Positions 1 to 64,000 of a stretch of DNA of 64,000 nucleotides are shown one piece after another. Location: contig CAZGEP010000002.1 in NCBI GenBank assembly GCA_964524955.1, positions 5,591-69,590 of the forward strand, in the 5' to 3' direction. Numbering within the stretch: position 1 is the first letter of the stretch; every line of letters starts with the position of its first letter. Below the pieces are notes generated by a model. That model was given only the letters and a program-made list of their open reading frames with translations. It did not search any database and was not told where the DNA came from. This stretch comes from an uncultured Planctomycetota bacterium. GTDB lineage: Bacteria; Planctomycetota; CAZGEP01. The position numbers were made by a program, and so were the translations under genes.

Positions 1-153
1 GATTTTCTCAGCCATACTGACAGCGGTCTTTGAGGGAGCAGGGGTTGTTTGTTTTGTCTCTGTTTCTGCTCTGCCTGCGACTGCAAGGCAAAGCAGGCAA
101 ATAACTGTGCTGATCAGCATCCCGGTTGCTGTTTTTCCTGGATGGATATTCAT
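1..153 (-). CDS. partial CDS (N-terminus only, continues off the left edge): signal-peptide-bearing protein of unknown function
   Basis: ATG at 153-151 on the minus strand, preceded by GGAG. Translates MNIHPGKTATGMLISTVICLLCLAVAGRAETETKQTTPAPS... with a signal-peptide-like hydrophobic core. The frame stays open to base 1. Absent from the ORF track because it is unterminated. Confidence 0.35.
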   Translation of the reverse strand, partial: MNIHPGKTATGMLISTVICLLCLAVAGRAETETKQTTPAPSKTAVSMAEKI

Positions 154-182
154 ATTGGATCTCCAATCACTGTGTATGTTGT

Positions 183-1511
183 TTAAAATGGAACCGTGCC
201 GGTCTCGTCCAGCGGATAGTTCCATGCTTCTGTATACTCTTCGCCTTTTCGAAATTCATCGCTGGTTGCTTTCAGACGCTCGGAAAGTTTTTCCTCCAGC
301 TCACGGACAAGCTCCGCACTGTCCGGATCCTCAATCAAATTTTTCTGCTGAAAGGGATCTGCGATATTGTTATAAAGTGCCCAGGGACCGTCAAGATTTC
401 GAACATATGTATGCGTCTTTGTACGAACGCCTCGGTACTCAAAACCGCCGTGCTTTCTTGCCCACTCACCGAACGGATGGTAGTTTGCGATCAGGGCTGC
501 GTCATTGGAGACATCTTCATTGCCACGGATATACCCGGAGTGGTCGGTTCCTTCCACCGAATTTGGAATGGATAGTCCACAGAGTCCGAGCAGCGTGGGC
601 ATAATATCCGGTGCATTGAAGAGAATGTCTGTTTCCGAAGGCTGAATGCCGGGAGCTTTAAGCAGGAAGGGAACCAGGATGGATTCTTCAAAAGGTTTCT
701 GCTTGCGCCGGTGTCCGTGAGAGCCGTGCATGTCGCCGTGATCGGAGGTGAAAATCACCAGGGTATCCTCGACCAGTTTCTTCTCTTCCAGTGTTTGGAG
801 CAGGCGGCCCATGTATTCATCAAGCGCCGAGATATGCGCATAGTATCCGGCCAGGTCTTCGGCTGCCTTCTCGCGTGCATCGTCGGGTACGTTGGGGCGA
901 AGGGTTATATTTTCAGGTTTGTACATCTTCCGGAATTCCTGCGGTGCGGTCTGGTACGGGCTGTGCGGCGGCCCCCAGGAGAGCATGAGAAAAAAGGGAT
1001 GGTCGGTGTTGTGCTTGGAGATGTATTGGATCGCATCCGCTGTCTGGGCCTGCGCGTCATATCCTTCCCACATTTTCTGCTCTTCGCAGTTGTTGTCGTA
1101 ATACGGAGACTCGTTGTACTGGTGCGTGCATTCCAGCACTTTCCAGTAGTCAAACCCCTGCCGGTGTTCAGGCGGAATGTAGCTGGTTCTGCCCCGACCG
1201 TTCAGATGCCATTTGCCGATATAAGCAGTGTCATAGCCTGCGCCTGTAAAGCAGTCGGCAATGGATGGGCACCGATGCTCCAGGTGAACATCGTTGACAA
1301 AGACACCGTGAGTCAGCGGATACTGCCCGGTAATCAGGCTTCCGCGGCAGGGAGAGCAGACCGGGCAGTTGGATATGGCGTTGGTAAAACAAAAACTCTG
1401 TTCGGCCAGACGGTCAAGGTTGGGTGTGGAGACCTGGGTATTTCCATGAAAACCGGTTGCCTGTGCGCGCATCTGATCTGCAAAAACAAACAGTATATTG
1501 GTCTTTTTCAA
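183..1511 (-). CDS. Cys-type sulfatase (arylsulfatase family)
   Basis: N-terminal ILFVFADQMR followed by the formylglycine box CSPCRGSLITG (C-x-P-x-R). GKWH and SDHGD sulfatase motifs are also present. 442 aa. Confidence 0.9.
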   Translation of the reverse strand: MKKTNILFVFADQMRAQATGFHGNTQVSTPNLDRLAEQSFCFTNAISNCPVCSPCRGSLITGQYPLTHGVFVNDVHLEHRCPSIADCFTGAGYDTAYIGKWHLNGRGRTSYIPPEHRQGFDYWKVLECTHQYNESPYYDNNCEEQKMWEGYDAQAQTADAIQYISKHNTDHPFFLMLSWGPPHSPYQTAPQEFRKMYKPENITLRPNVPDDAREKAAEDLAGYYAHISALDEYMGRLLQTLEEKKLVEDTLVIFTSDHGDMHGSHGHRRKQKPFEESILVPFLLKAPGIQPSETDILFNAPDIMPTLLGLCGLSIPNSVEGTDHSGYIRGNEDVSNDAALIANYHPFGEWARKHGGFEYRGVRTKTHTYVRNLDGPWALYNNIADPFQQKNLIEDPDSAELVRELEEKLSERLKATSDEFRKGEEYTEAWNYPLDETGTVPF

Positions 1512-2413
1512 TGGACAGCTCCTGTACGGAATTTTAAGGGGGTTTTTCCTGTATGCTTTCTGAAAAGACGGATAAAGTATCCCGGATCACTGTAGCCACA
1601 GATGCGGGCGATCTCGGATACAGTCAGGTTGGCGGTTTTGAGAATCTCCGAGGCCATCTCCAGCCGACGACTGTTGATATAGGCTTTAAGCCTCTGACCG
1701 GTATGCTTGCGGAAGAAATGAGAGAGATAGTCTGCGGAACAGTGCATGCGTCTGGCCAGGGATGCTACATTGAGTTCAGCGTCGGAAATTCTGGCCTCTA
1801 CCAGCTGTTTGCACATGGCAATGGTTGGATGGTCGGAGGTTTTTTCCGGCCGGCCTGAGACCATGATAATATAGATCTCTGCAAAGAAGGCTAACATCAG
1901 TCCTTTGACAGCACTCCGGGATTCATCGGTCTTCAGCCAGTACATATCAATCATGTCATTGCAGTACCGGGCATACTTTCTTCCATCGCGAACCCGGTAG
2001 GATTCCGCACGCTGAGCGCTGGGAAAGTGAGACCTGGACCTGGCTTCCCCGGCAACATGCAGTGCCACCTCTTTATGCCGGAACGAAACCACCAGGTTGG
2101 AAAAAGGGGTTTCTTCTGCATACACATATTCATCATGAGGTACTCCCGGCGGAACAATGCAGATCTCTCCGGGAGTCAGGCGAATGGATTCATCCGGCAT
2201 GTTCATTTCTGAAACACCGCCCAGCTGGATAAACATCTCCGGTAGATAATGAAAATGCTTTCCCTGAAGCATCTTCATCTCTCCTCCCGGAGAAGGAATT
2301 CTCAGCATGTTCATGTCATCGCAGGACTGAAGCTGACAGATCCAGTGTTTGAAGATTTCCTGAAAGGGTTGGGAATATATATTGGGATGTTTTACAGTTG
2401 AATTGGACGCCAT
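1508..2413 (-). CDS. AraC-family transcriptional regulator (cupin sensor domain plus C-terminal HTH)
   Basis: The C-terminus SVSEIARICGYSDPGYFIRLFRKHTGKTPLKFR is a typical AraC HTH. Overlaps the downstream sulfatase start by 4 nt. Confidence 0.85.
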   Translation of the reverse strand: MASNSTVKHPNIYSQPFQEIFKHWICQLQSCDDMNMLRIPSPGGEMKMLQGKHFHYLPEMFIQLGGVSEMNMPDESIRLTPGEICIVPPGVPHDEYVYAEETPFSNLVVSFRHKEVALHVAGEARSRSHFPSAQRAESYRVRDGRKYARYCNDMIDMYWLKTDESRSAVKGLMLAFFAEIYIIMVSGRPEKTSDHPTIAMCKQLVEARISDAELNVASLARRMHCSADYLSHFFRKHTGQRLKAYINSRRLEMASEILKTANLTVSEIARICGYSDPGYFIRLFRKHTGKTPLKFRTGAVH

Positions 2414-2551
2414 CTAAGATATTTCTTATTTAAATAGGTAAATTCCAATTGAAATATGGCAATTCTCCTACTATTATTATATAATATAATACGTTGAAGT
2501 GAAAGCGTAAAAGTATGAATTATCGGTTTTTTACTATTTCTGGAGGCAATC

Positions 2552-3322
2552 ATGTCGGATAAAATCAAGGTTACGGTATGGAATGAAGGTGTGCATGAAA
2601 AGAAAAACGAAAAAGTCAAAGCCCTGTATCCGGACGGAATGCACAAGGTCATTGCGGATTTTCTTCAGAAAAACGATGACATGGAGGTTCGCACCGCCAC
2701 ACTGGATGAGCCCGAACACGGTCTGACCGATGAGGTTCTGAAGAACACAGATGTCATGACCTGGTGGGGTCATGTGGCACACAACAAGGTTGATGATGCC
2801 ATTGTGAAAAAAGTTCAGAACCGTGTTCTTGAGGGAATGGGACTGATCGTGCTTCATTCCGGACACTTCTCCAGGATCTTCCAGACCCTGCTGGGTACTC
2901 ACTGCTCACTCAAATGGCGTGAAGTTGCTGAAAAGGAACGCCTGTGGAATATCGAACCCTCGCATCCCATTACCCGGGGAATCGGTGAATACATTGAAAT
3001 TCCGAACACCGAGATGTACGGTGAACGCTTTGATATCCCCACGCCGGACAAGGTGATTTTTATCTCATGGTTTGAAGGCGGCGAGGTTTTCCGCAGCGGC
3101 TGCACCTGGCAGCGCGGACACGGCAAGATCTTTTATTTCCGGCCCGGTCATGAAACCTATCCGATCTTCTACAATGAACAGGTAATGAAAGTCATTGAAA
3201 ATGCCGTACGCTGGGCCAAACCGTCGGTATGTATTCCAATGACCTGTCCGAACGTGGAAGCCCTGGAAACCATCAGCCCCAAGCAAGGCGACTTCGGCAA
3301 GGCCGGCGTTCAGCAGGTATAA
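2552..3322 (+). CDS. ThuA-domain (trehalose-utilisation-like) protein
   Basis: 256 aa. Begins KVTVWNEGVHEK...ALYPDGMH and continues with a GHVAH..VLHSGH pattern typical of ThuA-like class-I amidotransferase-fold proteins. Paired with a Gfo/Idh/MocA gene, as is common. Confidence 0.8.
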   Translation: MSDKIKVTVWNEGVHEKKNEKVKALYPDGMHKVIADFLQKNDDMEVRTATLDEPEHGLTDEVLKNTDVMTWWGHVAHNKVDDAIVKKVQNRVLEGMGLIVLHSGHFSRIFQTLLGTHCSLKWREVAEKERLWNIEPSHPITRGIGEYIEIPNTEMYGERFDIPTPDKVIFISWFEGGEVFRSGCTWQRGHGKIFYFRPGHETYPIFYNEQVMKVIENAVRWAKPSVCIPMTCPNVEALETISPKQGDFGKAGVQQV

Positions 3323-3388
3323 GCAGCGGCTTTGGGCTCGACGCTAAGAGTAACAGGACAAACAATCATTTATTAGGATGGGTACACA

Positions 3389-4438
3389 ATGAAAAAATAT
3401 CGTGTCGGAGTTGTCGGACTTGGTATGGGACAGGGACACATCCGAAGCTTTCAGAGTCACCCGAACAGTGACGTGGTTGCCATTACAGATGTCAATGAAG
3501 ATCGGCTTAAAGAAATCGGCGAGAAATTCGGTATCAAGGCCCGGTACACGGATCACAGTAAGATGCTGGCTGAGGAAGACCTGGACATCGTCGGCGTGGC
3601 CACTCCGAACATCTTTCACAAACCCATTACCATTGAAGCGCTGGAAGCCGGCTGCCACGTGCTCTGCGAGAAACCCATGGCCATGAACGCGCAGGAAGCT
3701 GAAGACATGCTGGCCGCTGCCAAAACGGCGGACCGGAAACTCATGATCAACTTCTCCTTCCGTTTCAAGCCCCAGTCCTGGGCCATCAAGCGACAGGTGG
3801 AAAGGGGACGTATCGGCGACGTCTACATGGCCCGTACCCTGTGGCACCGCAGAAGAGGCTTTCCCGGATTCGGCGGATGGTTCGGCCAGAAGGACAAATC
3901 CGGCGGCGGCCCGCTCATTGACCTGGGTGTTCACCGCCTGGACCTGGCGCTATGGTTCATGGGATATCCCGAACCCACATACGTACTGGGCAGCACCTAC
4001 AACCATATCGGCAAGCGGGTATCCAAAGAAGAGGGCAAGAAATACGATGTCGAGGACCTGGCTGCCGCGTTCATCAAGTTCAAAAACGGCGCCTGCCTGA
4101 TCCTTGAAGCCTCGTGGGCCGCAAATATCCAGCAGAAAGAACACATGAAGACCCGCCTCTTCGGCACCAAAGGCGGTGCCCTTAACTATAATCTGAACGG
4201 CGGGTATGACTTTGGCACCGACCTGTACGTGGAAGAGGACGGCTGCCAGTTTGACATGAAACTGAACAGTAAAATGGGTATCAAGGACGCACCGCCCACC
4301 GCCATGCACAACATGGTGGACTCCCTGGTCACAGGCAATCCCAATACCGCAACCGGTCAAGAGGGGCTGATTGTAATGAAACTGCTCGATGCCATCTACA
4401 AAAGCGCGGAAACCGGAGAACCGGTGAAAATCTCCTGA
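3389..4438 (+). CDS. Gfo/Idh/MocA-family NAD(P)-dependent oxidoreductase
   Basis: N-terminal Rossmann motif YRVGVVGLGMGQGH and an EKPMA motif (VLCEKPMAMN). 349 aa. Confidence 0.85.
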   Translation: MKKYRVGVVGLGMGQGHIRSFQSHPNSDVVAITDVNEDRLKEIGEKFGIKARYTDHSKMLAEEDLDIVGVATPNIFHKPITIEALEAGCHVLCEKPMAMNAQEAEDMLAAAKTADRKLMINFSFRFKPQSWAIKRQVERGRIGDVYMARTLWHRRRGFPGFGGWFGQKDKSGGGPLIDLGVHRLDLALWFMGYPEPTYVLGSTYNHIGKRVSKEEGKKYDVEDLAAAFIKFKNGACLILEASWAANIQQKEHMKTRLFGTKGGALNYNLNGGYDFGTDLYVEEDGCQFDMKLNSKMGIKDAPPTAMHNMVDSLVTGNPNTATGQEGLIVMKLLDAIYKSAETGEPVKIS

Positions 4439-4460
4439 AAAAAGGAATCTGTATGCATAA

Positions 4461-4497
4461 AGAAAGGCTCTGTACATAACAGAGCCTTTCTTTTTTA
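4461..4497 (+). terminator. Rho-independent terminator after the thuA-like/oxidoreductase pair
   Basis: AAAGGCTCTGT-acata-ACAGAGCCTTT stem-loop followed by CTTTTTT, 25 nt after the stop codon. Confidence 0.6.
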
Positions 4498-4600
4498 AAC
4501 ATCACTTCAAAATAACTTTCGCAAAAAATATTATTCCTTTGATATTTAATCGCTATATGCTAATATATATTTATATATTAACATGCTCTAATATATTATC

Positions 4601-5089
4601 ATGGATATTTTTTCAGCAATCAGCGATAAAACCAGACGAACAATCCTTGACAAACTGCGAAACGGTGAAATGGCGGTAAGTGAACTGGGGCGGCAAATCC
4701 CGATCTCTCAATCCGCACTTTCTCAGCATTTGGCCATACTCCGCCGGGCCGATCTTGTTCTTCCCAGGCGTAGTGGACGATGTGTTTATTACAGACGCAA
4801 CCGAACACCAATACAGGACGATCAGATCCAATGGCTGAAAGATTTTACTGCAATACACCTGAACACCAGCAACTCCATGGCTGAGCAGATGAGAGCCAAG
4901 CGCAAACGCATGCGGGCGGATGCCCGGAAACTCAAGCCTGCCCAACGGATGAAACGATTCATCCAGCTTCAGCAAGCTGCTGAGAAAATGCTCAAAGAAA
5001 GTGGAAACATGGATGAATTTATCCGCCGCAATCACAGCAAAAGAAGGAGGTCACAAACAGATGGACTGCCACCCCATGAAACTCTTTGA
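4601..5089 (+). CDS. ArsR/SmtB-like winged-HTH regulator with a long basic C-terminal extension
   Basis: ISDKTRRTILDKLRNGEMAVSELGRQIPISQSALSQHLAILRRADLV is a classic ArsR-type HTH. The roughly 70-aa Lys/Arg-rich tail is unusual. The upstream region is AT-rich. Confidence 0.75.
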   Translation: MDIFSAISDKTRRTILDKLRNGEMAVSELGRQIPISQSALSQHLAILRRADLVLPRRSGRCVYYRRNRTPIQDDQIQWLKDFTAIHLNTSNSMAEQMRAKRKRMRADARKLKPAQRMKRFIQLQQAAEKMLKESGNMDEFIRRNHSKRRRSQTDGLPPHETL

Positions 5090-5534
5090 CCACCTTCACG
5101 AACACGACGTTTCCTTTCTCATCATCGGTGGCCATGCAGTCAATTTCCATGGATACATTCGTGCTACCGAAGACGCGGATATCATTATCGAAAAAACTCC
5201 GGAAAATGAAGAGAATCTGCTTCGGGCCTTAACCGAAATACACGCACACTGGATTACAGATACTATAGATAAAGAGACCGGTATCGAAAAGACCGCGGCC
5301 GTAACGGCATCCTGCATCCGCGCGAATCACCTGATGATGCTGACTACCGACCTTGGCTATCTGGACATATTCGATTACATTCCCGGATTTCCGCAAACAC
5401 CGGTCCGTGACGTTTTCAATGACTGTGAGCATTACAATCAACTGAAGATTATCTCTTTGAAATGGCTCCGAAAAATCAAAGAGGCTTCCGCGCGCCCCAG
5501 AGATATGGACGATCTGGACAATCTGGGATTATGA
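5061..5534 (+). CDS. putative Pol-beta-fold nucleotidyltransferase-like protein
   Basis: Start chosen at the ATG 9 nt after AAGGAGG (5043-5049). IIGGHAVNFHGYIRATEDADII fits the hG[GS]-x(9-13)-D-x-D nucleotidyltransferase signature. The C-terminal RPRDMDDLDNL motif is of the kind seen in small NTase-fold proteins. Overlaps the ArsR-like gene by 29 nt. Confidence 0.5.
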   Translation: MDCHPMKLFDHLHEHDVSFLIIGGHAVNFHGYIRATEDADIIIEKTPENEENLLRALTEIHAHWITDTIDKETGIEKTAAVTASCIRANHLMMLTTDLGYLDIFDYIPGFPQTPVRDVFNDCEHYNQLKIISLKWLRKIKEASARPRDMDDLDNLGL

Positions 5535-5668
5535 TATATTGCGTGGAAAACCGGATTAAAGGACTGCAACCTGCAAACCGGGTAACAGCCAGCCGCTTTT
5601 GCAGTCAGCTATAGACTGTCAACCATAGACCATCGACTGAAGTTATCCTTTCCTGCAGCGACACCTTT

Positions 5669-6982
5669 CTACTTTTTCTCCCGTGCGCGGCGGGCGGTGA
5701 GCTCTCCCTTGAGAAACTTGACCTGCTGTACGATCGGCCGTTTAGACGGACACTGATAGGCGCAGGTTCCGCACTCAATGCAGTCCAGGGCATTTACCTG
5801 ATCATACATGTCTTCGTTTCGGGATTCGGCTGCGATGCTGATCAGGCTTGGGACCAGGTTCGCTGGACAGCCCTGAACGCATCGGCCGCAGCGGATGCAG
5901 GGGCCGGATTCTTTTTCGGGTTCGCCATCCAGCACAAGGATGCCGGACGTACCTTTGATGACCGGCACTGAAAGATCAAACTGGGCCAAGCCCATCATGG
6001 GACCGCCCAGGATCACGCGTCTGGCCCGGTCTTTACGCCTGGATTTGTTGAGCAGAAAATCCACAGGCGTTCCAATGCGGGCGATCAGGTTCGCCGGGTC
6101 CACCACTCCCTCACCGGTTACGGTAACGGTTCGAATGTACAGCGGCTCATTAAACCGGCAGGCACGGTAGACAGCACTGCACGTCCCCACGTTATCAACC
6201 AGAGCGCCGGCATCCATGGGCAGTCCGCCGGAGGGTACTTCCCGGCCGAGCAGAGCGGAAATCAGTTGCTTCTCTGCTCCCTGTGGATACTTGACCTCCA
6301 GCTGTTCGACCTCGACATCGTCTCCAGCATGTTCGCTCATTATTTTATACGCCTCAGGTTTGTTGGCTTCAATGCCGATAATGATCCGTTTGGCAGAGAC
6401 TGCTCTGGCAATCAGGCGCGCGCCTTCTATGATTTCCTGAGGTTTTTCGCGCATCAGACGATCATCGCATGTCAGGTACGGTTCACACTCTACACCGTTT
6501 ACAATCAGGGTATCAATGGGCTTTTCTTTGGGCGGAGAGAGTTTGACATGGGTGGGAAAGGTTGCTCCACCCATACCCGCAATACCGGCATTACAGACGA
6601 TGTCAATAATTTCTTTAGGTGTTAATGCTGATGTATCCCTCTCTTCACCAATGCCGGGTTCTGCGGTGTAGTTGTAATCATTTTCAACGACTACGGTATC
6701 GCACTTTCGTCCCATGGCATTGATTCGCTTTTCGACTGCTTTCACTTTCCCGGACACGGAACTGTGAACCGCAGCAGAGACAAATCCGCCTGCTTCAGCC
6801 AGTACAGTGCCGACCCTGACGTCATCTCCCTTTTTGACTGCAACCTGGGCCGGCGCACCGATGTGCATGCTGACCGGAAAATAGAGAAGCTCGGGCACGT
6901 CAGCTTCTACAAATTCTTTGTCTTTTGCAAGGTGCTTTCCGTCCGGGGGATGAACACCGCCGCTAAATGTCCTAAGGCTCAT
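5669..6982 (-). CDS. rnfC: RnfC-type electron-transport subunit (NADH-binding, 2x[4Fe-4S])
   Basis: N-terminus FSGGVHPPDGKHLAKD, a central SLBB-like region, and two ferredoxin boxes CIRCGRCVQGCP and CIECGTCAYQCP. 437 aa. Confidence 0.85.
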   Translation of the reverse strand: MSLRTFSGGVHPPDGKHLAKDKEFVEADVPELLYFPVSMHIGAPAQVAVKKGDDVRVGTVLAEAGGFVSAAVHSSVSGKVKAVEKRINAMGRKCDTVVVENDYNYTAEPGIGEERDTSALTPKEIIDIVCNAGIAGMGGATFPTHVKLSPPKEKPIDTLIVNGVECEPYLTCDDRLMREKPQEIIEGARLIARAVSAKRIIIGIEANKPEAYKIMSEHAGDDVEVEQLEVKYPQGAEKQLISALLGREVPSGGLPMDAGALVDNVGTCSAVYRACRFNEPLYIRTVTVTGEGVVDPANLIARIGTPVDFLLNKSRRKDRARRVILGGPMMGLAQFDLSVPVIKGTSGILVLDGEPEKESGPCIRCGRCVQGCPANLVPSLISIAAESRNEDMYDQVNALDCIECGTCAYQCPSKRPIVQQVKFLKGELTARRAREKK

Positions 6983-7036
6983 TGGGGAATACTCCGTATA
7001 TAATTTGAGGTCACTGAACGATACTACACCTGTTTT

Positions 7037-7912
7037 TTACTGTACCGGCTCCGAGACATTCTCCGGTTTTTTCTTCTTCCTGATCTGCGGCTTGTGGTAA
7101 ATGCCCCTGTCTTTGCGTTTCTGCCTGAAATCGCCGATCGCGTTTGTCGGGCATTCTTTAACGCATTTACCGCAGGAAATGCATTTTTCATAATCAATCC
7201 TGGATAAAAAGTCATTCACGTGAATCGCGTCCACGGGACAGGCTTTCTCGCATTTTTTGCATCCAATACAGCCGACATCGCAGGCAGCCTTGACATCCCT
7301 GCCCTTGTCCAGTGAACTGCACAGTACATGCACACTGGAAAAGAGCGGAATCAACTCGATCAGGTTGCGGGGGCAGGCTTCCACGCATTTGCCGCAGGCT
7401 ACGCATTTTTCCTCGATGACATGCGGAAATCCGTCCTTCATTTCCAGGGCATCGAACGGACAGACGCTGACGCATGTTCCAAGCCCCAGACAGCCGAAAG
7501 TACATTGCGTAAAACCTCCCTGGATCAGGTTTGCGGCCCGGCAGTCCGGTTCACCCACATAATCAAAGCGGTTTTTCGCGTTTTTGCCGTTGCATTTGAT
7601 GACGGCCACACTCTTTACACCCTCTTCCACAACCACGCCCATAATTCCGGCAATGGCAGTCGCTGTGTCCGGTCCGCCGGGGGCGCAGGCATCCGGCGGA
7701 GCTTCTCCCCTGGCAATAGCTTCCGCATACGCCGCGCAGCCGGCAAAACCGCAGCCGCCGCAGTTGGCACCGGGCAGGGCTTCTTCGATTTCTTCAACAC
7801 GAGGGGCGGCCTCTGTTCCAAATACGCGGGAGACAATGGCAAGCACAATGCCGAAGATTCCGCCAATGACTGCCAGTACTGTGAGTGTTGTGTGAATCGT
7901 AGGTTCAGTCAT
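7037..7912 (-). CDS. rnfB: RnfB-type polyferredoxin subunit with N-terminal membrane anchor
   Basis: N-terminal TM helix, then ALPGANCGGCGFAGCAAYAEAI (RnfB signature), then several CxxCxxCxxxCP clusters. 291 aa. Confidence 0.85.
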   Translation of the reverse strand: MTEPTIHTTLTVLAVIGGIFGIVLAIVSRVFGTEAAPRVEEIEEALPGANCGGCGFAGCAAYAEAIARGEAPPDACAPGGPDTATAIAGIMGVVVEEGVKSVAVIKCNGKNAKNRFDYVGEPDCRAANLIQGGFTQCTFGCLGLGTCVSVCPFDALEMKDGFPHVIEEKCVACGKCVEACPRNLIELIPLFSSVHVLCSSLDKGRDVKAACDVGCIGCKKCEKACPVDAIHVNDFLSRIDYEKCISCGKCVKECPTNAIGDFRQKRKDRGIYHKPQIRKKKKPENVSEPVQ

Positions 7913-7930
7913 CTTCTCAGTTCTCCAAAA

Positions 7931-8932
7931 TTATTGATCTACGCGTTGCCTGAAGAAGCGGGCCAGTTGTCTGGCCTGCACTTCATATGAGTACGTTTGA
8001 ACCGCTGTCTGTCTGGCATTTTTCCCCATTCTTTTGAGAACATCGGGTTCGGCTGTGAGCAGTTCTTTGAGCACAGACGCCCAGTTATCCCTGACCAGCC
8101 GCCCGTTTTCCCGATCAACAATAACATCGTTATTCATGCCGACTGCGGTTCCTGCCGGCACAATGCCTGATGCCATATACTGCAGGAGTTTATAAGCGCA
8201 TTTACCCCGGTCATACGGAGAGGTTTGCGAAAGGGGCATTATACCAATATCGCACTCGGAAATCAAGTTTTCCTGTGTTTCCTGAGACCACTCTATATTT
8301 TCTACAAAAGCCGGACATTTTTCAAGTGGTTTATCTGAAATAACCCGCAGAATAAACGGGTGGTGTGAATAAATATCGTTCAGATCCGGCAGGATTTTTT
8401 TCAGACTTTCAAGGTTACTGCTCAGACCCACCCACCCGATGATGCCTGATCCGCCTGGGGAAAAATCACTTCGCACCGGCACATTGATCGGAACCGGTGA
8501 CGGATAGATCAGATACGGTTTGGGCCGTTTCATCAAGCCAGCCAGATATGTGTTTCCGCAGGTGGCTGAATCACAGATGGATATCATCCGATCAAACTGA
8601 TGCTGTCTGGAACGGGACTCGTGCGAACCATTCTTCGGATGTTCTCGAAAACAGACCGCGTCGTCGATGTCATAGATTACGGGTGGGGCTGCCATGCGTA
8701 ACAATGCCCCCTGAACAAAACCGGGGCATTGCTTCTGCAGCCAGATCAGGTCGCATTCCCTGCTTTTTTTCAACAGCGTGAGCATACCGCTCAACGCGCT
8801 GGAAAGTATAACGGCATGACAGAAAATACTGTGCTTTTCGAGGTACGGTATCATCTGCAGGATTCGAATTCGTGAGGAGGGCAGAGTTTGGGATTGTATC
8901 ACACAGAGGACGTTTATGCGTTGATTGTTCAT
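7931..8932 (-). CDS. glycosyltransferase (GT-B fold, GT1/GT4-like)
   Basis: C-terminal KLLQYMASGIVPAGTAVGMNNDVI resembles the E-x7-E/EAMA.G.PV region of GT4 enzymes. Start moved to the internal MNNQRINVLCV because the longer ORF would run into the 8942-8998 hairpin. Confidence 0.65.
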   Translation of the reverse strand: MNNQRINVLCVIQSQTLPSSRIRILQMIPYLEKHSIFCHAVILSSALSGMLTLLKKSRECDLIWLQKQCPGFVQGALLRMAAPPVIYDIDDAVCFREHPKNGSHESRSRQHQFDRMISICDSATCGNTYLAGLMKRPKPYLIYPSPVPINVPVRSDFSPGGSGIIGWVGLSSNLESLKKILPDLNDIYSHHPFILRVISDKPLEKCPAFVENIEWSQETQENLISECDIGIMPLSQTSPYDRGKCAYKLLQYMASGIVPAGTAVGMNNDVIVDRENGRLVRDNWASVLKELLTAEPDVLKRMGKNARQTAVQTYSYEVQARQLARFFRQRVDQ

Positions 8933-8941
8933 GATGTTATG

Positions 8942-8998
8942 ATACCAGAAAGGCCTGAATTGCAAACGGTTTTTTTGCGATTCAGGCCTTTCTGGTAT
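8942..8998. repeat. 57-nt perfect long hairpin / palindromic element
   Basis: ATACCAGAAAGGCCTGAAT (8942-8960) and its exact reverse complement ATTCAGGCCTTTCTGGTAT (8980-8998). The 19-nt spacer adds a further GCAAA/TTTGC pairing. Confidence 0.85.
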
Positions 8999-9003
8999 CC
9001 AAT

Positions 9004-9044
9004 AAAAAAAGCCCGCTCAAAACTGAGCGGGCTTTTTATTTTTT
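9004..9044 (-). terminator. Rho-independent (bidirectional-looking) terminator downstream of the OMP gene
   Basis: GCCCGCTCA-aaac-TGAGCGGGC stem flanked by an A-run on one side and a T-run on the other, 20 nt beyond the stop at 9065. Confidence 0.75.
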
Positions 9045-9064
9045 ACAGCTTTAGCAGCGCTTAA

Positions 9065-10501
9065 TTAGAAGCTGAGCGCTGTCGTAAAGAGAACGCCAAA
9101 AGCTGTGCTGGCATCTGCAGGTTTAACTGCAGCTGCTAAAGCAGCCGGAACATTCTCGCTTTCACAACCGCTTCCGGGAGCGAAAATACCGAGGTCCAGT
9201 CCCATGGACAGGTTCTCGGAGTAGGCGTAATCAACGCCAAGGTCAACTTCAAAACCGATCATGTTATCATCGGTAGCAGCACCAACAGAGTTGACCGGAA
9301 CGTCTTCATTGGTCATATCGCCGAAAACAGCGAAAAGGATGTTACCGGAGATCTTGTCGGTGAAGCTGGCGCCACCGCCGAGGCGGATGGCGTAGTAGCC
9401 GGAGGCCAGGTCGTTGCCAGTAGCATCGATGCCCATACCCAGCTGGTCATCGCCTTCAACGAGCAGTGTTTTGTCGTTGTTTTCCATCAGAGGCTGCCAG
9501 GCGGTGATCTTGTCATCGTCATCAGACTGGCCGCTTCTCAGAGCAAAGGACAGTTCAATCCAGGGTTTGTAGTTAACGCTTGCCCAGTCATAACGAGCAG
9601 CAAGGTCAACGGCCCATGCGAAAAGGTCGGCACTTTCGTAGCCACCTTCTTCGGTGGAGTTCAGCGCACCGAACTGAACCGCAACTTCACCGGTCAGTTC
9701 CAGAGCATTGCTCAGCAGGAAGTAATCAACGCCCAGACCCACGATACCGACGTAATTGTTCCAGACATCGGATGTAAATCTACGTGCTACTGAGTCATTG
9801 ATCATGCCATCGTCGGCTGCATCGGCAATAAAATCAACAACTCCGTCGGAAGCAATAACGTTTCCGTCAGCGGAAGCATCGTCATTCAGAAAACCAAAGT
9901 AGAAGTTGACCAGATTGTCAACATCTTCGCTCAGCCAGTAATCCACATTAAAACCATAGAGGTCTGTGTCGCCGGCAGCCATCGGGTGCGCTGCGGATTC
10001 CACATACTTCATAATGAAAAGGTCAATGATCAGATTCTGGTAATTCAGGGTTCCCTTGAAACCTACGGGAACGGGATCAAAATCACCGGTAATACCGGCA
10101 TTGGCTGCATCGTAACCGAGCCACATGGACATGCCGTCGCCGCGAAGGGCATAGTGCATCTTCTGCTTACCAATGGTCATGGTGAGCGGAGCATACAGGA
10201 ATTCTTTGGCCTGTACGTATGCCTGGTTGACATTCAGAACATCTGCGAAACCGCTGTTAACCAGCATATTGTTGGCGCGAAGATCAATCACGCCGAGAAC
10301 ATTGTCGGACAGCTGAAAGGTGAAATCCATTTCAGCATCCTGCCTGAGCTGGCCAAAGTCACCCCTGGCGTCGTTGTCAAGGTCATAATCCATTGTGGTG
10401 AAGGCTTCGGTAAGAAGACTACCACTGATGCCGACCTTGGCAGCGCTCGCAGGGACGATTGCCACAAGGCAAATCACTGCTGCTAATAAAAGCTTCTTCA
10501 T
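9065..10501 (-). CDS. outer-membrane beta-barrel protein / porin-like
   Basis: Start set at MKKLLLAAVICLVAIVPASA (signal peptide, GGAGAAAAAA upstream). The body alternates amphipathic and Gly/Asp/Asn-rich segments. The C-terminal residue is Phe (..TTALSF), typical of BAM substrates. Confidence 0.65.
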   Translation of the reverse strand: MKKLLLAAVICLVAIVPASAAKVGISGSLLTEAFTTMDYDLDNDARGDFGQLRQDAEMDFTFQLSDNVLGVIDLRANNMLVNSGFADVLNVNQAYVQAKEFLYAPLTMTIGKQKMHYALRGDGMSMWLGYDAANAGITGDFDPVPVGFKGTLNYQNLIIDLFIMKYVESAAHPMAAGDTDLYGFNVDYWLSEDVDNLVNFYFGFLNDDASADGNVIASDGVVDFIADAADDGMINDSVARRFTSDVWNNYVGIVGLGVDYFLLSNALELTGEVAVQFGALNSTEEGGYESADLFAWAVDLAARYDWASVNYKPWIELSFALRSGQSDDDDKITAWQPLMENNDKTLLVEGDDQLGMGIDATGNDLASGYYAIRLGGGASFTDKISGNILFAVFGDMTNEDVPVNSVGAATDDNMIGFEVDLGVDYAYSENLSMGLDLGIFAPGSGCESENVPAALAAAVKPADASTAFGVLFTTALSF

Positions 10502-11186
10502 TATTTTTTCTCCTACAATAAAAAGTGTAAAACATTTCATGTGGCAACCCGGCTGCCTTTATTCAAAAAGGCCCGTGGCTTTGCGTATCCGCTAAACATA
10601 CGGACTTGCCTTTAGCACATTTTCCACAAAAAACATTTTACTTCAAAACATCTATATTAATTTCACTCATAAAGAGCAAAACCGGTTTTTCTCTCATTAT
10701 CTATACCATCTCCTCTCAGGTTCGACAGTCCGTCATCACCTCCTTTCCTGGACCCGAATCCGCTCCTTGGCCCTTCTCAGACCATGCCTGTCGGGCACCG
10801 GCTTAATGGGGCCGTGCCGACCAGCTTTGCCGGCTGTTTTTTTTATTATATTATCGTTTTCTACTTCACATAAAAACAATACACCGGCCAGAGCACATCT
10901 CTGTTTGTTGTCCATACCAGAGAGCAGGTATGGTTAAACACAAATCTATTTTATATCAAAGATCAGATACTTTAAGGTGAAAATATATTCTATGCTTCGT
11001 AAAAGTCAACAAAAAAGTTTAAATTTATTAAACAAAACCTGTTTTGTTTTTTATAAAATATAAAACATATTCTATACTATAATCGGCGTTTGTCAAGTAA
11101 ATCTTTAATTTTTTTTACAGGGAAAGTGTAGAACCGATGCTGTATGCATCTGGTAAAACAGGCAAAAACCCTTCATTTGAACGCTT

Positions 11187-12206
11187 TTATGCGGCTCCGG
11201 CCCTGTCTCCATATTTGAGGAATGTCCTGCAGGCGATGTCCTGCCATTTGGGGTCAAGGCCAATGGACGCGTTATCGCTGTAATATCCGGCAATCAGACC
11301 GCCGCCGCCGGATCCCATCTTCTCTACCATTTCACGTGCGTCTGCCTCAATACCAGCTGAATTCCGGGTCTGGAGGGTTTTCTGGATATCCACCGGGCAC
11401 CAGAATGTGACCTGACCGTGAAACGCTGCAAGTGTATCAATGCCGTACAATTGCGGCTGATCAAACTGAAGCACGTCTATGCCGGCCTCAATCAGATCTG
11501 GAATGATATCAATATTTCGGCCACAGGAGTGCATCATTACTCTCATGTCACATTCATGAGCCGTACTGCAAAGCCGGAAAAAGAACGGTTTGAAGATCTC
11601 ACGCCACATATCCGGGGATATCATCAGGCCCTGCTGGGTTCCCCAGTCTTCGGGAAACATAATCGCATCAATGCCTGTGGTGCCGTAATTGCGGATCGCG
11701 GCTTCCATCAGTGCTGCAATACGCTCATGGAGAATGTCGATCTTGTCCCGCTCCAGGACCAGGTCCATAAAATACTGGTCAAGTTTGCGCATTTTGCGGG
11801 CAATGTTGAAGACACAGCCGGGTATTCCGCCGATCATGAACTTCTGCTCACCGGTCCGGTTGGCTTCCACTTTTTTTTTAACCGACTTGTAGTTATCGGG
11901 GTTATCGTAATCCGGCAATTCGATATCAGCAACCCTGTTGAGGTCGCTGAGGGCTCCACGGGTCACTTCTCCCTTTGAGGTCGGATCCACCCGTCCCCAT
12001 GTGTTGCCCCATTCATCGGTCATTTCCCAGCGATTCTCACCGATTTTCTGCCAGCCACGAAAGGGACTTCGGGTTAAGGAGCAGCCGGCCCTGCCGAAAT
12101 CATGCGGATAGGGCTCCGGAAAGGAACAGGGAATGCGGTCGGTATTTCGGTATTCCAGGCTTGCCTTTACAATTTCTCTGGATGTCATGAAAGCTCTCCT
12201 TTGCAA
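11187..12206 (-). CDS. uroporphyrinogen-decarboxylase (URO-D)-family protein, non-heme context
   Basis: TIM-barrel URO-D/MtaA-like pattern (..MHSCGRNIDIIPDLIEAGIDVLQFDQ.., ..GGGGLIAGYY..). 339 aa. Confidence 0.65.
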   Translation of the reverse strand: MQRRAFMTSREIVKASLEYRNTDRIPCSFPEPYPHDFGRAGCSLTRSPFRGWQKIGENRWEMTDEWGNTWGRVDPTSKGEVTRGALSDLNRVADIELPDYDNPDNYKSVKKKVEANRTGEQKFMIGGIPGCVFNIARKMRKLDQYFMDLVLERDKIDILHERIAALMEAAIRNYGTTGIDAIMFPEDWGTQQGLMISPDMWREIFKPFFFRLCSTAHECDMRVMMHSCGRNIDIIPDLIEAGIDVLQFDQPQLYGIDTLAAFHGQVTFWCPVDIQKTLQTRNSAGIEADAREMVEKMGSGGGGLIAGYYSDNASIGLDPKWQDIACRTFLKYGDRAGAA

Positions 12207-12207
12207 G

Positions 12208-13317
12208 TCAGTCCTTTTCTGCGTCCTGAATAAGTTTTTTCAGCAGATTGGCGTATTTCCGTTCATTGAGCGGCATTTCCACGGGCCTGCCCTTGAGTCC
12301 GGACATAAGCATGGCATTGGCCAGGGCAACAGAGTTGTATCCCTCGGTTGCCGGTGCGATCAGGGGTTCGCCATTCCGGATGGCATTGATAAAGTTCTGC
12401 GTAATGATTTTATGCCCGGCTTGACTTTCAGGGATATCCACCCCTGACGTTTCTGCCGTGGGAAGTCCCATTCGTTTGTCTGTTGTCCGGCTGTATTCCA
12501 GAAGGGATTCGTTGTACTTGCTCAGCATGATTTTGCCGTCTTCGACCAGAATCTTGCCGTATTCTCCGCAAATCTCCATACGGTCTGTTCCCGGTCCCTC
12601 AATGGTGTTGGTCACAAAGACGCCGGTGGCACCGTCCGGAAACTCCATTACTGCTGTAATATCGTCTTCCACTTCAATATCATGCCACCTGGCCAGCGAT
12701 GCCATGGATTGAACCCTTGCAGGCATCCCAAAAAACCACTGAAAGAGATCCAGGTTGTGCGGACACTGATTGAGCAGTACGCCGCCGCCCTCGCCCTTCC
12801 AGGTAGCTCGCCAATCCCCGGAATCATAATAGGCTTGCGATCGGAACCACTTGGTAATTATATAGTTAACGCGTATCAGCCGCCCCAGAATTTTCTGATC
12901 CATAAGCTGCTTGAGCTTTTTGTTTACCGGTGAAGTCCGAAGCTGAAACATGGCTGCATAGACCAGTCCCTGACTCTTTTCGTAGGCCTTGTTCATCTTT
13001 GCCGCATCCAGGGCATGTACTGCCACAGGTTTTTCTGTTAGTACGTGTATGCCCTTTTTGAGCGCACTGATGACAATGGGAGTGTGAAAATAATGAGGAG
13101 TCGCTACCATTACTGCATCAATCTTCGCACGTTTGAGCATTTTTTTATAGTCATAACAGGCTTTTACACCGTATTCGGCTGCCACGGCATCCACTGCCTG
13201 CTGATTGACGTCACAGGCTGCAGTAAATTCCACACCTTCCAGGTCAGCAAAGTATTTCTTGATATGATGCTTTGCCATGCCGCCTGTTCCGATCAATCCG
13301 AGTCGAACTTTATTCAT
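12208..13317 (-). CDS. Gfo/Idh/MocA-family oxidoreductase
   Basis: VRLGLIGTGGMAKHH Rossmann motif and an EKPVA box (VLTEKPVAVH). 369 aa. Confidence 0.85.
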   Translation of the reverse strand: MNKVRLGLIGTGGMAKHHIKKYFADLEGVEFTAACDVNQQAVDAVAAEYGVKACYDYKKMLKRAKIDAVMVATPHYFHTPIVISALKKGIHVLTEKPVAVHALDAAKMNKAYEKSQGLVYAAMFQLRTSPVNKKLKQLMDQKILGRLIRVNYIITKWFRSQAYYDSGDWRATWKGEGGGVLLNQCPHNLDLFQWFFGMPARVQSMASLARWHDIEVEDDITAVMEFPDGATGVFVTNTIEGPGTDRMEICGEYGKILVEDGKIMLSKYNESLLEYSRTTDKRMGLPTAETSGVDIPESQAGHKIITQNFINAIRNGEPLIAPATEGYNSVALANAMLMSGLKGRPVEMPLNERKYANLLKKLIQDAEKD

Positions 13318-13388
13318 TGCGTAACTCCTTGTGAATTAGACATTAAATAGCATAAAGAGGCTTGGTTGTCCTTAAGATATTCCATTTA

Positions 13389-14198
13389 CTACTCCTGCTT
13401 TGGCCAATTCTCTCGGATCAGCTCACAGGCTTTTTTGCTGACCTCTGTGTTGGTCAGGGAGCTGGTTTTGGGATTATGGGTTTCTATACTGACCGGCCCC
13501 TTAAGGCCCAGATCAGCGCATTTCCTGAGGATCCGCTGCCACGGAAGCGGTTGATCTGTAAGTTCGGGCACAATGCTCATTGCCTTGACATGCACCATCT
13601 TTGAACGGGGAATCAGCCGGTCCATGCAGGCATCCTCCTGATCCCGGCTCATTTCTTCCCATGAGTTGTAACAGTCCCAGGCCAGCCCCCATTCGTCTTG
13701 ATCGATTATATCCAGAAACGCCAGCACTTCATCGGGTGTAACCCCGCAATTTTCAAAGGCCAGAACCAGTCCGGCTTCTTTTGCACGGGTGAGCAGGGGT
13801 TCTGTCATGTCGGCAACCTGCTCCAGTATATCTTTTTTCCAGTGAAGTGTTCCCTGGTCTTCCGGTCCCGGCTGCCAGTAATGAAAGACCCTTACCAGCC
13901 GGCAGTCCAGGGCATCGGCGGCCCGGATAATTCCTTCGAGTTTTTCCGCCTCAGCAGCCCGACGATCCGCATCCGGCAGGTGAACTTTGGCCAGAGATGT
14001 CTGCAGCGCCCCGGTCTGAAGGTTGTTGTCCTTCATAAGTTGTTTCAAATCCTTGAGCTCCGCGTCTGAGAGCTCGTGAATCTTTTTTCCCAGTACATTG
14101 CTGCGAAAATCCGCATGCCCCAGTCCCCACTTCTTAAAAAGCAGTGCTGCTTCCTGCAAATCTTCATTCACTTCATCAGAAAATATGGATAAAAACAT
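13389..14198 (-). CDS. sugar-phosphate isomerase/epimerase (xylose-isomerase-like TIM barrel)
   Basis: 269 aa with the pattern typical of the AP-endonuclease-2/xylose-isomerase-like family (..LVLAFENCG.., ..SIETHNP..). Confidence 0.7.
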   Translation of the reverse strand: MFLSIFSDEVNEDLQEAALLFKKWGLGHADFRSNVLGKKIHELSDAELKDLKQLMKDNNLQTGALQTSLAKVHLPDADRRAAEAEKLEGIIRAADALDCRLVRVFHYWQPGPEDQGTLHWKKDILEQVADMTEPLLTRAKEAGLVLAFENCGVTPDEVLAFLDIIDQDEWGLAWDCYNSWEEMSRDQEDACMDRLIPRSKMVHVKAMSIVPELTDQPLPWQRILRKCADLGLKGPVSIETHNPKTSSLTNTEVSKKACELIRENWPKQE

Positions 14199-14452
14199 CC
14201 GCTTCCCTTCAAAACAAGTTCAAATCTCATCTGAATCACACACAACAGGAAAAAGGTTTCCTGGCCATTGAGTATGAGTATAGCACGGAAAACCGATTCT
14301 GTCTATCGCTGAATGAGCAGAAAAGTGCGGTATCCGATCATATCACCATATCCACAAGAACCCTACAATATATAAGCATATTATTTCCATTGACTTTTAT
14401 CTAAAAGGCACTTATAATATTATTTTATATATGCGCATACAGGAGAAGAGCT

Positions 14453-15301
14453 GTGTCTGATTCATGCATTGATATTCAGAATATTGCATACAAGGAAGCC
14501 GGGCCTGATTATCACACGCGTCCGCACAGAAAAAAAGATGCCCTGCAATGGTATTGCGTGGTATATGGCAGGGTGGATATGGTTGTGGATGACATCTCCA
14601 CTATTCTCAATCCCGCAGATGCGATCCTGATCCATGCGTCATCTGTACGCTCTCCCTGCTGTCTGGACAGCCAGGCGCCTGGATATCTGATATCCGATTT
14701 CATCAACCACTCCCTTGCGCTGGACTCAATCATAAATCGCAGAATTCATGTTCCAGCGGAAATCCAGCCGGATTTGCGTTCTCTTGCCCAGGAACTTCGC
14801 GGACATCCAGAACCGGATACGCTTGAACTGACCCTGGCGCTTCTGATCCGAATCCTTATCGGGCTCTGCCGCACATCAGAAACCGATTCTTCAACCACCT
14901 TATCGCTCAATGCCGGCCATCATCACGAAATCATCCGGCGGGCCGAAGTCTTTATGCGCAGAAATCTCCACCGTCCGCTTTCCCGCAGCGATATTGCCCG
15001 AAGCGTACATTTCTCCGCCCCTCATCTGGCCCGGATTTTCCGCTCACACACCGACAAAACCGTTACCGAACGCTTAACCGAACTTCGCGTCACCCGGGCC
15101 AAGCAGCTTTTGCTGGAAACCACTATGCCCATCACACAGATATGCTTTGACGTGGGATATGATTCGTTCAGCCATTTCAGTAAAGTCTTTAAGGGCCATG
15201 TCGGAGTCCGGCCGTCCGATTACCGAAAAAGCGAAGGCATGGTATGGCGAAATGAAAGCATAAAAAACAGGGATACGTTTATTGAGGATTCATCATCTTA
15301 A
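14453..15301 (+). CDS. AraC-family transcriptional regulator
   Basis: C-terminal ITQICFDVGYDSFSHFSKVFKGHVGVRPSDYRK is an AraC HTH. Divergent from the 11.2-14.2 kb catabolic genes. Confidence 0.85.
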   Translation: MSDSCIDIQNIAYKEAGPDYHTRPHRKKDALQWYCVVYGRVDMVVDDISTILNPADAILIHASSVRSPCCLDSQAPGYLISDFINHSLALDSIINRRIHVPAEIQPDLRSLAQELRGHPEPDTLELTLALLIRILIGLCRTSETDSSTTLSLNAGHHHEIIRRAEVFMRRNLHRPLSRSDIARSVHFSAPHLARIFRSHTDKTVTERLTELRVTRAKQLLLETTMPITQICFDVGYDSFSHFSKVFKGHVGVRPSDYRKSEGMVWRNESIKNRDTFIEDSSS

Positions 15302-16032
15302 AGCTGCATCAACAGCTTGATTATTTCCAGATGAACCTCCATGGTATGTGTGACAATCAATGAATTCTGCAATAGTCCGATGTGTATTCCCTTTCGTTCC
15401 CAGCTCCCCGGTCGAACGGTTGCCTTTATCTTTTCCACAATATCATCCTTATCAAGGTCTTGCTCTTCTTCCCGACCATTAAAATCCATAATCTCAACTC
15501 CGCCGCCGTCCTTGTTTCCCACAGAAGTTAAATCCATCTTCGGGGCTGGAAAGTCTTTTATTTTAATCAGATAAGGGGAAAGGTCATGTATTCGGGTAAC
15601 TGTTCTGCCAGGATATTTTTCCCTGGTTGTGATATAAACAGCACTGTCCACCAGCTTGTACTTGACATCCGCAAGTTTGCATATCCAGTCCAGCGCCACC
15701 TTGACCTTGACATTTTTCAGTGACAGGCTTATGGGCGGCGGGTTTTGTTTGTATACATCCGGGTCCACAACAATATTGATTTTTGTAATTTCCCGCAGCA
15801 GATGAATGGCATCCTTTAAGGGAGTTTCCCGAAATACAATTCCCTTACTCGTTTTTTTTGTTTTAACTATGATGTTTTTATTATGGTCTGCAGGTACAGG
15901 CGTTTCGTTTTTTTCGTTTTTTTGTTTTACACCGGATTGATTTGGCCCCGGTTCTGTCTTTCCCGTATCTTCGCTGAATACGATAGCTACGCTCAAGCAC
16001 AAAACACACAGACAAGCTGTCCGCTTTGTCAT
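15298..16032 (-). CDS. secreted protein with a secretin-N/STN-like domain pattern, no pore domain
   Basis: Signal peptide. ETPLKDAIHLLREITKINIVVDPDV...ISLSLKNVKVKVALDWICKLADVKYKLVDSAVYITT matches the pattern of N-terminal domains of secretins and STN domains. 244 aa. Pattern-based call only. Confidence 0.45.
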   Translation of the reverse strand: MTKRTACLCVLCLSVAIVFSEDTGKTEPGPNQSGVKQKNEKNETPVPADHNKNIIVKTKKTSKGIVFRETPLKDAIHLLREITKINIVVDPDVYKQNPPPISLSLKNVKVKVALDWICKLADVKYKLVDSAVYITTREKYPGRTVTRIHDLSPYLIKIKDFPAPKMDLTSVGNKDGGGVEIMDFNGREEEQDLDKDDIVEKIKATVRPGSWERKGIHIGLLQNSLIVTHTMEVHLEIIKLLMQL

Positions 16033-16071
16033 CGTTAATCTCCTTTTAATCTATGTAAGAAATGATGGGCT

Positions 16072-16509
16072 TTATTTGAGAATTGAAACAAAACAACCCG
16101 GGCCGTTTCCGCCTCGGATCTCGGTGTTGTCATCGGAAGCAAGTACTTTGGCAACATGCACGGTGACTGTGACTTCATTTTCCATGCCGTCATTTACCGT
16201 AATATAATCTTTCACGCGGTTTTCGTCACCAGCGGTATATATCAGCTCAAAGCCCTGGCTCTCGGCTTCATACGTACTTTCGCCCACAACGTTCCAAAAA
16301 TACGCACCACTGGCACTTCCCTGAGCTACAAATGTAATGGTCTGGGCCGGAAAGGCAAAAACCTCCTCCACCGGTTCACTGAGGTCTGTACCGTTTCTGG
16401 TCTTGATCACCAGATTCGATGTCTGTGCCTGGGCGGAATAAAAGGTGCAGAAAAAAAACCCCACAATTACACTAACCACAAAGGCTGTAATAATGACTCT
16501 TGTTTTCAT
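16072..16509 (-). CDS. small secreted protein: signal peptide, one Ig-like module, GCF tail
   Basis: Start set at MKTRVIITAFVVSVIVGFFFCTFYSAQAQ, because the longer ORF would overlap the upstream gene. Contains GSASGAYFWNV, similar to the G-x-x-PYSW repeats of the giant protein. Ends GGNGPGCFVSILK. Confidence 0.55.
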   Translation of the reverse strand: MKTRVIITAFVVSVIVGFFFCTFYSAQAQTSNLVIKTRNGTDLSEPVEEVFAFPAQTITFVAQGSASGAYFWNVVGESTYEAESQGFELIYTAGDENRVKDYITVNDGMENEVTVTVHVAKVLASDDNTEIRGGNGPGCFVSILK

Positions 16510-16534
16510 TGACCTGCTTGCCTCGATCAAAGGT

Positions 16535-17434
16535 TTATTCAGAGCATACACGGATAAAGCAGCCTGAGCCGCTGCCCGGCAGCTGATTGCCCTGTCTGTC
16601 TGATCCCGAAATCCTGTAAATGGTGTCATCTCCGGACTGGCCGGCAAACGTGGAAATCGCAGTTGCACTGGAAAGTTCGTTCGCGTCATACGTCGTTCCC
16701 TGCGTACTGTCTTCATTTTCCAGCCCGATCAGAGGTATGGGGCCGCCCCAGCTGTTTTCATAATCGTCGTCATCGCCTGTGTCATCTGTTTCAGAATCAT
16801 CGTCTTCATTTACCAAAGCGAAATTCGGAATATTCTTATACTGCATGGTCACATCACCGCTTTCGTGGAGAATCACCTGAAACGTCAGATAATCGTCATT
16901 GTCCCAGCCCCACCACCAGTAAAAATACCGGACTGAATCCCAGGTCACCACAAACATTTTACCGCGTTCGGCATCCTCAATGGTTTCGTATACCAGTGCA
17001 CCACCGGTAATTACCAGGTCATCCCAGTATACTGCAACAGTTGCGTGCGGTGCGCCGAGATTGGGCAGATCTCCGGGCGTAATATATGATGTAACCCCCT
17101 GCACATAATCTCCCAGCGTGAGCAGACCGTTGGATCCGATATTGACCCGGCTGTACTCCCTGCCGTAAAAATTAAATGTAAAACCAATATCAACACGAAG
17201 CTGGGCCGAATCATCGCCCAGACTGGTCAGGTTTGCATTTGGATTATAGAAAACGGGCTCTTCGTGGTCCACCCAGTCATATCCAGTAGCCTGCAGGACC
17301 ATGCTGTTTTCCTGCTCCTGCTGTTCCTCCTGCTGCTCAACGTCATCCTCTTCATTTTCAAACTGGCTGAATACAGGTCCGGAAAAGAAACAAACAATGG
17401 CCAGGGAAAGAAATAGAGTGATGTACTTTTTCAT
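16535..17434 (-). CDS. secreted acidic protein with a NIDO-like FxFxFYG...NG pattern and GCF tail
   Basis: Signal peptide MKKYITLFLSLAIVCFFSGPVFSQ. IGFTFNFYGREYSRVNIGSNGLLTLG resembles the nidogen-type motif. Two poly-acidic stretches. Ends PGSGSGCFIRVCSE. Confidence 0.6.
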   Translation of the reverse strand: MKKYITLFLSLAIVCFFSGPVFSQFENEEDDVEQQEEQQEQENSMVLQATGYDWVDHEEPVFYNPNANLTSLGDDSAQLRVDIGFTFNFYGREYSRVNIGSNGLLTLGDYVQGVTSYITPGDLPNLGAPHATVAVYWDDLVITGGALVYETIEDAERGKMFVVTWDSVRYFYWWWGWDNDDYLTFQVILHESGDVTMQYKNIPNFALVNEDDDSETDDTGDDDDYENSWGGPIPLIGLENEDSTQGTTYDANELSSATAISTFAGQSGDDTIYRISGSDRQGNQLPGSGSGCFIRVCSE

Positions 17435-17487
17435 AGTCGTATCCTCCTCAAACAGAAATTATACGGATTTCAGAAAAAAAATCAAAT

Positions 17488-17533
17488 AAAAACACAAAAA
17501 CACCTGTTGCCTTCGTGAGCAGAAGGCAACAGG
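17488..17533 (-). terminator. Rho-independent terminator downstream of the giant gene
   Basis: On the minus strand, CCTGTTGCCTTC-tgctcac-GAAGGCAACAGG (12-bp stem) followed by TGTTTTTGTGTTTTT, about 30 nt after the stop at 17564. Confidence 0.7.
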
Positions 17534-17563
17534 TATGGGTTCTGATTTTTGATCCGTCCGTGA

Positions 17564-20500
17564 TTATTTCCGAAGCGCACCGATAAAGCAGCCGCCTCCA
17601 GTGCTGCTGCCGCCAGTCTTGGTGCTGGTTCCGGAAGCACCGCTCAGTACACGGATGGTAATCTGCTTGGTCTCCAGGGTAACATTGTCCATAACCTCAA
17701 CCACATCGATCTGCCGGTCTTCGCTGCCCGATGAGTAGGTTACGGAGGAACCGCCGGATGCGTCAATGGAGCATCCCGAGGCATTGGTCACAATGGTCCA
17801 GCTGTAGGATCCGCTGCCGCCCATGGCATAGAGCAGGATAGTCGCGGACAGCCCCACGGTCACTTCTTCCGGATAGACCCGGAATTCACCGCCAATGGTT
17901 CCTGAACCGCCGGTCTGGACAATCACACTCAATGAGAAGGTGTTGTCTGCAGAATCCGTAATCGTGATGGTATCCCCTCCTTCGGTGGCACCTGCGATAT
18001 ACGTGACCTGATTTCCAGTGGTTCCGGAAAGACTGGCACCGGACGCATTCGTACTCACGCTCCAGGAGTAAGGTGCAGTGCCGCCGCTGGCGCCCAGAAT
18101 CAGCGATCCGCCCGGATCCACACTGGTCATGGCCGGAGTGCTGGTAAAGGTCTCGGACATATTCGAGGATGTATCGACCGCAGTCAGGGTGATCACGGAT
18201 TCTTCATCTCCGGTTCCGCCTTCACCGCCTTCACCGTCTTCCTCGCCGGCACCACCCGGATCGGATGTACCGCCGGACTTGACCGGTATTTCAACAACGA
18301 TTTCCACACCAATGTTGTCGTAAACCGTGAGCAGGATCTTGGTTCCGTCCTCACCCACGGTTTCAGAATCCGGAGTGGTGTACGTGAAGCTGTCACCGGT
18401 TGCATCTGTTTCATCCAGGTCGCCGATGTACCATGTGTACGGTGAAATACCACTGTCCGCGCTGAAGACCAGTTCCGTGGAAGGTGCTACCGGCGGAGTG
18501 ATCAGGTACTTATTAGTAGCGGTCTCTTCCATGGTCAGGGCTTCTCCGGATACGGATACAGTAAACAGGGAATTTATAAATGTGGTGTTGTATATTTCTC
18601 CGTATTTATACACTGTATTTCCGTGCTTGAATACCACATCATCCTCCTTGACACCCACTGTAAAGACGTCCTTGTTTTCCGTGTAATTACTGGTGGTGAT
18701 GGTCACGAAGAAATCATCGCCCATGTCCGGGTCTGCGGTTGTACCGGAGGTATTGTCGTCCACGGAAAGCGGGATAATCGGAATCGAGTACGCTTTTCCG
18801 GCTGTACCGTCGGCCGTCTCCCAGACCTCGCCGTCTCCGTTTGCGTCAATGCCGCTGTAAATTTTGGCATCCACACCGTTATCATAGGTACCGGTAGTCC
18901 CGGCTGCAGCATCCGACCAGATTTCTTCATTGATATCCCAGCGTCCATTGCTGTTGCTGTCGTAATAGTAGGTAATCGACGGATTGGGCAGACTCATGGT
19001 AACCTTGCCGAACGACCATACCGGGGTCTGCATGAACATCACCGGTGTATCATAGGGCTGTTCATCCGGATCAAAGACACCGTCGCCATCAGCATCATCC
19101 CATGTGGTTTCGCCGATATCAAACTGTCCGTCACCGTCTGCATCATTCCAGTCGAATTTACCGTTATCATAGGCGCCGCCGTTGTCCGCGTCTTTCCAGA
19201 GAGCGACTCCGCTGATCGTTGAATCCGCTTTCAGCTCTTGGAAGTCCGCGGATGTGACATTACCGGCACCCGCGTCCATAATCCGAACGGAAAGGGTGTC
19301 CAGATAAACAGACGTGCCATCGTCTTCTTTGGCGCCCAGGTTCATGCCGAACGCAGCAAATGTCGTGTTCTTGCTGATGGAGTTTCCGCCCAGATAGTCG
19401 GTAAAGAATATGGGCACATTTCCGTCCAGTTCGCGGGTCACAAATTCAGACAGCCCGGTAATACCGCTGGACATGTACACGCCTTCATTCGGGATCGTGA
19501 ACCGGATCTTGTCCGTAAAACGCATGTTTGCGCTGGTCTTGATGCACACAAACATATCCGACCCTTCATTGTCCTGCTTGTCATCAATGGGAACCAGCAC
19601 ACCATTGGGAAAGAAGACGTCTGTAAGGTAATACTCATGGTACACCTTACCCGGCGTTCCACCGGCCGTGTCCCAATCATCTCCATCACCGTTGACATCG
19701 GTTCCAGCATTGATCTGAATGTCAATGTCGGCATCGTATATACCATTGGTACCGGCCACCGAGGAATCCAGCCAGACTTCCTCCCCCGTATCCCAGCGGC
19801 CGTTGGCATTGGCATCATAATAGTATTTCTTGCCGTATTTGCGGACAAAGTCCTGGCCGTACCGCTGGATATCATCAGCAGCATTTTCGACCAGATCCCA
19901 GTCAGTAAATATGTAATTCAGACGGTCGTCTGCTGTATCCCAACGGCCGTCTTCATTGCCGTTGTCAAAGTAGAAGAGCAGCCCCGAATCCGTGGAAGCG
20001 CCAGTCAGATCGGCGAGAAAGGCCGTCATATCCAGCGGATCATTATTGGCATCCACATCATCCAGTACCCCGTCGTCATTCGCATCCGGTTCGACCTTGA
20101 TTCCCTGAACCATCAGCCGTATCTTTTCGACCTGCAAGTCCTGGGACGTAACATTCGCGTGCCGCATGTTAAAGGCGATCAGATCATACCGGGAACTGTT
20201 TACATCAATCCGGTCACCGGACGGAACCAGGTCTGCGATTTCTATCAGAACTTCCACACCCAGGATTTCACCGTCTTCGACCATGACATTGCCGCTGTAC
20301 GCTGTCAGTCCTGTGGTCATAAAAGCAAACTTATCGCCTTTCTCAAAGGGAGCGCTCGAATCCGTATTCCGGATAAGAAATACCATTTCGTTGTCATCAC
20401 TCGCGTACATCTTTCCGGTTGTTGCGCGTCCGCTCTGCAGGCCGGAAAGCGTACCCCGAACCTCCCATTCCTGGGTGGTTTCATCCACCATCTTTACAAT

Positions 20501-23500
20501 CCAGGTCTCAAGCTTGGAGCCTTCGCCGTATTTGCTCAGATAATCCACATGGGTCACATACAGACTGCCCACGCCTGCGGCACCATCCATAAGCCGCGGC
20601 TTGGTGTGCGACCGCAGATCCAGAGATACATGTTCATCAAATACGGTTACCGGCAGTCCCTGTGTACCGTTGGCTGTGGTCCATCCGTCCGTACCGATAT
20701 CGATCTGAATATCGCCGTCTGCACTGTTGTACACGCCGAACGGATCCTGGTCCATCCAGATATCCTCGGTTGCATCCCGTGTTTCATTTCCGTTTGCATC
20801 GTTAAAAAACCGGTTTGTGATCGAACCGCCGCCTGGCTGATCCGGACTCTTCTGCGGAACCAGACGGGCATAGAAATAGTTGTTGCCTTCATTGAGGGAG
20901 TTCTCATTCACATATTGATCCATTTCCACGTCCTTGGGTTTTTTGCGCACACCCGTACTGTACGCATAATAACTGTCAAAGCCGATGGTACCGTCTGCTG
21001 TACCCCACACCCGATCATCACTGTCATTGTTCGGAATGCCAGTATACAACTGGTTTTCACCGGTGTTATACCGGCCGTCTCCATTCTCATCCAACCAGAT
21101 ATCCTCATCCGCAGTCCAAACCCGGTCCACGGTTGAATCATTGAAAAGAATGGGAACGCCGCCCACTTCATACCGTTCATCCGTGCTGTCCCAGGTAGCA
21201 CCAAGGGGAGCGCTGATGGTCTGCAGGCATGTACCGTCATACCCCAGGTCATTGGTGTCCATGTAAAAGAACATGCGGACTGAACCGAACACATCATAGG
21301 CATTGTACTTGACCTTGTAGACGCCGTTTACTGTACTGCCACCCGGCGGATGAATAAAGCTCAGGGTCGGAATGGTCTTGGGATCCATGAAAAAGGTTAC
21401 AATGGCCGGTGCCAGCGGGTCTGCGGGCAGATCAATGTCAAGAATCTCAATGCCGCTGGGTGTCTGGTCCCACCACCGGTTCATGGGATCGGTATTGGGC
21501 CCGAACTGGTGCTTGGATGCACCGCCGTCATTTATATAATCAGATCCACCGGGAAAGATATCACCGTCATCCCCAAGATTATACCCGGCTTCAAGCTGTT
21601 CCAGGGCATCGGCCTGCACAATATTCCATGTAAAGTGATTGCCCTTACGCTGCTGCTGCGGAACCCCTTCAGCGTTTGCATCCGCATCCGTATGCAGGAT
21701 CATGATGCCCTGCTTGGGATCATCCGGTGAGCCGCGCGTGGGATCCAGCACCTGAAATCCCAGACCGGACCGATACCAGAAGTAATAATCCTCATTCGGA
21801 TAGTTCTGATTCTTAAAATGATAGTACTGGTTTTTGATGTATTCCACTGGATCCATGTGAACCTCCTGGGGCACGCCTGGAATCAGGATCGTGGCCAGGT
21901 CATTGGATTCCGTCCAGTTCTGACTCATCTTGAGAAACGGCATAGAATGAACCAGCACCGCAGCTGACATCAGGTCAAAAAGACCAATGGGCCAGTTGAT
22001 TATCACACCGTTCCACACATCATAGTCATACAAATCCGGCCAGCCGAACCAGTAATGGCCGAACTCATGGGCTGTGATTGACCGTGAATAGTCCTGATAC
22101 CAGTCGTCGTCACTTACGACCGCTTCTTCGGAACCTTCCGCGCCTGCGCCGTGTCCACAGACCCAGTCTGAATAACCGAACACATTATCACTATCCACGG
22201 TAAACACAGAGTACGTAGCCGGTGCTATTGGCGCGAAGTCACTGTCGGCATCAATAAGGGCCGTGGTATTGATGTGGCTGCCGTCACCCAGGGCTGCAAA
22301 CCGGTCGTAATCCAGTGCATCGTCATTGGCTTCAAAGCAGTCCTCCATCAGCCGCGTCCGATGCATGGGATAGATGGTCTGGACGCCATCGTCAACAGTC
22401 AAGGGATCCAAATCCACTGAATAGTTCATGCATCCTCGAATCGGACACTCACCCAGATCGATAAACCCGTCCAGATTGATGTCCCGGTACTGGCTCTGAA
22501 ATCCCAGCGGTGAACCTACATCCGCTGTGGCATTCAGAAGGCTTGCTCCGTCTGTTCGCCAGGTCTGAATTTCCAGGTTGGTCATGTTTGCTGAATCATG
22601 ACCGGTCTCTCCGTACAGGTTATACGCCAGCGGACCGCCGGAATAGACAATATCATCGGTAAACGGGCTTCCCGGATTATTATCCTCGGTATGATCCGCT
22701 CCATGAAGAACCGTGGAAAAGGGATCGGTCTCTTCGCCCAGCCAGCCGTCGCCATGCCCGGTAAAGTGACCAGGCTGAGTTGTATGATAAAGTGCGGATG
22801 CCAGATCATAGTACTCGGGAGGGCCGGACCAGCGACCTGCATTAATAATCGGTGCATCCGCATAATCCGCATAATCCGCTTCATTGGATCCCTTGGTATG
22901 ACCTCTACTGGGGCTGAAACCCCGGATCTCTGCTTCTCCGTCTGCAACCGTAGCCATGATCGGAACTTGATTCCACCATGACCCCCCAGACGGCCATAAA
23001 GGCGCTGAAGAGGTATAATCGACAGAGCTGAACTGCCGAGTCCACCAGTCTGTCCAGTCACCGTCACTGTATTTGGTGCGATCCCATATTTCTATATCGG
23101 AAAAAAAATCCGGATGCAAACCACTTACCGCACCGGGCCATAAAACGCCGGGAAAAGGATCCCATCCGGTAATGCGAACTTTTGTCTGACCACTGAATCC
23201 TGCCCTTTCTGACGGATCATACTGGCCGTTTCCAGAGCGCTGCATCAGGGCTCCCACATCGCCCGGATAATTGTTCCGGATATACGCGGCATCTGTCCGG
23301 ACATATCCGGGGGCCATTAACGGTACAGGACCCAGCGGACCGAACCAAATATCATCAACGATAAACGGATCCCACCTGGCCATGTAATCTTCCCAGGGAT
23401 CTTCAAAATCATATTCCACATCCCCGTCCGAATCTGTCCATATTTCCGGACTCTCATAGGCATATGCAATCCTGCGCTCTGTTGCCACGGGATCGCCGTT

Positions 23501-26500
23501 GTCGTCAAAAGCACTGAAGTACTCCCAGGAAACCTCTGCCTGGGAACGGCCTCCCCCGACCTTGACCACCTCAAGAGGTTCGATAATAGGCAGCCCCGCA
23601 TTGTCCAGGGCCGGATCAAAGGTCTTGTTCAGGCCCACGCTGGCTTCGTTGTAGTATCCTTCATCATCATCTTCATCAATATCCCACCACACATCCTCAC
23701 CCGTGGTGTAGTCCAGGGATCCGTCCTCGTCATAGTAATACAACTGATCGTCACCACCTTGATCTGCGGAAATGTAGTACATGACCGGATCCTTGCCGTT
23801 GACCGGCGTTCCATAGAGCACGGTGTCAATACCATTGGCATCATAAATACCCGCGTTCTGTCCGCTGTCGTCTTTCCAGATTTCTTCGGCAACATCGGGA
23901 TAATCATTTCCGTTCAAATCATTATAAAAGAGATCACCGGAGATACCGGCTGAATACATTTCCGGGGGTTGTCCCACCCGCATGATATCGTTTACGACCA
24001 CATTGCCGTCAGCATCTATAGAACCGTATTGGCCGTCACCGTCCACATCCACCCAGATTCCGCTGTCCCACAATTCGTCCCACACGCCGTTATTATTGGC
24101 ATCATAGAAGAGCAATTTGGTCTGAATTCCTGCTGCTCCGTTCCCTGTATTCCATTCCAGCGGATCCTCAAAATCCGGATCTCCGAGAAACACCTGGGTA
24201 TCGGGTCCATTGTATTCACCGTCACTATTTTCATCAATGAATATAGCGTCTCCAACGTTGAAAACCCCGTCCAGGTTTTCGTCGTAAAAGTACAGGCCGG
24301 TCTGAATACCGGCAGTACCGTCAGCTGTAATCCATTCATCATCTCCGGCAATGCGTCTGTCTTGATACTGAACCTGGTACCGGTCTCCTTCATAAGCAAA
24401 GCCTTCGCCATCGTACAGTTTGTAATCCTTGTTCGAATCAAAGACAGCGTTGTCTACTTCATACCAGACATCATCGGTATCCGCGTCATAGGTTCCATTC
24501 AGCCGTCCTCCGTCAACAGCTGTATCATCATAAAACACGTTCCAGGCATGTCCGTCACCACTGTATTCCGTGTCTCCGTCTCCATCATTCCAGACCTCTT
24601 CACCCAGGTCATACACCCCGTTGCTGTTGTCGTCATTGAACCGAAAGAGCGGTCCTGCGGTCCCATCGGTACCGTTTGAAGGCGCTGATCCCTTGAGTAC
24701 TGCATCGCCGACCAGGTCAAAATCACCATTACCGTTTGCATCATAAAAGACCGTCTCTGCTGTATCCCAGTATCCGTCTGAATCCAAATCCACAAAAAGC
24801 AGGTCTCCATCCTGGACCCCTACGGTTTCCAAGGGGGTTTCCCAAATACCGTTGCCTCCAGAATAGATTTGTGTATCCACGGAAATTACATACGCCCAGG
24901 CACTGTCTGTGGCTGCATCAAATCCGGCACCACCGTCATCGTCAATCCAGAGATTCGTATTCTTTATCTTGATTCCACTGTCCCCGTCCTCCAGGTTCGT
25001 GGCCAGAATCGGCACGTCATCCGCGTCTCCACCGCCACCGTCATTATTGTACTGACCAAAGGTTCCTTCAACCTCCTGCCAGATTCCTTCACCTTCGTCC
25101 CAGTACCCGTTGTCATTTGAATCTTCAAAGTAGTAGATGTCAGCTTGAGAACCGGCATCGCCCGCATTCAAGCCGCTTCCCTCACGAATAACATAGTCTG
25201 TAGCCTGATACGTTCCCGTTCCTTTCAGAGAGCCGGCAACCATGATATCCTCGTCATAGGTAAAAGACGAGTCTCCGCTGACTTCAAACCACACGGTCTC
25301 TCCGCTGTTGTACTGGCCGTTTCCATTGGCATCCAGATACATGAAACCGTTGTTCAGGCCCACATCTCCGTGCCGGAGACTGCCCATATTGACCAGCATC
25401 TGCATGCTTTCATCCGAGTCATAGATCCCGTCCACGTCCAGCCAGATATCCTCGTAATATTCAGTATAGCCATCCGCATTGTCGTCGTTAGGACCAATGA
25501 TCCCGCCACCTTCATAGTCTGTATCCCCGTCACCGCCGTCTTCAACGTCCGCAGCTCCCATGGCAAAATACATGCCGTTATTTATACCGGAAAAGAGGTT
25601 GGGAAAGTTCTTGATCCGCCATCCATTGCCACCGTCAAAAAGCAGGATGTCTGTTGCATCATATATACCGGCAAGGCCTGTTTCATCTCCAGTTGTTGCA
25701 TCATAATCATCGGCGTCCGGATGACAATAATCCAGCCAGATATCTTCACCTGCAGTATAGATACTGTTGCCGTCTTCGTCATAAAAGTATATCTTGTTGT
25801 TGCTTCCAGTGGTTCCGTTGGTTGTTGTCCAGTCCAGCGGAAAGTCGGAAAGATCAATAATGTAATTCTTGTATCTGGGAATGTAAAGTTCATTGAGAAA
25901 GATCAAACGGTTGACTCCATTGTTCTTGTCTGCGACCGTGATCGTAACAATCCCGGAGTACTGACCGTCCTCATTGTAATCCACGAATGCCTCGCCATGG
26001 GTATCCCACTCCCCCTTACGGGCCGGATACTGCGGATTGGAGTTACTCAAAAAGGTTTCTTCTCCACCCTTTCCCATGTCATAATGCCTGCCGTTTCCAT
26101 CTACATAAGCGTAGCAGTCATACCACGGTTCCGGACCGTTCCACGAACCGTTTCCATTCAGATCCTTGTACCGCTCACCGGGTGTAAAGGCATTGTCAGC
26201 GATCTGGGTATCGGCAAATCCAGCGGAGGCCCCATACTCGAATAATAAGGAGTCGTTCAGGTCAATAAAACCGGTTTCCCGGGCAATGGGCCAGGGCATG
26301 GCAATCCATGCCGGCACTTCAGCATTAACGATTTTTTCCACGCCATAGGAATTTTCCACCAGCCATTCATGCCATGACCCGCCGTATATATCCGGAACCA
26401 CACCTTCGGAAAACCACATGTCTTCAATGGCCTTACGGTTGGGCAGCTCCGTGGCCGTGGTGCTGCCGCCGCTCTTGGGAACGGTTGCCAGAAAAAGGAT

Positions 26501-26590
26501 AAAATTCCTGTCTGCGGCAAAAAGAGAAGATGCCAGGGTTGTTAAAAACAAGACTAATAACACTGAAAGGGTCAGCCGTTTCATTTCCAT
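17564..26590 (-). CDS. giant (3008 aa) secreted multidomain protein: split M6/InhA-like metalloprotease, many EF-hand-type Ca loops, C-terminal Ig-like repeats, GCF tail
   Basis: Uninterrupted 9-kb ORF with signal peptide MEMKRLTLSVLLVLFLTTLASSLFA. HEFGHYWFGWPDLYD at aa 1508. Repeated D-x-N-x-N-G-x-[WY]-D-x-x-E loops. Three G-x-x-PY[ST]W modules. All opposite-strand ORFs are low-complexity shadows. Confidence 0.9.
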   Translation of the reverse strand: MEMKRLTLSVLLVLFLTTLASSLFAADRNFILFLATVPKSGGSTTATELPNRKAIEDMWFSEGVVPDIYGGSWHEWLVENSYGVEKIVNAEVPAWIAMPWPIARETGFIDLNDSLLFEYGASAGFADTQIADNAFTPGERYKDLNGNGSWNGPEPWYDCYAYVDGNGRHYDMGKGGEETFLSNSNPQYPARKGEWDTHGEAFVDYNEDGQYSGIVTITVADKNNGVNRLIFLNELYIPRYKNYIIDLSDFPLDWTTTNGTTGSNNKIYFYDEDGNSIYTAGEDIWLDYCHPDADDYDATTGDETGLAGIYDATDILLFDGGNGWRIKNFPNLFSGINNGMYFAMGAADVEDGGDGDTDYEGGGIIGPNDDNADGYTEYYEDIWLDVDGIYDSDESMQMLVNMGSLRHGDVGLNNGFMYLDANGNGQYNSGETVWFEVSGDSSFTYDEDIMVAGSLKGTGTYQATDYVIREGSGLNAGDAGSQADIYYFEDSNDNGYWDEGEGIWQEVEGTFGQYNNDGGGGDADDVPILATNLEDGDSGIKIKNTNLWIDDDGGAGFDAATDSAWAYVISVDTQIYSGGNGIWETPLETVGVQDGDLLFVDLDSDGYWDTAETVFYDANGNGDFDLVGDAVLKGSAPSNGTDGTAGPLFRFNDDNSNGVYDLGEEVWNDGDGDTEYSGDGHAWNVFYDDTAVDGGRLNGTYDADTDDVWYEVDNAVFDSNKDYKLYDGEGFAYEGDRYQVQYQDRRIAGDDEWITADGTAGIQTGLYFYDENLDGVFNVGDAIFIDENSDGEYNGPDTQVFLGDPDFEDPLEWNTGNGAAGIQTKLLFYDANNNGVWDELWDSGIWVDVDGDGQYGSIDADGNVVVNDIMRVGQPPEMYSAGISGDLFYNDLNGNDYPDVAEEIWKDDSGQNAGIYDANGIDTVLYGTPVNGKDPVMYYISADQGGDDQLYYYDEDGSLDYTTGEDVWWDIDEDDDEGYYNEASVGLNKTFDPALDNAGLPIIEPLEVVKVGGGRSQAEVSWEYFSAFDDNGDPVATERRIAYAYESPEIWTDSDGDVEYDFEDPWEDYMARWDPFIVDDIWFGPLGPVPLMAPGYVRTDAAYIRNNYPGDVGALMQRSGNGQYDPSERAGFSGQTKVRITGWDPFPGVLWPGAVSGLHPDFFSDIEIWDRTKYSDGDWTDWWTRQFSSVDYTSSAPLWPSGGSWWNQVPIMATVADGEAEIRGFSPSRGHTKGSNEADYADYADAPIINAGRWSGPPEYYDLASALYHTTQPGHFTGHGDGWLGEETDPFSTVLHGADHTEDNNPGSPFTDDIVYSGGPLAYNLYGETGHDSANMTNLEIQTWRTDGASLLNATADVGSPLGFQSQYRDINLDGFIDLGECPIRGCMNYSVDLDPLTVDDGVQTIYPMHRTRLMEDCFEANDDALDYDRFAALGDGSHINTTALIDADSDFAPIAPATYSVFTVDSDNVFGYSDWVCGHGAGAEGSEEAVVSDDDWYQDYSRSITAHEFGHYWFGWPDLYDYDVWNGVIINWPIGLFDLMSAAVLVHSMPFLKMSQNWTESNDLATILIPGVPQEVHMDPVEYIKNQYYHFKNQNYPNEDYYFWYRSGLGFQVLDPTRGSPDDPKQGIMILHTDADANAEGVPQQQRKGNHFTWNIVQADALEQLEAGYNLGDDGDIFPGGSDYINDGGASKHQFGPNTDPMNRWWDQTPSGIEILDIDLPADPLAPAIVTFFMDPKTIPTLSFIHPPGGSTVNGVYKVKYNAYDVFGSVRMFFYMDTNDLGYDGTCLQTISAPLGATWDSTDERYEVGGVPILFNDSTVDRVWTADEDIWLDENGDGRYNTGENQLYTGIPNNDSDDRVWGTADGTIGFDSYYAYSTGVRKKPKDVEMDQYVNENSLNEGNNYFYARLVPQKSPDQPGGGSITNRFFNDANGNETRDATEDIWMDQDPFGVYNSADGDIQIDIGTDGWTTANGTQGLPVTVFDEHVSLDLRSHTKPRLMDGAAGVGSLYVTHVDYLSKYGEGSKLETWIVKMVDETTQEWEVRGTLSGLQSGRATTGKMYASDDNEMVFLIRNTDSSAPFEKGDKFAFMTTGLTAYSGNVMVEDGEILGVEVLIEIADLVPSGDRIDVNSSRYDLIAFNMRHANVTSQDLQVEKIRLMVQGIKVEPDANDDGVLDDVDANNDPLDMTAFLADLTGASTDSGLLFYFDNGNEDGRWDTADDRLNYIFTDWDLVENAADDIQRYGQDFVRKYGKKYYYDANANGRWDTGEEVWLDSSVAGTNGIYDADIDIQINAGTDVNGDGDDWDTAGGTPGKVYHEYYLTDVFFPNGVLVPIDDKQDNEGSDMFVCIKTSANMRFTDKIRFTIPNEGVYMSSGITGLSEFVTRELDGNVPIFFTDYLGGNSISKNTTFAAFGMNLGAKEDDGTSVYLDTLSVRIMDAGAGNVTSADFQELKADSTISGVALWKDADNGGAYDNGKFDWNDADGDGQFDIGETTWDDADGDGVFDPDEQPYDTPVMFMQTPVWSFGKVTMSLPNPSITYYYDSNSNGRWDINEEIWSDAAAGTTGTYDNGVDAKIYSGIDANGDGEVWETADGTAGKAYSIPIIPLSVDDNTSGTTADPDMGDDFFVTITTSNYTENKDVFTVGVKEDDVVFKHGNTVYKYGEIYNTTFINSLFTVSVSGEALTMEETATNKYLITPPVAPSTELVFSADSGISPYTWYIGDLDETDATGDSFTYTTPDSETVGEDGTKILLTVYDNIGVEIVVEIPVKSGGTSDPGGAGEEDGEGGEGGTGDEESVITLTAVDTSSNMSETFTSTPAMTSVDPGGSLILGASGGTAPYSWSVSTNASGASLSGTTGNQVTYIAGATEGGDTITITDSADNTFSLSVIVQTGGSGTIGGEFRVYPEEVTVGLSATILLYAMGGSGSYSWTIVTNASGCSIDASGGSSVTYSSGSEDRQIDVVEVMDNVTLETKQITIRVLSGASGTSTKTGGSSTGGGCFIGALRK
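22055..22069 (-). other. zinc-binding HEFGH motif of the M6-like protease domain
   Basis: The reverse complement reads CAT GAG TTC GGC CAT, within ITAHEFGHYWFGWPDLYDYD. Compare the InhA-type HEFGH-x4-PDEY. Confidence 0.8.
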
Positions 26591-26761
26591 TCCTCCGAAT
26601 CGGGTTATCTGTATACAATGCTTTCACATACGTTTTCCTTCACTATGTTAGTTGTCTTTTGACAGGGAAATTCCGTCAAAAAAAAAGTTTTATTCTTGTA
26701 AAAAAAACCTGTTTCATAGATATTGTGGTTGAATCCCTGGACAAACACAGAATATACGGCT

Positions 26762-28507
26762 TTATTCATCAACTTTTTCCCTGCTGATTCCCCTGATTTT
26801 ATTGATAACCTCCTCCACCGACCTTCTGTACCTGGAGTTGGTTAACTTCTTCAAAGCCGGGAGTGCGGATTCGGCATCCTGGCCCATCTCGCCGAGCGTC
26901 ACCAGGCTCATTAGAAATATTTTTTCATAACGTCTTTTATAGGAATAAGATAGCGTCTCGGTCAGCATGGGGATTGTCTCTTTTGCCTCTGCTCCGATGT
27001 TCTTGATTACATGAATCACGCGTCTGCATAAATAGTGTTTTTTCGGATCCGTGACCTCATACAGTTCCTGCAGCCTGGGGATTGCCTTTCTTCCAGCGAT
27101 TTTGGCAATGGCGTATCCTGCTGCGCCGGCCTGAGCATCCGAGGCTGCCTCATTTTTCAATATCTGGAAAAGGGTATCCAGTGCAGGTGAGGCTGCCTCA
27201 CCTATGGTTGCCAGGACCAGGGCTGCTTTTTTCTGGACCTCGATATTGATATCATTCAGCCGTTTGAGTACGGAATCCAGAACGTCTTCCATGGGTTTTC
27301 CGATAACAGCCCCGGCACTCAATGCAGAGAGGCGCATCACAGGGTCGGAGTGATTGAGCGCGGAGCGAAAAACATCCTTGTCAATCCGCTGAATATCCCT
27401 CAGGGCGTAGGCGGATTCCTCACGGATTTTCTTATGCAGGCTTTTAATTGCAGCTTCTGAAAGCATACGGATGCCCTGCGGCGTGCATTTGCCAAAAGCG
27501 CCCAGTGCGGAAAGAATCATTTTTTTGCGTATATAGGTCGCGTCCTTGTATGCGTTAACCAGCAATGGGACTGCGGGAAAGCCGTCTTTGCCGGTCTGCT
27601 TGAGTTGTTCGCAGGTGCGGATGGCTGCGGTGTCATCCGCTGTATGAAGAACCAGATCCGCCAGCGCAATCACGGATTCCCGGCTCCGAACCGCTGCAAA
27701 AACCCGGGTAATGCGTTCTGCCAGCCGAGGAAACTTCTTGTAGTCTTTTTTCAGTTTTTCAACTGGAATATCCCGAACCCCGGCACTCAAGGCCGCATCC
27801 AGCGCATATCCCAGTATCTTACGGCTCCGGCTCTTTTCAAGGATCGCAAAAATAGAGGGTTCAGCGCCGGAAACCGGTCCAAGATTCGACAAAATCTGCA
27901 AAAAGTGTCTTTTTTCAATCCTGCCCTTGGTATACAGGGGCAATATTTCACCAAATACCTGTTGACCGTACCCGGAATATCTGGACAGCATTACAACCGC
28001 CTGTTCTTTTTTGAGCAGATTCTTGCCGATCAGTTCGTGGACATGCTGTGCAATGATCCGGTTTCGTCTTTTTTCAATTTCATCGGGAAGTGCGTATCCT
28101 TTCTTGATTTTGCCGATCGCGGCAATCGCAGACCGGGCCACGGTTTCATCCTTGTCCTGCGCTGCTTTCAGGAGAAGCGGAATGTTATTTTCCGAAGCCG
28201 CTCCAAGTTCACCCAGAACATACGCGGCCTTCTCCCGAACCAATGCGTTTTTATTCAATACCAATGGGGCGATCTCTTCGGCAACCAGATCCTTCATTTT
28301 CATGTCAATCAGGTTCAGTGCCGCCTTCTGGCGGATTCGCGGGTCGGCATCGGAAAGCTGTTTTACAAATTCACGAATTTTCTGCCGGTATGCCTGTATG
28401 TATTCCTTTTCTTTGGCTGCGTTTGCTTTTTTTTTCTCCACTGCATACAGAAACGGAAGCTGAAAACAAATCAATATCAGGCAGATGAAACGGAACGTTT
28501 TTTTCAT
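26762..28507 (-). CDS. HEAT-repeat protein with N-terminal signal/anchor
   Basis: Start set at MKKTFRFICLILICFQLPFLYA. Repeated DPRIRQKAALNL / NALVREKAAYVLGELG / EVQKKAALVLATIGEAA units typical of HEAT (PBS-lyase-type) repeats. Confidence 0.7.
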   Translation of the reverse strand: MKKTFRFICLILICFQLPFLYAVEKKKANAAKEKEYIQAYRQKIREFVKQLSDADPRIRQKAALNLIDMKMKDLVAEEIAPLVLNKNALVREKAAYVLGELGAASENNIPLLLKAAQDKDETVARSAIAAIGKIKKGYALPDEIEKRRNRIIAQHVHELIGKNLLKKEQAVVMLSRYSGYGQQVFGEILPLYTKGRIEKRHFLQILSNLGPVSGAEPSIFAILEKSRSRKILGYALDAALSAGVRDIPVEKLKKDYKKFPRLAERITRVFAAVRSRESVIALADLVLHTADDTAAIRTCEQLKQTGKDGFPAVPLLVNAYKDATYIRKKMILSALGAFGKCTPQGIRMLSEAAIKSLHKKIREESAYALRDIQRIDKDVFRSALNHSDPVMRLSALSAGAVIGKPMEDVLDSVLKRLNDINIEVQKKAALVLATIGEAASPALDTLFQILKNEAASDAQAGAAGYAIAKIAGRKAIPRLQELYEVTDPKKHYLCRRVIHVIKNIGAEAKETIPMLTETLSYSYKRRYEKIFLMSLVTLGEMGQDAESALPALKKLTNSRYRRSVEEVINKIRGISREKVDE

Positions 28508-28581
28508 AATTCGTTGTCTCTCAACAAAAAGTCTGCAATTGAGTGCCACACGTATTTGTAGGCGTTAAAAACAGGTTTCCT

Positions 28582-29892
28582 TCAAGATTTCAATTTCCCG
28601 CGCACAAACGCCTCTGCCTCATGACGGGTTTTTATACGGCCTTCAAGCTGCGCATCCAGCATCTGATCCTTGATCCGTCCGACCGCAGGGCCTTCCTCAA
28701 CACCTAAGTCCATGATATCATTTCCGTTAAGCAATGGGGGCGGCAGCTCAGGCGCATTGAACTCCTCTTCAAATTCCTTGAGTTTTCGTTTGCAGAAATC
28801 CACGTTTTCTGTCATATTGTGACTGGCCTGGCAGTCAATCCGATGGAGTTCCAGGTGTTCGGAAAAATTATCCATGAGCAGAAAGCGTTTGAGCGTGGAT
28901 TCCCTCATTTTCTGCACATTCATGAAGTCAATGTGCTTTTCCACCAGCTTTTCAATCCGCTGAGTCTCCCGCGAGGACATCTTGAGCCTGCGGCAGATCC
29001 CGGCTGCCATGCGGGCACCGACCCGGTCATGGTGGTTGAAGCGTATCCGGTCCGCCACCTCAAATGTGGACGGCTTGCCGATATCATGAAAAAGTACAGC
29101 AAAGGAAAGCGTTACAGAGAGCGGCGGATCAGCTTTTTCAAAACAGAGCTGGGTGTGTTTCCACACATCCCCTTCCGGATGAAACGCCTTTGGCTGCTCT
29201 ACTCCCTTGAGTGCAGCGACCTCCGGAAGCAGGGGCTCCAGCAGTCCGGTCTGATCAAGCAGACTGAGGGCTCGTGCCGGCCTGGGACCGGTAAACATCT
29301 TCTGAAGCTCGTCACTGATCCGCTCCATGCTGATATCCGTAATCCTGTGCGCGATCTGTGTAATCGAACGATATGTCTCGGGCTCCAGTGTGAAATCCAG
29401 TTCGGCCGCAAACCGTACCGCCCGAAGCATGCGAAGCTTGTCCTCGTCAAAACGCGATCCCGGATCACCGACCGCCCGGATAATTCCTGCCTCCAGGTCT
29501 TCGCGTCCGCCCTTTAAATCGATTACACTCTTTGACTCCGGATCATACAGCATGGCGTTTACCGTAAAATCACGGCGCTTGACATCCTCTTCACGGGTGG
29601 AAAATTCCACACCCGTTGGCCGTCGGCCGTCAATATAACACCTGTCGGACCGAAAGGTGGCAACTTCAAAACTTTCTCCCTCATGCCGGACCAGTATCAC
29701 ACCGAATTTGGCTCCCACCGGGATCGTAACCGGAAAGATCCTGCATACCTCTTCCGGCCTGCAGGAAGTGACAATATCAATATCCCTGCTCTCCCGGCCC
29801 ATCAGAATGTCCCGGACACACCCGCCCACAAAATACGCTTGATGGCCCCGGTGTGTAAGGGTCCTGACAATATGCTCTGCTTTTTTAATCAT
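28582..29892 (-). CDS. cca: CCA-adding tRNA nucleotidyltransferase / poly(A) polymerase family with HD domain
   Basis: GGCVRDILMGRESRDIDIVT head-domain motif and the HD motif VLFHDIGKP. 436 aa. Confidence 0.85.
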   Translation of the reverse strand: MIKKAEHIVRTLTHRGHQAYFVGGCVRDILMGRESRDIDIVTSCRPEEVCRIFPVTIPVGAKFGVILVRHEGESFEVATFRSDRCYIDGRRPTGVEFSTREEDVKRRDFTVNAMLYDPESKSVIDLKGGREDLEAGIIRAVGDPGSRFDEDKLRMLRAVRFAAELDFTLEPETYRSITQIAHRITDISMERISDELQKMFTGPRPARALSLLDQTGLLEPLLPEVAALKGVEQPKAFHPEGDVWKHTQLCFEKADPPLSVTLSFAVLFHDIGKPSTFEVADRIRFNHHDRVGARMAAGICRRLKMSSRETQRIEKLVEKHIDFMNVQKMRESTLKRFLLMDNFSEHLELHRIDCQASHNMTENVDFCKRKLKEFEEEFNAPELPPPLLNGNDIMDLGVEEGPAVGRIKDQMLDAQLEGRIKTRHEAEAFVRGKLKS

Positions 29893-30281
29893 TTGAGTGC
29901 TTTTTTGACAACAGTGGAAAGCACATCCAGCTTTACCGGTTTTTCCAGAATCTCGAAAACCGTGTCAAAGGATCGGAGTTTTTTGATGATATTTTCGGTG
30001 AGAAACCCTGAGATAATAATGACCTTGATATTGAATTCAGCTTCCTGCAGGTAGCTGACCTCCTCAAGACCACCGCCTCCGGGCATGATCAGATCGGTAA
30101 TAATCAGATCAAATTCATTGACAATCGCGGATCGAATGGCTTCCCGGCCGCCCTTTGTAACCGTAACATAGTATCCCTCACGCTCCAGAAATGTCTTGAG
30201 AATTCCCCGCACCTGTTTATCGTCATCAACAATAAGGATGGAAGCCAAAACAATCTCCTTAACATACAGGTTTGCAGACAA
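29889..30281 (-). CDS. stand-alone response-regulator receiver (CheY-like)
   Basis: ILIVDDD..., DLIITDLIMPG and K near the C-terminus. 130 aa. Its stop overlaps the cca start by 4 nt. Confidence 0.8.
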   Translation of the reverse strand: MSANLYVKEIVLASILIVDDDKQVRGILKTFLEREGYYVTVTKGGREAIRSAIVNEFDLIITDLIMPGGGGLEEVSYLQEAEFNIKVIIISGFLTENIIKKLRSFDTVFEILEKPVKLDVLSTVVKKALK

Positions 30282-30499
30282 CTTAAAGTATGTATTATAG
30301 CCTGAAATTAATATTTTTCAAGGGTAAATTACCCAATGCAGCAGAGCTTCCGGCAAATTCGTTATAATCGGAAAAACACACCTCAGAAACCTTCAACGCC
30401 CAACCATATCAGACAACACACACAATAATTATTATATTAACCATATTAGACTTATGATTGTTTAGTTGACCGCGGTTGTCAGCGACAGCCTCTCCGTCC

Positions 30500-31333
30500 T
30501 TAACTGACACCCAGTTGATGTAAAATCCTGCTCAAATCTTCGTTGTTGTAAAAGTCTATGATTAATTTTGATTTTCTTTTTCCATTTTTTATTTCTACTC
30601 GTGCGCCAAGTGCTGAACTGATCCTCTCTTCAATGGCTTTATGGTCAGCAGACTTAGGTGCACTGGAGTATTTTTTTTCTGAAGCAATTTTCTCGCACTG
30701 ACGAACAGAAAGACCTGCAGAAACAATCCGGTTATACAGACGGATCCTGCTCTCTTTGGACTCTACTGCAAGCAGGGCTCTGGCATGGCCCATTGTAATT
30801 GTTCCACGTGAAACACCCTCTTTTATCTTCTCCGGCAGGCTCAGCAAACGAATAAAATTAGCAATAGTACTTCTATCTACGCCAATCATTTCAGCGATCT
30901 GTTCCTGAGACATCCTGTTCTTTTCCGCAAGGTCCCTGAATGCACTTGCCTTTTCTATTGGATCCAGATCCTCTCTTTGAAGGTTTTCAATAAGTGCAAG
31001 TACTGCCATTTGCTGATCATCAGCTTCTCGCACATTGCATGTCACTCGCTGCCAGCCCAGGCTTTTTACTGCACGAAGTCTTCTTTCTCCGGCAATAAGC
31101 TCATAGCCTGACTCATTCTTACGCACAAGTATCGGCTGAAGTAATCCGTTTTTATCGATACTCAGAGCAAGCTCTTTAATCTTTTCTTCACTGAATTCGG
31201 TTCGAGGTTGAAATGGGTTTCTTTTTATACTTGTTATTTCAATGTCAACCCTGCCGGACATTTCACCTGTTTTTAGCGATCCCTCGATTCGACTCATCAA
31301 TGAATTAAGCCCGCGTCCCAACTTTCTTTCCAT
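30500..31333 (-). CDS. parB: chromosome partitioning protein ParB/Spo0J
   Basis: GERRLRA and LIENLQREDL boxes plus an HTH region. 277 aa. Confidence 0.9.
   Translation of the reverse strand: MERKLGRGLNSLMSRIEGSLKTGEMSGRVDIEITSIKRNPFQPRTEFSEEKIKELALSIDKNGLLQPILVRKNESGYELIAGERRLRAVKSLGWQRVTCNVREADDQQMAVLALIENLQREDLDPIEKASAFRDLAEKNRMSQEQIAEMIGVDRSTIANFIRLLSLPEKIKEGVSRGTITMGHARALLAVESKESRIRLYNRIVSAGLSVRQCEKIASEKKYSSAPKSADHKAIEERISSALGARVEIKNGKRKSKLIIDFYNNEDLSRILHQLGVS
30800..30815. other. parS centromere-like site (inside parB)
   Basis: TGTTCCACGTGAAACA matches the consensus TGTTNCACGTGAAACA. Confidence 0.75.
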
Positions 31334-32039
31334 GCGCTATAACCTCCTGTGCTACAGCAAGATAAGCCACGCAGCCCATACTTGATATATTGTATTCAAC
31401 AATTGATTTTCCATGACTTGGGGCTTCAGCCAGTTCTGGATCAAACGGAATTCCCGGCTGTAGCACATCATCCTTGAAATATTCTTTTACCTCTTCATAT
31501 ACTTCCACTTCAAGCTGATTGTCTATGTCAAGCATAGTCGGAAGAACTTTAATATCAAGCTTTTTTTCCGTTACTGACTTTATCAAAGTTATTATCTGCG
31601 TTACTCCCTCCAAAGACATATACTGACATTGAACAGGAACAATGGCCAAATCAGCAATGGCAACACCTGTTAATGTTGTATTTTCCAAAGAGGGGGGGCA
31701 ATCCATAACCAGATATTCACAATCCTCAGAAGCACGCTCCAGCGTATTCTGCAATTCAAAAGCAGTACAACCCCTGTGTCTTTTTTCAAATGTGCTTGGA
31801 ATCAGAAATAGATTTGAAACACTTGTCGTTTTTATATCACTCAATGAAAATTCCGGATTGAAGACCGACCTTTCCGGCTCTTGTGAATCTACACCCAGGC
31901 TACTTCCAGCATTGGCCTGCAGGTCAAGATCTGCAAGTATTGTTCTTCCCTTTAAGGCCAGGGCGGAAGCAATATTTACTGCGGTTGTGGTCTTTCCCAC
32001 ACCACCCTTTTGATTACAAACTACTATTTTTAAGGTCAT
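31305..32039 (-). CDS. parA: chromosome partitioning ATPase ParA/Soj
   Basis: Start set at MTLKIVVCNQKGGVGKTTT (deviant Walker A). The longer ORF would translate through the parS palindrome. Confidence 0.9.
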   Translation of the reverse strand: MTLKIVVCNQKGGVGKTTTAVNIASALALKGRTILADLDLQANAGSSLGVDSQEPERSVFNPEFSLSDIKTTSVSNLFLIPSTFEKRHRGCTAFELQNTLERASEDCEYLVMDCPPSLENTTLTGVAIADLAIVPVQCQYMSLEGVTQIITLIKSVTEKKLDIKVLPTMLDIDNQLEVEVYEEVKEYFKDDVLQPGIPFDPELAEAPSHGKSIVEYNISSMGCVAYLAVAQEVIAHGKKVGTRA

Positions 32040-32045
32040 TATGAT

Positions 32046-32061
32046 TGTTTCACGTGAAACA
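32046..32061. other. parS centromere-like site (perfect palindrome) 7 nt upstream of parA
   Basis: TGTTTCACGTGAAACA is a perfect 16-bp palindrome matching the parS consensus. Confidence 0.85.
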
Positions 32062-32092
32062 TTTTGTTGCAAAATTTACGAATCAGAATCTG

Positions 32093-32716
32093 TCAGTCCG
32101 AGTTGGATTCATCAACCGGATATTCAGGCCCACTGAAAAACCTGCCTGATGTTCGCTTTTTATTCATATCATCACGTGTAATGCTGTCTGAATCAATTAA
32201 TCGAACATGGACTTTTGTCTTTACTTCCCGGTCAATACCTTTAAGCAATTCCTGAAATCTTTCCTTGGCAACTCTCTGAATTGTTGCAAGTTTTTCCGGA
32301 ATCACTGCACCGCTTTGAATTTGAGTTCGAATATGACAGACAACTGCTCGTTTTCTTGCGGTAGGAACCGCCAGCCGAAGCGAAACAGACTCAACATCGT
32401 CAACTTCAGCAATAACCCTTTTAATTGATGCCTCAAGGCTGGAAACAGAAACTTCAACTTCTCCCTGATCCGTAACAAAGGACAACTCTCTCTCCCGATC
32501 ACTCCCGCGCAGCTTCATCAGCACCCAGAACACCTGCATCACAACCAAGGCAATACCTGCCATTCCAAATGCAATGCGTGTAAAAAGAAATTTGCTGTTG
32601 CCTTCAAGCATTGCGATTGTATCAGCGCTTTTAAAGCAAAGGGAAATTAGAAAAAACCCGAATAACAAGACAATCAGCCATGTGAATATTTTTATTGCAA
32701 TGTCCAGCAGATTCAT
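32093..32716 (-). CDS. membrane-anchored Asp23/AmaP-like protein (tentative)
   Basis: Two N-terminal TM helices, then EVEVSVSSLEASIKRVIAEVDDVESVSLRL...KTKVHVRLID, which resembles the Asp23/alkaline-shock fold pattern. Confidence 0.4.
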   Translation of the reverse strand: MNLLDIAIKIFTWLIVLLFGFFLISLCFKSADTIAMLEGNSKFLFTRIAFGMAGIALVVMQVFWVLMKLRGSDRERELSFVTDQGEVEVSVSSLEASIKRVIAEVDDVESVSLRLAVPTARKRAVVCHIRTQIQSGAVIPEKLATIQRVAKERFQELLKGIDREVKTKVHVRLIDSDSITRDDMNKKRTSGRFFSGPEYPVDESNSD

Positions 32717-32718
32717 TT

Positions 32719-34098
32719 TCAGTTCTCCTCGTTTAACAGCCGTTTTTCTACAAAAGAGGTGTCGATCTTACCCCGTTGAAAATCCATATGTTCAAGAATA
32801 TTTATGGTAAAGGGGATGGTCGTATGTATACCTTGAATTTCATAGTTGTTCAGGGATTTGATTGCTCTGCTGATGGCCTCTTCTCTGCTTTGCCCCCATA
32901 CGATAAGCTTGGAAAGCAGGGAATCATAATATGCGGGTATTGTATAACCGGTATACAGATGAGAGTCGACCCGTACTTCCTTGTCCGAGGGAGCGGAATA
33001 AATTGAAACGGTTCCTGGACATGGACGAAATTCATTCATGGAATCCTCTGCATTGATTCTACACTCGATCGCACACCCATTGAACTGAATATCCTCCTGT
33101 TTAAGCCCCAGGGTTTCTCTGCTGGATACAGCAAGCTGTTTTTCAACAATATCAATACCGGTGATTATTTCAGTCACTGGATGCTCCACCTGAAGCCGTG
33201 TATTGACCTCCATAAAATAAAAGTCATCGTTCTTGTCCAAGAGAAATTCAAACGTGCCCGCATTGGTATATCCGATTTCCCTGGCCAGGGCCACAGCTGC
33301 ATCGGATATTTGCTTTCTCTTTTCCGGGCCTATGGCTGGTGACGGACTCTCTTCGATAAGTTTCTGGTGACGCCGCTGAACCGTGCAGTCCCGTTCACCG
33401 AGGTGTACAATATTGCCGTAGTTATCTGCCAGAATCTGAATTTCAATATGCTTGGGATTTTCGATAAGCTTTTCAATATATATATCCGAATTGCTGAATG
33501 CGGATTCTGCCTCAGCCCGGGCCGCGTAAAAGGCGTTGGCCAGACTGACTTCATTGTGCGCCTGACGCATACCTCTTCCGCCGCCGCCGCCCGCGGCCTT
33601 AATCATCACCGGATAACCGATTTTCTTGGCAACCCGAACCGCGTCTTCCACCGAAGCAATCAGTCCCTCGCTGCCCGGAACAACCGGAACGCCTGCTTTC
33701 TGGACAATTTCACGCGCCCGGGATTTATCACCAAAGTTCTTCATGACCTCGGTGGAGGGCCCAATGAATTCAATCTCACAGGAACGGCATATATCGGCAA
33801 AATGTATATTTTCCGAAAGGAATCCATAGCCGGGATGGATCGCTTCCACATCGGAGATTTCCGCTGCCGTGATAATCCGCTTGATATCCAGATAACTTTC
33901 ATTGCTCATGCCGGGTCCAATGCAGATAGACATATCAGCGAGCCTGACCGGAAGCGAATCACGGTCTGCGTCAGAATATACCAGAACGGTCTCGATTCCG
34001 ATTTCCCGGCATGTCTTGATTATACGCAGAGCAATTTCACCTCTGTTGGCAATTAATATTCGTGAAAACAAATTGGGGTACTCCTTTGCCTTACGCAA
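32719..34098 (-). CDS. accC: acetyl-CoA carboxylase biotin carboxylase subunit
   Basis: ILIANRGEIALRI, ATP-grasp GGGGRGM, and EMNTRLQVEHPVTE-type motif (MEVNTRLQVEHPVTE). Confidence 0.95.
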   Translation of the reverse strand: MRKAKEYPNLFSRILIANRGEIALRIIKTCREIGIETVLVYSDADRDSLPVRLADMSICIGPGMSNESYLDIKRIITAAEISDVEAIHPGYGFLSENIHFADICRSCEIEFIGPSTEVMKNFGDKSRAREIVQKAGVPVVPGSEGLIASVEDAVRVAKKIGYPVMIKAAGGGGGRGMRQAHNEVSLANAFYAARAEAESAFSNSDIYIEKLIENPKHIEIQILADNYGNIVHLGERDCTVQRRHQKLIEESPSPAIGPEKRKQISDAAVALAREIGYTNAGTFEFLLDKNDDFYFMEVNTRLQVEHPVTEIITGIDIVEKQLAVSSRETLGLKQEDIQFNGCAIECRINAEDSMNEFRPCPGTVSIYSAPSDKEVRVDSHLYTGYTIPAYYDSLLSKLIVWGQSREEAISRAIKSLNNYEIQGIHTTIPFTINILEHMDFQRGKIDTSFVEKRLLNEEN

Positions 34099-34181
34099 TT
34101 TATTTCTTGCAAGCTGTTGCAGTGCAATATGTTATATATTTTTCAGTTTCAATACACTCGAATTATGACTCGTATTCGTTA

Positions 34182-34646
34182 TCAGCCGACAGAGACCCTG
34201 AACAGAACCTGACCGTATTCAACCGGTTGAGCATTTTCCACCATAACCTCCACAATCTTACCGGAAAAGCCGGCCTTGATTTCATTCATGACCTTCATTG
34301 CTTCAATAATGCAGACCACGGATTCGTCGGTTACCTGATCACCCTCATTTATTAAGAAATCGTTTTCCGGACTTGATGAACGATAAAAGGTTCCGACCAT
34401 GGGGGATTTGATTTCTAAATAATCCCCTTGCGGTTCAGCCTGCGCATTTCCGCTTTCAACCGGCTGCGAAGAAGGAGCAAGTTGCGGTCCGGAAGCAGCA
34501 GGCAGTGGATGCGCGGAAACCAACGCGGGGCCGGTGGTCTCTTTTTTTCGAAGCTTTATCTTGAATTCCGGCTCTTCGAGTTCAATTTCATCCAGATCGT
34601 TCTCTTCCATGATCTTCAGAAGATATCGTATTCGTTTGGAAGACAT
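34182..34646 (-). CDS. accB: biotin carboxyl carrier protein
   Basis: Biotinylation motif IEAMKVMNEI near the C-terminus and a Pro/Ala linker. 154 aa. Confidence 0.9.
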   Translation of the reverse strand: MSSKRIRYLLKIMEENDLDEIELEEPEFKIKLRKKETTGPALVSAHPLPAASGPQLAPSSQPVESGNAQAEPQGDYLEIKSPMVGTFYRSSSPENDFLINEGDQVTDESVVCIIEAMKVMNEIKAGFSGKIVEVMVENAQPVEYGQVLFRVSVG

Positions 34647-34663
34647 ATCATTTCTCCAGAAAT

Positions 34664-35221
34664 TTATACGCGTTCGACATACCGGTTTTCCTTTGTGTCA
34701 ATTTTAAGCACATCCCCTTCATTCACAAACAGGGGCACGTTCACAGTGGCGCCGGTTTCAAGGGTAACAGATTTTTCAGCGCCTGTGGCAGTATCGCCTT
34801 TTACACCAGGCTCGGCCATAGTAACCTTGAGCTCTACAAATCTCGGCGGATCCACAGACACGATTTCATCGTCCGCGGTCACAACCTTGACTTTCATATT
34901 TTCCTTCATGTATGGCAAAAAATCCGTCAGATACTCTTCGCCAAGCGGTATCTGATCGTATGTTTCACTGTCCATGAAGATGTAGCTGCTTCCGTCGCGA
35001 TACAGGTATTCATAATTTTTCTGATCCATCATTACCTGTTCAAATTTTTCCGTAGGCCGTATGGTTTCCTCGATGATGGAGCGGGTGCTGATGTTCTTAA
35101 CTTTAAGCCGGACAAAAGCGCCTCCCTTTCCGGGCTTGATGTGCTGATAATCCATAATCTCGGATTTGTTCCCCTTGTATACAATGGTCATCCCCTTTTT
35201 GAATTGATTCGGTGCTATCAT
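34664..35221 (-). CDS. efp: elongation factor P
   Basis: Start set at MIAPNQFKKGMTIVY. KPGKGGAFVRLKVKN loop present. The longer ORF would overlap pepP. Confidence 0.9.
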   Translation of the reverse strand: MIAPNQFKKGMTIVYKGNKSEIMDYQHIKPGKGGAFVRLKVKNISTRSIIEETIRPTEKFEQVMMDQKNYEYLYRDGSSYIFMDSETYDQIPLGEEYLTDFLPYMKENMKVKVVTADDEIVSVDPPRFVELKVTMAEPGVKGDTATGAEKSVTLETGATVNVPLFVNEGDVLKIDTKENRYVERV

Positions 35222-35246
35222 TATCTCTACGATCCTCCTTCTCCGG

Positions 35247-36332
35247 TTAAGAAACGGTGCAGCTCTGAACATCCTTGGGTATGGTTGTAAGAGTCTCTCT
35301 GGATTTTTCAGTAACAACCACAAGGTCCTCAATTCGAATACCGCCCAGCCCGGGAATATAAATTCCCGGCTCGACTGTAATAACCATACCGGGTTTCAAC
35401 ACCTGCTCGCTTTTACTGTTGACCGTGGGCTGTTCATGAACTTCCAGCCCAACACCGTGACCGGTCGCGTGGCCGAAACAATCGCCATACCCATGCTTCT
35501 CAATGACCTTCCTGGTCTTTTTATCTACCTCAGATGCCGGCTCACCGGGTTTGACAGCCTCCAGACCGGCCTGGTTGGCCTCCAAAACAATTTTGTATAC
35601 ATCCTGAAGCTTTGCGCCAGTCCTGCCGATCAGAAAACTCCGGGTACAGTCGCTGGCATACATGCCGTTTGTAAATCCCCAGTCTACCAGAAAAACACCT
35701 TTCTTTCCTATCGCTTTCCGGGTGGGTACGGAATGCGGATATGCGGACCGTGCCCCCCATGCTGCAATACAGGGAAAGGCATGACCGTCAGCACCCAGGT
35801 TTCCGGCCTTGTTGTAAAGTGCTGCGGCAAATGTTTTTTCCTGTGTGCCGGTCTTGATCAAATTTCTAACCTGCGAAAACGCCTGATCCGAAATACAGAC
35901 CGCCTTGCGGATCGATCGGATCTCTGACCGATCCTTGACTGCCCGGAATGCCCGGATAACACCTTTTCCGAAAATAACCTTTTTGCCTCTGAGCGCTTTT
36001 TTCACAGCTCCGGCATCGGAATAGAGCAGGGAGTCGGTTTCCACAAAAACCTTCCTGACCCGGGTATTTCGTACTACCTCCTCGAGTTTTTTACTAAAAG
36101 GAACTGCGCGATCCAGAACATCCAATTCCGGTCTCTTTTTGCGGATCTCCAGGCTGTAACAGGAATCCGTAAAAACAAAAGTCTGCCGCAGTGTAATCCC
36201 GATTCTAGTTCTGGCATCCAGACAGAGCCCGGTAATCCACCTGACATTACAGGGATCACTGATAACATACAGTCCCGCACTGCCCTTAACATATTTCTGT
36301 AGCCTGCTTACGCGTCTATTGCTGTCAGTCAA
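35247..36332 (-). CDS. M24-family Xaa-Pro aminopeptidase/dipeptidase
   Basis: HATGHGVGLEVHEQP and IRIEDLVVVT motifs of the pita-bread fold. 361 aa. Confidence 0.85.
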   Translation of the reverse strand: MTDSNRRVSRLQKYVKGSAGLYVISDPCNVRWITGLCLDARTRIGITLRQTFVFTDSCYSLEIRKKRPELDVLDRAVPFSKKLEEVVRNTRVRKVFVETDSLLYSDAGAVKKALRGKKVIFGKGVIRAFRAVKDRSEIRSIRKAVCISDQAFSQVRNLIKTGTQEKTFAAALYNKAGNLGADGHAFPCIAAWGARSAYPHSVPTRKAIGKKGVFLVDWGFTNGMYASDCTRSFLIGRTGAKLQDVYKIVLEANQAGLEAVKPGEPASEVDKKTRKVIEKHGYGDCFGHATGHGVGLEVHEQPTVNSKSEQVLKPGMVITVEPGIYIPGLGGIRIEDLVVVTEKSRETLTTIPKDVQSCTVS

Positions 36333-36339
36333 TTCAATG

Positions 36340-38844
36340 TCACTCGGGTTTTTTCTTCAGCTCTTCGACCTGCTTCATGTCCACACCCATCTCGCGGACA
36401 AACAATTTCAGGGAGTCTTTAACGCCTTTTTTCCGCTCATCAAGAAATGTTTTATACGCCAGAAATGCGGTATTTGCACCCAAGTCTTTCCAGGAATAAC
36501 TTTTAGAAAATTTCTCTTCATACAAATCAATCTTGTATTTAATTTCCACTCTCTCCGGGCCGACCCTTCCATACGTACCGCGTCTCATTTTCTTGTATAC
36601 TTCCATGGCAAATTGAGTGGAAACGCTCTGTTTTGATGTCTTCGCTGCCGCTTCTTTCACCACCATGGCGTGAAGTTCCTTGAGCCGGGTGATCTCCGCA
36701 GCCTTGACCTTGATTTTCTGCTCCCATGGCGTACCCATGAATTCAACCACCTTGGTCTTCAGAAGAGAGCCTGCATCCTCAAACCGAAACCGTTGTGTAA
36801 ATCCCCGGGCTTTTTGTACCAAAGACTCATACTCTTTGGTTAAAATCTTACGCATGGCATCCGCTTTTTCCCTGGCCTTTTTTGTATAATCGGAAAATCC
36901 CTTCATCATATCGGCCACATCCATATACGCTTTCAGAGCGCCGGCAGTATCCTTTTCCTTTTCATAGCGATCCGCCTTCGCCATGGCTTCTTTGTAATGC
37001 GTTTCCACCTGCGTCATAATTTTCTGGATCTTTTCGTCCGCTTTGGTTTTCCACTCTTCTTCGGAAACATCCCCCTTGAACTGCTCATATACATCACAGG
37101 CAACTTTGTATTTACCTCTGAGTAAATGCTTGGATGCTTGTTCATCCATTGCATTGAACTTATCCTCCACTGCCTTATCTTTAATCGCCTTATTTACCTG
37201 AGCGATTTTCTTTCGGGCGCTGGCTGCCAGAGGAATATCCGGATATTTTCCAATAAAATCCGCCCATTTCTGCTTGTGCACCGTCAGATCTGTCGGGTTG
37301 GTACCGCAAAATCGCTGAATTTCATCATATTCATTTTGTGCCACTTCCAGCCTGCGGTCATTCTTTTTGTCCTCAATCAGCCGTTTCAATTCAGCAATTT
37401 TCGCGTCCACCCGCTCAATTCCGGAATGATTCGGATAGTTGGCCTTGATCTCTCTGTATCCCTCCAGTGCGGCTTGAAAATCCCCCTGCTTCTCAAACGT
37501 GCTGCATTTTTCAATCAATCCTTCGATGTCGGAAGGTCCGCCTTTTTTGCCGTTATCCTCTTCATTCTCAATAATTACAGAGGAACCGTTATCCTCCGAA
37601 TTCAGGCGTGATCGCACAATGTGAGTAACCAGCGCTCCCACACCCAGAATCGCTGTACCCAGAATCAGCACCAGAATAATATAATGCTTGGGCTGATGGA
37701 GAATTGTAACCTCTGTATGGCGGAGCCGGGTCTGAAGCTCCTCTCGGATCTCCTCAAGCTTTGTCAGCAGTTCGCCCGCACTGGCCGGACGTTTTTCCGG
37801 ATCCTTGGCAAGCATGGCAGCAACAAGATCCGACAACTCTTCCGAAAGATCGCTCTTCACAGCCTTAAGTTCCGGTGCCTTGGTGTAGAGATGCTGCTGA
37901 AGAATTTCCTTGGACGTCTTTCCCTTGAACGGGGTGTGTCCGGTCAGCATATGAAACATGGTCGCGCCCAGGGAATAGATATCCGAACGCCCGTCCAACG
38001 CTTCGCCCCGGGCCTGCTCCGGCGAAATATAATGGGGCGTTCCCACGACCCGACCGGTCTCGGCGCTGTCGTCCTTGTCCTTGAGACTTTTGGAAATACC
38101 CAGGTCCACCAGCTTGACCTGTCCTTCATTATCAATAATCAGGTTATCCGGCTTCATATCGCGGTGAATCAATTTGTTCTGGTGCACGTAATCCAATGCA
38201 GAGCATGCCTGAATAACAATATCCAGGGTCCGCTGAGGAGAAATCACCTTATCCTTTTCCAGGAGTTCCTTTACCGAATGCCCCTCAACATATTCCATGG
38301 CAAAATACAGAATTTCGCCTTCCTTGTCCACATCATGTACCTGAACCAGGTTGGGATGGTTGAGCTTGCCTGCAGACCGCGCTTCGCGGATAAAATTATT
38401 CTTGAACGCGTCGTCGTTAGACAGTTTGGGCGACAGCGTCTTGATGGCCACCATTCTATCCAAGGATATCTGCCTGCCTTTATAGACCTTGCCCATACCG
38501 CCGGTAGCCACATGCTCGAGGATTTCATATCCCCGCAGCTGAAACGTGATGGCTTCTCTAGAGCGCTCGTAAAGAATCTCCGTATCCCCGATGCCGATGA
38601 CATCCCCGACAGAAAGACGCTGATCCTTGATCAACCTTCCATTGACCCGGGTTCCGTTGCGGCTGTCCATATCCTTTACATAATAATGGCCCTCGCGGTA
38701 ATACACCTGTGCGTGGCTTCTGGAAGATTTGGGATCTTCGATATGAATATCATCCGCGCTTTTTCTGCCGATAACGATACTCTTTTTCTCAAGCTCCATC
38801 TCGCGCAGAATTACACCTTGACTTTTTACAATCAGTTTTGCCAT
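36340..38844 (-). CDS. FHA-domain Ser/Thr protein kinase with one TM helix and a roughly 430-aa helical outer region
   Basis: FHA motif (GRKSADDIHIEDPKSSRSHAQV...NGTRVNG). Hanks kinase motifs (GGMGKVYKG, HRDMKPDNLII, DLGIS, GTPHYISPE). TM segment IILVLILGTAILGVGALVTHIV. Lys/Glu-rich TPR-like tail. Confidence 0.85.
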   Translation of the reverse strand: MAKLIVKSQGVILREMELEKKSIVIGRKSADDIHIEDPKSSRSHAQVYYREGHYYVKDMDSRNGTRVNGRLIKDQRLSVGDVIGIGDTEILYERSREAITFQLRGYEILEHVATGGMGKVYKGRQISLDRMVAIKTLSPKLSNDDAFKNNFIREARSAGKLNHPNLVQVHDVDKEGEILYFAMEYVEGHSVKELLEKDKVISPQRTLDIVIQACSALDYVHQNKLIHRDMKPDNLIIDNEGQVKLVDLGISKSLKDKDDSAETGRVVGTPHYISPEQARGEALDGRSDIYSLGATMFHMLTGHTPFKGKTSKEILQQHLYTKAPELKAVKSDLSEELSDLVAAMLAKDPEKRPASAGELLTKLEEIREELQTRLRHTEVTILHQPKHYIILVLILGTAILGVGALVTHIVRSRLNSEDNGSSVIIENEEDNGKKGGPSDIEGLIEKCSTFEKQGDFQAALEGYREIKANYPNHSGIERVDAKIAELKRLIEDKKNDRRLEVAQNEYDEIQRFCGTNPTDLTVHKQKWADFIGKYPDIPLAASARKKIAQVNKAIKDKAVEDKFNAMDEQASKHLLRGKYKVACDVYEQFKGDVSEEEWKTKADEKIQKIMTQVETHYKEAMAKADRYEKEKDTAGALKAYMDVADMMKGFSDYTKKAREKADAMRKILTKEYESLVQKARGFTQRFRFEDAGSLLKTKVVEFMGTPWEQKIKVKAAEITRLKELHAMVVKEAAAKTSKQSVSTQFAMEVYKKMRRGTYGRVGPERVEIKYKIDLYEEKFSKSYSWKDLGANTAFLAYKTFLDERKKGVKDSLKLFVREMGVDMKQVEELKKKPE

Positions 38845-39015
38845 AAATCATCACCTTAAAACCCGTACATAAACATATTTATTTTAATTAAGATACATAC
38901 GGGTGTCAAGCGAATTAATTTTCGATAGGAATTTCCAACGGTTTTTTATTGATATCCAGTCCGGGATGTCTATAATTTTACAGTTTTTAAGGAACTTTCA
39001 CTACAGGCTGCTGCT

Positions 39016-41016
39016 GTGGAAAAACTGAACCTGGCATATCTGAATACAACGACAGAAGAAGAATCAAATTTCAATCCGCCTCACCTGAACATTAAAATGG
39101 TTTTGGCGGACTCTCCGGAACTGCAAAAAACCATACGAAACATCCAGGATTACCTGCTTGACAGGCAGCTGCCCGACGGCGAATGGATGGCCCAACTCGA
39201 AGCCAATGCATTCCTCAACGCCGAATACATCATGCTCATGCACTTTCTGGAAGAAGTAAACAAAGACGAGCAGCGGCGAATGACCGACTACATCATAAAT
39301 ACACAGCTTCCGGAAGGCGGGTGGGCCATCTATTACGGAGGCCCCCCTCATCTAAGCACCTCGGTGGAAGCGTATTTCAGTCTCAAACTCGCTGGAATCG
39401 ATCCGGACCGTCCCGAAATGAAACTGGCCCGGAAAATGATCCTCAGTCTGGGTGGTGCGGCCCAATGCCAGGTCATCACCCGGATTAACCTGGCGCTTTT
39501 CGGCCAGTATGACTGGGAAGGAACGCCCCGGATGCCCATTGAGCTGATGTTCATGCCAAGGGTTTCGCCCATCAACATCTACGAGATGTCCTGCTGGGCC
39601 CGGACCTGCGTGGTACCGCTTTTGATCCTCTGCACGCTTCGGCCCCGCTGCAAAATCCCCCCGGAAAAGGGCATTCGCGAACTCTACCTCAAACCGCCGT
39701 CCAGGAGCGATTATTCCCTGGACAGCGATATCAAGCTGTTTTCATGGAAAAATCTTTTCAAAAAAGCCGACGGCCTGCTGAAATTCTATGAAAAAAGCCC
39801 GGTTAAAATGCCCCGCAAGACTGCGCTGCGCATGGCAAAAAAATGGATTATCGACCATCAGGACAAAAGCGGTGACTGGTGCGGCATTTATCCGGCCATG
39901 GCCTACTCCGTGATGGCGCTTAAATCCATGGGCCATAAAAACACCTTTCAGCCCATCCGAAAAGGCATGGAAGCCATCCGGCGCTTTCACCTTGAAAAAA
40001 AAGAAGGGCTCTACCAGCAGTCCTGCATCTCACCGGTGTGGGACACGGCCTGGGCTGCCATGGCGCTCTCTGAATCCGGCGTCAGCTCTGATGATCCGGC
40101 ACAGAAACGGGCACACGACTGGCTGTACCGGATGCAGATCGATCGGCCCGGTGACTGGGCGGTCAAAAACCCGCTCACCGAACCCGGGGGCTGGGCCTTT
40201 GAATACCACAATGACTTCTACCCGGACAATGACGACACGGCCGTGGTACTGATGGCCCTGCTTTATTCCGACCTGAGCCATCCCGAGAACAGGGAGAAAT
40301 TCGAACGCGGCCTTCGCTGGGTGCTGTCCATGCAGAACGATGATTTCGGGTGGGGGGCATTTGAACGAAATATCGATAACAAACTCTTTAATGAAATCCC
40401 GTTTAATGATCAGCAAAACATGCTGGATCCGAGCACCGCGGATGTAACTGCCCGCGTCGTGGAAATGGCGGGCCGTACATCAAACATGATGGGCAGAGAT
40501 ATCATCCAGGCACCGTCTCTGCAGAGCGCCCTGGACTTTCTCTTCCGCGAACAGGAAACCTACGGCGCCTGGTTTGGCCGCTGGGGCGTGAATTACATCT
40601 ACGGCACCTGGTCCGTACACTGCGCGCTGGAAGCATCAGGCCGTTCCATGCACTCCCCGGCAATCCACCGAAGCGTTAAGTGGCTCAAGAGCATTCAGAA
40701 CCCGGACGGCGGGTGGGGGGAATCCTGCAAATCCTATGAAGATCCCTCCTGGATCGGTCGGGGTGAATCCTGCGCCTCACAGACCGCGTGGGCGGTCATG
40801 GCGCTGGTCTCCGCAGGAGAGGCCAAGAGCTTCAGTGTTCAGTCCGGAATCCGTTACCTGATCGACACGCAGTCCGAAGCGGGAAACTGGGAAGAAGAAC
40901 CGTTCACGGGAACCGGATTCCCGGGTTCGTTTTACATACGGTATCACATGTATCCGGAATATTTTCCGTTGCTGGCCCTGGCGCGATACAGAAAAGCGGT
41001 CCAGGCCGGCACGTAA
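39016..41016 (+). CDS. shc: squalene-hopene cyclase
   Basis: Catalytic DNDDTA (DxDDTA) at 40225-40242 and multiple QW repeats (QLPDGEW, QLPEGGW, QNDDFGWG, QNPDGGWGE, QSEAGNWEE). GTG start. Confidence 0.9.
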   Translation: MEKLNLAYLNTTTEEESNFNPPHLNIKMVLADSPELQKTIRNIQDYLLDRQLPDGEWMAQLEANAFLNAEYIMLMHFLEEVNKDEQRRMTDYIINTQLPEGGWAIYYGGPPHLSTSVEAYFSLKLAGIDPDRPEMKLARKMILSLGGAAQCQVITRINLALFGQYDWEGTPRMPIELMFMPRVSPINIYEMSCWARTCVVPLLILCTLRPRCKIPPEKGIRELYLKPPSRSDYSLDSDIKLFSWKNLFKKADGLLKFYEKSPVKMPRKTALRMAKKWIIDHQDKSGDWCGIYPAMAYSVMALKSMGHKNTFQPIRKGMEAIRRFHLEKKEGLYQQSCISPVWDTAWAAMALSESGVSSDDPAQKRAHDWLYRMQIDRPGDWAVKNPLTEPGGWAFEYHNDFYPDNDDTAVVLMALLYSDLSHPENREKFERGLRWVLSMQNDDFGWGAFERNIDNKLFNEIPFNDQQNMLDPSTADVTARVVEMAGRTSNMMGRDIIQAPSLQSALDFLFREQETYGAWFGRWGVNYIYGTWSVHCALEASGRSMHSPAIHRSVKWLKSIQNPDGGWGESCKSYEDPSWIGRGESCASQTAWAVMALVSAGEAKSFSVQSGIRYLIDTQSEAGNWEEEPFTGTGFPGSFYIRYHMYPEYFPLLALARYRKAVQAGT

Positions 41017-41041
41017 ACGATTAGCAGAAGGAAGGATTATT

Positions 41042-42136
41042 ATGAGTAAGATCAAGATTGCAATTATTGGTGCTGGTAACTGCACGAGTTCCCTGATTCA
41101 GGGAATTGAATATTATCGAAATATGGTTCCAGAAAATGCCGTGGGTCTCATGCATTTCAACCTGGGCGGGTACGTTCCAGGTGACATTGAATGTGTGGCA
41201 GCCTTTGATATCGACAAACGAAAAGTCGGACGCGACCTGAGCGAAGCCATCTTTGCTCCGCCCAACTGCACCACGGTCTTCTGCGGCGACATCCCCAAAA
41301 GCGGCGTGGAAGTTAAAATGGGACCGATCATGGACGGATATTCCGAGCACATGAAAAACTATCCCGACGAACAGACCTTTCTTCCCGCAGATGCCGACCC
41401 CGTGGACGTAGTCGAAGAAATCAAAAAATCCGGTGCCGAAATCCTGATCAACTACATGCCGGTGGGATCGGAAAAAGCGGTCAAATATTATGCCCAGTGC
41501 GCGCTGGACGCGGGGGTGGGCTTTGTCAACAACATGCCGGTATTCATTGCATCGGATGAGGCATGGGCACAAAAATTCATCGATGCTGGCCTTCCCATTG
41601 TCGGGGACGACATCAAGGCCCAGATCGGCGCGACCATTACCCACCGCGTTCTCACACGACTCTTTCAGGACCGGGGCGTAAAACTTGAGCGCACCTACCA
41701 GCTCAACACCGGCGGCAACACCGATTTTCTCAACATGAAAGAACACTCCCGGCTGGCGAGCAAGAAAATCTCCAAGACCGATTCCGTTCAGAGCCAGCTC
41801 GAAATCCCCATGCATGCCGACGATATTCATATTGGCCCCAGTGACTACGTACCGTGGCAGAAAGACAACAAAGTCTGCTTCATTCGCATGGAAGGCAAAA
41901 AATTCGGCGGCGTTCCCATCAACCTCGAACTCCGACTCTCCGTGGAAGACTCTCCAAACAGCGGTGGTGTGGCCATTGACGCGATTCGATGCTGCAAACT
42001 CGGACTCGAGCGCAAGATCGCCGGCCCCCTGACCTCAATTTCCTCCTATACCATGAAACATCCGCCCATCCAGTACACAGATTCTGAAGCGCGGGAAAAA
42101 GTTCTTCAATACATCAAAGGTGAAATCGGCGAATAA
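41042..42136 (+). CDS. myo-inositol-1-phosphate (inositol-3-phosphate) synthase, short bacterial/archaeal type
   Basis: IAIIGAGNCTSSLIQGIEYY, PVFIASD, GDDIKAQIGATITHRVL and SKKISKT closely follow the actinobacterial Ino1 pattern as I recall it. 364 aa. Confidence 0.8.
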   Translation: MSKIKIAIIGAGNCTSSLIQGIEYYRNMVPENAVGLMHFNLGGYVPGDIECVAAFDIDKRKVGRDLSEAIFAPPNCTTVFCGDIPKSGVEVKMGPIMDGYSEHMKNYPDEQTFLPADADPVDVVEEIKKSGAEILINYMPVGSEKAVKYYAQCALDAGVGFVNNMPVFIASDEAWAQKFIDAGLPIVGDDIKAQIGATITHRVLTRLFQDRGVKLERTYQLNTGGNTDFLNMKEHSRLASKKISKTDSVQSQLEIPMHADDIHIGPSDYVPWQKDNKVCFIRMEGKKFGGVPINLELRLSVEDSPNSGGVAIDAIRCCKLGLERKIAGPLTSISSYTMKHPPIQYTDSEAREKVLQYIKGEIGE

Positions 42137-42139
42137 AAA

Positions 42140-43681
42140 ATGGACACCATACTCATCCTCGACTACGGCTCTCAGTATAACCAGCTCATCGCGCGACGAG
42201 TGCGTGAACTCAACGTCTACAGCGAACTGCTGCCCTTTGACCTCTCCATTGAACAGATCCGGGAGATCTGCCCCAAAGGCATCATCCTCTCCGGCGGACC
42301 CAATTCCGTCTATGACAGGGACGCACCCGGACTCAACCCGGAGCTGCTCAAACTCGGCATTCCCGTGCTGGGCATCTGCTACGGCATGCAGGCTATGACC
42401 CATGCACTTGGCGGCAAAGTTCATCACAGCGACAAGCACGAATACGGTCACTGCGAACTCATTGCCGATGACTTCAGCGGAATATTCCGAGGAATCAAGC
42501 AGGGAGAAGCCGAACAAGTCTGGATGAGCCACGGAGACTCCATACAGGAACTGCCGGCTGGATTTCAGGCGGATGCCCATACATCCAATACCCCGACCGC
42601 TGCGTTCAGCTGCGCGGAGAAAAAACTCTACGGCCTTCAGTTTCACCCCGAAGTTGAACATACAACACACGGCCGTGAAATGCTCCAGACCTTTGTCCTG
42701 GACATCTGTGGCTGCGATGGCTTCTGGACCATGGAAAACTTCGCCGAACAGGCCGTCAACGATATCCGCAAGCAGGTAGGCAAAGAAAAAATTATCCTTG
42801 GCCTTTCCGGCGGTGTAGACTCCTCGGTTGCGGCCGCACTGCTGGCCCGTGCCGTGGGTAAACAACTCCTCTGCATCTTCATTGACAACGGTCTGCTCCG
42901 TAAAAACGAAGCCACAGAAGTAATCGAACTCTTCAAGTCAAACTTTGACATCGAAATCAAATCCATTGATGCGAGCGAGCGCTTTCTGACTGCGCTCAAA
43001 GGCACAACCGATCCGGAAGAAAAACGAAAAATCATTGGCCGTGAATTCATCAAAGAATTCGAACAAGCGGCCGGCGACCTGGGCAACGTCAAATACCTGG
43101 CCCAGGGAACCATCTACCCGGATCGGATCGAATCCAAGTCCACCAGGGGCGGACCGTCCGCCACCATCAAATCCCATCACAACGTGGGGGGATTGCCGGA
43201 AAAAATGAACCTGGGCCTGGTCGAACCGCTCAAAGACCTGTTCAAAGACGAAGTCCGCAAACTCGGCATCCAACTCGGACTGCCCGAATCTCACATCATG
43301 CGGCACCCCTTTCCCGGACCCGGGCTGGGCGTACGCATTCTGGGTGACATCACCCGCGAATCCTGCGACCTGTTGCGCGAAGCCGACCATATCTACATCC
43401 AGGAAATCCGCAACGCCGGCCTGTATGACAGCATATCCCAGGCATTCGTTGTGCTGCTGCCGTGCAAGAGCGTAGGCGTGATGGGCGATGCCCGGACCTA
43501 CGAACGTGTGGCCGTGCTTCGTGCCGTAACCACCACCGATTTCATGACCGCGGACTGGTCCCGGATTCCGGCCGATATTCTGGCCCGGATCTCCAACCGT
43601 ATCATCAATGAAGTTAAGGGTATCAACCGCGTGGCCTACGACATCAGCTCCAAACCGCCGGCCACCATTGAATGGGAATAG
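42140..43681 (+). CDS. guaA: GMP synthase (glutamine-hydrolysing)
   Basis: GATase region (GICYGMQ), PP-loop SGGVDSSV, and C-terminal KPPATIEWE. Confidence 0.95.
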   Translation: MDTILILDYGSQYNQLIARRVRELNVYSELLPFDLSIEQIREICPKGIILSGGPNSVYDRDAPGLNPELLKLGIPVLGICYGMQAMTHALGGKVHHSDKHEYGHCELIADDFSGIFRGIKQGEAEQVWMSHGDSIQELPAGFQADAHTSNTPTAAFSCAEKKLYGLQFHPEVEHTTHGREMLQTFVLDICGCDGFWTMENFAEQAVNDIRKQVGKEKIILGLSGGVDSSVAAALLARAVGKQLLCIFIDNGLLRKNEATEVIELFKSNFDIEIKSIDASERFLTALKGTTDPEEKRKIIGREFIKEFEQAAGDLGNVKYLAQGTIYPDRIESKSTRGGPSATIKSHHNVGGLPEKMNLGLVEPLKDLFKDEVRKLGIQLGLPESHIMRHPFPGPGLGVRILGDITRESCDLLREADHIYIQEIRNAGLYDSISQAFVVLLPCKSVGVMGDARTYERVAVLRAVTTTDFMTADWSRIPADILARISNRIINEVKGINRVAYDISSKPPATIEWE

Positions 43682-43775
43682 CACACCGAACTCTGTTATG
43701 ACTCCGACCCAGCGTGACGGCACCACCATCAACAATTATCCCGACTCCGAAACCGCGCTGCCTCAAACCAGATAG

Positions 43776-44355
43776 CCCGGCAAAACCGACTGGGAGTCTG
43801 CACAGTGGATTGGTCCCGGGTATCCTGTAAACGCAGAGATTACGCCACCGGACAAATGGATCGGGTTCATCGGCAGAAACCGGATGGCGTCCTTTGAGCA
43901 GACCCTTACCTGCCGTGCACAGGAGATTACTGATTGCCGGATCACTGCCTGTTTTGGCGAAAGCGGTGAAATCCGGATCAACAACATACACGTTGCCAGC
44001 ATCAACACCTGGAAAACCGGATTCAAGCAAATCACTGTCCAGCCCGACATGCTCCACTCCGGAGAAAACACCATACGCATTACAGTAAATGACAGAAAAA
44101 ATATCGCTGTATTCAATTTCGGCCTGCACATCTCATACGCAGACCAAACCGATCAGCAGATTATCTCGAACGAATCCTGGCGTTTTACTCCCATAATCAC
44201 AGCAAACGAACCCGGGCCTGCTGAACGACCAAACCAATGTGCTGGGCGTTCACCTGGGTAACGGCTGGTATGCAAACAACAGCGGTATCATCCGCTGGAC
44301 CGCCTATGGCCCCCCTGTCCTGATCGCCCGCCTGGGCAACCATCACTGTGAATGA
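43776..44355 (+). pseudogene. frameshifted, truncated remnant of a glycoside-hydrolase N-terminal region (GH78 alpha-L-rhamnosidase-like)
   Basis: The frame opens directly after a TAG with no start codon: KTDWESAQWIGPG...CRITACFGESGEIRINNIHVAS...LHSGENTIRITV. After a +1 shift near 44197-44215 it continues ...GLLNDQTNVLGVHLGNGWYANNSG... and stops at 44355. About 190 aa survive, against roughly 900 aa expected. Confidence 0.45.
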
Positions 44356-44474
44356 ACCTGCAGGCACGGCCATCACTTCTTTTATTTCGCTGTTATTCTT
44401 CTATATCCTTTCGAAAAATCAATACCCCCCGGGCAGAAGAACTGCCTGAAAGATAGAAAGCCTGCTCCCGGCAT

Positions 44475-45059
44475 TTATCCTGCCGGATCATACATAAAAG
44501 AAATGTTGTGTTCTTTCAGATAAGCACGGAATTCTTTGCTCGTAAGCTGAACATACAAATCCCTCTGCTGCTGCGTTTCAAAATAACATTTGCCCACAAT
44601 GTGAACCGTGTGTCTGTCTTTATGCGTTACAAAATACTGCTTGTCGGAAAAAGGCAAAACCTGGATGATATACGAAGGAACATCCTCATCCGCCTTTACG
44701 CCTGAACCCAGAATCAGATTTGTAAGATTTATTCGTCCAATGTGATACCGAACAGGATCGTTTCCGCACCAGTGATGAATTCGCAGCAAGCCGAATATTG
44801 ACCCGTCAGGACAAACTTCTACTCCGGTTTTCACTGCGTCGCACAAAATAACTGAATTGACCGGCACCCTGCATACGTACGGCACCCTTACCAGCCGTCC
44901 GTCTGCCATTACAAACCCTTTTTCGGTAATCTCTTTGACCTGGCATGGGTTATTAAGTTCTTCAACGATTCTCTTTGGAAAAAAGCTTCCGGTAAAGAGA
45001 AAAAAGCAAGCTGCTCCTGCCAGAATAAGGACTACACTCAAAAAGATTGTTTTCCGCAT
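44475..45059 (-). CDS. hypothetical N-terminally anchored Cys-containing protein
   Basis: 194-aa ORF with a TM/signal segment IFLSVVLILAGAACFFLF. Its start abuts the stop of the upstream gene. No motif recognised. Confidence 0.5.
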   Translation of the reverse strand: MRKTIFLSVVLILAGAACFFLFTGSFFPKRIVEELNNPCQVKEITEKGFVMADGRLVRVPYVCRVPVNSVILCDAVKTGVEVCPDGSIFGLLRIHHWCGNDPVRYHIGRINLTNLILGSGVKADEDVPSYIIQVLPFSDKQYFVTHKDRHTVHIVGKCYFETQQQRDLYVQLTSKEFRAYLKEHNISFMYDPAG

Positions 45060-45368
45060 TCAAATTTTATCCAAAAAAAGACTGCAAACAAATAAAACAG
45101 CTCCAATAAAATTAACCAGAAATATATGTACCTTTGAGTAGGCTCTTATTTCTTCAGCATCCTTATGGTCACCCAAAATCCTGTAACCGATTGCACCTGT
45201 GTTGTAGATAGAACCTATAAATATTACACCGCATTGAAAGATAAATGAATTCAAAACCAAATCATCACCTTCAGGCAATCCAGTGGCTTTACTCCTGATG
45301 TAAACATAGACTCCTGTAAGAAGAAGACCAAAAATAGTACCAAGGAATAATAGAATAACTCTCTTCAT
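45060..45368 (-). CDS. hypothetical small (102 aa) three-helix membrane protein
   Basis: Three hydrophobic segments. Tightly packed with the downstream ORF. Confidence 0.5.
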   Translation of the reverse strand: MKRVILLFLGTIFGLLLTGVYVYIRSKATGLPEGDDLVLNSFIFQCGVIFIGSIYNTGAIGYRILGDHKDAEEIRAYSKVHIFLVNFIGAVLFVCSLFLDKI

Positions 45369-45373
45369 ATCAG

Positions 45374-46096
45374 TTACACCCTTTTCGTGACTTTCGTGTT
45401 TTTCGTTGTTCCGTGTTTTTCGTTGTTCCGAATCCTTCCCATCATGTTCATTTTAGTTGTCTGTTCAAGACGAATGATTCCCCTGATGGGGATGTCGGTT
45501 GATTTGGAGTGCCATTCCTTGAATTTGATCTTTACTTCGCTTCCCTTAAGGGTCCGATCTTTCTGAATAACAATACAGTCAATCTCGCGGCCCTTTATTT
45601 TCAATTTTTCATCTTTAACCCGTGTGACCTTTTCGCTCAAAGGGCGGTTGTCCTCTGTCTCTGAGTGTCCGGGTTTCCAGGTTCGATAGTCTGTCATATC
45701 AGCAAAAAGTTTTGTTGCATTGGACTCCCTCGGCAGCATACGGGGCGGTGTGCCGGAAATAACTTTCGTATGAACAGAATACCCCTTATCTGAAATCTTT
45801 TTTACAGTATCTTTTCTTCTGTATTTTCCATTCATAAAACCACCGGTTGCTGTAACATCAAAGACCGCCCAGTCTCCTTTCTTTACAGGATAGGAACCTG
45901 CAGCGGTTTTTTGATTTTCCGATGCTGGAATTCCAGGTGCTTTTACAAGTGAATCTTCTGCTGGAAAGATTGTCTCCGTCCAGATGAGCCTCATCACCTG
46001 CATTCCCGAGCTGCAGCACAGGTGCGTTTCCCGGTTCAATGGCTGTAAGCTGAAAATTAGTGGAAACCCAGCGGCTCTTCCATGTATTTCCGCCAT
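45374..46096 (-). CDS. hypothetical protein, possibly the 3' part of a frameshifted gene
   Basis: 240-aa ORF overlapping the upstream ORF by 239 nt in another frame. Its last roughly 17 codons are supplied by the 45381-45435 repeat block. Confidence 0.35.
   Translation of the reverse strand: MAEIHGRAAGFPLIFSLQPLNRETHLCCSSGMQVMRLIWTETIFPAEDSLVKAPGIPASENQKTAAGSYPVKKGDWAVFDVTATGGFMNGKYRRKDTVKKISDKGYSVHTKVISGTPPRMLPRESNATKLFADMTDYRTWKPGHSETEDNRPLSEKVTRVKDEKLKIKGREIDCIVIQKDRTLKGSEVKIKFKEWHSKSTDIPIRGIIRLEQTTKMNMMGRIRNNEKHGTTKNTKVTKRV
45381..45435. repeat. T-rich TTCGTG/TTCGTTG intergenic repeat block (family A), with an internal tandem 17-mer
   Basis: CTTTTCGTGACTTTCGTGTTTTTCGTTGTTCCGTGTTTTTCGTTGTTCCGAATCC. 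CGTGTTTTTCGTTGTTC occurs twice in perfect tandem (45395-45411 and 45412-45428). Confidence 0.8.
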
Positions 46097-46529
46097 CCTG
46101 AATTATCAGAACCGTTCCCGAATTCATGTACTGAGATTGGAGCGTATGACCGGTAGCCCGTGGAGCCCGTGGATCACGATCTCCGCACGCCCATCCCTTT
46201 TTCTCTGTGGTAAAACAAACATCCCTCAGAACAGCTCTGCTGGATGTTTTTAGAACGTCCCACTTTAATCCACCGTCTTTTGTCCGGATAGCCATGCCAT
46301 TCACGCCAACAGCCCATCCTTTTTTTCCATCCTTGAGAAAAAAGACATCGTTTAGTGACTTTCCTGAGACAGCCTTGGGAAGCTTTATTTCTGTAAAAAG
46401 CCCGGCGTTCTGATCCGCATTATCGGCTCCCTTAACACTCTGCTGAGAGACCAAAACAACAATAAACGCAAGTAGTACTGCATGAAGAATGATTATCTGA
46501 CTTCTGCTGAAAATCTTTTTTTCTTTCAC
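45858..46529 (-). CDS. secreted BNR/Asp-box repeat (Ycf48/sialidase-like propeller) protein, apparently truncated
   Basis: GTG start 6 nt after AAGGAG. Signal-like IIILHAVLLAFIVVLV. Asp-box motifs TKDGGLKW and IQDGGNTW. Only about 2 blades are present before the sequence degenerates. Confidence 0.45.
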   Translation of the reverse strand: MKEKKIFSRSQIIILHAVLLAFIVVLVSQQSVKGADNADQNAGLFTEIKLPKAVSGKSLNDVFFLKDGKKGWAVGVNGMAIRTKDGGLKWDVLKTSSRAVLRDVCFTTEKKGWACGDRDPRAPRATGHTLQSQYMNSGTVLIIQDGGNTWKSRWVSTNFQLTAIEPGNAPVLQLGNAGDEAHLDGDNLSSRRFTCKSTWNSSIGKSKNRCRFLSCKERRLGGL

Positions 46530-46694
46530 AATTCTGCTCCTTTGTCTCAAGGATCAACTTAATTGCCTTGGTCGCTGGATTTATCCAGCATTTCCTTCAA
46601 TATAGATTGTTCCATGTATCGCTTCCACGATATATTTCCTAGAACGTGAGCCGCGAATGAGCAACCTTTTTGCGGATCAATTTCGATGCTATCT

Positions 46695-46734
46695 TTGTTT
46701 TCGTGTTTTTTCGTGGCGTTCGTTGTTCCCAATC
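46695..46734. repeat. family A repeat copy
   Basis: TTTGTTTTCGTGTTTTTTCGTGGCGTTCGTTGTTCCCAATC shares the TTCGTG/TTCGTTG units and the terminal GTTCCCAAT with 45381-45435 and 48073-48104. Confidence 0.7.
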
Positions 46735-46768
46735 TTTTTATCAGTTAACTATTTTTTTAAAATCAGTT

Positions 46769-48064
46769 CTATGTATTTCTTACATTCTGATCCCAGGCAG
46801 TAAGCTCTGAAAGCAATTGTGCGCGCAGGTCCGCGACCTCGGGATCGTTTACACGATTGTTCAACTCATACGGATCCTGATCCAGGTTTGTCATCAAGGT
46901 GGGGTCCAGCCCTCCCTCTTCCTTTCTATGAGCAGCCAGTTTCCATCCACTTCGAACAATCATGCACCAGTCATTAAATTCAGAGAACACAGCTTCGCAT
47001 GCGCTCTCTGTTTGCCGGTCAAGAAACGGTCCAATGCTTGTCCCATCCGCACTGTCCACCGGTGTAATTCCGGCAAGGTCCAGACACGTGGGCATCAGGT
47101 CGATACCGGATACCAGTTCATCCGTAACCCGCCCGCCGGGCAGTCCAGGTACATACATAATCAGGGGAATTCCTGCGGATTCCTCGTGCGGCAGGCATTT
47201 ATTTTTCAGGCCATGAGCCCCCTGCATGTCTCCGTGGTCCGAGGTGAATACGATCATGGTTTTTTCTTCAATGTCAAGCTCTTCGAGCCGGGTCAGCAGG
47301 CGGCCGATATTAGCGTCAATCTGCGTACACATGGCATTGTAGAGACGAATGTATTCATCAAGGTTTCTGCCGTACCGCTGGTAGTCAAGGTCACCGTCAA
47401 CGGGCCTGGGACTGCGCGGTGAAAAGGTTGGCGTAAACGGATCAATCTCCTGCACATTGGGGCGATGGACGATCTTCCGGCCTTTATAGAGCTCTGCGTA
47501 TTCCGGTGCAGGCTGTTCCGGATAATGCGGTGCCTGATACGACATCATGAGCATAAAGGGTTGATCCCCCTCAGCCAGATCATCCAGCTCCCGGATCGCC
47601 AGGTCTGTTGTCACATCTGTGCGGTGTTTTTCAAACCGGTGCTCACAGCCCTCCCTGTCGTAGAAGCAGACGTCCCGGTAGAATCCGTTGTAGCACTGAT
47701 AACCAGTGAACCGGTCAAAGCCGCCCTGAAGCTCCCGGGCAATGGGTCCGTTCCCGTTTCCGCCCAGATGCCATTTTCCAACCCAGGATGTCGTATAACC
47801 GGCACTTCCAAAGGCCTCTGCAAAGGTCGTGGTTCCCTGCGGCAGGGGATCACCGTTCCTGATAACTCCACACCGGCTTGTATACTGACCCGTCAGAAGC
47901 GATCCGCGAAACGGCCCGCAAATCGGATTGTTGGAGTAACAGCGTCGAAACAAGACGCCCTGTTTGGCCAGCCGGTCAAGGTTCGGCGTTTCAATGTTGG
48001 GATTGTCCATGCACCCAAGCGCGTAGCGATGCTGCTGGTCTGTAAAAATGAATAATAGATTCAT
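46769..48064 (-). CDS. Cys-type sulfatase
   Basis: Start set at MNLLFIFTDQQHR. Formylglycine box CGPFRGSLLTG, GKWHLGG and TSDHGD motifs. Confidence 0.9.
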   Translation of the reverse strand: MNLLFIFTDQQHRYALGCMDNPNIETPNLDRLAKQGVLFRRCYSNNPICGPFRGSLLTGQYTSRCGVIRNGDPLPQGTTTFAEAFGSAGYTTSWVGKWHLGGNGNGPIARELQGGFDRFTGYQCYNGFYRDVCFYDREGCEHRFEKHRTDVTTDLAIRELDDLAEGDQPFMLMMSYQAPHYPEQPAPEYAELYKGRKIVHRPNVQEIDPFTPTFSPRSPRPVDGDLDYQRYGRNLDEYIRLYNAMCTQIDANIGRLLTRLEELDIEEKTMIVFTSDHGDMQGAHGLKNKCLPHEESAGIPLIMYVPGLPGGRVTDELVSGIDLMPTCLDLAGITPVDSADGTSIGPFLDRQTESACEAVFSEFNDWCMIVRSGWKLAAHRKEEGGLDPTLMTNLDQDPYELNNRVNDPEVADLRAQLLSELTAWDQNVRNT

Positions 48065-48072
48065 ATGTTTAA

Positions 48073-48104
48073 TTGCGTCCCTTGCGTCATTTGCGTTCCC
48101 AATT
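48073..48104. repeat. family A repeat copy (TTGCGT variant)
   Basis: TTGCGTCCCTTGCGTCATTTGCGTTCCCAAT ends in the same GTTCCCAAT. Lies in the 5' leader of the sulfatase gene. Confidence 0.6.
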
Positions 48105-48126
48105 TTTCTAAACACAAAAACAGGTT

Positions 48127-48160
48127 TTGACAGGATTAACCGGATTGACAGGATGAATAA
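48127..48160. repeat. family B repeat, solo copy of the GACAGGATTAAC..GGATGAAT motif
   Basis: TTGACAGGATTAACCGGATTGACAGGATGAATAA is near-identical to the terminal repeats of the 54388-54560 element. Confidence 0.75.
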
Positions 48161-48176
48161 TGAAAATCTTTCTTCA

Positions 48177-49148
48177 TTATTTCTTTCCCGTTACCTCTGG
48201 ATAGTTGCCGTGTTCGCGCCATACTTCGAGTATGAGTTCGTACCGCTTAAGCGGAAGGCCGGTATAGATGCAGTTGCTGGTGGAAAAGATGTATCCGCCG
48301 CCGGGCATGCCTTTTTCCAGGGCATAGCGTGCGGATTCAACGGCTTCTTCCTCGGTACCGGTCTGAAGCAGTCCGCAGTTCACGTTTCCGACCAGACAGA
48401 TCTGGTCTCCGTATTGTTTCTTGACTTCACCGATGTCCACGCCGGCCTGCGGATCAATGGAATGAAGTGCATGCGGATTGCAGTCCACCAGCTGATCAAT
48501 GATGGGCATGATATCGCCGTCAGTGTGCTTAATGGTGTAAAATCCCATGGACCGGTATTCGGCAATAAGCTCCTTGAGATAGGGATGTACGAATTCACCG
48601 AACTGGTCCGGGCTGAGAAAGGGGCCGTCGTTGAGGCAGTAGTCAGAACACATGCCAAAGCCGTCGAGTCCGCCGTGTTTTTTCAGTTCTTCGGCATTTC
48701 GGAGTGTATCTTCCACCCGTTGTGCTGCGTTTGATTTGAGCTCCTGGGGAGCGTCCACCATTTTATAGGAGAACTCCACCATGTTATCGCCGTTGGGAAT
48801 GCCGTACGTGGCATCTCCGTGTTTGAGCAAAAAGTATTTGTCGCCGCTCTTTTTCCGGATTTCATCGATCAGGCGGCAGGTTTCTTCCATGGTTCCCGGG
48901 TTGGGATGAATAAAAATGGCACTGTGTTCATATTTTTCCGCGGTCTGGATGTAAAGATCGGCCTGGTCTTCCCTGTGCAGCTGGCGTTCTTTTTCCTCCA
49001 TCTGATCCCACTGTTTGTACGACCGCTGGTGCGGATGAACTCGGCCGAATGCTTCCATGGTCAGGAAAAAAACAAGTTCAAAATGGGGGACGCGCCCGGT
49101 AATGGGTTTTCTCTCAAGTGCGGCAATAAAACGTTCTCGTTTGGTCAT
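48177..49148 (-). CDS. URO-D-family protein (second paralogue)
   Basis: ..IKHTDGDIMPIIDQLVDCNPHALHSIDPQ.., ..LVGNVNCGLLQTGTEEE.. and ..GGGYIFSTSNCI.. follow the URO-D/MtaA TIM-barrel pattern. 323 aa. Confidence 0.7.
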   Translation of the reverse strand: MTKRERFIAALERKPITGRVPHFELVFFLTMEAFGRVHPHQRSYKQWDQMEEKERQLHREDQADLYIQTAEKYEHSAIFIHPNPGTMEETCRLIDEIRKKSGDKYFLLKHGDATYGIPNGDNMVEFSYKMVDAPQELKSNAAQRVEDTLRNAEELKKHGGLDGFGMCSDYCLNDGPFLSPDQFGEFVHPYLKELIAEYRSMGFYTIKHTDGDIMPIIDQLVDCNPHALHSIDPQAGVDIGEVKKQYGDQICLVGNVNCGLLQTGTEEEAVESARYALEKGMPGGGYIFSTSNCIYTGLPLKRYELILEVWREHGNYPEVTGKK

Positions 49149-49167
49149 GGGATTTCTCCGGTGAGGT

Positions 49168-49623
49168 TCAGGAATTCGAGCCGTTTAAAGTCGGAGCAGC
49201 AGACGCGGTGTCTGCGGCAAGGTTTTTCTTTCTCACGGTATCCAGAATGCCGTTAATAAAGCTGCCCGAGGAAACGGTGCTGTATTTTTTGGCCAGCTCA
49301 ATGGCTTCATTGATCGTGACTTTTTCCGGGATATCGCTGCGAAAAAGCAGCTCGTAGATGCCCATGCGGATAATATTCATATCAATGACCGCGATCCGGT
49401 CGATCTTCCAGTTGCTGGAGGTTTCGGATGTCAGCCGGTCAATGTCCTCCATTTTTTCTTGAATTCCGGAAATCAGTTCCCGGGCAAATGCCAGGGCCGG
49501 TTGCGGATGGTCATCATAGTACGAAAGAAATTCTTCAATATCCTCGGACCGGTCTTTTTCCAAAAGGCTTTTCTGGTAGAGATAGTGGAGGGTGATCTCT
49601 CTGGATACGGTTCGGTTTCGCAT
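49168..49623 (-). CDS. nusB: transcription antitermination factor NusB
   Basis: 151 aa. Helical NusB pattern (REITLHYLYQ..., NIIRMGIYELLF, INEAIELAKKY). Located after ribH, as in many bacteria. Confidence 0.85.
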   Translation of the reverse strand: MRNRTVSREITLHYLYQKSLLEKDRSEDIEEFLSYYDDHPQPALAFARELISGIQEKMEDIDRLTSETSSNWKIDRIAVIDMNIIRMGIYELLFRSDIPEKVTINEAIELAKKYSTVSSGSFINGILDTVRKKNLAADTASAAPTLNGSNS

Positions 49624-49641
49624 GAAATTCTGCTACAGGTA

Positions 49642-50112
49642 TCAGTTGATTTTGCTGTACAGGTTGACCAGTTCAATGGCGGATACAGCCGCGTCCGCTC
49701 CTTTGTTGCCTGCCTTGGTACCGGCCCGCTCCAGGGCCTGTTCCAGGGTGTCGGTCGTCAGCACACCAAAGGTAACCGGTGTATCATTTTGAAGCGCGAC
49801 CTGGGCAATTCCCTTGGCCGCTTCAGCCGCCACATAGTCAAAGTGCGGGGTTTCGCCCCGGATAACCGCGCCCAGGCAGATAATGGCGGAATATTTTCCC
49901 ACAGCCGCGATCCGGGCCGCGGTCTGCGGTATTTCAAAGGAGCCGGGCACCCAGAACACGGTAATGTTCTTTTCGTCGCCACCGTGACGCACAATCATGT
50001 CACAGGCGCCCTCAAGCAGCTTGGAACTGATGAGTTCATTAAATCGGCTGACGATCATCGCAAATTTCGCGCCCCTGGGGACCGTAAGTTCTCCCTGTGT
50101 GATTTGTTTCAT
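49642..50112 (-). CDS. ribH: 6,7-dimethyl-8-ribityllumazine synthase
   Basis: [12 protein letters not shown]..., [11 protein letters not shown] and [11 protein letters not shown] motifs. 156 aa. Confidence 0.9.
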
Positions 50113-51335
50113 TGTATGGTTTCCTCCAGTAAATGTCCGAGTTTATCTTTTTTGGTTTTCAGGTAACGCATGTTGGTCTCTTTGGGCGGTATCTGAATCG
50201 ATACTCGTTCAACAATCTCTATGCCGTAACCGCCCAGGCCCACGACCTTTCTCGGGTTGTTGGTTATCAGCCGAATTTTGCGAACGCCCAGATCAGAGAG
50301 GATCTGGGCACCGATGCCGTATCGTCTCAAATCCGGCTGAAATCCGAGTTTTTCATTGGCTTCGACCGTATCGTATCCCTGCTCCTGCAGGGAATAGGCT
50401 TTGATTTTGTTTTCCAGGCCAATGCCTCTTCCTTCCTGGCGCATGTAGACAAACACCCCTTTTCCCTCTTTTTCAATCATGGCCAGGGATCGCCCAAGCT
50501 GGTCACCGCAGTCACACCGCAGAGAGCCGAGAATGTCTCCGGTAAAACACTCGGAGTGAACGCGGGTCAGCACGGGTTCTTCGCAGGTTTTCAAACTGCC
50601 GGGAGCCAGATCTCCCTTTACCAGAGCGATATTGCAGATTTCGTCAATAACGGTTTTATACAGATGCAGGGTAAAATCACCGTATTGGGTAGGCAGGGCC
50701 GTGGAGGTAACGCACTCCACCAGATGATCCGTTCGGTTGCGGTATTCAATGATGTCTTCCACGCTGCAGACCGGAATGTTGTGTTCCTTTCCGAACTCCA
50801 GGAGTTCGGGAAGCCGCGCCATCTGGCCGTCTTCTTTCATAATTTCACAGATCACGGCCGCAGGCTTGAGACCCGCGATCCGTGCCAGGTCCACTCCGGC
50901 TTCGGTCTGGCCGGCCCGCACCAGCACACCGCCGTCTCTTGCGCGTAGCGGAAAGATATGTCCCGGACGTACAAAGTCTTCGGGCCGGGCATTGTCCCGG
51001 ACCGCATCGGCAATGGTCTTGGCCCGGTCATGGGCTGATATGCCGGTTGTTATTCCGCTTGCCGCATCAATGGATACGGTAAAGGCAGTATGAAAGGCCG
51101 AGGTGTTTTCGCTGACCATCATGGGAAGGTTGAGCTTTTCGGCAAAATCGCCGGAAAGGGCCAGGCAGATCAGCCCCCGGCCGTGTGTGGCCATAAAGTT
51201 GACGGCTTCAGGGGTAACCTTTTCCGCGGCAATGATCAGGTCGCCTTCATTTTCCCGGTTTTCGTCATCTACCACAATCACCATTTTGCCGGCTGTGATA
51301 TCCTGTATAATTTTGGGGATTTCTGTAAGTGCCAT
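50109..51335 (-). CDS. ribBA: bifunctional DHBP synthase / GTP cyclohydrolase II
   Basis: [21 protein letters not shown] (RibB) and [19 protein letters not shown] (RibA zinc site). 408 aa. Confidence 0.9.
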
Positions 51336-51342
51336 GGGTTTC

Positions 51343-52581
51343 TCAGGTGTTTAAAAGAATGTATATCACTCCAACCGCAATAATGATTATACCAATCAGA
51401 ACCGCGAGTGTCATTATTTTTAATTTGAATTTAAGTTTTTCGTTTTCGTTTTTCAGTTCCACGTTGCGGCTGGACTCGCCCTTGAAGGCGTTGATAATTG
51501 ATGTCCGGGTCATGTCGAGATGCCCGCTGGCTGAGGTCTCCTTGAACCGGATGGATTCCAAATCATTGAAGAGTTCCTTGAAGCTCTGATGGCGTTTGTT
51601 GCGGTCCCTGGAAATCATCTTGTGAATCACTCGGGAGAGTTCGTCCGGCAGCTCTTTGCCCGCGACCTTGGCAACCGGCGGGACATTGGATTTCATGTGC
51701 TGTTTGATGACCGAGGAAACCGTTCCCTTGAAGGGAACTTCGCCCGCGATCATGTGGTAGTAGCTGACGCCCAGCGAGTAGATGTCGGCCCGGAAATCCA
51801 CGTCTTCTCCGGCTGCCTGTTCAGGTGCGATGTAGTCCGGGGTTCCCAGGATCTCTCCGGATCCGGAGATCTCCGAGTCATATATGGACTTGAGAAACCC
51901 GAAATCTCCAAGCTTGGCCACTCCCGTCTTGGTCAGCAGGATATTTCCCGGCTTCACATCCCGGTGCACCACATCAAACTCCTTGATGTAGTTGAGGGCT
52001 CGCGCAACCTGACGCACGATATTCGTGGCCACGCCTACAGGCATAAGCCCGTTGTTTTCTATATAATGCTCCAGGGTCTCGCCGTCTACGAATTCCATGG
52101 AAAAAAAGAGCAGGTTATCCACCTGGCTGACATCGTAAATCTGCAGCAGGTTCTGGTGGCTCATCTTTCCGGTGATCCGGGCTTCAAGAATAAACCGGTT
52201 GTAAAATTCCCGGTCACTCAGCCACTTGGGATGCAGGACCTTGAGCGCAACGATCCGGTTCATGGTAATCTGCTTGGCCTTATACACGGTTCCCAGGCCA
52301 CCGTCTCCGATCTTGGAGATGATCTTGTAACCCGGGATATAAATGTCATCCTTGTTGGCATCCCGCTCCAGACGCTTGAGTGCTGTATGAATGGCCTTGA
52401 TTTCACTGGCCTTAAGCAGCCCATGTGCCAAAAAGAGATCCGCGATATTTCTGAATTCATACCGGTCGCTCTGCCGATATGCCTCCAGGCTCTGGTCCAC
52501 ATCCGCCGTGTCAATCAGTCCGGCTTCCACGCCCATGGAACAGAAGGATTTCGCGCTGTCCATCTCCCGTTTGTCACGCAT
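51343..52581 (-). CDS. Hanks-type Ser/Thr protein kinase with C-terminal membrane anchor
   Basis: [28 protein letters not shown] and GTPDYIAPE motifs. C-terminal [24 protein letters not shown]. Its start overlaps the aspS stop by 8 nt. Confidence 0.85.
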
Positions 52582-54352
52582 TTTTTACTCCACGTAATTT
52601 AATACCCAGCTCCCGAAGCTGATCGGAAGCCACATTCGACGGCGCACCTGTAAAGAGACACTGGCCCCGCTGGGTTTTAGGGAATGCAATCACATCCCGA
52701 ATGGAATCTTCTCCGCAGAGAATCATGACCAGCCGGTCAAACCCGAAGGCAATTCCGCCGTGGGGCGGTGCTCCATAGCGCAGACCTTCAAAGAGAAAAG
52801 AAAACTTTTCTTCCATATCCTCATTGGAAATCCCGAGGATTTCCAGCACCTTGCGCTGCAGTTTTTCATTGTGAATCCGGATACTGCCTCCGCCGATCTC
52901 CACACCGTTTAAAACCAGGTCATAGGAGTCGGAAAGCACGTCCAGCGGTGCAGATTCAAGTTTGTCCATATCCGCTTCTTTGGGAATGGTGAAAGGATGA
53001 TGGACATATGTAATTTTTCCGGTGTCTTCGTCTTTTTCAAAGAGCGGGGCATCCACGACCCAGACGAATTCATAGGTGTTTTCCTGGATCAGGCCAAGCC
53101 GTTTGGCCAGGTGGCAGCGGAGTGCGCCCAGTGCATTCTGAACAACGGATGTCCGGTCTGCGACAAAGAAAAGAATGTCGCCGGGCTCGGCCTGAGCGGC
53201 GCTGACGATCTTTGCGGACACGTCCCGGGGAAAGAATTTTGCGATCGGCGAATTCACGCCGTTCTCCTCGACCTTGAACCAGGCCAGGCCTTTGGCTCCA
53301 TAATCACTGACAAATTGAACCAGGCCGTCAATATCCTTTCGGGAGAATTTATCGGCTGCGCCCTCTGCCCGGATACAGCTGACCCGGCCGCCTTTTTCCA
53401 CAGTACCGGTAAACACCTTGAATTCACTGCCAGCGATCTGTTCACTGACATTGACCAGCTCCATGCCAAACCGCAGGTCAGGCTTGTCGCTGCCGAATCG
53501 TTCTTTGGCTTCCATATAGGGCATGCGCCTGAAGGATGTTTCCAGGTCCATGTCCAGGCATTCCTTCCACAATCGCCGTACCATGCCCTCGATGACGTCG
53601 ATAATATCTTTCATGTCCACAAAGGACATCTCCACATCAACCTGGGTGAATTCCGGCTGACGATCGGCCCGCAGGTCTTCATCCCGGAAGCACTTGACCA
53701 TCTGGATGTAGCGGTCATATCCCGCGGCCATGATCATCTGCTTGAAGAGCTGCGGTGACTGGGGCAGGGCATAAAACATACCGGCATTGACACGGCTTGG
53801 AACCAGAAAGTCCCGCGCGCCTTCGGGCGTGCTTTTGGTCAGAAAGGGGGTTTCGACTTCAATAAACCCCTTCTGATAGAAGTAGTCCCGGATCGCATAG
53901 GCGGCCTTGCTGCGCAGAATCATGTTCTGCTGCATGGGCGGTCGCCGCAGGTCCAGAAAGCGGTATTTGAGACGAACTTCCTCGCCGGCATCGGTATATT
54001 CGGAGGGTTCAAAGGGCGGGGTTTCACAGTCATTGAGGATGGCGACTTCTTCACAGTCGATTTCGATCTCGCCGGTTGCAAGCTTGGGATTCACATTCCC
54101 GTCAAGCCTGGGAACGACATTGCCCAGAACCTCAACCACGGACTGGATTCGAATCGATTCCGCAGTGCTGAAAAAGTCCTTCCCTTTGTCCGGATGAAAT
54201 TTAACCTGGGTTTTTCCCCAGCGGTCTCTGATGTCAATGAAGATCACGCCGCCGTGGTCCCGGCGGTTCTCTACCCAGCCTTTGAGTGTAACAGTCTGAT
54301 CAATATGCGAAGCCCTGAGCTCTCCGCATGTATGCGTTCGTTTGCCAATCAA
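52574..54352 (-). CDS. aspS: aspartate--tRNA ligase
   Basis: OB-fold N-terminus (RTHTCGELR...V.L.GWV) and class II motifs (FRDEDLRADRQPEFTQ, GGGSIRIH, PPHGGIAFGFDR). 592 aa. Confidence 0.95.
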   Translation of the reverse strand: MIGKRTHTCGELRASHIDQTVTLKGWVENRRDHGGVIFIDIRDRWGKTQVKFHPDKGKDFFSTAESIRIQSVVEVLGNVVPRLDGNVNPKLATGEIEIDCEEVAILNDCETPPFEPSEYTDAGEEVRLKYRFLDLRRPPMQQNMILRSKAAYAIRDYFYQKGFIEVETPFLTKSTPEGARDFLVPSRVNAGMFYALPQSPQLFKQMIMAAGYDRYIQMVKCFRDEDLRADRQPEFTQVDVEMSFVDMKDIIDVIEGMVRRLWKECLDMDLETSFRRMPYMEAKERFGSDKPDLRFGMELVNVSEQIAGSEFKVFTGTVEKGGRVSCIRAEGAADKFSRKDIDGLVQFVSDYGAKGLAWFKVEENGVNSPIAKFFPRDVSAKIVSAAQAEPGDILFFVADRTSVVQNALGALRCHLAKRLGLIQENTYEFVWVVDAPLFEKDEDTGKITYVHHPFTIPKEADMDKLESAPLDVLSDSYDLVLNGVEIGGGSIRIHNEKLQRKVLEILGISNEDMEEKFSFLFEGLRYGAPPHGGIAFGFDRLVMILCGEDSIRDVIAFPKTQRGQCLFTGAPSNVASDQLRELGIKLRGVKNA

Positions 54353-54387
54353 GTGAACCTCTCCTTAAGAAAACAATAAAAGAATTT

Positions 54388-54560
54388 TTGACAGGATTAA
54401 CAGGATGAACCGGATGAATAACGGTTCCTGTGCTGTCATACCGAACGAATGTGAGAGATCTAATTTTTCAACCTGCCCTGCTATCCAGATTCCTCAGTCG
54501 CTTCGCTGCCTGGAAATGACATCTTCTATTCAATCCTGTTCATCCCGTTAATCCTGTCTA
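54388..54560. repeat. 173-bp MITE-like palindromic element with roughly 33-bp terminal inverted repeats (family B)
   Basis: The left end is TTGACAGGATTAACAGGATGAACCGGATGAATAA. The right end reverse-complements to TAGACAGGATTAACGGGATGAACAGGATTGAATA. A second, imperfect inverted pair is nested inside (54434-54461 / 54487-54521, TGTCAT...ATGACA). No ORF. Confidence 0.75.
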
Positions 54561-54579
54561 ATATAACATCAAAATGATG

Positions 54580-55860
54580 TCATTTTTCACATCTTTGTTT
54601 ATCTGAGCAGCCAGCATTAATATAATTGTACAACTCCTCAAACGCAACCGTATTCTGATCTTTACGCTCCATGTCTTTAACCGAGGCCTGTTTGTCCCGG
54701 ACCTCGTCTTCTCCGATGATCACGGCAAAACGGGCACCTTCCCGGTTGGCCATGCGCATCTGCGCCTTGAAGCTCCGGCTTTCATAGTCCATGTCTGCTG
54801 CAATTCCCCGGCTGCGCAAATTGTTGAGCAGGGAAAAGGAGACAGGCTTCTGCTCCTTGCTGACCGTGACAATATAGGCGTCCATGCGCTGCGGTTTGAG
54901 GGTGTCCGCTTCTGCACTCAAAAGGATGCGCTCCATTCCCAGTCCAAATCCAACACAGGGTGCATCACTTCCACCGAGTTCGCCGACCAGGCCGTTGTAC
55001 CGGCCCCCGCCGCCCAGAGCGTTCTGTGCACCCAGATTCTTCCCGATAATTTCAAAGATCGTCCGTGTATAGTAGTCAAATCCACGAGCCAGGTATCGGT
55101 TTTCTTTGTACTGAACACCGCATTCTGTCAGTCCCTGCTTTACGGCTTCGTAATGGACTCCGCAGTCTGAACAGAGAAATTCTGTAATGACTGGAGATCC
55201 GGCAGCTGCATTTCTGCAGGGTTCTTTTTTGCAGTCCAGCACGCGAAAGACATTCCGCTCCAGCCGCTTCTCGCAATCTCCGCACAGTTCTGCTTTGCGG
55301 GGATTGAAATATTCCAGCAGCCCCCTTCGCATTTCCTTACGGCACTCGGGGCAGCCTATGGAGTTGATCTGAAGCGCTGCACCCTTTATGCCGAATGTCT
55401 GGAAAATTTCCATTGCCAGGGCCATGGACTCCACATCCATCAACGGATCTGCAGAACCAATAACCTCTGCACCGATCTGGTGAAACTGACGCGTTCTTCC
55501 CCGCTGGGGGCGTTCCTTGCGAAACATGGGGCCGATGTAGTAAAATTTCTGAAAAGGCGCCCGTTTCTGATACTGGTGTTGAACATAGGCCCGGACAACG
55601 GATGCGGTTCCTTCCGGACGCATGGTTAGAGAGCTGTCTGTATCGCTTCCGAACGTATACATCTCTTTTTCAACAATATCCGTTGTTTCGCCAATGCTCC
55701 GCGTAAAGAGGTCCGTGGACTCCATAATCGGTGTACGCATCTCATGGTAACAGTATTTTCTGAACACATCCCTTGTGCATGCTTCAAGCTGTTGCCAGCC
55801 GGAGATGTCTTCGGGCAGGATGTCGTCAAATCCAAGAGGGGAACTGTATTTTTCAGCCAT
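54580..55860 (-). CDS. hisS: histidine--tRNA ligase
   Basis: Class II motifs (MYTF.., FRKERPQRGRTRQFHQ, GGGRYNGL). 426 aa. Confidence 0.95.
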   Translation of the reverse strand: MAEKYSSPLGFDDILPEDISGWQQLEACTRDVFRKYCYHEMRTPIMESTDLFTRSIGETTDIVEKEMYTFGSDTDSSLTMRPEGTASVVRAYVQHQYQKRAPFQKFYYIGPMFRKERPQRGRTRQFHQIGAEVIGSADPLMDVESMALAMEIFQTFGIKGAALQINSIGCPECRKEMRRGLLEYFNPRKAELCGDCEKRLERNVFRVLDCKKEPCRNAAAGSPVITEFLCSDCGVHYEAVKQGLTECGVQYKENRYLARGFDYYTRTIFEIIGKNLGAQNALGGGGRYNGLVGELGGSDAPCVGFGLGMERILLSAEADTLKPQRMDAYIVTVSKEQKPVSFSLLNNLRSRGIAADMDYESRSFKAQMRMANREGARFAVIIGEDEVRDKQASVKDMERKDQNTVAFEELYNYINAGCSDKQRCEK

Positions 55861-56205
55861 GGGTTTTTAATCAAATCTAATTCAATAAAAAAATACAAAG
55901 GAAGAGTCTTCCGCCTTTGGCGGCAGTTGCTCTTTCCGGAAATTTATTACCGAAACAGTAAAAAATACCGCAGTCCGGTTTTCTTCTTCCGGTAATATTA
56001 CAAAAACCCGTTCTTGTGTCCAATATATTTTCTTTTTTGATGGTCTGTTTTCGCAGCGTGAGGACAACTGCCCGTGGACCGCTTAAACTACTACGCAAGA
56101 TTTACAGGGCCGCGCAGGTCAACAGGGCCATGGACATTCGGTTCGAGATGGGTCAGAATTTCGACACCCGTACGACTGCATCCTGAGAGGTAAAATGCCG
56201 GCGTT

Positions 56206-57297
56206 CTAATTTAGAAAATTATACTGCATGGAAACATCGGCTCCGGAAAAAGCTGGAATCTCTTTGCGGTTAATGGTAATGTCTTGCGCCTTGCCGGGGG
56301 CCAGGGTTCCATTAAGGGATATTTTGACGTTCTTGATTTTGTTTTTACCCCTGTACAGGTTGAGCGATATAACAAAATCCTTGGTGGTTTTTTTCATGTC
56401 GTTTTTCAGCGAAACCGTGATGTCATAGGATGCATCTTTTTTTTTCTTGAGCAGACATTTTTTGATATAGGTCTGGTTGGGAACCGGATCCAGATTTATA
56501 ACAAATTCACCACTGTTTTGCGCTTCTGCGGGCCCTTCGACTTCGGTATAGGATTTGATCGAACCTTCTGCAATCACAACGTCCGCGTCATCATGGGGCG
56601 GGCATTTGCTGACAAAGAATTTAACAATCCGCTGCTTTCCGGATTCCAGCCCCTGTTTGAGTTTGTATTTTTGCCGCTTGATGATTTTCGCCTTTTTCGA
56701 GCGCATATCCACTTTGATAAACCGGGCCTCAAGCTCTACCTCTTCAGCCTTGAGTTCTCCCTTGTTGAAGACTTTGACCTGAACACGCGCCTTATGCTTT
56801 TTTTTACTGTAATCGATGTTTTTACCCATGATTTTGACATAGGCCTGCCCCTTGATTACACCGGCGGGTTCAAAAAAAAGAGATCTGGAGGCGCTGAAAC
56901 CGTGAAATTCATTGACAAATTCCTTACCGTTGTCTTTTCCACGAATGGTCAGCACCAGACGTGAAAATGCCGGACACTTGGGAAGTTTGAAACTCATGTC
57001 GCGCCGGGAAGTGAGTTTTCCGATTTCCGTCTTATCCGATCCCTTGATGGCTTTACCGGTTTCGCTGTACATAACAACGTAACCCCACAAGTCTGTTAGT
57101 TTGGAATCACTGTTTACCGGTGCAATTTCCGCCTTGGCAAAAAGGGTTCTGCCGTCCAGATTGGCCCGGGTTCCGGCAGTTGCCCATCGCATGACCTTGA
57201 CCTTTTGATTCTTCCATTGTTCTTCAGAAGCATGTCCTGCGGAAACCAGTATCAGTATGGCTGCGCAGAATAAAACCGTCTTTCGTTTCATTATCAT
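56206..57297 (-). CDS. hypothetical secreted Lys-rich protein
   Basis: 363-aa ORF with a signal peptide (KTVLFCAAILILVSAGHA). No recognised motif. Confidence 0.5.
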   Translation of the reverse strand: MIMKRKTVLFCAAILILVSAGHASEEQWKNQKVKVMRWATAGTRANLDGRTLFAKAEIAPVNSDSKLTDLWGYVVMYSETGKAIKGSDKTEIGKLTSRRDMSFKLPKCPAFSRLVLTIRGKDNGKEFVNEFHGFSASRSLFFEPAGVIKGQAYVKIMGKNIDYSKKKHKARVQVKVFNKGELKAEEVELEARFIKVDMRSKKAKIIKRQKYKLKQGLESGKQRIVKFFVSKCPPHDDADVVIAEGSIKSYTEVEGPAEAQNSGEFVINLDPVPNQTYIKKCLLKKKKDASYDITVSLKNDMKKTTKDFVISLNLYRGKNKIKNVKISLNGTLAPGKAQDITINRKEIPAFSGADVSMQYNFLN

Positions 57298-57506
57298 CTC
57301 CCTTTACATGAATACTTACCCGATATACCGGGTTAATAAAATTAACAAAAAAGGATCTGTTATCTGCATTCTCCTGTTTGTCAGCAGGTTATACAATCAT
57401 AACAAATCATTCTCACAAAGTCAATCACCGTTCCTGTTATTTGTTTTTTGACAATTAAACGAAAGAAATGTATAATGGTTTACTTTAAATTATTTTTTTT
57501 ACTGCC

Positions 57507-58370
57507 ATGAACAAGAAAAAAAACAGTATTGATGATATTATCCGTGAAGACAAAGGCGAAATCTCGCATCAGATTGTCAACGCTGCTGCCGATGATCTGG
57601 ACAGCGGTTCCAAAAAGGCAACATCCAAAGAGCTGGAAAAACAGAAATCCGAACGCAAAGAAACCTTTTATTCTGATCTGATCTATACGATTACGCATCA
57701 GAGAAAGCCGGAAAACGAAGCCCGTCTGATCTGGGGAGATCTGCTTCAGCACAAAAAGGAACTCTCGGAAAAGCTTAAACGCAATGTGGGAATTCGTGTC
57801 GCAGCCCTGGATTACTTTCAGAATATTACCAAGGATCTGGGGGATGTGAAAATTATCGAAGACAGCGAGTATATTCAGACCGAGCGCCTGGCTGTAACCG
57901 ATGGGCTGACCAATTTATTCAACCACCGTTTTTTCCATGACACGGTTGAAAAGTTAGTCCGGAAGAAAAAACAGTTTACTGTTTTTCTCTTTGATATCGA
58001 TGATTTTAAAAAATACAATGACAAATACGGACACATTGCCGGAGATATTGCATTGCGCGAATTCGGACTTATTATCAACAACACCATTCGTAAACTCGAT
58101 CTTGGATTTCGCTACGGAGGCGAGGAATTTGCTGTGATTTTCTCCAACACTGGAAAAGACAATGCTCCGGTATGTGCTGAACGGATTCGTACTCAGATTA
58201 ACAGTAAGATTTTTCCAAATGATGTTCATCTGAGTATCAGCGGAGGCATTGCCTTTTTCCCGGAAGAGGCCAGCTCCCGTAAACACGTTATTAAACACGT
58301 TATTGACTTAGCTGACAAACGTCTATACAAAGCCAAGGACGCGGGTAAAAACCGAATCATTTTTAAATGA
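57507..58370 (+). CDS. diguanylate cyclase (GGDEF domain)
   Basis: DGLTNLFNHRFF, RYGGEEFAVIF (GGEEF active site) and ADKRLYKAKDAGKNR motifs. 287 aa. Confidence 0.85.
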   Translation: MNKKKNSIDDIIREDKGEISHQIVNAAADDLDSGSKKATSKELEKQKSERKETFYSDLIYTITHQRKPENEARLIWGDLLQHKKELSEKLKRNVGIRVAALDYFQNITKDLGDVKIIEDSEYIQTERLAVTDGLTNLFNHRFFHDTVEKLVRKKKQFTVFLFDIDDFKKYNDKYGHIAGDIALREFGLIINNTIRKLDLGFRYGGEEFAVIFSNTGKDNAPVCAERIRTQINSKIFPNDVHLSISGGIAFFPEEASSRKHVIKHVIDLADKRLYKAKDAGKNRIIFK

Positions 58371-59014
58371 CTGAAACTATTCTTATATTCGCCCTCTTTA
58401 TTTTTTCCATCATTCTTCACGAATGCGCCCATGGATTTGCCGCCTGGAAACTGGGAGACAATACTGCTAAAAATGCGGGCCGCATCTCTCTTAATCCCCT
58501 GCATCACATTGATCCATTCTTTACGATCATACTCCCGATTATCCTTCTCCTTTATTCCGGGTTTGTCTTCGGCGGTCCCAAACCTGTTCCGGTAGACAAG
58601 CGGAATTTCCGCAGGCCAGACCGGGACATGGCACTTGTGGCTTTCATTGGCCCTCTAACCAATTTTTTTCTGGCTATTGTCTTCTTCGTCCTTCTGCTTC
58701 CGTTTTATCCTACGGAACCGTTTCATCCATCTATGACGCAGGGAAGTCTCCAACAAATTCTGTCTGCTGTTTTCTATAACCTTTGTTTTATCAATATTTT
58801 ACTGGGTTGTTTTAATCTCATCCCCATCCCTCCGCTGGATGGCTCAAGAATCCTTCTCTTTCTTCTTCCTGTTTCGTTAAAAAAATCCCTGATTCACTTG
58901 GAAAAAACAGGTCTCTTTCTACTGATAATCCTGTTGATATTCATCCCTCTACAGGATATAATAGAACCTATTCGTAGTATAATTGATTATTTCGCTCATT
59001 TCTTTTTACATTGA
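58367..59014 (+). CDS. M50-family (site-2 protease-like) membrane metalloprotease
   Basis: HECAHGFAAWKLGD (HExxH within a TM helix), NLIPIPPLDGSRIL (the NxxPxxxLDG motif), and multiple TM segments. Confidence 0.8.
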   Translation: MTETILIFALFIFSIILHECAHGFAAWKLGDNTAKNAGRISLNPLHHIDPFFTIILPIILLLYSGFVFGGPKPVPVDKRNFRRPDRDMALVAFIGPLTNFFLAIVFFVLLLPFYPTEPFHPSMTQGSLQQILSAVFYNLCFINILLGCFNLIPIPPLDGSRILLFLLPVSLKKSLIHLEKTGLFLLIILLIFIPLQDIIEPIRSIIDYFAHFFLH

Positions 59015-59017
59015 CTC

Positions 59018-59740
59018 TTGACCATGGATTCTGAATACAAAATTAACCTTGATATATATAAAGGACCGCTGGATCTTCTTCTTCATTTGATTCATGAAGA
59101 AGAAGTGAATATTTATGATATTCCCATTGCCCGCATAACCGATTCCTATCTCTGCCACCTCAAAACCATCCGAAAAATGGATCTGGATAATGTCGGTGAT
59201 TTCATTGTTATGGCAGCCAGGCTGATTGATATCAAGGCCCGGATGCTGCTTCCGGTTAATGAGGAAGAGACCGAAATGGAAGATCCAAGGGAAGAACTGA
59301 TCAACAAACTGCTGGAGTATAAAAAATTCCGCTCCCTTTCCTGCCAGCTGGAAGAAATCCATGATAATCGCTGTCTCTGCTTTCCAAGAGCTGTTTTTTC
59401 CAGCCAGGATCCGACCGATGACTCGTTCTTTTCATTTCCGACGCTGGAAAAAATTGCAGTTTCCTTTTCTCTACTGGCAAAAGATACTCTGATGAATCTT
59501 GAATCCAGACTCAGAAGCTGTGTCACTCCCCTGAACCGGTACAAGGAACGGATTTTCAGTCTCTTTACAAATGCCCGTAAAAAAATCACGTTGAATATGC
59601 TTGAAGATAAAAACCTTGAACCCGAGGAAAAAGTCGGCTTTTTTCTTGCTGCATTGGATATGGCCAGTAAAAAGAGCGTTCGCCTGTATCAGATTATTCC
59701 GTTTGGTAAAATATTTGTTTCATTAAAAAATAAACCATAA
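59018..59740 (+). CDS. scpA: segregation and condensation protein A
   Basis: The N-terminus YKINLDIYKGPLDLLLHLIHEEEVNIYDIPIARITDSYL is the ScpA signature. 240 aa. Confidence 0.85.
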   Translation: MTMDSEYKINLDIYKGPLDLLLHLIHEEEVNIYDIPIARITDSYLCHLKTIRKMDLDNVGDFIVMAARLIDIKARMLLPVNEEETEMEDPREELINKLLEYKKFRSLSCQLEEIHDNRCLCFPRAVFSSQDPTDDSFFSFPTLEKIAVSFSLLAKDTLMNLESRLRSCVTPLNRYKERIFSLFTNARKKITLNMLEDKNLEPEEKVGFFLAALDMASKKSVRLYQIIPFGKIFVSLKNKP

Positions 59741-59982
59741 ATTCGTTGTCAAATGACGCGGTATTAGTCGAACCCTTTGTTAAATAAATCCTTTTTTTCG
59801 TTTATTTAACAAACCTCTTACAGGTTCCTGACAATGTAACAATCTCGTCATATACGGTTAAATTAAATTGCGTTTTTTTTATTCATAATTTCTTATCTTT
59901 TATTGACTTGTATTTATTTTGTAATTAACATCCTTATTTAAATACTCTTTTTAAATACTTCATTAAGAAAGGATTAAACAAT

Positions 59983-61077
59983 ATGAAATTCAGTGCAAAT
60001 ACAAAGACAATTTATGATCTGGCACATAATGTGTCATCCTCGCTTCCAAAGAGCACCACCAGACCCATACTGCAGAATATAAAAATAGAGGCAGTAGACG
60101 GCAGTCTGAAAATATCCGGAACCGATCATGAAACCGAAGCCAGGGTCACGATCAGTGACGTGATTATCAAAGAAGAAGGTAAAGCCCTGATTCAGGGATT
60201 TAATTTTGTCAATGTCCTTCGGGAGATTGGCAGCGCAGAGCTGTCAGCTGAAAGTGATGGAGAAAATCTGGTAATTACAACAGACAAGGCACATTTTGTT
60301 CTCAAGGGAGCCAACCCGGAAGAATATTCTGGTTTGGAAGCAGAGACAACCGTAAAAGAATACACCGTCAAGGGAGATGTGCTGCTGGAGCTTCTGCGAA
60401 AGGGTTCGTTTGCAGCGAATCGGGAAATCAAACAAGTGGCAACAGACGGTGCGCTGCTGGAACTCAGTGAAAGCACCATCTCCGTGATCAGTACAGACGG
60501 AAAACGGCTGGCAAAGGGAACAAAAAAGACCGAGAGTATTGAAGAGGCGTCTCGGGTCATTCTCCCGCAAAAGACATGCGGAGCACTTCTTCGTTTTTTC
60601 AGCGGAGATGACGAGATCCATCTGAAGCTTTCGGAAAACACAATCTCAGCGGAAAAACAGGAAGTCACATTTGTATCCCGGCTGGTTAATGGCAAATTTC
60701 CGGAATATGATCAGGTCATACCGCAGGAAAAGGGAACTCAGGTAACGGTTAACAGAGAAAATCTTCTGCATGTCCTCCGCCAGGTAATGGCGATGCTGGA
60801 GTCGGACCATATCGGTATTTACATGGATGTGAAGAAAAACAGCATTCAGTTGTCGTCAGATTCAATTCAGACCGGTAAGGGAGAGAGTGAGACAGACGCA
60901 GACGTTTTCGGCGATACGGTCAGAAAGAAAATCAACTCGTCATACCTTGGGGATATTATCAAGGCATATGATTCGGATGACGTGGTCTTTGAAATTTATC
61001 AGGGAAATATGCCGCTGAAATTTAAAGAGGGTAAAGAATTTATCTACCTGCTGATGCCGCTGATGGAAACCGGATAA
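59983..61077 (+). CDS. dnaN: DNA polymerase III beta sliding clamp
   Basis: 364 aa with a three-domain clamp pattern (RPILQNIKIEA..., ATDGALL/STDGKRLA, PEYDQVIP). Located upstream of gyrB. Confidence 0.9.
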   Translation: MKFSANTKTIYDLAHNVSSSLPKSTTRPILQNIKIEAVDGSLKISGTDHETEARVTISDVIIKEEGKALIQGFNFVNVLREIGSAELSAESDGENLVITTDKAHFVLKGANPEEYSGLEAETTVKEYTVKGDVLLELLRKGSFAANREIKQVATDGALLELSESTISVISTDGKRLAKGTKKTESIEEASRVILPQKTCGALLRFFSGDDEIHLKLSENTISAEKQEVTFVSRLVNGKFPEYDQVIPQEKGTQVTVNRENLLHVLRQVMAMLESDHIGIYMDVKKNSIQLSSDSIQTGKGESETDADVFGDTVRKKINSSYLGDIIKAYDSDDVVFEIYQGNMPLKFKEGKEFIYLLMPLMETG

Positions 61078-61079
61078 CC

Positions 61080-61424
61080 ATGGCATTCAAACGCAGGAAG
61101 CGGATCGCAGGAATAGCAGAAATCATGCCTTCAATTCTCAAGGGCATTCGTCGGAATAAAACCCATTCTCTTCCGGAACAGGCAATGGAAATTATCCGAA
61201 AGGAATTCGGGCCGGAATATACATCGGTTTTTTCCGACATTCGGTACAGTAAGCAGAAACGAACACTAACTCTTTCAGTAGAGGATCATATTGCGGAACA
61301 GGAGCTAAAGTCGATTGACAAAGAGGGTTTAGTAAAGATAATAGAAAAACTCAGAGAAGTAGAACCGCTTGAGCGATTGCAGACCATTACATTTAGAAGA
61401 GAAAGAAACAAATATGAGCAATAA
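61080..61424 (+). CDS. DUF721/DciA-like small protein (tentative)
   Basis: 114-aa ORF in the conserved dnaN-x-gyrB slot. The call rests on size, position and a ..RTLTLSVEDHIAEQELK.. pattern only. Confidence 0.5.
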   Translation: MAFKRRKRIAGIAEIMPSILKGIRRNKTHSLPEQAMEIIRKEFGPEYTSVFSDIRYSKQKRTLTLSVEDHIAEQELKSIDKEGLVKIIEKLREVEPLERLQTITFRRERNKYEQ

Positions 61425-63819
61425 AGAATACACAGCTGATGATATTAAAATTCTCAAGGGCATCGAAGCCGTACGCAAACGACCGGCCATGTATATTGGC
61501 GATACATCGATCTACGGGTTGCACCATCTGGTATATGAAGTAGTGGACAACAGTATTGACGAAGCAACGGCCGGACACTGCAAAAACATCAACGTCATTA
61601 TCAACGTGGATAACAGCGTGACCGTGGAAGACGACGGACGGGGTATTCCTGTGGAACAGCACAAAGAGGGAAAAAAACCAGCCGTTGAAATCATCCTGAC
61701 TACCCTTCATGCGGGAGGAAAATTCGACAATAATTCCTATAAAGTAAGCGGCGGACTTCACGGTGTGGGGGTGTCCTGCGTGAACGCGCTCAGTGAATGG
61801 CTTGAAGTTGAAGTCTATCGAAACGGACACGCCTACCACCAGCGATACGAACGGGGAGAAAAAAAGACCGAACTCGAAAAAAGAGGGAGGGTGATGTCTA
61901 CGGGAACGAGGATTATCTTCAAGCCGGATGATGAAATATTCGAAACACTGGAATTCAAGTATGAAACCCTGGCCAACCGAATCCGGGACCTGGCGTTTTT
62001 AAATTCCGGTGTCTGCATCACGCTTGAAGACGAGCGAACGGACAAAAAAGAAACCTTCAAGTATGATGGCGGGCTCAAGGAATTCATCGAATACATCAAC
62101 AGCGGAAAAGACCCGATTCACAAAGACGTTATCTATTTTGAAAAAGCCGATGGAGATGTAATCATTGAAATCGCGCTTCAATATCACAACGGGTATAACG
62201 AGACCACCTTCAGCTATGCCAACAACATTAATACCATTGAGGGCGGTACTCACCTGAGTGGTTTTAAATCTGCGATCACCCGTTCTTTTAATGCTTACGC
62301 CAAAAAGAACAAACTGCTCAAGGACAACATGTCCCTTTCCGGCGAAGACATGCGTGAAGGCATGAGCTCCGTGGTCAGTGTCAAGTTGCCCAATCCCCAG
62401 TTTGAAGGTCAGACCAAGACCAAGCTCGGCAACCGGGATATTCAAGGCATTATGGAATCCAATGTAAACGACTTTCTCAATGTCTATCTGGAGGAAAACC
62501 CCTCCACAGCCAAGAACATTATCAAAAAAGCCATTCAGACGGTCATGGCCCGCCAGGCAGCCAAAAGGGCAAGAGACCTGACTCGCAGAAAAGGGGTTCT
62601 GAGCAGCGGCAACCTGCCGGGAAAACTCGCAGACTGCTCCAGCAAGGACGTGGAGAGTACCGAACTTTTCGTGGTTGAGGGAGATTCGGCAGGCGGATCT
62701 GCCAAACAGGGACGGGACCGGCGGTTTCAGGCCATCCTTCCGCTCAAGGGTAAAATTCTTAACGTGGAAAAGGCGCGGATCAATAAAATGCTCAACCACG
62801 AGGAAATATCGATCTTGATCAGCGCGATCGGAACCAGTATTGGAGAAGAGTTCAATCTCGAAAAGCTTCGCTACGGAAAAATCATTATCATGACAGACGC
62901 GGACATCGACGGATCGCACATTCGCACGCTGCTGCTGACCTTTCTCTTTCGCCACATGAATCAGCTGATTACCAATGGAAACGTTTATATTGCGCAGCCA
63001 CCGCTCTTTAAGGTCAAGGGACGGCGCAGAGAAGAATATGTATTTGATGAAAATGCCATGCAGCGATCGCTGATTCAGAACGGGATCGACGGCACCGTAC
63101 TCAAAATTGGCGACAGAGAAATTCAGAACAGTGACCTGGAGGAAATCATCAAATTGCTTGAAAAACTGGAACGGCTTGGAACCGGAATCCGTAAAAAAGG
63201 CATTGCCTTTGATCAGTTTCTTCAGGCAAGGGTAAAAGATAAAGGACTGCCCGTTTATTCACTTCTGGTGAACAACAGCGAAAAGAAGTTTCTGTACTCT
63301 GATGAAGAAGTCGATGCCTTTATTCAGGAATACGAGAAAGAAAGCGGAGAAGAAATCACCATCAGCCATTACGGTGACATGGACAAAGAACAGAAAGATA
63401 TCGAAATCACAGAATTCGTTGAAGCCGCAGAGCTGGAAAAGAATATTGCCAAGCTGGAAAACTGGAATATCACCATGGACAAATACTTTGCGTCGCCCGG
63501 TGCCGTGAACCCGGCAGGTGTACTGACAAACGGAACCATGGTGGAGACGGTCAAGAGTTACAGTGAGATCACCCCGGCCATCCGCAATATCGGCCAAAAG
63601 GGCATTGACATTCAGCGGTACAAGGGCTTGGGAGAAATGAACCCGCAGCAGCTCTGGGAGACCACCATGAATCCGGAAACCCGTACCATACTGCGGGTCG
63701 AACTTGAAGACGCGGCCAAGGCCGACAACATGTTTTCCGTATTGATGGGAGAAGTGGTAGAGACACGCAGAAAGTTCATTGAACAGAATGCTCTATTTAT
63801 AAAGGACCTCGATGTCTGA
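61414..63819 (+). CDS. gyrB: DNA gyrase subunit B
   Basis: Start set at MSNKEYTADDIKILKGIEAVRKRPAMYIG. GHKL ATPase motifs (HHLVYEVVDNSIDEA, GGLHGVG), Toprim EGDSAGG and the PLKGKILNVE motif. Confidence 0.95.
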   Translation: MSNKEYTADDIKILKGIEAVRKRPAMYIGDTSIYGLHHLVYEVVDNSIDEATAGHCKNINVIINVDNSVTVEDDGRGIPVEQHKEGKKPAVEIILTTLHAGGKFDNNSYKVSGGLHGVGVSCVNALSEWLEVEVYRNGHAYHQRYERGEKKTELEKRGRVMSTGTRIIFKPDDEIFETLEFKYETLANRIRDLAFLNSGVCITLEDERTDKKETFKYDGGLKEFIEYINSGKDPIHKDVIYFEKADGDVIIEIALQYHNGYNETTFSYANNINTIEGGTHLSGFKSAITRSFNAYAKKNKLLKDNMSLSGEDMREGMSSVVSVKLPNPQFEGQTKTKLGNRDIQGIMESNVNDFLNVYLEENPSTAKNIIKKAIQTVMARQAAKRARDLTRRKGVLSSGNLPGKLADCSSKDVESTELFVVEGDSAGGSAKQGRDRRFQAILPLKGKILNVEKARINKMLNHEEISILISAIGTSIGEEFNLEKLRYGKIIIMTDADIDGSHIRTLLLTFLFRHMNQLITNGNVYIAQPPLFKVKGRRREEYVFDENAMQRSLIQNGIDGTVLKIGDREIQNSDLEEIIKLLEKLERLGTGIRKKGIAFDQFLQARVKDKGLPVYSLLVNNSEKKFLYSDEEVDAFIQEYEKESGEEITISHYGDMDKEQKDIEITEFVEAAELEKNIAKLENWNITMDKYFASPGAVNPAGVLTNGTMVETVKSYSEITPAIRNIGQKGIDIQRYKGLGEMNPQQLWETTMNPETRTILRVELEDAAKADNMFSVLMGEVVETRRKFIEQNALFIKDLDV

Positions 63820-64000
63820 GGAAAAAGAAAGACAACGGCGCATCCAGCAGCTCGCCCTGGCCGACGAGCAGGCCGAAACCATGCGGATTGTGGCCAAAAA
63901 AATTCTGATCGCTGACGATGAAGTCAGTACCCGGCTTGTTCTTCGAAAAAAAATCAATGAGAGCGGTTACAAGACCATTGAAGCCGCCAATGGAATTGAG
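63812..64000 (+). CDS. partial CDS (N-terminus): response-regulator receiver protein
   Basis: The ATG at 63812 overlaps the gyrB stop by 8 nt. Translates MSEEKERQRRIQQLALADEQAETMRIVAKKILIADDEVSTRLVLRKKINESGYKTIEAANGIE. The frame is open to the window edge. Confidence 0.6.
   Translation, partial: MSEEKERQRRIQQLALADEQAETMRIVAKKILIADDEVSTRLVLRKKINESGYKTIEAANGIE

Follow-up and report, generated by a model that had tools for sequence, protein, structure and literature searches.

Does the run of co-oriented genes at this locus encode one dedicated module for export, anchoring and calcium-dependent proteolysis or adhesion, as a preliminary description had suggested, or a smaller set of surface proteins with other exported proteins beside it? 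In the window (the whole stretch of 64,000 nucleotides analysed here), the five ORFs concerned are confirmed as consecutive on the minus strand and encode, from lower to higher coordinates, p244, p146, p299, a giant protein and a HEAT-repeat protein. With moderate confidence, we read them as a lineage-specific cell-surface protein locus of three tagged proteins (the giant, p299 and p146), whose sorting machinery would be encoded elsewhere, and not as a self-contained secretion system. The genes, with two signals found between them, are as follows.

15298..16032, minus strand: p244, 244 aa, basic, exported, secretin N0-like, no pore domain (profile matches)
16072..16512, minus strand: p146, 146 aa, secreted, acidic, single Ig-like module, ending in GPGCFVSILK (orthologues, module similarity)
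16535..17434, minus strand: p299, 299 aa, secreted, acidic, NIDO-like, ending in GSGCFIRVCSE (Pfam NIDO and family profile)
17458..17485, minus strand: promoter-like site upstream of p299, TTGATT-16-TATAAT, called from its consensus match (10 of 12 positions)
17500..17536, minus strand: intrinsic terminator 3' of the giant gene, 15-bp stem plus T-run
17564..26590, minus strand: giant, 3008 aa, secreted, acidic, M6-like metalloprotease/adhesin with a CFI-box tail (translation)
26762..28507, minus strand: HEAT-repeat protein, 581 aa, N-terminal signal peptide, pI 9.7 (Pfam HEAT_2/HEAT)

Gene order and transcription units

All signal peptides were called by inspection of the translations, where in each of the five proteins a basic n-region leads into a hydrophobic core and then a cleavage-like site of small residues; the n, h and c regions are discernible in all three tagged proteins. 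The five consecutive minus-strand genes with N-terminal signals that had been described are therefore present, and the peptide strings quoted with them occur in the translations. Their common orientation is by itself uninformative, since 15 consecutive genes share the minus strand between positions 15298 and 38844 of the window. The giant (pI 4.05), p299 (pI 4.05) and p146 (pI 4.5) are acidic, whereas the HEAT-repeat protein and p244 (pI 9.0) are basic. The mechanical ORF of p146 extends to 16716, and the 146-aa start is conserved in two relatives, L001 and L011, whose orthologues of 145 and 147 aa share this start and a GPGCFIS tail.

The strong terminator previously placed at 17488-17533 is real and maps to 17536-17500, with a minimum free energy of -31.1 kcal/mol and a z-score of -5.2 against shuffled sequences. 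A hairpin with a T-run stands at the equivalent site in L001 and, with a differing sequence, in L011, which upholds the claim of at least two transcription units. The -10 region of the promoter-like site is likewise conserved in both relatives. Separate transcription of the giant is thus supported, with the conserved terminator and promoter-like site preceding a predicted p299-p146(-p244) operon. In the window, p244 starts 39 nt past p146 (40 nt in L001) and no terminator lies between the two genes, so that p244 may be co-transcribed with p299 and p146 in this species and may have a lineage-specific functional link with them.

The HEAT-repeat and secretin N0-like proteins

Profile searches bear out the HEAT assignment and give marginal support to the N0-like one. 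The 581-aa protein had been called a HEAT-repeat protein, and it matches Pfam HEAT_2 over four stretches with 88 bits (5e-25), well above the cut-off of 27.7, as well as Pfam HEAT with 54 bits (7.6e-15; cut-off 23.5). Its ORF can extend to a GTG at 28549, and the gene lies 32-74 nt downstream of a co-oriented CCA/poly(A)-polymerase gene (28582-29892). The match of p244 is more marginal and falls within one region:

15562..15843, minus strand: N0-like domain of p244, aa 64-157 (profile matches)

Local NCBIfam matches to Amuc_1098 (1.8e-6) and PilQ (3.4e-5), all far under the cut-offs, are joined by a Pfam FecR_C match (6.7e-4), and the p244 family profile aligns to solved PilQ N0 domains in the PDB with E = 1.5e-4 to 4e-3. 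PilQ N1 is matched weakly, and the C-terminal domain of p244 is possibly N1-like. The likeness to the secretin N-domains of PilQ and GspD and to STN/FecR_C thus agrees with the original call of a secretin N-domain protein devoid of a pore. Unlike secretins, p244 scores far under every whole-family cut-off and has no Secretin match in Pfam or NCBIfam; it ends at residue 244, before any pore domain, and thus cannot be classed as a secretin. The AlphaFold model of p244 has a pLDDT of 38, too low to be of use.

Could these two proteins nevertheless form the export arm of a five-gene module? In such a module, the N0-like protein would dock tagged cargo to an outer-membrane secretin of the T2SS type, the HEAT-repeat protein would be a periplasmic scaffold or chaperone recognising the GCF tails, and the giant, NIDO-like and mini proteins would be the cargo. 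All five proteins are exported and their genes adjacent, the N0-like call has some profile support, p244 follows p146 closely, the cargo is acidic (pI 4.0-4.5) where the putative partners are basic, and both MYXO-CTERM and GlyGly-CTERM cargo require a T2SS (10.1101/2023.06.07.544157). Moreover, the tail order of the five genes recurs in L001. This close relative, however, is the only genome in which it does (the synteny of the HEAT gene lying outside the comparison), and it adds little evidence for a module because it is collinear far beyond the cluster. In L011, the most divergent relative (49% identity for the NIDO-like protein, 56% for p146), the giant, the NIDO-like protein and p147 (the p146 orthologue) are followed directly by a convergent gene, and p244 is absent from that position, so that of the cluster just the tagged trio remains together. 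The order giant, terminator, NIDO-like gene, p146 is therefore what the window, L001 and L011 have in common, and the trio itself occurs in only three genomes, two of them close to each other.

Wider comparisons point the same way. At 24 metagenomic loci with homologous giants, no HEAT, NIDO-like or N0-like gene lies nearby, and profile searches there turned up none either; distant p244 homologues from Planctomycetota MAGs occupy a conserved neighbourhood with liv-ABC and NUDIX genes, never beside giants. The strong terminator separates the HEAT gene from the small genes, and upstream the HEAT gene abuts housekeeping genes (CCA/poly(A) polymerase, response regulator). We consequently regard the five-gene module as unlikely. 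The preliminary description had staked it on synteny in related genomes and on profile support for the HEAT and secretin-N calls; the latter was obtained, marginally for the secretin-N call, and the former ends with collinear L001. On sequence grounds, the HEAT-repeat protein has a HEAT fold and p244 probably an N0-like one; at present both are best treated as neighbours of the three-gene core, p244 not being a conserved part of the locus.

The giant and the two small tagged proteins

The giant had been described as a protease/adhesin. The whole protein has no match in Pfam or NCBIfam, its 600-aa pieces match no protease family, and no solved structure matches it by sequence. Its family comprises 360 representatives, and the following regions can be delineated.

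26261..26512, minus strand: N-terminal piece of a split M6-like domain, aa 27-110 (FILFLATVPK ... SWHEWLVENSYG ... MPWP) (phmmer)
22481..26173, minus strand: repeat-rich insertion, aa 140-1370, about 1230 residues, with calcium-loop-like repeats YYYDxNxNGxWDxGExxW
21191..22153, minus strand: HEXXH half of the M6-like domain and family-conserved downstream region, aa 1480-1800 (TIGR03296)
22055..22069, minus strand: HEFGH, aa 1508-1512, zinc-site motif
17636..18493, minus strand: three C-terminal Ig-like modules, aa about 2700-2985, repeated ...G.S.Y.W.I... in the translation

The protease half of the claim stands as a distant M6/InhA-like relationship. Positions 166-240 of TIGR03296 match the giant locally (E = 4.5e-10), with coverage restricted to these positions and a score of 39.9 bits where the cut-off is 110.8; the same half is matched in 16 of 17 family members. 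The M6 zinc site, a HEXXH followed by an Asp in G-x-x-D context, is found intact as HEFGHYWFGWPDLYDYD at residue 1508. The first half of the domain would be represented by aa 27-110, for which phmmer finds homology at the N-terminal ends of 31 family members, and positions 5-60 of TIGR03296 are matched by 9 of 10 family N-termini. As in M6 peptidases (immune inhibitor A, PrtV; TIGR03296, PF05547), a HEFGH helix is followed by G-x-P-D-x-Y-D in secreted, multidomain proteins that carry Ig/PKD-like modules, and each end of the model finds local matches in the giant family. The giant nevertheless differs from M6 peptidases in three respects. First, it scores far under the family cut-offs. Second, the two halves of the domain lie apart: the insertion between them, rich in calcium-loop-like repeats, measures about 1400 residues in the window giant and roughly 600 or more in its relatives, the proteins of the family being 1000 to 5600 aa long. 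Finally, the motif reads HExxHxxxGxPD where HExxHxxGxxD is canonical, with one additional residue between HExxH and Gly.

The giant could accordingly be conceived as an adhesin or structural fibre in which a degenerate, non-catalytic M6-like remnant persists, leaving the locus devoid of proteolytic function. The missing protease family match, the interruption of the domain and the departing spacing would fit such a remnant, as would two further results: the N-terminal piece of the window giant has itself no TIGR03296 match at E <= 0.1, and the structure model of a giant fragment is poor, with low confidence around the HEXXH helix and no fold match. We nevertheless hold decay to be distinctly unlikely, given that both M6 halves are kept family-wide and that an alignment of 17 diverse family members shows no variation at the H, E and H of the motif or at the Asp of PDLYD. 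Many downstream positions are invariant as well, and this invariance across the family argues for purifying selection on the active site.

Between and beyond the two halves, the giant is dominated by repeats. D-x-[DNS]-x-[DNS]-G motifs occur 22 times in the whole protein, against 2.6 +/- 1.6 in shuffled sequences (8-fold), and extended calcium-loop motifs 14 times against 0.06 expected (more than 200-fold); it is from this motif enrichment that a calcium role is suggested. Thirteen of the 22 motifs sit in the insertion, which no Pfam model matches. Calcium-loop-like repeats and Ig-like modules occupy both the insertion and the distal part, so that the giant is probably a long, calcium-stiffened stalk with a protease or binding head. 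The first M6 strands would lie directly behind the signal peptide and the HEFGH...PD half about 1400 residues further on.

The two small proteins would complete the core as a NIDO-like, adhesin-type protein and a one-module protein. The nidogen-like character ascribed to p299 holds through its family and not through p299 itself, which scores below the gathering threshold of Pfam NIDO (PF06119; E = 1.3e-3, 19.2 bits, cut-off 25). Six of eight family members match NIDO (best 1.6e-9), which supports the homology of p299 transitively, and the family profile finds residues 8-306 of RemA, the N-terminus of a Flavobacterium gliding adhesin (PDB 8gl6_D), with E = 1.6e-17. The core GFTFNFYG...NG.L.F is common to p299 and RemA. 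RemA is a type IX secretion substrate of 1436 residues, whereas p299 is a stand-alone domain of 299 aa whose linker is acidic and whose tail is CFI-like, and p299 alone has no RemA match. As had been described, p146 is a single-module protein, and it amounts to one Ig-like module.

C-terminal tails and proposed surface retention

What unites the three proteins is their C-terminus: GGGCFIGALRK in the giant, GSGCFIRVCSE in p299 and GPGCFVSILK in p146. The claim that three of the five genes carry a GCF tail is thus correct; no other real gene of the window encodes a GCF-type C-terminus, and all three tails are conserved in L001 and L011. This "GCF tail" is already catalogued as NCBIfam NF041763 (sort_motif_CFI), the "CFI-box putative sorting motif", a Gly-rich stretch followed by Cys-Phe-Ile at the C-terminus of exported proteins.

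17567..17608, minus strand: Gly-rich linker and CFI-box tail of the giant (...GGSSTGGGCFIGALRK) (NF041763)

The curated cut-off of the model is 15.9 bits. The last 20 residues of the giant reach 16.7 bits, or 15.0 bits when 40 residues are taken, and the orthologous giants score 19.6 bits (L001) and 17.1 bits (L011). The p299 tail, by comparison, remains under the cut-off at 14.8 bits (20-mer) and 12.5 bits (40-mer), and that of p146, a CFV variant, has no match to the model.

A parallel is offered by Cys-containing tripartite signals of the MYXO-CTERM type, which are cleaved by CPBP-type myxosortases, leading to surface display (10.1101/2023.06.07.544157; PMC11980579). Either kind of tail belongs to Sec-exported surface proteins and has an invariant Cys close to the C-terminal end, the Cys being present in all three CFI tails and all their orthologues, and the short CFI tail resembles the CaaX end of the substrate range of the CPBP family (10.1101/2023.06.07.544157). 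The CFI tails differ in that only 6-7 residues follow the Cys, with neither a TM helix nor an Arg-rich cluster, and in that they match neither MYXO-CTERM nor any other CTERM model. Known sortase-like enzymes depend on the TM helix and the Arg cluster for their action, so we can only infer the anchoring step. No CPBP protease occurs among the window genes scanned against family libraries; the only membrane protease seen in the window is an M50 (58367-59014), of a family distinct from CPBP. Among 150 representatives of the giant family, 68 end in a Cys, a TM helix and an Arg-rich tail, and 8 end at the same position in short polyGly-Cys-hydrophobic tails. The presence of the longer signal at this very site in homologous giants of other lineages speaks for the short one, too, serving as an anchor.

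The favoured locus of three tagged proteins would then operate in three steps. First, the strongly acidic core proteins, each with a Gly-rich linker followed by Cys-Phe-Ile/Val and a few residues, would be exported through Sec. Second, sorting machinery whose genes lie elsewhere in the genome would recognise the tail Cys and probably modify or cleave it. Finally, the three proteins would thereby be retained on the cell surface. A bolder version, which we advance as a long shot, would make the CFI-box and the related polyGly-Cys-Leu-Leu tails a TM-less, CaaX-like anchoring signal, its Cys lipidated or cross-linked and its last residues trimmed, replacing the Cys-TM-Arg signal of homologous giants in other phyla; in this lineage, the co-transcribed N0-like protein, perhaps with the basic HEAT-repeat protein, would be the adaptor handing acidic cargo to an outer-membrane secretin.

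Equally doubtful is the notion that the tails are not sorting signals and that the three genes arose locally as paralogues or mosaics, sharing a C-terminal module and tail by duplication, with products that are simply secreted. In its favour, p146 is weakly similar to the last module of the giant, tail included (29% identity, E = 0.007), the motif is very short and below the NF041763 cut-off in p146 and p299, and we found no enzyme, mechanism, experiment or publication for the CFI-box, which stays 'putative'. Against it, p299, of an unrelated, NIDO-like fold, bears the same Gly-linker and GCFI tail, the homologous giants have Cys anchor signals of a recognised style in the place of the tail, and NCBI curators independently modelled the motif as a putative sorting motif. 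Moreover, across relatives at 49-56% identity, the tail is far better conserved than the adjoining linker.

Genes, transcription units and conservation of the region

The locus does not constitute a new secretion system; it combines an M6-like protease, whose catalytic domain is predicted to be split, with a C-terminal tag of the Cys type devoid of a transmembrane (TM) segment. The preliminary description had read five consecutive minus-strand genes with N-terminal signal sequences as a dedicated module for export, anchoring and calcium-dependent proteolysis or adhesion. All five ORFs and their translations are present, and each of the five products has a signal-peptide-like N-terminus by inspection.

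Features of the five-gene region
15298-16032, minus strand: p244, secretin N0-like protein (ORF and translation)
16072-16512, minus strand: p146, single-module protein (ORF and translation)
16535-17434, minus strand: p299, NIDO-like protein (ORF and translation)
17536-17500, minus strand: intrinsic terminator between the giant gene and p299 (15-bp stem and T-run, z = -5.2)
17564-26590, minus strand: giant protein, 3008 aa (ORF and translation)
26762-28507, minus strand: HEAT-repeat protein (ORF and translation)

The terminator after the giant gene is real and is followed, before p299, by a promoter-like TTGATT-16-TATAAT sequence (consensus match). Together with the lack of a convincing terminator in the p299-p146 (22 nt) and p146-p244 (39 nt) gaps, it bears out the proposal of at least two transcription units. 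Co-orientation of the five genes is uninformative, as the region contains 15 consecutive minus-strand genes, from 15298 to 38844. Only 32-74 nt separate the HEAT-repeat gene from the CCA/poly(A)-polymerase gene upstream of it, and a response-regulator gene also lies upstream; the three are closely packed (28582-30321, minus strand), and the top promoter-like site lies at 30321-30294 (11/12 consensus). Given this spacing and this site, the HEAT-repeat gene may share a transcript with its housekeeping neighbors and not with the genes for surface proteins. Isoelectric points are split across 15298-28507, with 4.0-4.5 for the giant, p299 and p146, 9.7 for the HEAT-repeat protein and 9.0 for p244. 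A 118-aa ORF antisense within p146 (16156-16512, plus strand) and a mechanical 214-aa extension of p146 (16513-16716, minus strand), which runs over the 3' end of p299, look artefactual, because the internal ATG is the start codon in orthologues.

The core formed by the giant, p299 and p146 was found in three relatives (L001; L011/L012). First, L001 has the order giant (3784 aa), 301, 145 and 244 aa, with identities of 55% for the giant, 87% for p299, 81% for p146 and 73% for p244. Its collinearity extends past the cluster to AraC, AP-endonuclease, GFO and URO-D genes, and L001 thus says little about a module. Second, L011/L012 display a giant C-terminus (...GGGGCFIRALTE), a hairpin terminator, a NIDO-like gene (49% identity; ...GFGCFISTCLDKDGIE) and p147, the p146 counterpart (56%; ...GPGCFISLLR). 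No p244 gene follows p147, and a convergent gene lies 22 nt past it. A 44-aa fragment downstream of the L011 trio, HEAT-like by eye, has no Pfam support and was left out of the evidence. The conserved unit is three very acidic exported proteins bearing CFI-box tags and encoded in two transcription units.

Distant p244 homologues (~30% identity), from eight MAG loci of Planctomycetota and a single JGI metagenome contig (L002-L010), lie in a different neighborhood, in which a branched-chain amino-acid (liv-type) ABC transporter is followed by p224 (N0-like), p227, a NUDIX hydrolase and p280. This order is clearest in L002, for which gene calls are available, and recurs in most of L002-L010; the third gene encodes 227-234 aa and the last ~280 aa, and the neighborhood lies near position 10000 in each locus. 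Neither a giant nor a NIDO gene was found near these homologues. A metagenome scan relied on the 4-sequence alignment A4. No match to the HEAT-repeat protein, p299, p146 or p244 was found among the neighbors in 24 metagenomic giant-family loci (phmmer E ≤ 1e-3; profiles A1 and A6; HEAT at E ≤ 1). With L001 collinear anyway, L011/L012 devoid of p244 after the trio and these 24 loci devoid of the accessory genes, conservation of the neighborhood beyond L001 is seen for the tagged trio and not for p244, and the five-gene export module is probably not real. The HEAT-repeat and secretin-N-like folds stand; their place in the system of the tagged trio is unsupported. Follow-up effort on these two genes can be spared unless genome-wide co-occurrence shows otherwise. 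p244 may have joined the small operon in this lineage only, and the sorting machinery for the tagged proteins would presumably be encoded elsewhere.

Domain assignments of the smaller proteins were largely upheld. The HEAT call scores 88 bits against a Pfam cut-off of 27.7 (HEAT_2). Residues 64-157 of p244 give local sub-cut-off matches to Pfam FecR_C (6.7e-4) and to NCBIfam Amuc_1098 (1.8e-6) and PilQ (3.4e-5), and the profile of its eight-member family aligns with N0 in several PilQ secretin structures (E = 1.5e-4 to 4e-3), with a weak match to the N1 domain as well. As a pore domain is absent from p244, "secretin-N-like, not a secretin" is a fair label. Its AlphaFold2 model from 8 sequences reaches a pLDDT of only 38, and scanning species genomes with the p244 protein by itself yielded no relative. 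The NIDO-like assignment of p299 holds through its family (6/8 members match, best E = 1.6e-9), p299 itself scoring 19.2 bits against a cut-off of 25. Likewise, the family profile matches the first 300 residues of RemA (PDB 8gl6_D; E = 1.6e-17), which p299 alone does not match. p146 consists of one Ig-like module, with weak similarity to the last module of the giant (29% identity, E = 0.007).

The giant protein and its M6-like domain

Neither the whole giant nor 600-aa pieces of it match Pfam or NCBIfam, and Pfam has no match either to the conserved HEXXH core in the family members scanned. A word-index search with residues 1001-1900 (20891-23590) retrieved no protein at all, its own query included; exhaustive HMMER with the same residues found 360 representatives (50% identity level) at E ≤ 1e-3, 152 of them at E ≤ 1e-30, and the empty result thus reflects the sensitivity of the tool. 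Low-complexity, Asp/Gly-rich giants can escape fast word-index searches. Among the best 150 of the 360, lengths range from a few hundred to ~5700 residues, mostly ~2000, and the common core is HExxHxW.G.PDLYDYD. Literature searches on the PDLYDYD family gave nothing relevant.

The relationship with M6 metallopeptidases is detectable solely with isolated sub-fragments of the giant sequences. The isolated core of the giant matches positions 166-240 of the M6 metalloprotease model TIGR03296 (E = 4.5e-10); 16 of 17 family cores match, and the first 170 residues match positions 5-60 in 9/10 family members. The N-terminus of the giant itself (FILFLATVPK...SWHEWLVENSYG...MPWP) gives no match to TIGR03296 at E ≤ 0.1 and is homologous to the N-termini of 31 members (phmmer). 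Since the two ends of the model are matched separately and the N-terminus is tied to the family by homology, the catalytic domain is predicted to be discontinuous, its first segment right after the signal peptide and its HEFGH half from residue 1508. Such an M6-like domain would tolerate a ~1400-residue insertion. For a metallopeptidase this is unusual, and it bears on the architecture of giant surface enzymes. Invariance of H, E, H and the PDLYD aspartate in the family alignment favors an active enzyme. Regarding calcium dependence, D-x-[DNS]-x-[DNS]-G loops in the intervening and distal parts number 22 against 2.6 ± 1.6 in shuffles, and extended loops 14 against 0.06, from which we infer support for calcium binding.

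PDB sequence searches with the core and with family profile A2 were uninformative. The AlphaFold2 model of the HEXXH fragment (17 sequences; pLDDT 58) is disordered around the catalytic helix, and a Foldseek comparison with PDB structures produced nothing beyond chance SH2-like matches (E > 1); structural conclusions were based neither on this model nor on that of p244. Self-BLAST detected no internal repeat pair in the giant at E ≤ 1e-3; by eye, its repeat units are short motifs.

C-terminal Cys tails

C-terminal sorting signals determine the surface display of proteins in diderm bacteria and, to our knowledge, all those understood mechanistically contain a membrane-spanning segment. A Cys-based tag without such a segment would therefore require a different recognition step. 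A Gly-rich linker and a Cys-Phe tail terminate three of the five proteins: GGGCFIGALRK (giant), GSGCFIRVCSE (p299) and GPGCFVSILK (p146). No further real gene in the 64-kb window has such a C-terminus. Matches to NCBIfam NF041763, "CFI-box putative sorting motif" (a 14-position model with a cut-off of 15.9 bits), indicate that this "GCF tail" is a motif already flagged by curators; literature searches on the CFI-box gave nothing relevant.

Scores against NF041763
Giant tail: 16.7 bits as a 20-mer; 15.0 bits in a 40-aa context
L001 giant tail: 19.6 bits
L011 giant tail: 17.1 bits
p299 tail: 14.8 bits
p146 tail (CFV): no hit

Among the best 150 of the 360 giant-family representatives, 68 end in Cys-Gly, a TM helix and an Arg-rich tail, 18 in a ...YR[LV].. 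strand and 8, the giant included, in short polyGly-Cys-hydrophobic tails. One example of the first type (P0018-P0166 set) reads ...CGLGMLMSMLGSLLGLSMTALTRRRSRA. CTERM sorting-signal models at E ≤ 0.1 matched one of eight such tails (PVV_CTERM, E = 0.011, sub-cut-off); these tails may represent an undescribed Cys-type tripartite sorting signal, a candidate that probably belongs to Planctomycetota. CaaX-like tails, in which polyGly-Cys-Leu/Phe-Leu/Met is followed by 1-3 residues (for instance GGGGGGCLLK and GGGGGGCFLK), terminate P0026, P0029, P0040, P0048, P0090, P0113, P0143 and the giant of the family locus L019 (3440-15418); NF041763 recognized none of three tested. These giants come from lower-GC lineages, judging from amino-acid bias (P0026-P0143 set) and the 46% G+C of L019.

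Cys-containing tripartite tails are substrates of CPBP/Rce1-type myxosortases, leading to T2SS-dependent surface display (10.1101/2023.06.07.544157; PMC11980579). Unlike these signals, with their TM helix and Arg-rich tail, the CFI-box tag lacks a TM segment. That different Cys-bearing tails occupy the same position in homologous giants is, by analogy, the best available argument for the CFI-box as a putative anchoring signal; any processing would act on a tail of 6-7 residues. The locus offers a compact test set, with the same tag on three very different cargo proteins, and the Cys, TM and Arg tails borne elsewhere by the same protease family provide a natural comparison.

Other features of the window

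A riboswitch of the c-di-GMP-I class (RF01051; 54 bits against a gathering score of 35) immediately precedes the gene for an Alginate_exp-like outer-membrane protein.

10540-10620, minus strand: c-di-GMP-I riboswitch
9065-10540, minus strand: 491-aa Alginate_exp-like outer-membrane protein gene
183-1511, 46769-48115, 5669-7912 and 39016-41016: group of ORFs including sulfatase-like, Rnf, cyclase and kinase genes

The sulfatase-like N-terminal sequence was recognized in two ORFs by eye only. RnfC/RnfB-like genes are counterparts of collinear L001 genes with Rnf and Fe-S Pfam matches, and Pfam scans revealed a squalene-hopene cyclase and two FHA/Ser-Thr kinases. As a tentative guess, the sulfatases, the Rnf genes and a relative with prepilin-type neighbors would fit a PVC-group anaerobe. 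At the right end, dnaN and gyrB, assigned by eye, are compatible with a location near the replication origin.

Follow-up and report, generated by a model that had tools for sequence, protein, structure and literature searches.

On the minus strand of the window, the 64-kb stretch of DNA analysed here, three neighbouring genes encode exported proteins that end in a common tail, G-x-G-C-F-[IV]. A sequence-only reading had pointed to this shared ending, and minus-strand translation confirms it: the tail Cys, expected 7-8 residues from the C-terminus, is the 8th residue from the end in two of the proteins and the 7th in the third, and the N-termini of all three look by eye like the Sec signal peptides that had been proposed.

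The largest gene (17564..26590) was translated into a protein of 3008 aa. Its N-terminus (MEMKRLTLSVLLVLFLTTLASSLFA before AD) resembles a Sec signal peptide and is followed by many acidic Asp/Gly-rich repeats and an HExxH motif, HEFGHYWFGWPDLYDY. Toward the C-terminus lie four beta-rich modules, then a Gly/Ser/Thr-rich spacer, SGASGTSTKTGGSST, and the tail itself, which reads GGSSTGGGCFIGALRK and ends in GGGCFIGALRK (spacer and tail together, 17567..17644, minus strand). No Pfam or NCBIfam domain was found in this giant protein, also when it was scanned as 600-aa pieces. Directly 3' of the gene is a terminator-like hairpin with a 15-bp stem and a T run (17500..17536, minus strand).

A promoter-like site, TTGATT-16-TATAAT (17458..17485, minus strand), lies upstream of the second gene (16535..17434, minus strand), whose translation gives 299 aa. 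Following an apparent Sec signal peptide (MKKYITLFLSLAIVCFFSGPVFS before QF), this protein has a weak NIDO-like domain (PF06119, 19.2 bits, under the family cutoff), an acidic linker and a tail, QLPGSGSGCFIRVCSE, that ends in GSGCFIRVCSE (16538..16570, minus strand). The second Cys of this tail (C-F-I-x-x-C) is kept in its orthologues. The third gene (16072..16509, minus strand) encodes little more than a likely Sec signal peptide (MKTRVIITAFVVSVIVGFFFCTFYSAQA before QT), one module and a tail, IRGGNGPGCFVSILK, ending in GPGCFVSILK (16075..16104, minus strand). The length of 146 given for it earlier holds as a codon count that includes the stop, but the protein itself has 145 aa. Its ATG at 16509 is backed by both orthologues; an alternative longer ORF (214 aa) starts at 16716. 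The AlphaFold model of its putative Ig-like module has a mean pLDDT of 44 and does not confirm that fold. Downstream and co-oriented is a gene (15298..16032, minus strand) whose 244-aa exported product has a secretin-N0/STN-like stretch but lacks a CFI tail. The gaps between the 299-aa, 145-aa and 244-aa genes are 25 and 39 bp, and the three genes probably form their own transcription unit.

Conservation of the tail

Within the window the motif is confined to these proteins. All six frames together contain 566 stop-to-stop ORFs of 50 aa or more; in these, GCF[IVL] is found three times, each time in one of the three tails. From the amino-acid composition of the window, the chance expectation for a G-x-G-C-F-[IV] whose Cys stands 5-14 residues before the end is about 5e-6 per protein, and the probability that three adjacent genes would carry such a tail by chance is negligible. 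The last module and tail of the giant have a paralogue in the 145-aa protein (29% identity over 101 aa, E 1e-4), so the three tails represent two independent cargo families and not three; outside the tail, the 299-aa protein has no relationship to the giant.

We compared the window with two syntenic loci, L001 (about 85% identity) and L002 (about 50%). Absence of the tail from orthologues would have counted against a shared signal; instead, G-x-G-C-F-[IV] is kept in all nine tails of the three loci. These include orthologues of the giant (P0012, 55% identity), of the 299-aa protein (in L001 and P0002/L002) and of the 145-aa protein (P0010, 81-85% identity), and the Val that makes the 145-aa tail a CFV variant is Ile in both of its orthologues. 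Tail codons vary synonymously across the loci (TGC/TGT, ATC/ATT and all four Gly codons), and by this comparison the tail is under selection at the amino-acid level. Length and ending are looser: 4-5 residues follow CF[IV] in the window, which leaves no room for a membrane helix, as had been noted, and 10 follow it in one orthologue from L002, where the Cys is 13th from the end; some tails end in K or RK and others in SE or TE. The 244-aa gene is kept in L001 and does not adjoin the CFI-tailed genes in L002, and its product is at most a loosely linked partner.

Related tails in curated models and other genomes

The tail had been put forward as a new tag, a claim that does not stand. A model for it is already present in NCBIfam, NF041763.1 (sort_motif_CFI, "CFI-box putative sorting motif-containing protein"), which matches window tails scanned alone; the database also has a sister model, NF041770.1. 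NF041763 is a 14-position HMM with a curated cutoff of 15.9 bits and describes the same layout, in which a Gly-rich run at the C-terminus leads into Cys-Phe-Ile and a few further residues. Scores are 16.0 bits for the tail of the giant and 19.1 and 18.8 for those of its orthologues, all above the cutoff. The 299-aa tails fall just below it in the window and L001 (13.4-14.4 bits) and further below in L002 (7.1), whereas the 145-aa tails (G-P-G-C-F-[VI]), orthologues included, give no match at E<=10. CFI tails of the short or helix type in other genomes, Desulfobacterota included, score in a similar range, and 23 of 25 match. Judged by these scans, the three tails appear to be of a kind already modelled, enlarged here by new carriers. 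Nothing was reported when the full-length window proteins were scanned with NF041763, so routine annotation would probably miss these tails; that the model under-calls them on full-length proteins is a practical point for annotation. The second model, NF041770.1 (CFI-box-CTERM, 69 positions), has the same poly-Gly-Cys-Phe-Ile start and is likewise C-terminal on exported proteins, but this long form continues as ATAA[YF]GS...LRxFRD...YY..SPP..., after which comes a hydrophobic segment. The window tails lack that domain because they stop 4-5 residues after CF[IV], and the NF041770 scan matched only a synthetic probe and no window tail. The literature that we searched made no mention of a CFI box, and we found no published description, enzyme or experiment.

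Recurrence in other genomes, which had been suggested as a check, is extensive. Pattern scans returned dozens of unrelated signal-peptide proteins, mostly from Desulfobacterota, that end in poly-Gly-CFI-x-[TAS]-[LC]-x-x, and from these endings the extended consensus of the short form is poly-Gly-C-F-I-x-[T/A/S]-[L/C]-x-x-stop. GGGGCFI was found at no fewer than 119 loci in species-representative genomes; the matches listed include at least 40 long CFI-box-CTERM forms, at least 26 short tails (about 21 of them convincing) and at least 4 in which CFI is followed by a spacer, a helix and a basic cluster. Many short-form proteins elsewhere have clear signal peptides, and their bodies are unrelated. 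In metagenomes, 72 of 76 GGGCFIxTL matches inside long ORFs reach a stop within 21 codons (46 of 50 in a recount that leaves out an unrelated histidine-kinase family). Altogether, at least 20 genome and about 50 metagenome examples share the anatomy of a Gly-rich run and CFI near the C-terminus. The window proteins fit the corresponding description of a signal-peptide protein with a Gly-rich run and Cys-Phe-Ile within about 10 residues of its C-terminus, with Val for Ile in the 145-aa protein. The window organism appears to lie outside Desulfobacterota, home of most scan matches, which would extend the motif to a further lineage, with variants that the curated model misses; faint indications place it in the PVC group or Kiritimatiellota.

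A different kind of evidence comes from the module that precedes the tail. A profile of module plus tail found 454 relatives, and 93 of the best 148 end in a Cys, a helix and an Arg cluster. Among the tails of the top 50 relatives, 22 match the MYXO-CTERM model TIGR03901 and 6 match TIGR03382. In the alignment, the module is followed directly by GC.C-helix-RRRR in the relatives, versus a spacer and GCFI in the window. As aligned, the CFI tail and MYXO-CTERM occupy the same position after a homologous module, which is a tail swap. Homologues of the window proteins carry MYXO-CTERM or no tag, and one homologue of the giant (P0014) also terminates in a Cys tripartite signal.

A probable Cys-centred tag and its alternatives

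The proposal that the tails behave as a sorting or processing tag is borne out on several counts: they lie at the extreme C-terminus of otherwise unrelated signal-peptide proteins, after a Gly/Ser/Thr-rich spacer, are conserved in orthologues, recur elsewhere and replace MYXO-CTERM. We consider it probable that they are short-form CFI boxes of the NF041763 kind, that is, a Cys-centred C-terminal sorting or anchoring tag, and the best reading of the sequences is that this tag operates without a membrane helix. To our knowledge, LPXTG, PEP-CTERM, GlyGly-CTERM, MYXO-CTERM and PGF-CTERM signals all rely on a helix to keep the substrate in the membrane until an enzyme located there has acted on it. 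Once a CFI-tailed protein has been exported by Sec, its unpaired Cys would be covalently modified, most plausibly with a lipid; a dedicated enzyme would then clip off the few residues that follow the Cys, and the Gly/Ser/Thr-rich stalk would keep the cargo attached to the cell envelope or surface. Such an enzyme may be encoded elsewhere in the genome. None of the sortase, exosortase, rhomboid or CPBP genes that we looked for was found in the 64-kb window, in keeping with the sequence-only reading, which had seen no sortase-, exosortase- or rhombosortase-like gene; no candidate protease or transferase was found in the window, and the neighbourhoods of about 80 short-form genes showed no recurrent candidate of either kind.

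Other roles for the Cys must also be considered. An unpaired tail Cys could link the protein covalently, by an intermolecular disulfide or some other bond, to an envelope polymer or a partner protein; the tail would then be a handle for tethering or oligomerisation and would undergo neither cleavage nor lipidation. The mature 145-aa protein has no Cys apart from the one in its tail. In short-form proteins elsewhere, too, the tail Cys seems commonly to be unpaired: by a crude count, at least 29 of 53 have either no other Cys or an even number. The three window proteins, encoded side by side, could be joined to one another, and a subset of tails has a second Cys (C-F-I-x-x-C). However, a cross-link would leave unexplained the invariant Phe-Ile, the conserved [TAS]-[LC], the fixed distance to the stop codon, the occurrence of the same box before membrane helices or a 69-aa domain elsewhere and the positional swap with MYXO-CTERM, and we regard this account as rather unlikely. 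Less likely still is a purely non-covalent signal that guides export across the outer membrane with no chemical modification, for example as a terminal strand or peptide recognised by a chaperone, an outer-membrane translocon or a type II secretion-like system. MYXO-CTERM and GlyGly-CTERM cargo use type II secretion, the window and L001 both have a gene for a secretin-N0-like protein immediately downstream, and GspE/GspF-like pairs occur within 4 kb of 5 of the 40 long-form CFI genes among the matches listed, and of L114, versus 1 of about 49 control loci. Yet short-form genes show no GspE/F adjacency, the N0-like gene is not kept beside the CFI-tailed genes in L002, and an invariant Cys is unusual for recognition of this kind.

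The hedgehog autocleavage tripeptide is Gly-Cys-Phe, and the tails might accordingly undergo autoprocessing of the hedgehog/intein type, in which an N-to-S acyl shift at G-C-F frees the tail and activates the new C-terminal Gly for transfer. One match in the genome scan (L081) is in fact a Hint-like domain that starts with GGGGCFITGTKV. Hint autoprocessing, however, requires a fold of about 130-150 residues after the Cys, and only 6-7 residues follow it here and 12 in L002, which effectively refutes this mechanism; the 69-position CFI-box-CTERM also looks helical by eye (LRxFRD...), unlike Hint, and we give autoprocessing very little weight. Coincidence or local duplication, with no meaning beyond this operon, is hardly credible, as the paralogy of the 145-aa protein with the giant's last module and tail is set against an unrelated 299-aa protein, the chance estimate, orthologue conservation, dozens of unrelated carriers in other phyla and a curated model.

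Comparison with known C-terminal processing systems

Eight criteria have been set out for tripartite C-terminal sorting signals (Haft, 10.1101/2023.06.07.544157), and six of these describe the tails. The tails are C-terminal, several occur per genome (three in 64 kb) and at least three residues are near-invariant (G, C, F and I/V in nine tails), which corresponds to criteria 1-3; as in criteria 6-8, the carriers have signal peptides, are unrelated outside the tag and have homologues with a different tag or none. Criteria 4-5, a hydrophobic transmembrane segment and a terminal basic cluster, are the two exceptions: neither feature follows the motif.

The scheme favoured here, Cys modification followed by clipping, would parallel the MYXO-CTERM/myxosortase and eukaryotic CaaX/Rce1 pathways in a form that needs no helix. 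Like the window tails, MYXO-CTERM (TIGR03901, myxosortase MrtX; PMC11980579) places an invariant Cys in a Gly-rich C-terminal signature on exported surface proteins, and its cargo likewise includes giant repeat adhesin- or protease-like proteins. Myxosortase, of the CPBP/Rce1 family, cleaves it in a Cys-dependent manner, and lipidation of the Cys has been proposed but is unproven (PMC11980579). [quoted passage not shown] A helix-less tag that swaps with MYXO-CTERM raises a mechanistic question of how it is recognised and processed, and the window offers a compact test set in the form of a minimal single-Cys cargo of 145 aa, an unrelated cargo of 299 aa and a protein of 3008 aa. GlyGly-CTERM, processed by rhombosortase, is also a Gly-rich C-terminal signature on secreted proteins that end up surface-attached, with cleavage and lipid attachment proposed; its cargo, like that of MYXO-CTERM, depends on type II secretion (PMC11980579). 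It differs in needing a membrane helix and basic cluster and in having no invariant Cys, and the window has no rhomboid gene.

The remaining parallel is with CaaX proteins, in which the Cys is lipidated and the end is then clipped by a CPBP-family protease (PMC11980579). In this system, eukaryotic CaaX/Rce1 with archaeal MmRce1 set beside it, the Cys is followed, as here, by two hydrophobic residues near the C-terminus. The tail is nevertheless not the CaaX-style box that it had been likened to: a CaaX protein has its Cys in exactly the 4th position from the end, before two aliphatic residues and X, and both substrate and prenyltransferase are cytosolic, whereas here the Cys is 7th-13th from the end and the proteins are Sec-exported. 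We tentatively raise the possibility that the short CFI box is an extracytoplasmic bacterial counterpart of CaaX, in which poly-Gly-C-F-I-x-T-L-x-x would receive a lipid on its Cys in the periplasm. An enzyme of the CPBP/Rce1 or rhomboid type would next remove the last 6-7 residues from a substrate that has no transmembrane helix, and the same machinery would serve the short, helix-bearing and 69-aa CFI-box-CTERM forms. If this is true, it would be the first helix-less C-terminal lipid-anchoring signal in bacteria.

Three carriers of one tail in the window

Minus-strand translation confirmed what had been read from the sequence alone, that three consecutive ORFs end in a shared tail. They encode a giant protein of 3008 aa (17564-26590, minus strand; tail ...TKTGGSSTGGGCFIGALRK), a 299-aa protein (16535-17434, minus strand; tail ...NQLPGSGSGCFIRVCSE), and a 145-aa protein (16072-16509, minus strand; 146 codons with the stop; tail ...EIRGGNGPGCFVSILK), each tail running to the stop codon. 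A 214-aa version of the last ORF, starting at 16716, was set aside, as orthologues do not support the longer reading. On inspection by eye, a Sec signal peptide is apparent at the N-terminus of all three proteins. Translated in six frames, the window has 566 ORFs of 50 aa or more, and among them GCF[IVL] occurs three times, always in these tails; the window's own composition predicts ~5e-6 occurrences per protein of the motif with its Cys 5-14 residues from the C-terminus. The sharing is thus far beyond chance, and chance or local duplication is excluded as the origin of the tails.

The last module plus tail of the giant has a paralogue in the 145-aa protein (29% identity over 101 aa, E 1e-4), and the 299-aa protein is unrelated, having the tail as its sole common part with the giant; we therefore count two independent cargo families, not three. 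In the mature 145-aa protein, the tail Cys is the sole Cys; an AlphaFold2 model of this protein from a two-row alignment was unusable (mean pLDDT 44).

The lineage is thinly sampled, with 8, 2, and 7 database matches for the three query proteins, and an exact database look-up of the 299-aa protein returned no match. There are two syntenic loci, L001 from a Logan assembly (~85% identity to the window) and L002 from an ENA contig (~50%). Loss of the tail from orthologues would have spoken against a tag, and the opposite was found: G-x-G-C-F-[IV] is kept in 9/9 tails of the window, L001, and L002. In that order, the giant tails read GGGCFIGALRK, GGGCFIGVLRK, and GGGCFIRALTE, and the 145-aa tails GPGCFVSILK, GPGCFISILK, and GPGCFISLLR; the 299-aa tails read GSGCFIRVCSE in the window and L001 and GFGCFISTCLDKDGIE in L002. 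Since codons differ synonymously among the tails (TGC/TGT, ATC/ATT, and all four Gly codons), it is the peptide and not a DNA element that is under conservation, and a repeated DNA element is ruled out as their source.

The giant matches nothing in Pfam, NCBIfam, or the PDB sequences, even when cut into 600-aa pieces. It contains dozens of acidic Asp/Gly-rich repeats and HEFGHYWFGWPDLYDY, an HExxH zinc-protease-like motif reminiscent of M6/InhA peptidases. A strong terminator-like hairpin (17536-17500, minus strand) marks the end of its gene, and a promoter-like TTGATT-16-TATAAT (17485-17458, minus strand) lies upstream of the 299-aa gene. The 299-aa, 145-aa, and 244-aa genes, with gaps of 25 and 39 bp, are probably a single transcription unit. 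A secretin-N0/STN-like stretch occurs in the 244-aa product, whose gene is conserved in L001 and not adjacent in L002. The 299-aa protein and its few homologues weakly match NIDO (nidogen-like, PF06119), a domain mostly known in extracellular proteins of animals.

The neighbouring genes are those of an ordinary chromosome (parAB, accBC, efp, guaA, riboflavin synthesis, aspS, hisS, dnaN, and gyrB), with sulfatases, a squalene-hopene cyclase, ThuA/GFO genes, and one protein matching an Amuc_1098-family model. The sulfatase and ThuA/GFO genes, the Amuc_1098-family match, and a distant homologue carrying the label Kiritimatiellaeota are weak hints at an origin in the PVC group or Kiritimatiellota. 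A c-di-GMP-I riboswitch aptamer (RF01051, 54.2 bits; 10540-10620, minus strand) lies directly upstream of a 491-aa Alginate_exp-like outer-membrane protein (9065-10540, minus strand).

The CFI box and its spread

No sorting domain emerged when the three proteins were run in full against Pfam and NCBIfam. Scanned alone, the tails match NCBIfam NF041763.1 (sort_motif_CFI, "CFI-box putative sorting motif-containing protein"), a model spanning 14 positions with its cutoff set at 15.9 bits. The giant tail of the window scores 16.0 bits and those of its orthologues 19.1 and 18.8 bits; the 299-aa tails score 13.4-14.4 bits in the window and L001 and 7.1 bits in L002, and the 145-aa tails of all three loci have no match. 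A longer sister model, NF041770.1 (CFI-box-CTERM), was matched at 121.5 bits by a synthetic probe designed after a longer motif, GGGGCFIATAAYGS...LRNFRDRYLL..., which is not a window sequence. The CFI box is therefore known to NCBIfam curators as a putative sorting signal, and the earlier proposal of a new tag fails on novelty for that reason. Pfam has no model for the tail, and a literature search for the CFI box and NF041763 found no mention, published description, enzyme, or experiment. What the window adds is new members, partly below the NF041763 threshold, from an apparently different lineage and including a minimal cargo of one module and a single Cys.

We scanned species-representative genomes for DNA encoding GGGGCFI and obtained at least 119 loci, a sample and not a census, which were classed by simple rules from in-frame analysis. 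Among the loci listed, 40 carry the long CFI-box-CTERM and 26, of which ~21 are convincing, carry short tails (CFI, 4-17 residues, and a stop after a long ORF). Another four (L016, L050, L085, and L115) have CFI followed by a spacer, a hydrophobic helix, and a basic cluster, and L114 and L090 look similar. Five encode an unrelated cytosolic GHMP-kinase-like KMCGAGGGGCFI, one (L081) a Hint-like domain, and the remainder are short random-frame ORFs. In L081, from a Candidatus Gracilibacteria MAG, a poly-Gly run precedes CFITGTKVSLPNGEKK..., apparently the beginning of a Hint/intein-like domain; its likeness to the CFI box is superficial only. Among these listed loci, Desulfobacterota are the main source of short-form proteins, many of which have clear signal peptides (judged by eye and hydrophobicity) on unrelated bodies. 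Other genomes supplied 25 tails of the short or helix type, of which 23 match NF041763.

An independent metagenome scan for GGGCFIxTL gave at least 120 loci, again a sample and not a census. A stop falls within 21 codons of the first Gly in 72 of the 76 listed matches with at least 100 upstream codons. About 26 of these 76 are a confounder, the unrelated C-terminus ...RLENGGxLGGGCFILTLP of a histidine kinase; without that family, 46 of 50 listed matches are C-terminal. This cytosolic histidine-kinase-like family (L127, L129, L131, and ~25 further metagenome loci) would contaminate any regex census of CFI boxes. Downstream of CFI, the short tails among the matches listed share the consensus x-[T/A/S]-[L/C]-x-x, usually five residues, and the window tails (GALRK, RVCSE, and SILK) fit it.

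In two MAGs, the short tail co-occurs with the form carrying a helix and basic cluster (L090 and L124 in MFD09779.bin.1.292; L096 and L120 in SMAG_U14249). The presence of both architectures in one genome suggests that one machinery serves both.

Candidate processing partners

The sequence-only reading had seen no sortase-, exosortase-, or rhombosortase-like gene in the window, and a Pfam scan of ~50 ORFs bears this out, with no CPBP, rhomboid, sortase, or exosortase match. The only intramembrane protease seen there is a small M50-family metalloprotease (58367-59014, plus strand), 42 kb from the tails; nothing links the two. All-against-all ORF clustering, which took in the 119 genome-scan and 120 metagenome-scan loci listed, found no recurrent neighbour of ~80 short-form genes, and a regex for the CPBP motif matched none of the ORFs adjoining true CFI genes.

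GspE/GspF-like pairs (type II secretion/type IV pilus) lie within 4 kb of 5 of the 40 long-form genes listed (L019, L020, L039, L049, and L055) and of the helix-type L114, or 6 of ~45 long-form or helix-type CFI loci listed, vs 1 of ~49 controls. This is a weak hint that the CFI box is tied to type II secretion-like systems; among the loci listed, the link does not extend to short-form genes.

Function of the tail and relation to MYXO-CTERM

Comparative evidence supports the idea of a sorting or processing tag. Six of the eight criteria for C-terminal sorting signals (10.1101/2023.06.07.544157) describe the tail: it is C-terminal, occurs several times per genome, has at least three near-invariant residues, sits on carriers with signal peptides, sits on unrelated carriers, and is replaced in homologues by another tag. 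The transmembrane segment and the basic cluster that the other two call for are absent. The Cys-centred signature of the tag lies at the extreme C-terminus of exported proteins and is preceded by a flexible stalk.

The other tag emerged when the last module plus tail, made into a profile, was searched against 1.84 billion representative proteins, with 454 relatives found. Of the best 148 relatives, 93 end in a Cys, a hydrophobic helix, and an Arg cluster, and among the tails of the top 50, 22 match TIGR03901 MYXO-CTERM and 6 match TIGR03382 (E<=0.01). The module itself aligns as ...TASGGSG..Y.W.L.TNASGG.ID..G.YTAG....DVV.V.D..GN.A...V.V, and by this alignment the CFI tail is positionally interchangeable with MYXO-CTERM. 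P0014, a distant homologue of the giant, has at its end a tripartite signal with a Cys, which weakly matches MYXO-CTERM. The 3411-aa giant homologue P0013 (L004, 826-11061) has a short helix-less Cys tail (...GGGGGGGCLLKP), as does P0006, a NIDO/FN3 protein from a Deltaproteobacteria MAG (...DDDDDDDGGCCGC); these two tails may represent a broader family of short Cys tags at the C-terminus.

The protease that cleaves MYXO-CTERM, myxosortase, belongs to the CPBP/Rce1 family; cleavage depends on a conserved Cys whose lipidation is proposed and unproven (PMC11980579). By analogy, the CFI Cys would be covalently modified, the distal residues would then be removed, and the cargo would be left tethered to the envelope. 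Against such a myxosortase-like reading, the substrate has no membrane helix, and the negative searches for a processing enzyme in the window and around the short-form genes also weigh against it. It is also plausible that the tail is a handle for an intermolecular disulfide or cross-link; the tag Cys is usually unpaired, and a crude count over 53 short-form proteins puts those with no other Cys, or an even number of others, at 29 or more. However, such a handle leaves unexplained why Phe-Ile is invariant, why the distance to the stop is fixed, and why the tail swaps with MYXO-CTERM. A non-covalent export signal is possible, but the invariant Cys makes it less likely. An intramolecular disulfide is ruled out, as the tail Cys is often the single Cys or the odd one out; so is hedgehog-type Gly/Cys (Hint) autoprocessing, for which the tail is far too short. 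The earlier likening to a CaaX-style box does not extend to a true CaaX, given the wrong Cys position and the export of the proteins.

In the MYXO-CTERM relatives, the module is followed by a few residues and then GC.C-helix-RRRR, whereas the window has a Gly/Ser/Thr spacer at that point and then GCFI with 4-5 residues; elsewhere, the CFI box precedes membrane helices or a 69-aa domain.

What the first reader, a model, noticed from the sequence alone, without database searches (positions are those of the whole stretch)
17564..26590. Giant 3008-aa secreted protein with an M6 (InhA-like) metalloprotease domain apparently split by about 1400 aa of inserted repeats
The N-terminus (aa 27-110, nt 26261-26512) reads RNFILFLATVP...SWHEWLVENSYGVEKIVNAEVPAWIAMPWP. 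This matches the start of M6/immune-inhibitor-A domains (beta-strand, then ..YY.E.S.G......V..W). The catalytic HEFGHYWFGWPDLYD and the following GLFDLMS do not appear until aa 1508 (nt 22055-22069). In canonical M6 enzymes these segments are about 150-250 aa apart. The intervening region and much of the C-terminal 1400 aa are filled with calcium-loop repeats. A single uninterrupted 9-kb ORF with its own terminator argues against assembly artefact or pseudogenisation.
Basis: partly seen in the sequence, partly recalled or inferred. Interest (0 to 1): 0.75.

Follow-up and report, generated by a model that had tools for sequence, protein, structure and literature searches.

The report
Giant protease with split catalytic domain
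This 3008-residue secreted bacterial protein appears to be a zinc protease of the InhA/M6 type whose catalytic domain is interrupted by about 1300 inserted residues, a layout shared by an unannotated family of a few hundred giant proteins, mostly from Planctomycetota.

Summary
Pfam, NCBIfam and PDB sequence searches find nothing in the protein itself.

Profiles built from its few relatives link it to Peptidase_M6 (PF05547) proteins at E down to 3e-19 in a 5.8-billion-protein database. They match as two colinear pieces. Giant aa 27-102 align to the start of the M6 catalytic domain. Giant aa ~1403-1734 align to the rest. Canonical M6 proteins have about 11 residues between these pieces; the giant has about 1300.

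The insert is not all repeats. About 520 aa form a conserved, family-specific module (216 hits among 1.84 billion representatives). About 770 aa are 12 acidic calcium-loop-like repeats, expanded only in this lineage. In 108 relatives the N-module-to-HExxH distance is 488-2106 aa.

Structure prediction was inconclusive, so physical packing of the two halves is inferred, not shown.

Verdict: a real feature, and a new variant of a known kind (an M6-like metalloprotease with a nested insertion).

The parts
26516..26590 (-). Signal peptide, aa 1-25 (MEMKRLTLSVLLVLFLTTLASSLFA). The first M6 beta-strand follows directly, with no pro-segment.
   Evidence: Read from the sequence: a basic n-region, a hydrophobic core and an FA|AD junction. 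No signal-peptide predictor was available. PF05547 proteins carry 60-90 aa before the equivalent strand.
26285..26515 (-). N-module, aa 26-102. This is the first piece of the M6-like catalytic domain: beta-strand RNFILFLATVP, helix AIEDMWF, SWHEWLVENSYG, then strands ending in AMPWP.
   Evidence: The family N-module profile hits the start of the M6 domain in 7 of 7 PF05547 proteins. hhalign gives probability 96.5% and E 7e-10. It is colinear stretch 1 in 11 of 12 M6 proteins. MAFFT aligns it there unaided. The HMM-to-giant map places it at aa 27-102.
25817..26284 (-). Insert part A, aa 103-258. A conserved family-specific segment with the invariant TPGER(F/Y)xD motif and a DYNEDGQY loop.
   Evidence: Conserved in P0002-P0005 and P0008-P0014. 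It forms part of insert profile A6, which finds only 216 proteins among 1.84 billion.
23504..25816 (-). Lineage-specific repeat expansion, aa 259-1029. About 12 acidic calcium-loop-like units with core YFYDxNxNGxWDxGExIWxD.
   Evidence: An iterated repeat HMM finds units at aa 268-982. The region is absent from P0003 and P0004. The distance from WTPGERF to PEPFEDF is 52-283 aa in other members, 928 aa here and 1602 aa in the orthologue. There is no Pfam or PDB match and no DNA tandem repeat.
22427..23503 (-). Insert part B, aa 1030-1388. A conserved family-specific module with motifs NYPGDxxAL, GPPEYxDLxSxxYH, GPLAYNxYG and RDxNLDGxIDxGE.
   Evidence: Invariant columns in alignments A2, A3 and A6. 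It has no counterpart in canonical M6 proteins. There is no Pfam hit.
21389..22426 (-). Second piece of the M6-like catalytic domain, aa 1389-1734. It holds the backing helix YPMHRTRLMEDC, the active-site helix with H1508-E1509-xx-H1512, D1519 in PDLYDYD, M1541 in DLMS, and the ADxxxQLE / GDDGDxFPG region.
   Evidence: The family profile matches PF05547 proteins at E 1e-12 to 3e-19. It is colinear stretch 2. An M6 profile hits giant aa 1501-1725 at 62 bits. H, E, H, D, LYD and M are invariant across the family plus M6 proteins.
22019..22069 (-). Zinc-binding and catalytic motif HEFGHYWFGWPDLYDYD, aa 1508-1524.
   Evidence: The same H(+7)D spacing occurs in PF05547 proteins P0015-P0020.
21197..21388 (-). 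Conserved post-catalytic segment, aa 1735-1798 (PTLSFIHPPGG...YNAYDVFG...). Probably a beta-sandwich domain.
   Evidence: Conserved to the end of the core alignment in all family members. The fold is inferred from beta-strand predictions.
17636..21196 (-). C-terminal stalk, aa 1799-2985. It holds six more calcium-loop units (aa 1815, 1928, 2206, 2256, 2481, 2541), interspersed beta-rich modules, and three ~90-aa repeats of the type GG(T/S)xPYSW at aa ~2690-2985.
   Evidence: Repeat HMM and the translation. No Pfam hit reaches its cutoff.
17567..17635 (-). C-terminal tail ...GGSSTGGGCFIGALRK, a CFI-box-type putative sorting motif.
   Evidence: NF041763 sort_motif_CFI scores 15.7 bits against a cutoff of 15.9. 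The orthologue's tail scores 18.8 bits.
17500..17536 (-). Terminator-like hairpin followed by a T-run, downstream of the stop codon.

Best explanation
The gene encodes a giant, very acidic, exported zinc metalloprotease. Its catalytic domain is a divergent member of the M6 (immune inhibitor A) lineage and carries a nested insertion.

After the signal peptide, the chain makes the first strand-helix-strand elements of the protease's N-terminal subdomain (aa 26-102). It then leaves through what is a ~11-residue surface loop in ordinary M6 enzymes and runs through ~1290 residues. These comprise a conserved family-specific module in two parts (aa 103-258 and 1030-1388), and between those parts a lineage-specific expansion of about 12 calcium-loop-like repeats (aa 259-1029). 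The chain then returns to supply the backing helix, the remaining strands, the HEFGH active-site helix, the Asp ligand, the Met-containing segment and the C-terminal subdomain (aa 1389-1734).

A ~1250-aa stalk of further repeats and Ig-like modules follows, ending in a short Gly-Gly-Gly-Cys-Phe-Ile tail (CFI-box), which probably directs sorting or anchoring.

Shown: homology of both pieces to M6, their colinearity, the insert boundaries, family-wide conservation of the split, and conservation of the catalytic residues. Inferred: that the two pieces pack into one fold, that the enzyme is active, that the repeats bind calcium, and that the tail is a sorting signal.
For: Both halves are homologous to M6.
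- Core profile A2 retrieves PF05547 proteins at E 1e-12 to 9e-7.
- Adding the N-module and six further family sequences (profile A3) raises P0021 from 46 to 85 bits and gives E 3e-19 to 2e-11.
- With profile A3, 11 of 12 PF05547 proteins show two colinear stretches, for example P0021 residues 61-129 and 141-449. These map to giant aa 27-102 and 1403/1406-1734.
- The N-module profile alone hits the correct place in 7 of 7 M6 proteins.
- hhalign of 137 N-modules against the M6 catalytic alignment gives probability 96.5% and E 7e-10.
- The reverse search finds only aa 52-103 and aa 1501-1725 in the giant.
- MAFFT reproduces the split alignment unaided.

The curated model agrees. TIGR03296 hits natural relatives in two stretches. 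When the insert is excised from P0010 and P0014, it aligns continuously over profile positions 15-240.

The split is family-wide. In 108 members the N-module sits at the N-terminus and HExxH lies 488-2106 aa further on; the giant's gap is 1404 aa. At least 108 loci were found in GTDB species genomes, mostly Phycisphaerae.

H1508, E1509, H1512, D1519, Y1521, D1522 and M1541 are invariant.

The orthologue has identical synteny but a longer repeat block.

The excised mini-domain model has pTM 0.68, N-module pLDDT 70-83, and a strand/helix order expected for a metzincin N-terminal subdomain.
Against: - No curated model (PF05547, TIGR03296) reports any hit to this protein, whole, in segments, or with the insert excised.
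- No PDB sequence hit was found, even with the family profile.
- The N-module scores are modest when taken one at a time: 6-32 bits.
- The 1006-aa model that kept the conserved insert was unusable, with pLDDT 39.6.
- The mini model found no Foldseek match to InhA (4YU5) or anything else; the best E was 2.1.
- The mini model's alignment already placed the N-module under the M6 rows, so it is not independent evidence.
- No coordinates or PAE could be inspected, so contact between the two halves was not demonstrated.
Confidence: 0.8

Rival explanations
1. The N-terminal segment only resembles the start of M6 domains and is in fact a separate small domain, for example a family-specific leader or adaptor. 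On this view the functional protease fold is built entirely from aa ~1030-1734, with insert part B supplying the missing strands.
For: The individual N-module scores are low (6-32 bits). Curated models do not see the N-module in the giant. Insert part B is conserved and of unknown fold. Structural confirmation failed.
Against: The match falls at the right position, in the right order and over the whole element in nearly all M6 proteins tested. hhalign gives E 7e-10. Excised relatives align continuously to TIGR03296 positions 15-240. The N-module is always present and always N-terminal in full-length family members. No alternative N-module-like segment exists elsewhere in the giant.
Confidence: 0.1
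2. The domain is a catalytically dead protease-like scaffold, and the protein is essentially a giant calcium-binding adhesin. NCBI recognises inactivated M6-like proteins (NF052323).
For: The protein is extremely acidic and repeat-rich, with D+E at 17.6%. The catalytic domain is heavily diverged and is not recognised by curated models. NF052323 (M6-like inactivated metalloprotease) matches 11 members of the mixed alignment of related M6 proteins and excised family constructs.
Against: HExxH, the catalytic Glu, the downstream Asp and the Met segment are invariant across 11 family members, and also across the family plus M6 proteins. That is the pattern of purifying selection on an active site.
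Confidence: 0.08
3. The long ORF is an assembly chimera, a gene fusion artefact or a decaying pseudogene.
For: The protein is unusually long and has no database annotation.
Against: The frame is uninterrupted over 9 kb. There are no DNA tandem repeats. A syntenic orthologue is found on independent ENA and Logan contigs. More than 100 relatives have the same layout.
Confidence: 0.01

Closest known systems
Immune inhibitor A / MEROPS family M6 (Pfam PF05547 Peptidase_M6, NCBIfam TIGR03296; InhA of Bacillus, PDB 4YU5/4YU6; M6 is listed in subclan MA(M) in PMC3890501)
   Same: It shares the HExxH motif followed by G-x-P-D-x-Y-D, and the downstream (W/F)xLMS segment. It shares the N-terminal strand / helix / YYxExSYG element and the late ADGxxxLE...GDxGDPFPG region. 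The order of all elements is the same. Profile similarity reaches E 3e-19.
   Different: The catalytic domain is interrupted by ~1290 aa where M6 proteins have ~11 aa. There is no pro-segment ahead of the first strand. Scores fall below, or miss entirely, the curated cutoffs. The family profile does not reach the InhA sequence in the PDB. The protein is 4-7 times longer.
Uncharacterised Phycisphaerae/Planctomycetota proteins annotated as 'thrombospondin type 3 repeat-containing protein' or 'hypothetical protein' (P0008, P0010 and ~200 clusters at 50% identity)
   Same: They have the same family-specific insert module and the same split of the M6-like domain. They also have the same conserved post-catalytic segment.
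   Different: They are only 26-39% identical to the giant. Most are 1650-2400 aa with a 490-1000-aa gap. They have few or no calcium-loop units at the expansion site. They end in a long Cys + TM helix + Arg-rich tail of MYXO-CTERM type rather than the short CFI-box tail.
Proteases and other enzymes with domains nested in a catalytic domain, such as PA domains in subtilases and M28 peptidases (my own knowledge), or the metallopeptidase inserted into flagellin (PMC5595980, seen)
   Same: The principle is the same: one domain is inserted into a surface loop of another, so the host domain is discontinuous in sequence.
   Different: Known nested inserts are typically 100-300 aa. Here the insert is 490-2100 aa, is itself composite, and carries a hot spot for repeat expansion.
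Giant calcium-binding repeat adhesins (RTX adhesins, LapA-type; my own knowledge)
   Same: Both are very large and very acidic, with Dx(D/N)xDG-type loops in tandem units, and are exported with a specialised C-terminal signal.
   Different: The repeat has no detectable relation to the Pfam EF-hand, FG-GAP, VCBS or TSP_3 models searched, nor to any other Pfam-A model. The N-terminus carries a Sec-type signal. The protein also contains a protease domain.

Membership tests
MEROPS M6 / Pfam PF05547 / TIGR03296 | Score at or above the curated cutoff of PF05547 or TIGR03296. | tested here: not met
   There were no hits for the whole protein, for 7 segments, or for the insert-excised construct. Relatives reach 24-62 bits against a cutoff of 110.8.
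MEROPS M6 / Pfam PF05547 / TIGR03296 | Significant sequence-profile relationship to bona fide PF05547 proteins across the catalytic domain. | tested here: met
   E values range from 3e-19 to 2e-11 in a 5.8e9-sequence database. An M6 profile scores 62 bits on aa 1501-1725.
MEROPS M6 / Pfam PF05547 / TIGR03296 | Zinc site HExxH plus a downstream Asp in GxPDxYD, and a conserved Met segment. | tested here: met
   H1508, E1509, H1512, D1519, Y1521, D1522 and M1541 are invariant in the family and in the joint alignment with M6 proteins. The His-to-Asp spacing of +7 is also seen in P0015-P0020. Metal binding itself was not tested.
MEROPS M6 / Pfam PF05547 / TIGR03296 | Canonical N-terminal element of the catalytic domain (beta-strand, helix, YYxExSYG, strand, W..lP). 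| tested here: met
   (probability 96.5%, E 7e-10).
MEROPS M6 / Pfam PF05547 / TIGR03296 | A catalytic domain contiguous in sequence, with ~165-210 aa from the first strand to HExxH. | tested here: not met
   The distance is about 1480 aa in the giant. The N-module-to-HExxH gap is 488-2106 aa in 108 relatives.
MEROPS M6 / Pfam PF05547 / TIGR03296 | Fold similarity to the InhA crystal structure (4YU5). | tested here: inconclusive
   The AF2 models had pLDDT 39.6 and 63.2. Foldseek against the PDB returned nothing better than E = 2.1.
MEROPS M6 / Pfam PF05547 / TIGR03296 | Zinc-dependent endopeptidase activity. | not testable with these tools
   This needs a biochemical assay.
CFI-box putative sorting motif proteins (NCBIfam NF041763) | A C-terminal motif scoring at or above 15.9 bits. 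| tested here: inconclusive
   The giant's tail scores 15.7 bits, just under the cutoff. The orthologue P0002 scores 18.8 bits and the downstream neighbour 13.4 bits.
EF-hand / FG-GAP / VCBS / TSP_3 calcium-binding repeats | A match of the repeat units to the Pfam models. | tested here: not met
   There was no Pfam hit at E <= 10 for aa 259-1029 or for other segments. A PDB profile search gave only a chance-level hit at E 0.008.

The most novel reading that the evidence does not exclude
The nested insert may be a built-in regulator that replaces the missing propeptide. The two halves of the catalytic domain would be held apart until the acidic calcium-loop repeats and the conserved insert module fold in the calcium-rich exterior, as happens with RTX proteins. 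Folding would bring the insert's two ends together and so assemble the active site only after export. Variation in repeat number between orthologues (12 versus ~24 units) would then tune reach or activation. Alternatively, the conserved ~520-aa module may be a new substrate-capturing domain placed directly over the active-site cleft.
Probability: 0.15. Interest if true: 0.75.

Novelty: new variant of a known kind. Interest (0 to 1): 0.55.

Why it matters
If the reading is right, one of the largest known domain-within-domain insertions sits inside a protease catalytic fold. It has been tolerated and conserved across a few hundred protein clusters in Planctomycetota and their relatives. Current annotation misses the catalytic domain: the giant gets no Pfam or NCBIfam hit, and its relatives reach only sub-threshold TIGR03296 scores and are named for their repeats or called hypothetical.

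It would give a defined new family for MEROPS and Pfam. It would offer a natural system for asking how a discontinuous catalytic domain folds and is kept latent without a propeptide. It would also explain a class of giant surface proteins in a poorly studied phylum.

It is not a new kind of enzyme. The chemistry and core fold are those of a known metallopeptidase family.

Tried and rejected
- Pfam and NCBIfam on the whole protein and on seven segments at E <= 10 gave nothing relevant.
- phmmer against PDB sequences gave nothing.
- The family profile A3 against the PDB gave nothing. Only the mixed alignment dominated by M6 proteins (A5) reaches InhA 4YU5.
- AlphaFold2 was run on a 1006-aa construct (aa 24-258 + 1030-1800) with an 18-row alignment. 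Mean pLDDT was 39.6, so it was unusable. In that alignment the M6 rows were also misaligned over the N-module.
- AlphaFold2 was run on a 483-aa insert-excised construct. It was moderate (pLDDT 63, pTM 0.68), but Foldseek against the PDB found no match. I had no access to coordinates or PAE.
- The third homologue search, with A3, returned only M6 proteins and no new family members.
- The repeat unit, searched against Pfam and PDB, gave no meaningful hit.
- Tandem Repeats Finder on the gene found no DNA-level repeats.
- Taxonomic placement through cluster names yielded no names.
- The literature search found no paper on this family or on the CFI-box, and the InhA structure paper is not held.
- I considered assembly chimera and pseudogene and rejected both. 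I also considered a complete M6 domain lying at aa 1300-1750 and rejected it.
Full report
**Observation**

The window holds one uninterrupted ORF at 17564-26590 on the minus strand, encoding 3008 aa. It has a single HExxH, at aa 1508, in the motif HEFGHYWFGWPDLYDYD, followed by NWPIGLFDLMS. The N-terminus reads as a Sec-type signal peptide (aa 1-25) followed directly by RNFILFLATVP...SWHEWLVENSYG...AMPWP.

A hairpin with a T-run lies 28 nt after the stop codon. There are no DNA-level tandem repeats in the gene. The protein is very acidic: D+E is 17.6% and K+R is 4.9%.

**Direct annotation fails**

Pfam and NCBIfam report nothing for the whole protein or for seven overlapping segments, even at E <= 10. 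A phmmer search of PDB sequences also finds nothing. The M6 assignment therefore cannot be read from standard tools and had to be built through relatives.

**Relatives and the map of conservation**

A search of 5.8 billion proteins with the whole sequence found only six hits.
- P0002 is a 55%-identical, 3784-aa orthologue.
- P0003, P0004 and P0005 are distant relatives with HExxH at positions 763, 1011 and 1440.
- P0006 and P0007 share only the repeats.

The orthologue sits in the same gene order: ParA, ParB, response regulator, CCA-adding enzyme, HEAT-repeat protein, the giant gene, three small genes, AraC, and onwards. This excludes an assembly artefact.

Pairwise BLAST shows that giant aa 1-218 align with P0004 aa 6-213, and that giant aa 1032-1200 continue directly at P0004 aa 218-386. 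Hence aa ~259-1029 of the giant are extra relative to P0004 and P0003. All five proteins carry the same N-terminal module and an invariant TPGER(F/Y)xD motif.

**Link to M6**

A profile of the conserved core (aa 1030-1800 and equivalents, alignment A2) retrieved seven more family members. These come from Phycisphaerae MAGs, are 1650-1860 aa long, and are annotated 'thrombospondin type 3 repeat-containing' or 'hypothetical'. The same profile also retrieved seven proteins whose precomputed Pfam domain is PF05547 Peptidase_M6, at E 1e-12 to 9e-7.

A profile that also contained the N-module (A3) returned only PF05547 proteins, at E 3e-19 to 2e-11. P0021 rose from 46 to 85 bits.

**The split**

Run locally, the family N-module profile matches the start of the M6 catalytic domain in all seven PF05547 proteins, always at the expected position.

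The A3 profile gives two colinear stretches in 11 of 12 PF05547 proteins. In P0021, for example, residues 61-129 match profile positions 5-76 and residues 141-449 match positions 605-926. Mapped onto the giant, these are aa 27-102 and aa 1406-1734. The canonical protein therefore has 11 residues where the giant has about 1300.

Other tests agree.
- MAFFT on its own places trimmed M6 catalytic regions under giant aa 24-100, then opens one long gap, and resumes at ...NYSVDLD...IYPMHRTRLMEDC (aa ~1389-1420).
- hhalign of 137 family N-modules against an alignment of 11 M6 catalytic regions gives probability 96.5% and E 7e-10. It pairs giant aa 26-102 with the first 13-82 columns.
- In the reverse direction, an M6 profile finds only aa 52-103 (7.7-13.4 bits) and aa 1501-1725 (62 bits) in the 3008-aa protein. 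Nothing N-module-like lies near aa 1300-1500.

The curated model TIGR03296 hits the natural relatives P0004, P0010, P0013 and P0014 at 24-52 bits, in two stretches. When their inserts are excised, P0010 and P0014 align in one continuous stretch over profile positions 15-240 of 286. The giant's own excised construct still gets no curated hit.

**Anatomy of the insert**

The insert has three parts.
- Part A (aa 103-258) and part B (aa 1030-1388) are conserved in all relatives. Their invariant motifs are TPGERFxD, PEPFEDF, NYPGDxxAL, GPPEYxDLxSxxYH, GPLAYNxxG and RDxNLDGxIDxGE.
- Between them lie about 12 units with the core YFYDxNxNGxWDxGExIWxD (aa 268-982). Six more such units are scattered through the C-terminal half.

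The unit has no Pfam or PDB match.

The distance between the flanking motifs WTPGERF and PEPFEDF is 52-283 aa in the other 34 members that could be scored. It is 928 aa in the giant and 1602 aa in its orthologue. The repeat block is therefore a lineage-specific expansion at a hot spot inside an older, family-wide insert.

**Size and spread of the family**

An exhaustive HMMER search of 1.84 billion representatives with the insert profile (A6) found 216 proteins at E <= 1e-3 and 166 at E <= 1e-30. Nearly all are 1500-5900 aa long. The module is therefore confined to this family.

Among the 155 sequences examined, 108 have both the N-module and the HExxH...DLYD motif. In these the N-module always sits at the N-terminus, and the gap to HExxH is 488-2106 aa with a median of 881. 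The giant's 1404 aa ranks seventh.

A scan of GTDB species genomes found 108 loci, overwhelmingly from Phycisphaerae or Planctomycetota MAGs, with a few labelled Kiritimatiellaeota or Verrucomicrobiota. The window's own organism could not be named.

**Catalytic competence**

H1508, E1509, H1512, D1519, L1520, Y1521, D1522 and M1541 are invariant in the family. H, E, H, D, LYD and M are also invariant in the joint alignment with M6 proteins. M6 is classed with the Met-zincins, subclan MA(M). In zincins the N-terminal subdomain carries the HExxH helix (PMC3890501).

It follows from established knowledge of that fold, not from my data, that the first strand belongs to the same sheet as the strands that precede the active-site helix. 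On that basis the insert splits a single structural subdomain.

**Structure prediction**

A 1006-aa construct that kept the conserved insert gave an unusable model, with pLDDT 39.6. A 483-aa construct with the insert excised (aa 24-101 + 1386-1790) gave pLDDT 63 and pTM 0.68. Its N-module blocks had pLDDT 70-83. Its element order was beta, alpha, alpha, beta, beta, alpha, beta, beta, then the HExxH helix.

However, its alignment already placed the N-module under the M6 rows. Foldseek against the PDB returned no match. I could not inspect contacts. The structural test is therefore inconclusive.

**Sorting signal and neighbours**

The protein ends ...GGSSTGGGCFIGALRK. This scores 15.7 bits against NCBIfam NF041763 'CFI-box putative sorting motif', whose cutoff is 15.9. 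The orthologue's tail scores 18.8 bits.

The two genes immediately downstream encode small signal-peptide proteins ending GSGCFIRVCSE and GPGCFVSILK. Apart from one 66-codon open frame (10673-10873, +) ending ...AGCFFYYIIVFYFT, which I take to be spurious, no other ORF in the 64-kb window has such a tail. Most Phycisphaerae relatives instead end in Cys + TM helix + Arg-rich tails of MYXO-CTERM type. M6 peptidases are known to carry C-terminal sorting signals such as GlyGly-CTERM (PMC3237569).

**Verdict**

Four things need correcting. Only about 60% of the insert is repeat. The rest is a conserved new module. The split is a family trait. Membership of M6 by curated thresholds is not met.

I file this as a new variant of a known kind, with interest 0.55. 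It is a striking architecture and an unannotated family. The chemistry is familiar, and the key structural inference is still unproven.

Noticed in passing
window 17567-17635 (-), 16535-16570 (-), 16072-16104 (-): Three consecutive genes all end in a short Gly-x-Gly-Cys-Phe-(Ile/Val) tail with only 5-7 residues after the Cys. They are the giant and the 299-aa and ~145-aa secreted proteins downstream, with tails GGGCFIGALRK, GSGCFIRVCSE and GPGCFVSILK. Apart from one 66-codon frame I take to be spurious, no other ORF in the window has such a tail. It matches NCBIfam NF041763 'CFI-box putative sorting motif' near its threshold (15.7 and 13.4 bits here; 18.8 bits in the orthologue). I found no paper on the CFI-box and no candidate sorting enzyme.
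   Followed up: partly
family members P0004-P0014 and P0027-P0169 (C-termini): The family uses two different C-terminal tails. At least 56 representatives have Cys + TM helix + Arg-rich tails, like MYXO-CTERM. P0014's C-terminal region hits the myxosortase-dependent M36 model, and P0004 and P0013 hit the MYXO-CTERM protein MtsC model. Nine of the largest members (3000-4100 aa) have poly-Gly-Cys plus 3-7 residues, for example GGGGGGCLLKP.
   Followed up: partly
window 23504-25816 (-) and units at aa 1815, 1928, 2206, 2256, 2481, 2541: The acidic repeat (core YFYDxNxNGxWDxGExIWxD, about 35-48 aa) has no Pfam or PDB match. It also occurs in unrelated giant proteins: P0006, and P0007, a Kiritimatiellaeota SUMF1-family protein. 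It may be an undescribed calcium-binding repeat family.
   Followed up: partly
window 26285-26590 (-): The first strand of the catalytic domain begins immediately after the predicted signal-peptide cleavage site. The PF05547 proteins retrieved here have 60-90 residues before the equivalent strand, and I recall (not checked here) that InhA has a propeptide. Latency, if there is any, must be achieved in another way.
   Followed up: no
P0004 aa ~620-850 and P0009 (equivalent region); P0005 aa ~1020-1440: Other family members carry different large extra segments at other points in the insert or just before HExxH. P0004 and P0009 have a ~230-300-aa segment. P0005 has calcium-loop repeats between the DxxxDF helix and HExxH. 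The domain therefore tolerates insertions at several sites.
   Followed up: no
window 15298-16032 (-): The third downstream gene (244 aa, conserved in synteny) has a weak match to the N-terminal region of secretins and to the Amuc_1098 family type IV pilus outer-membrane protein (E 1.8e-6, far below cutoff). It also has a weak match to Pfam FecR_C.
   Followed up: no
window 16072-16716 (-): The mechanical 214-aa ORF overlaps the upstream gene. The orthologous contig calls a 145-aa product, and the signal-peptide-like start MKTRVIITAFVV... is at aa 70. The real start is therefore probably near 16509.
   Followed up: partly
window 26762-28549 (-): A 595-aa HEAT-repeat protein with a signal-peptide-like N-terminus lies directly upstream. 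It is conserved in the same position next to the orthologue at 51% identity. A functional link to the giant gene is unknown.
   Followed up: no
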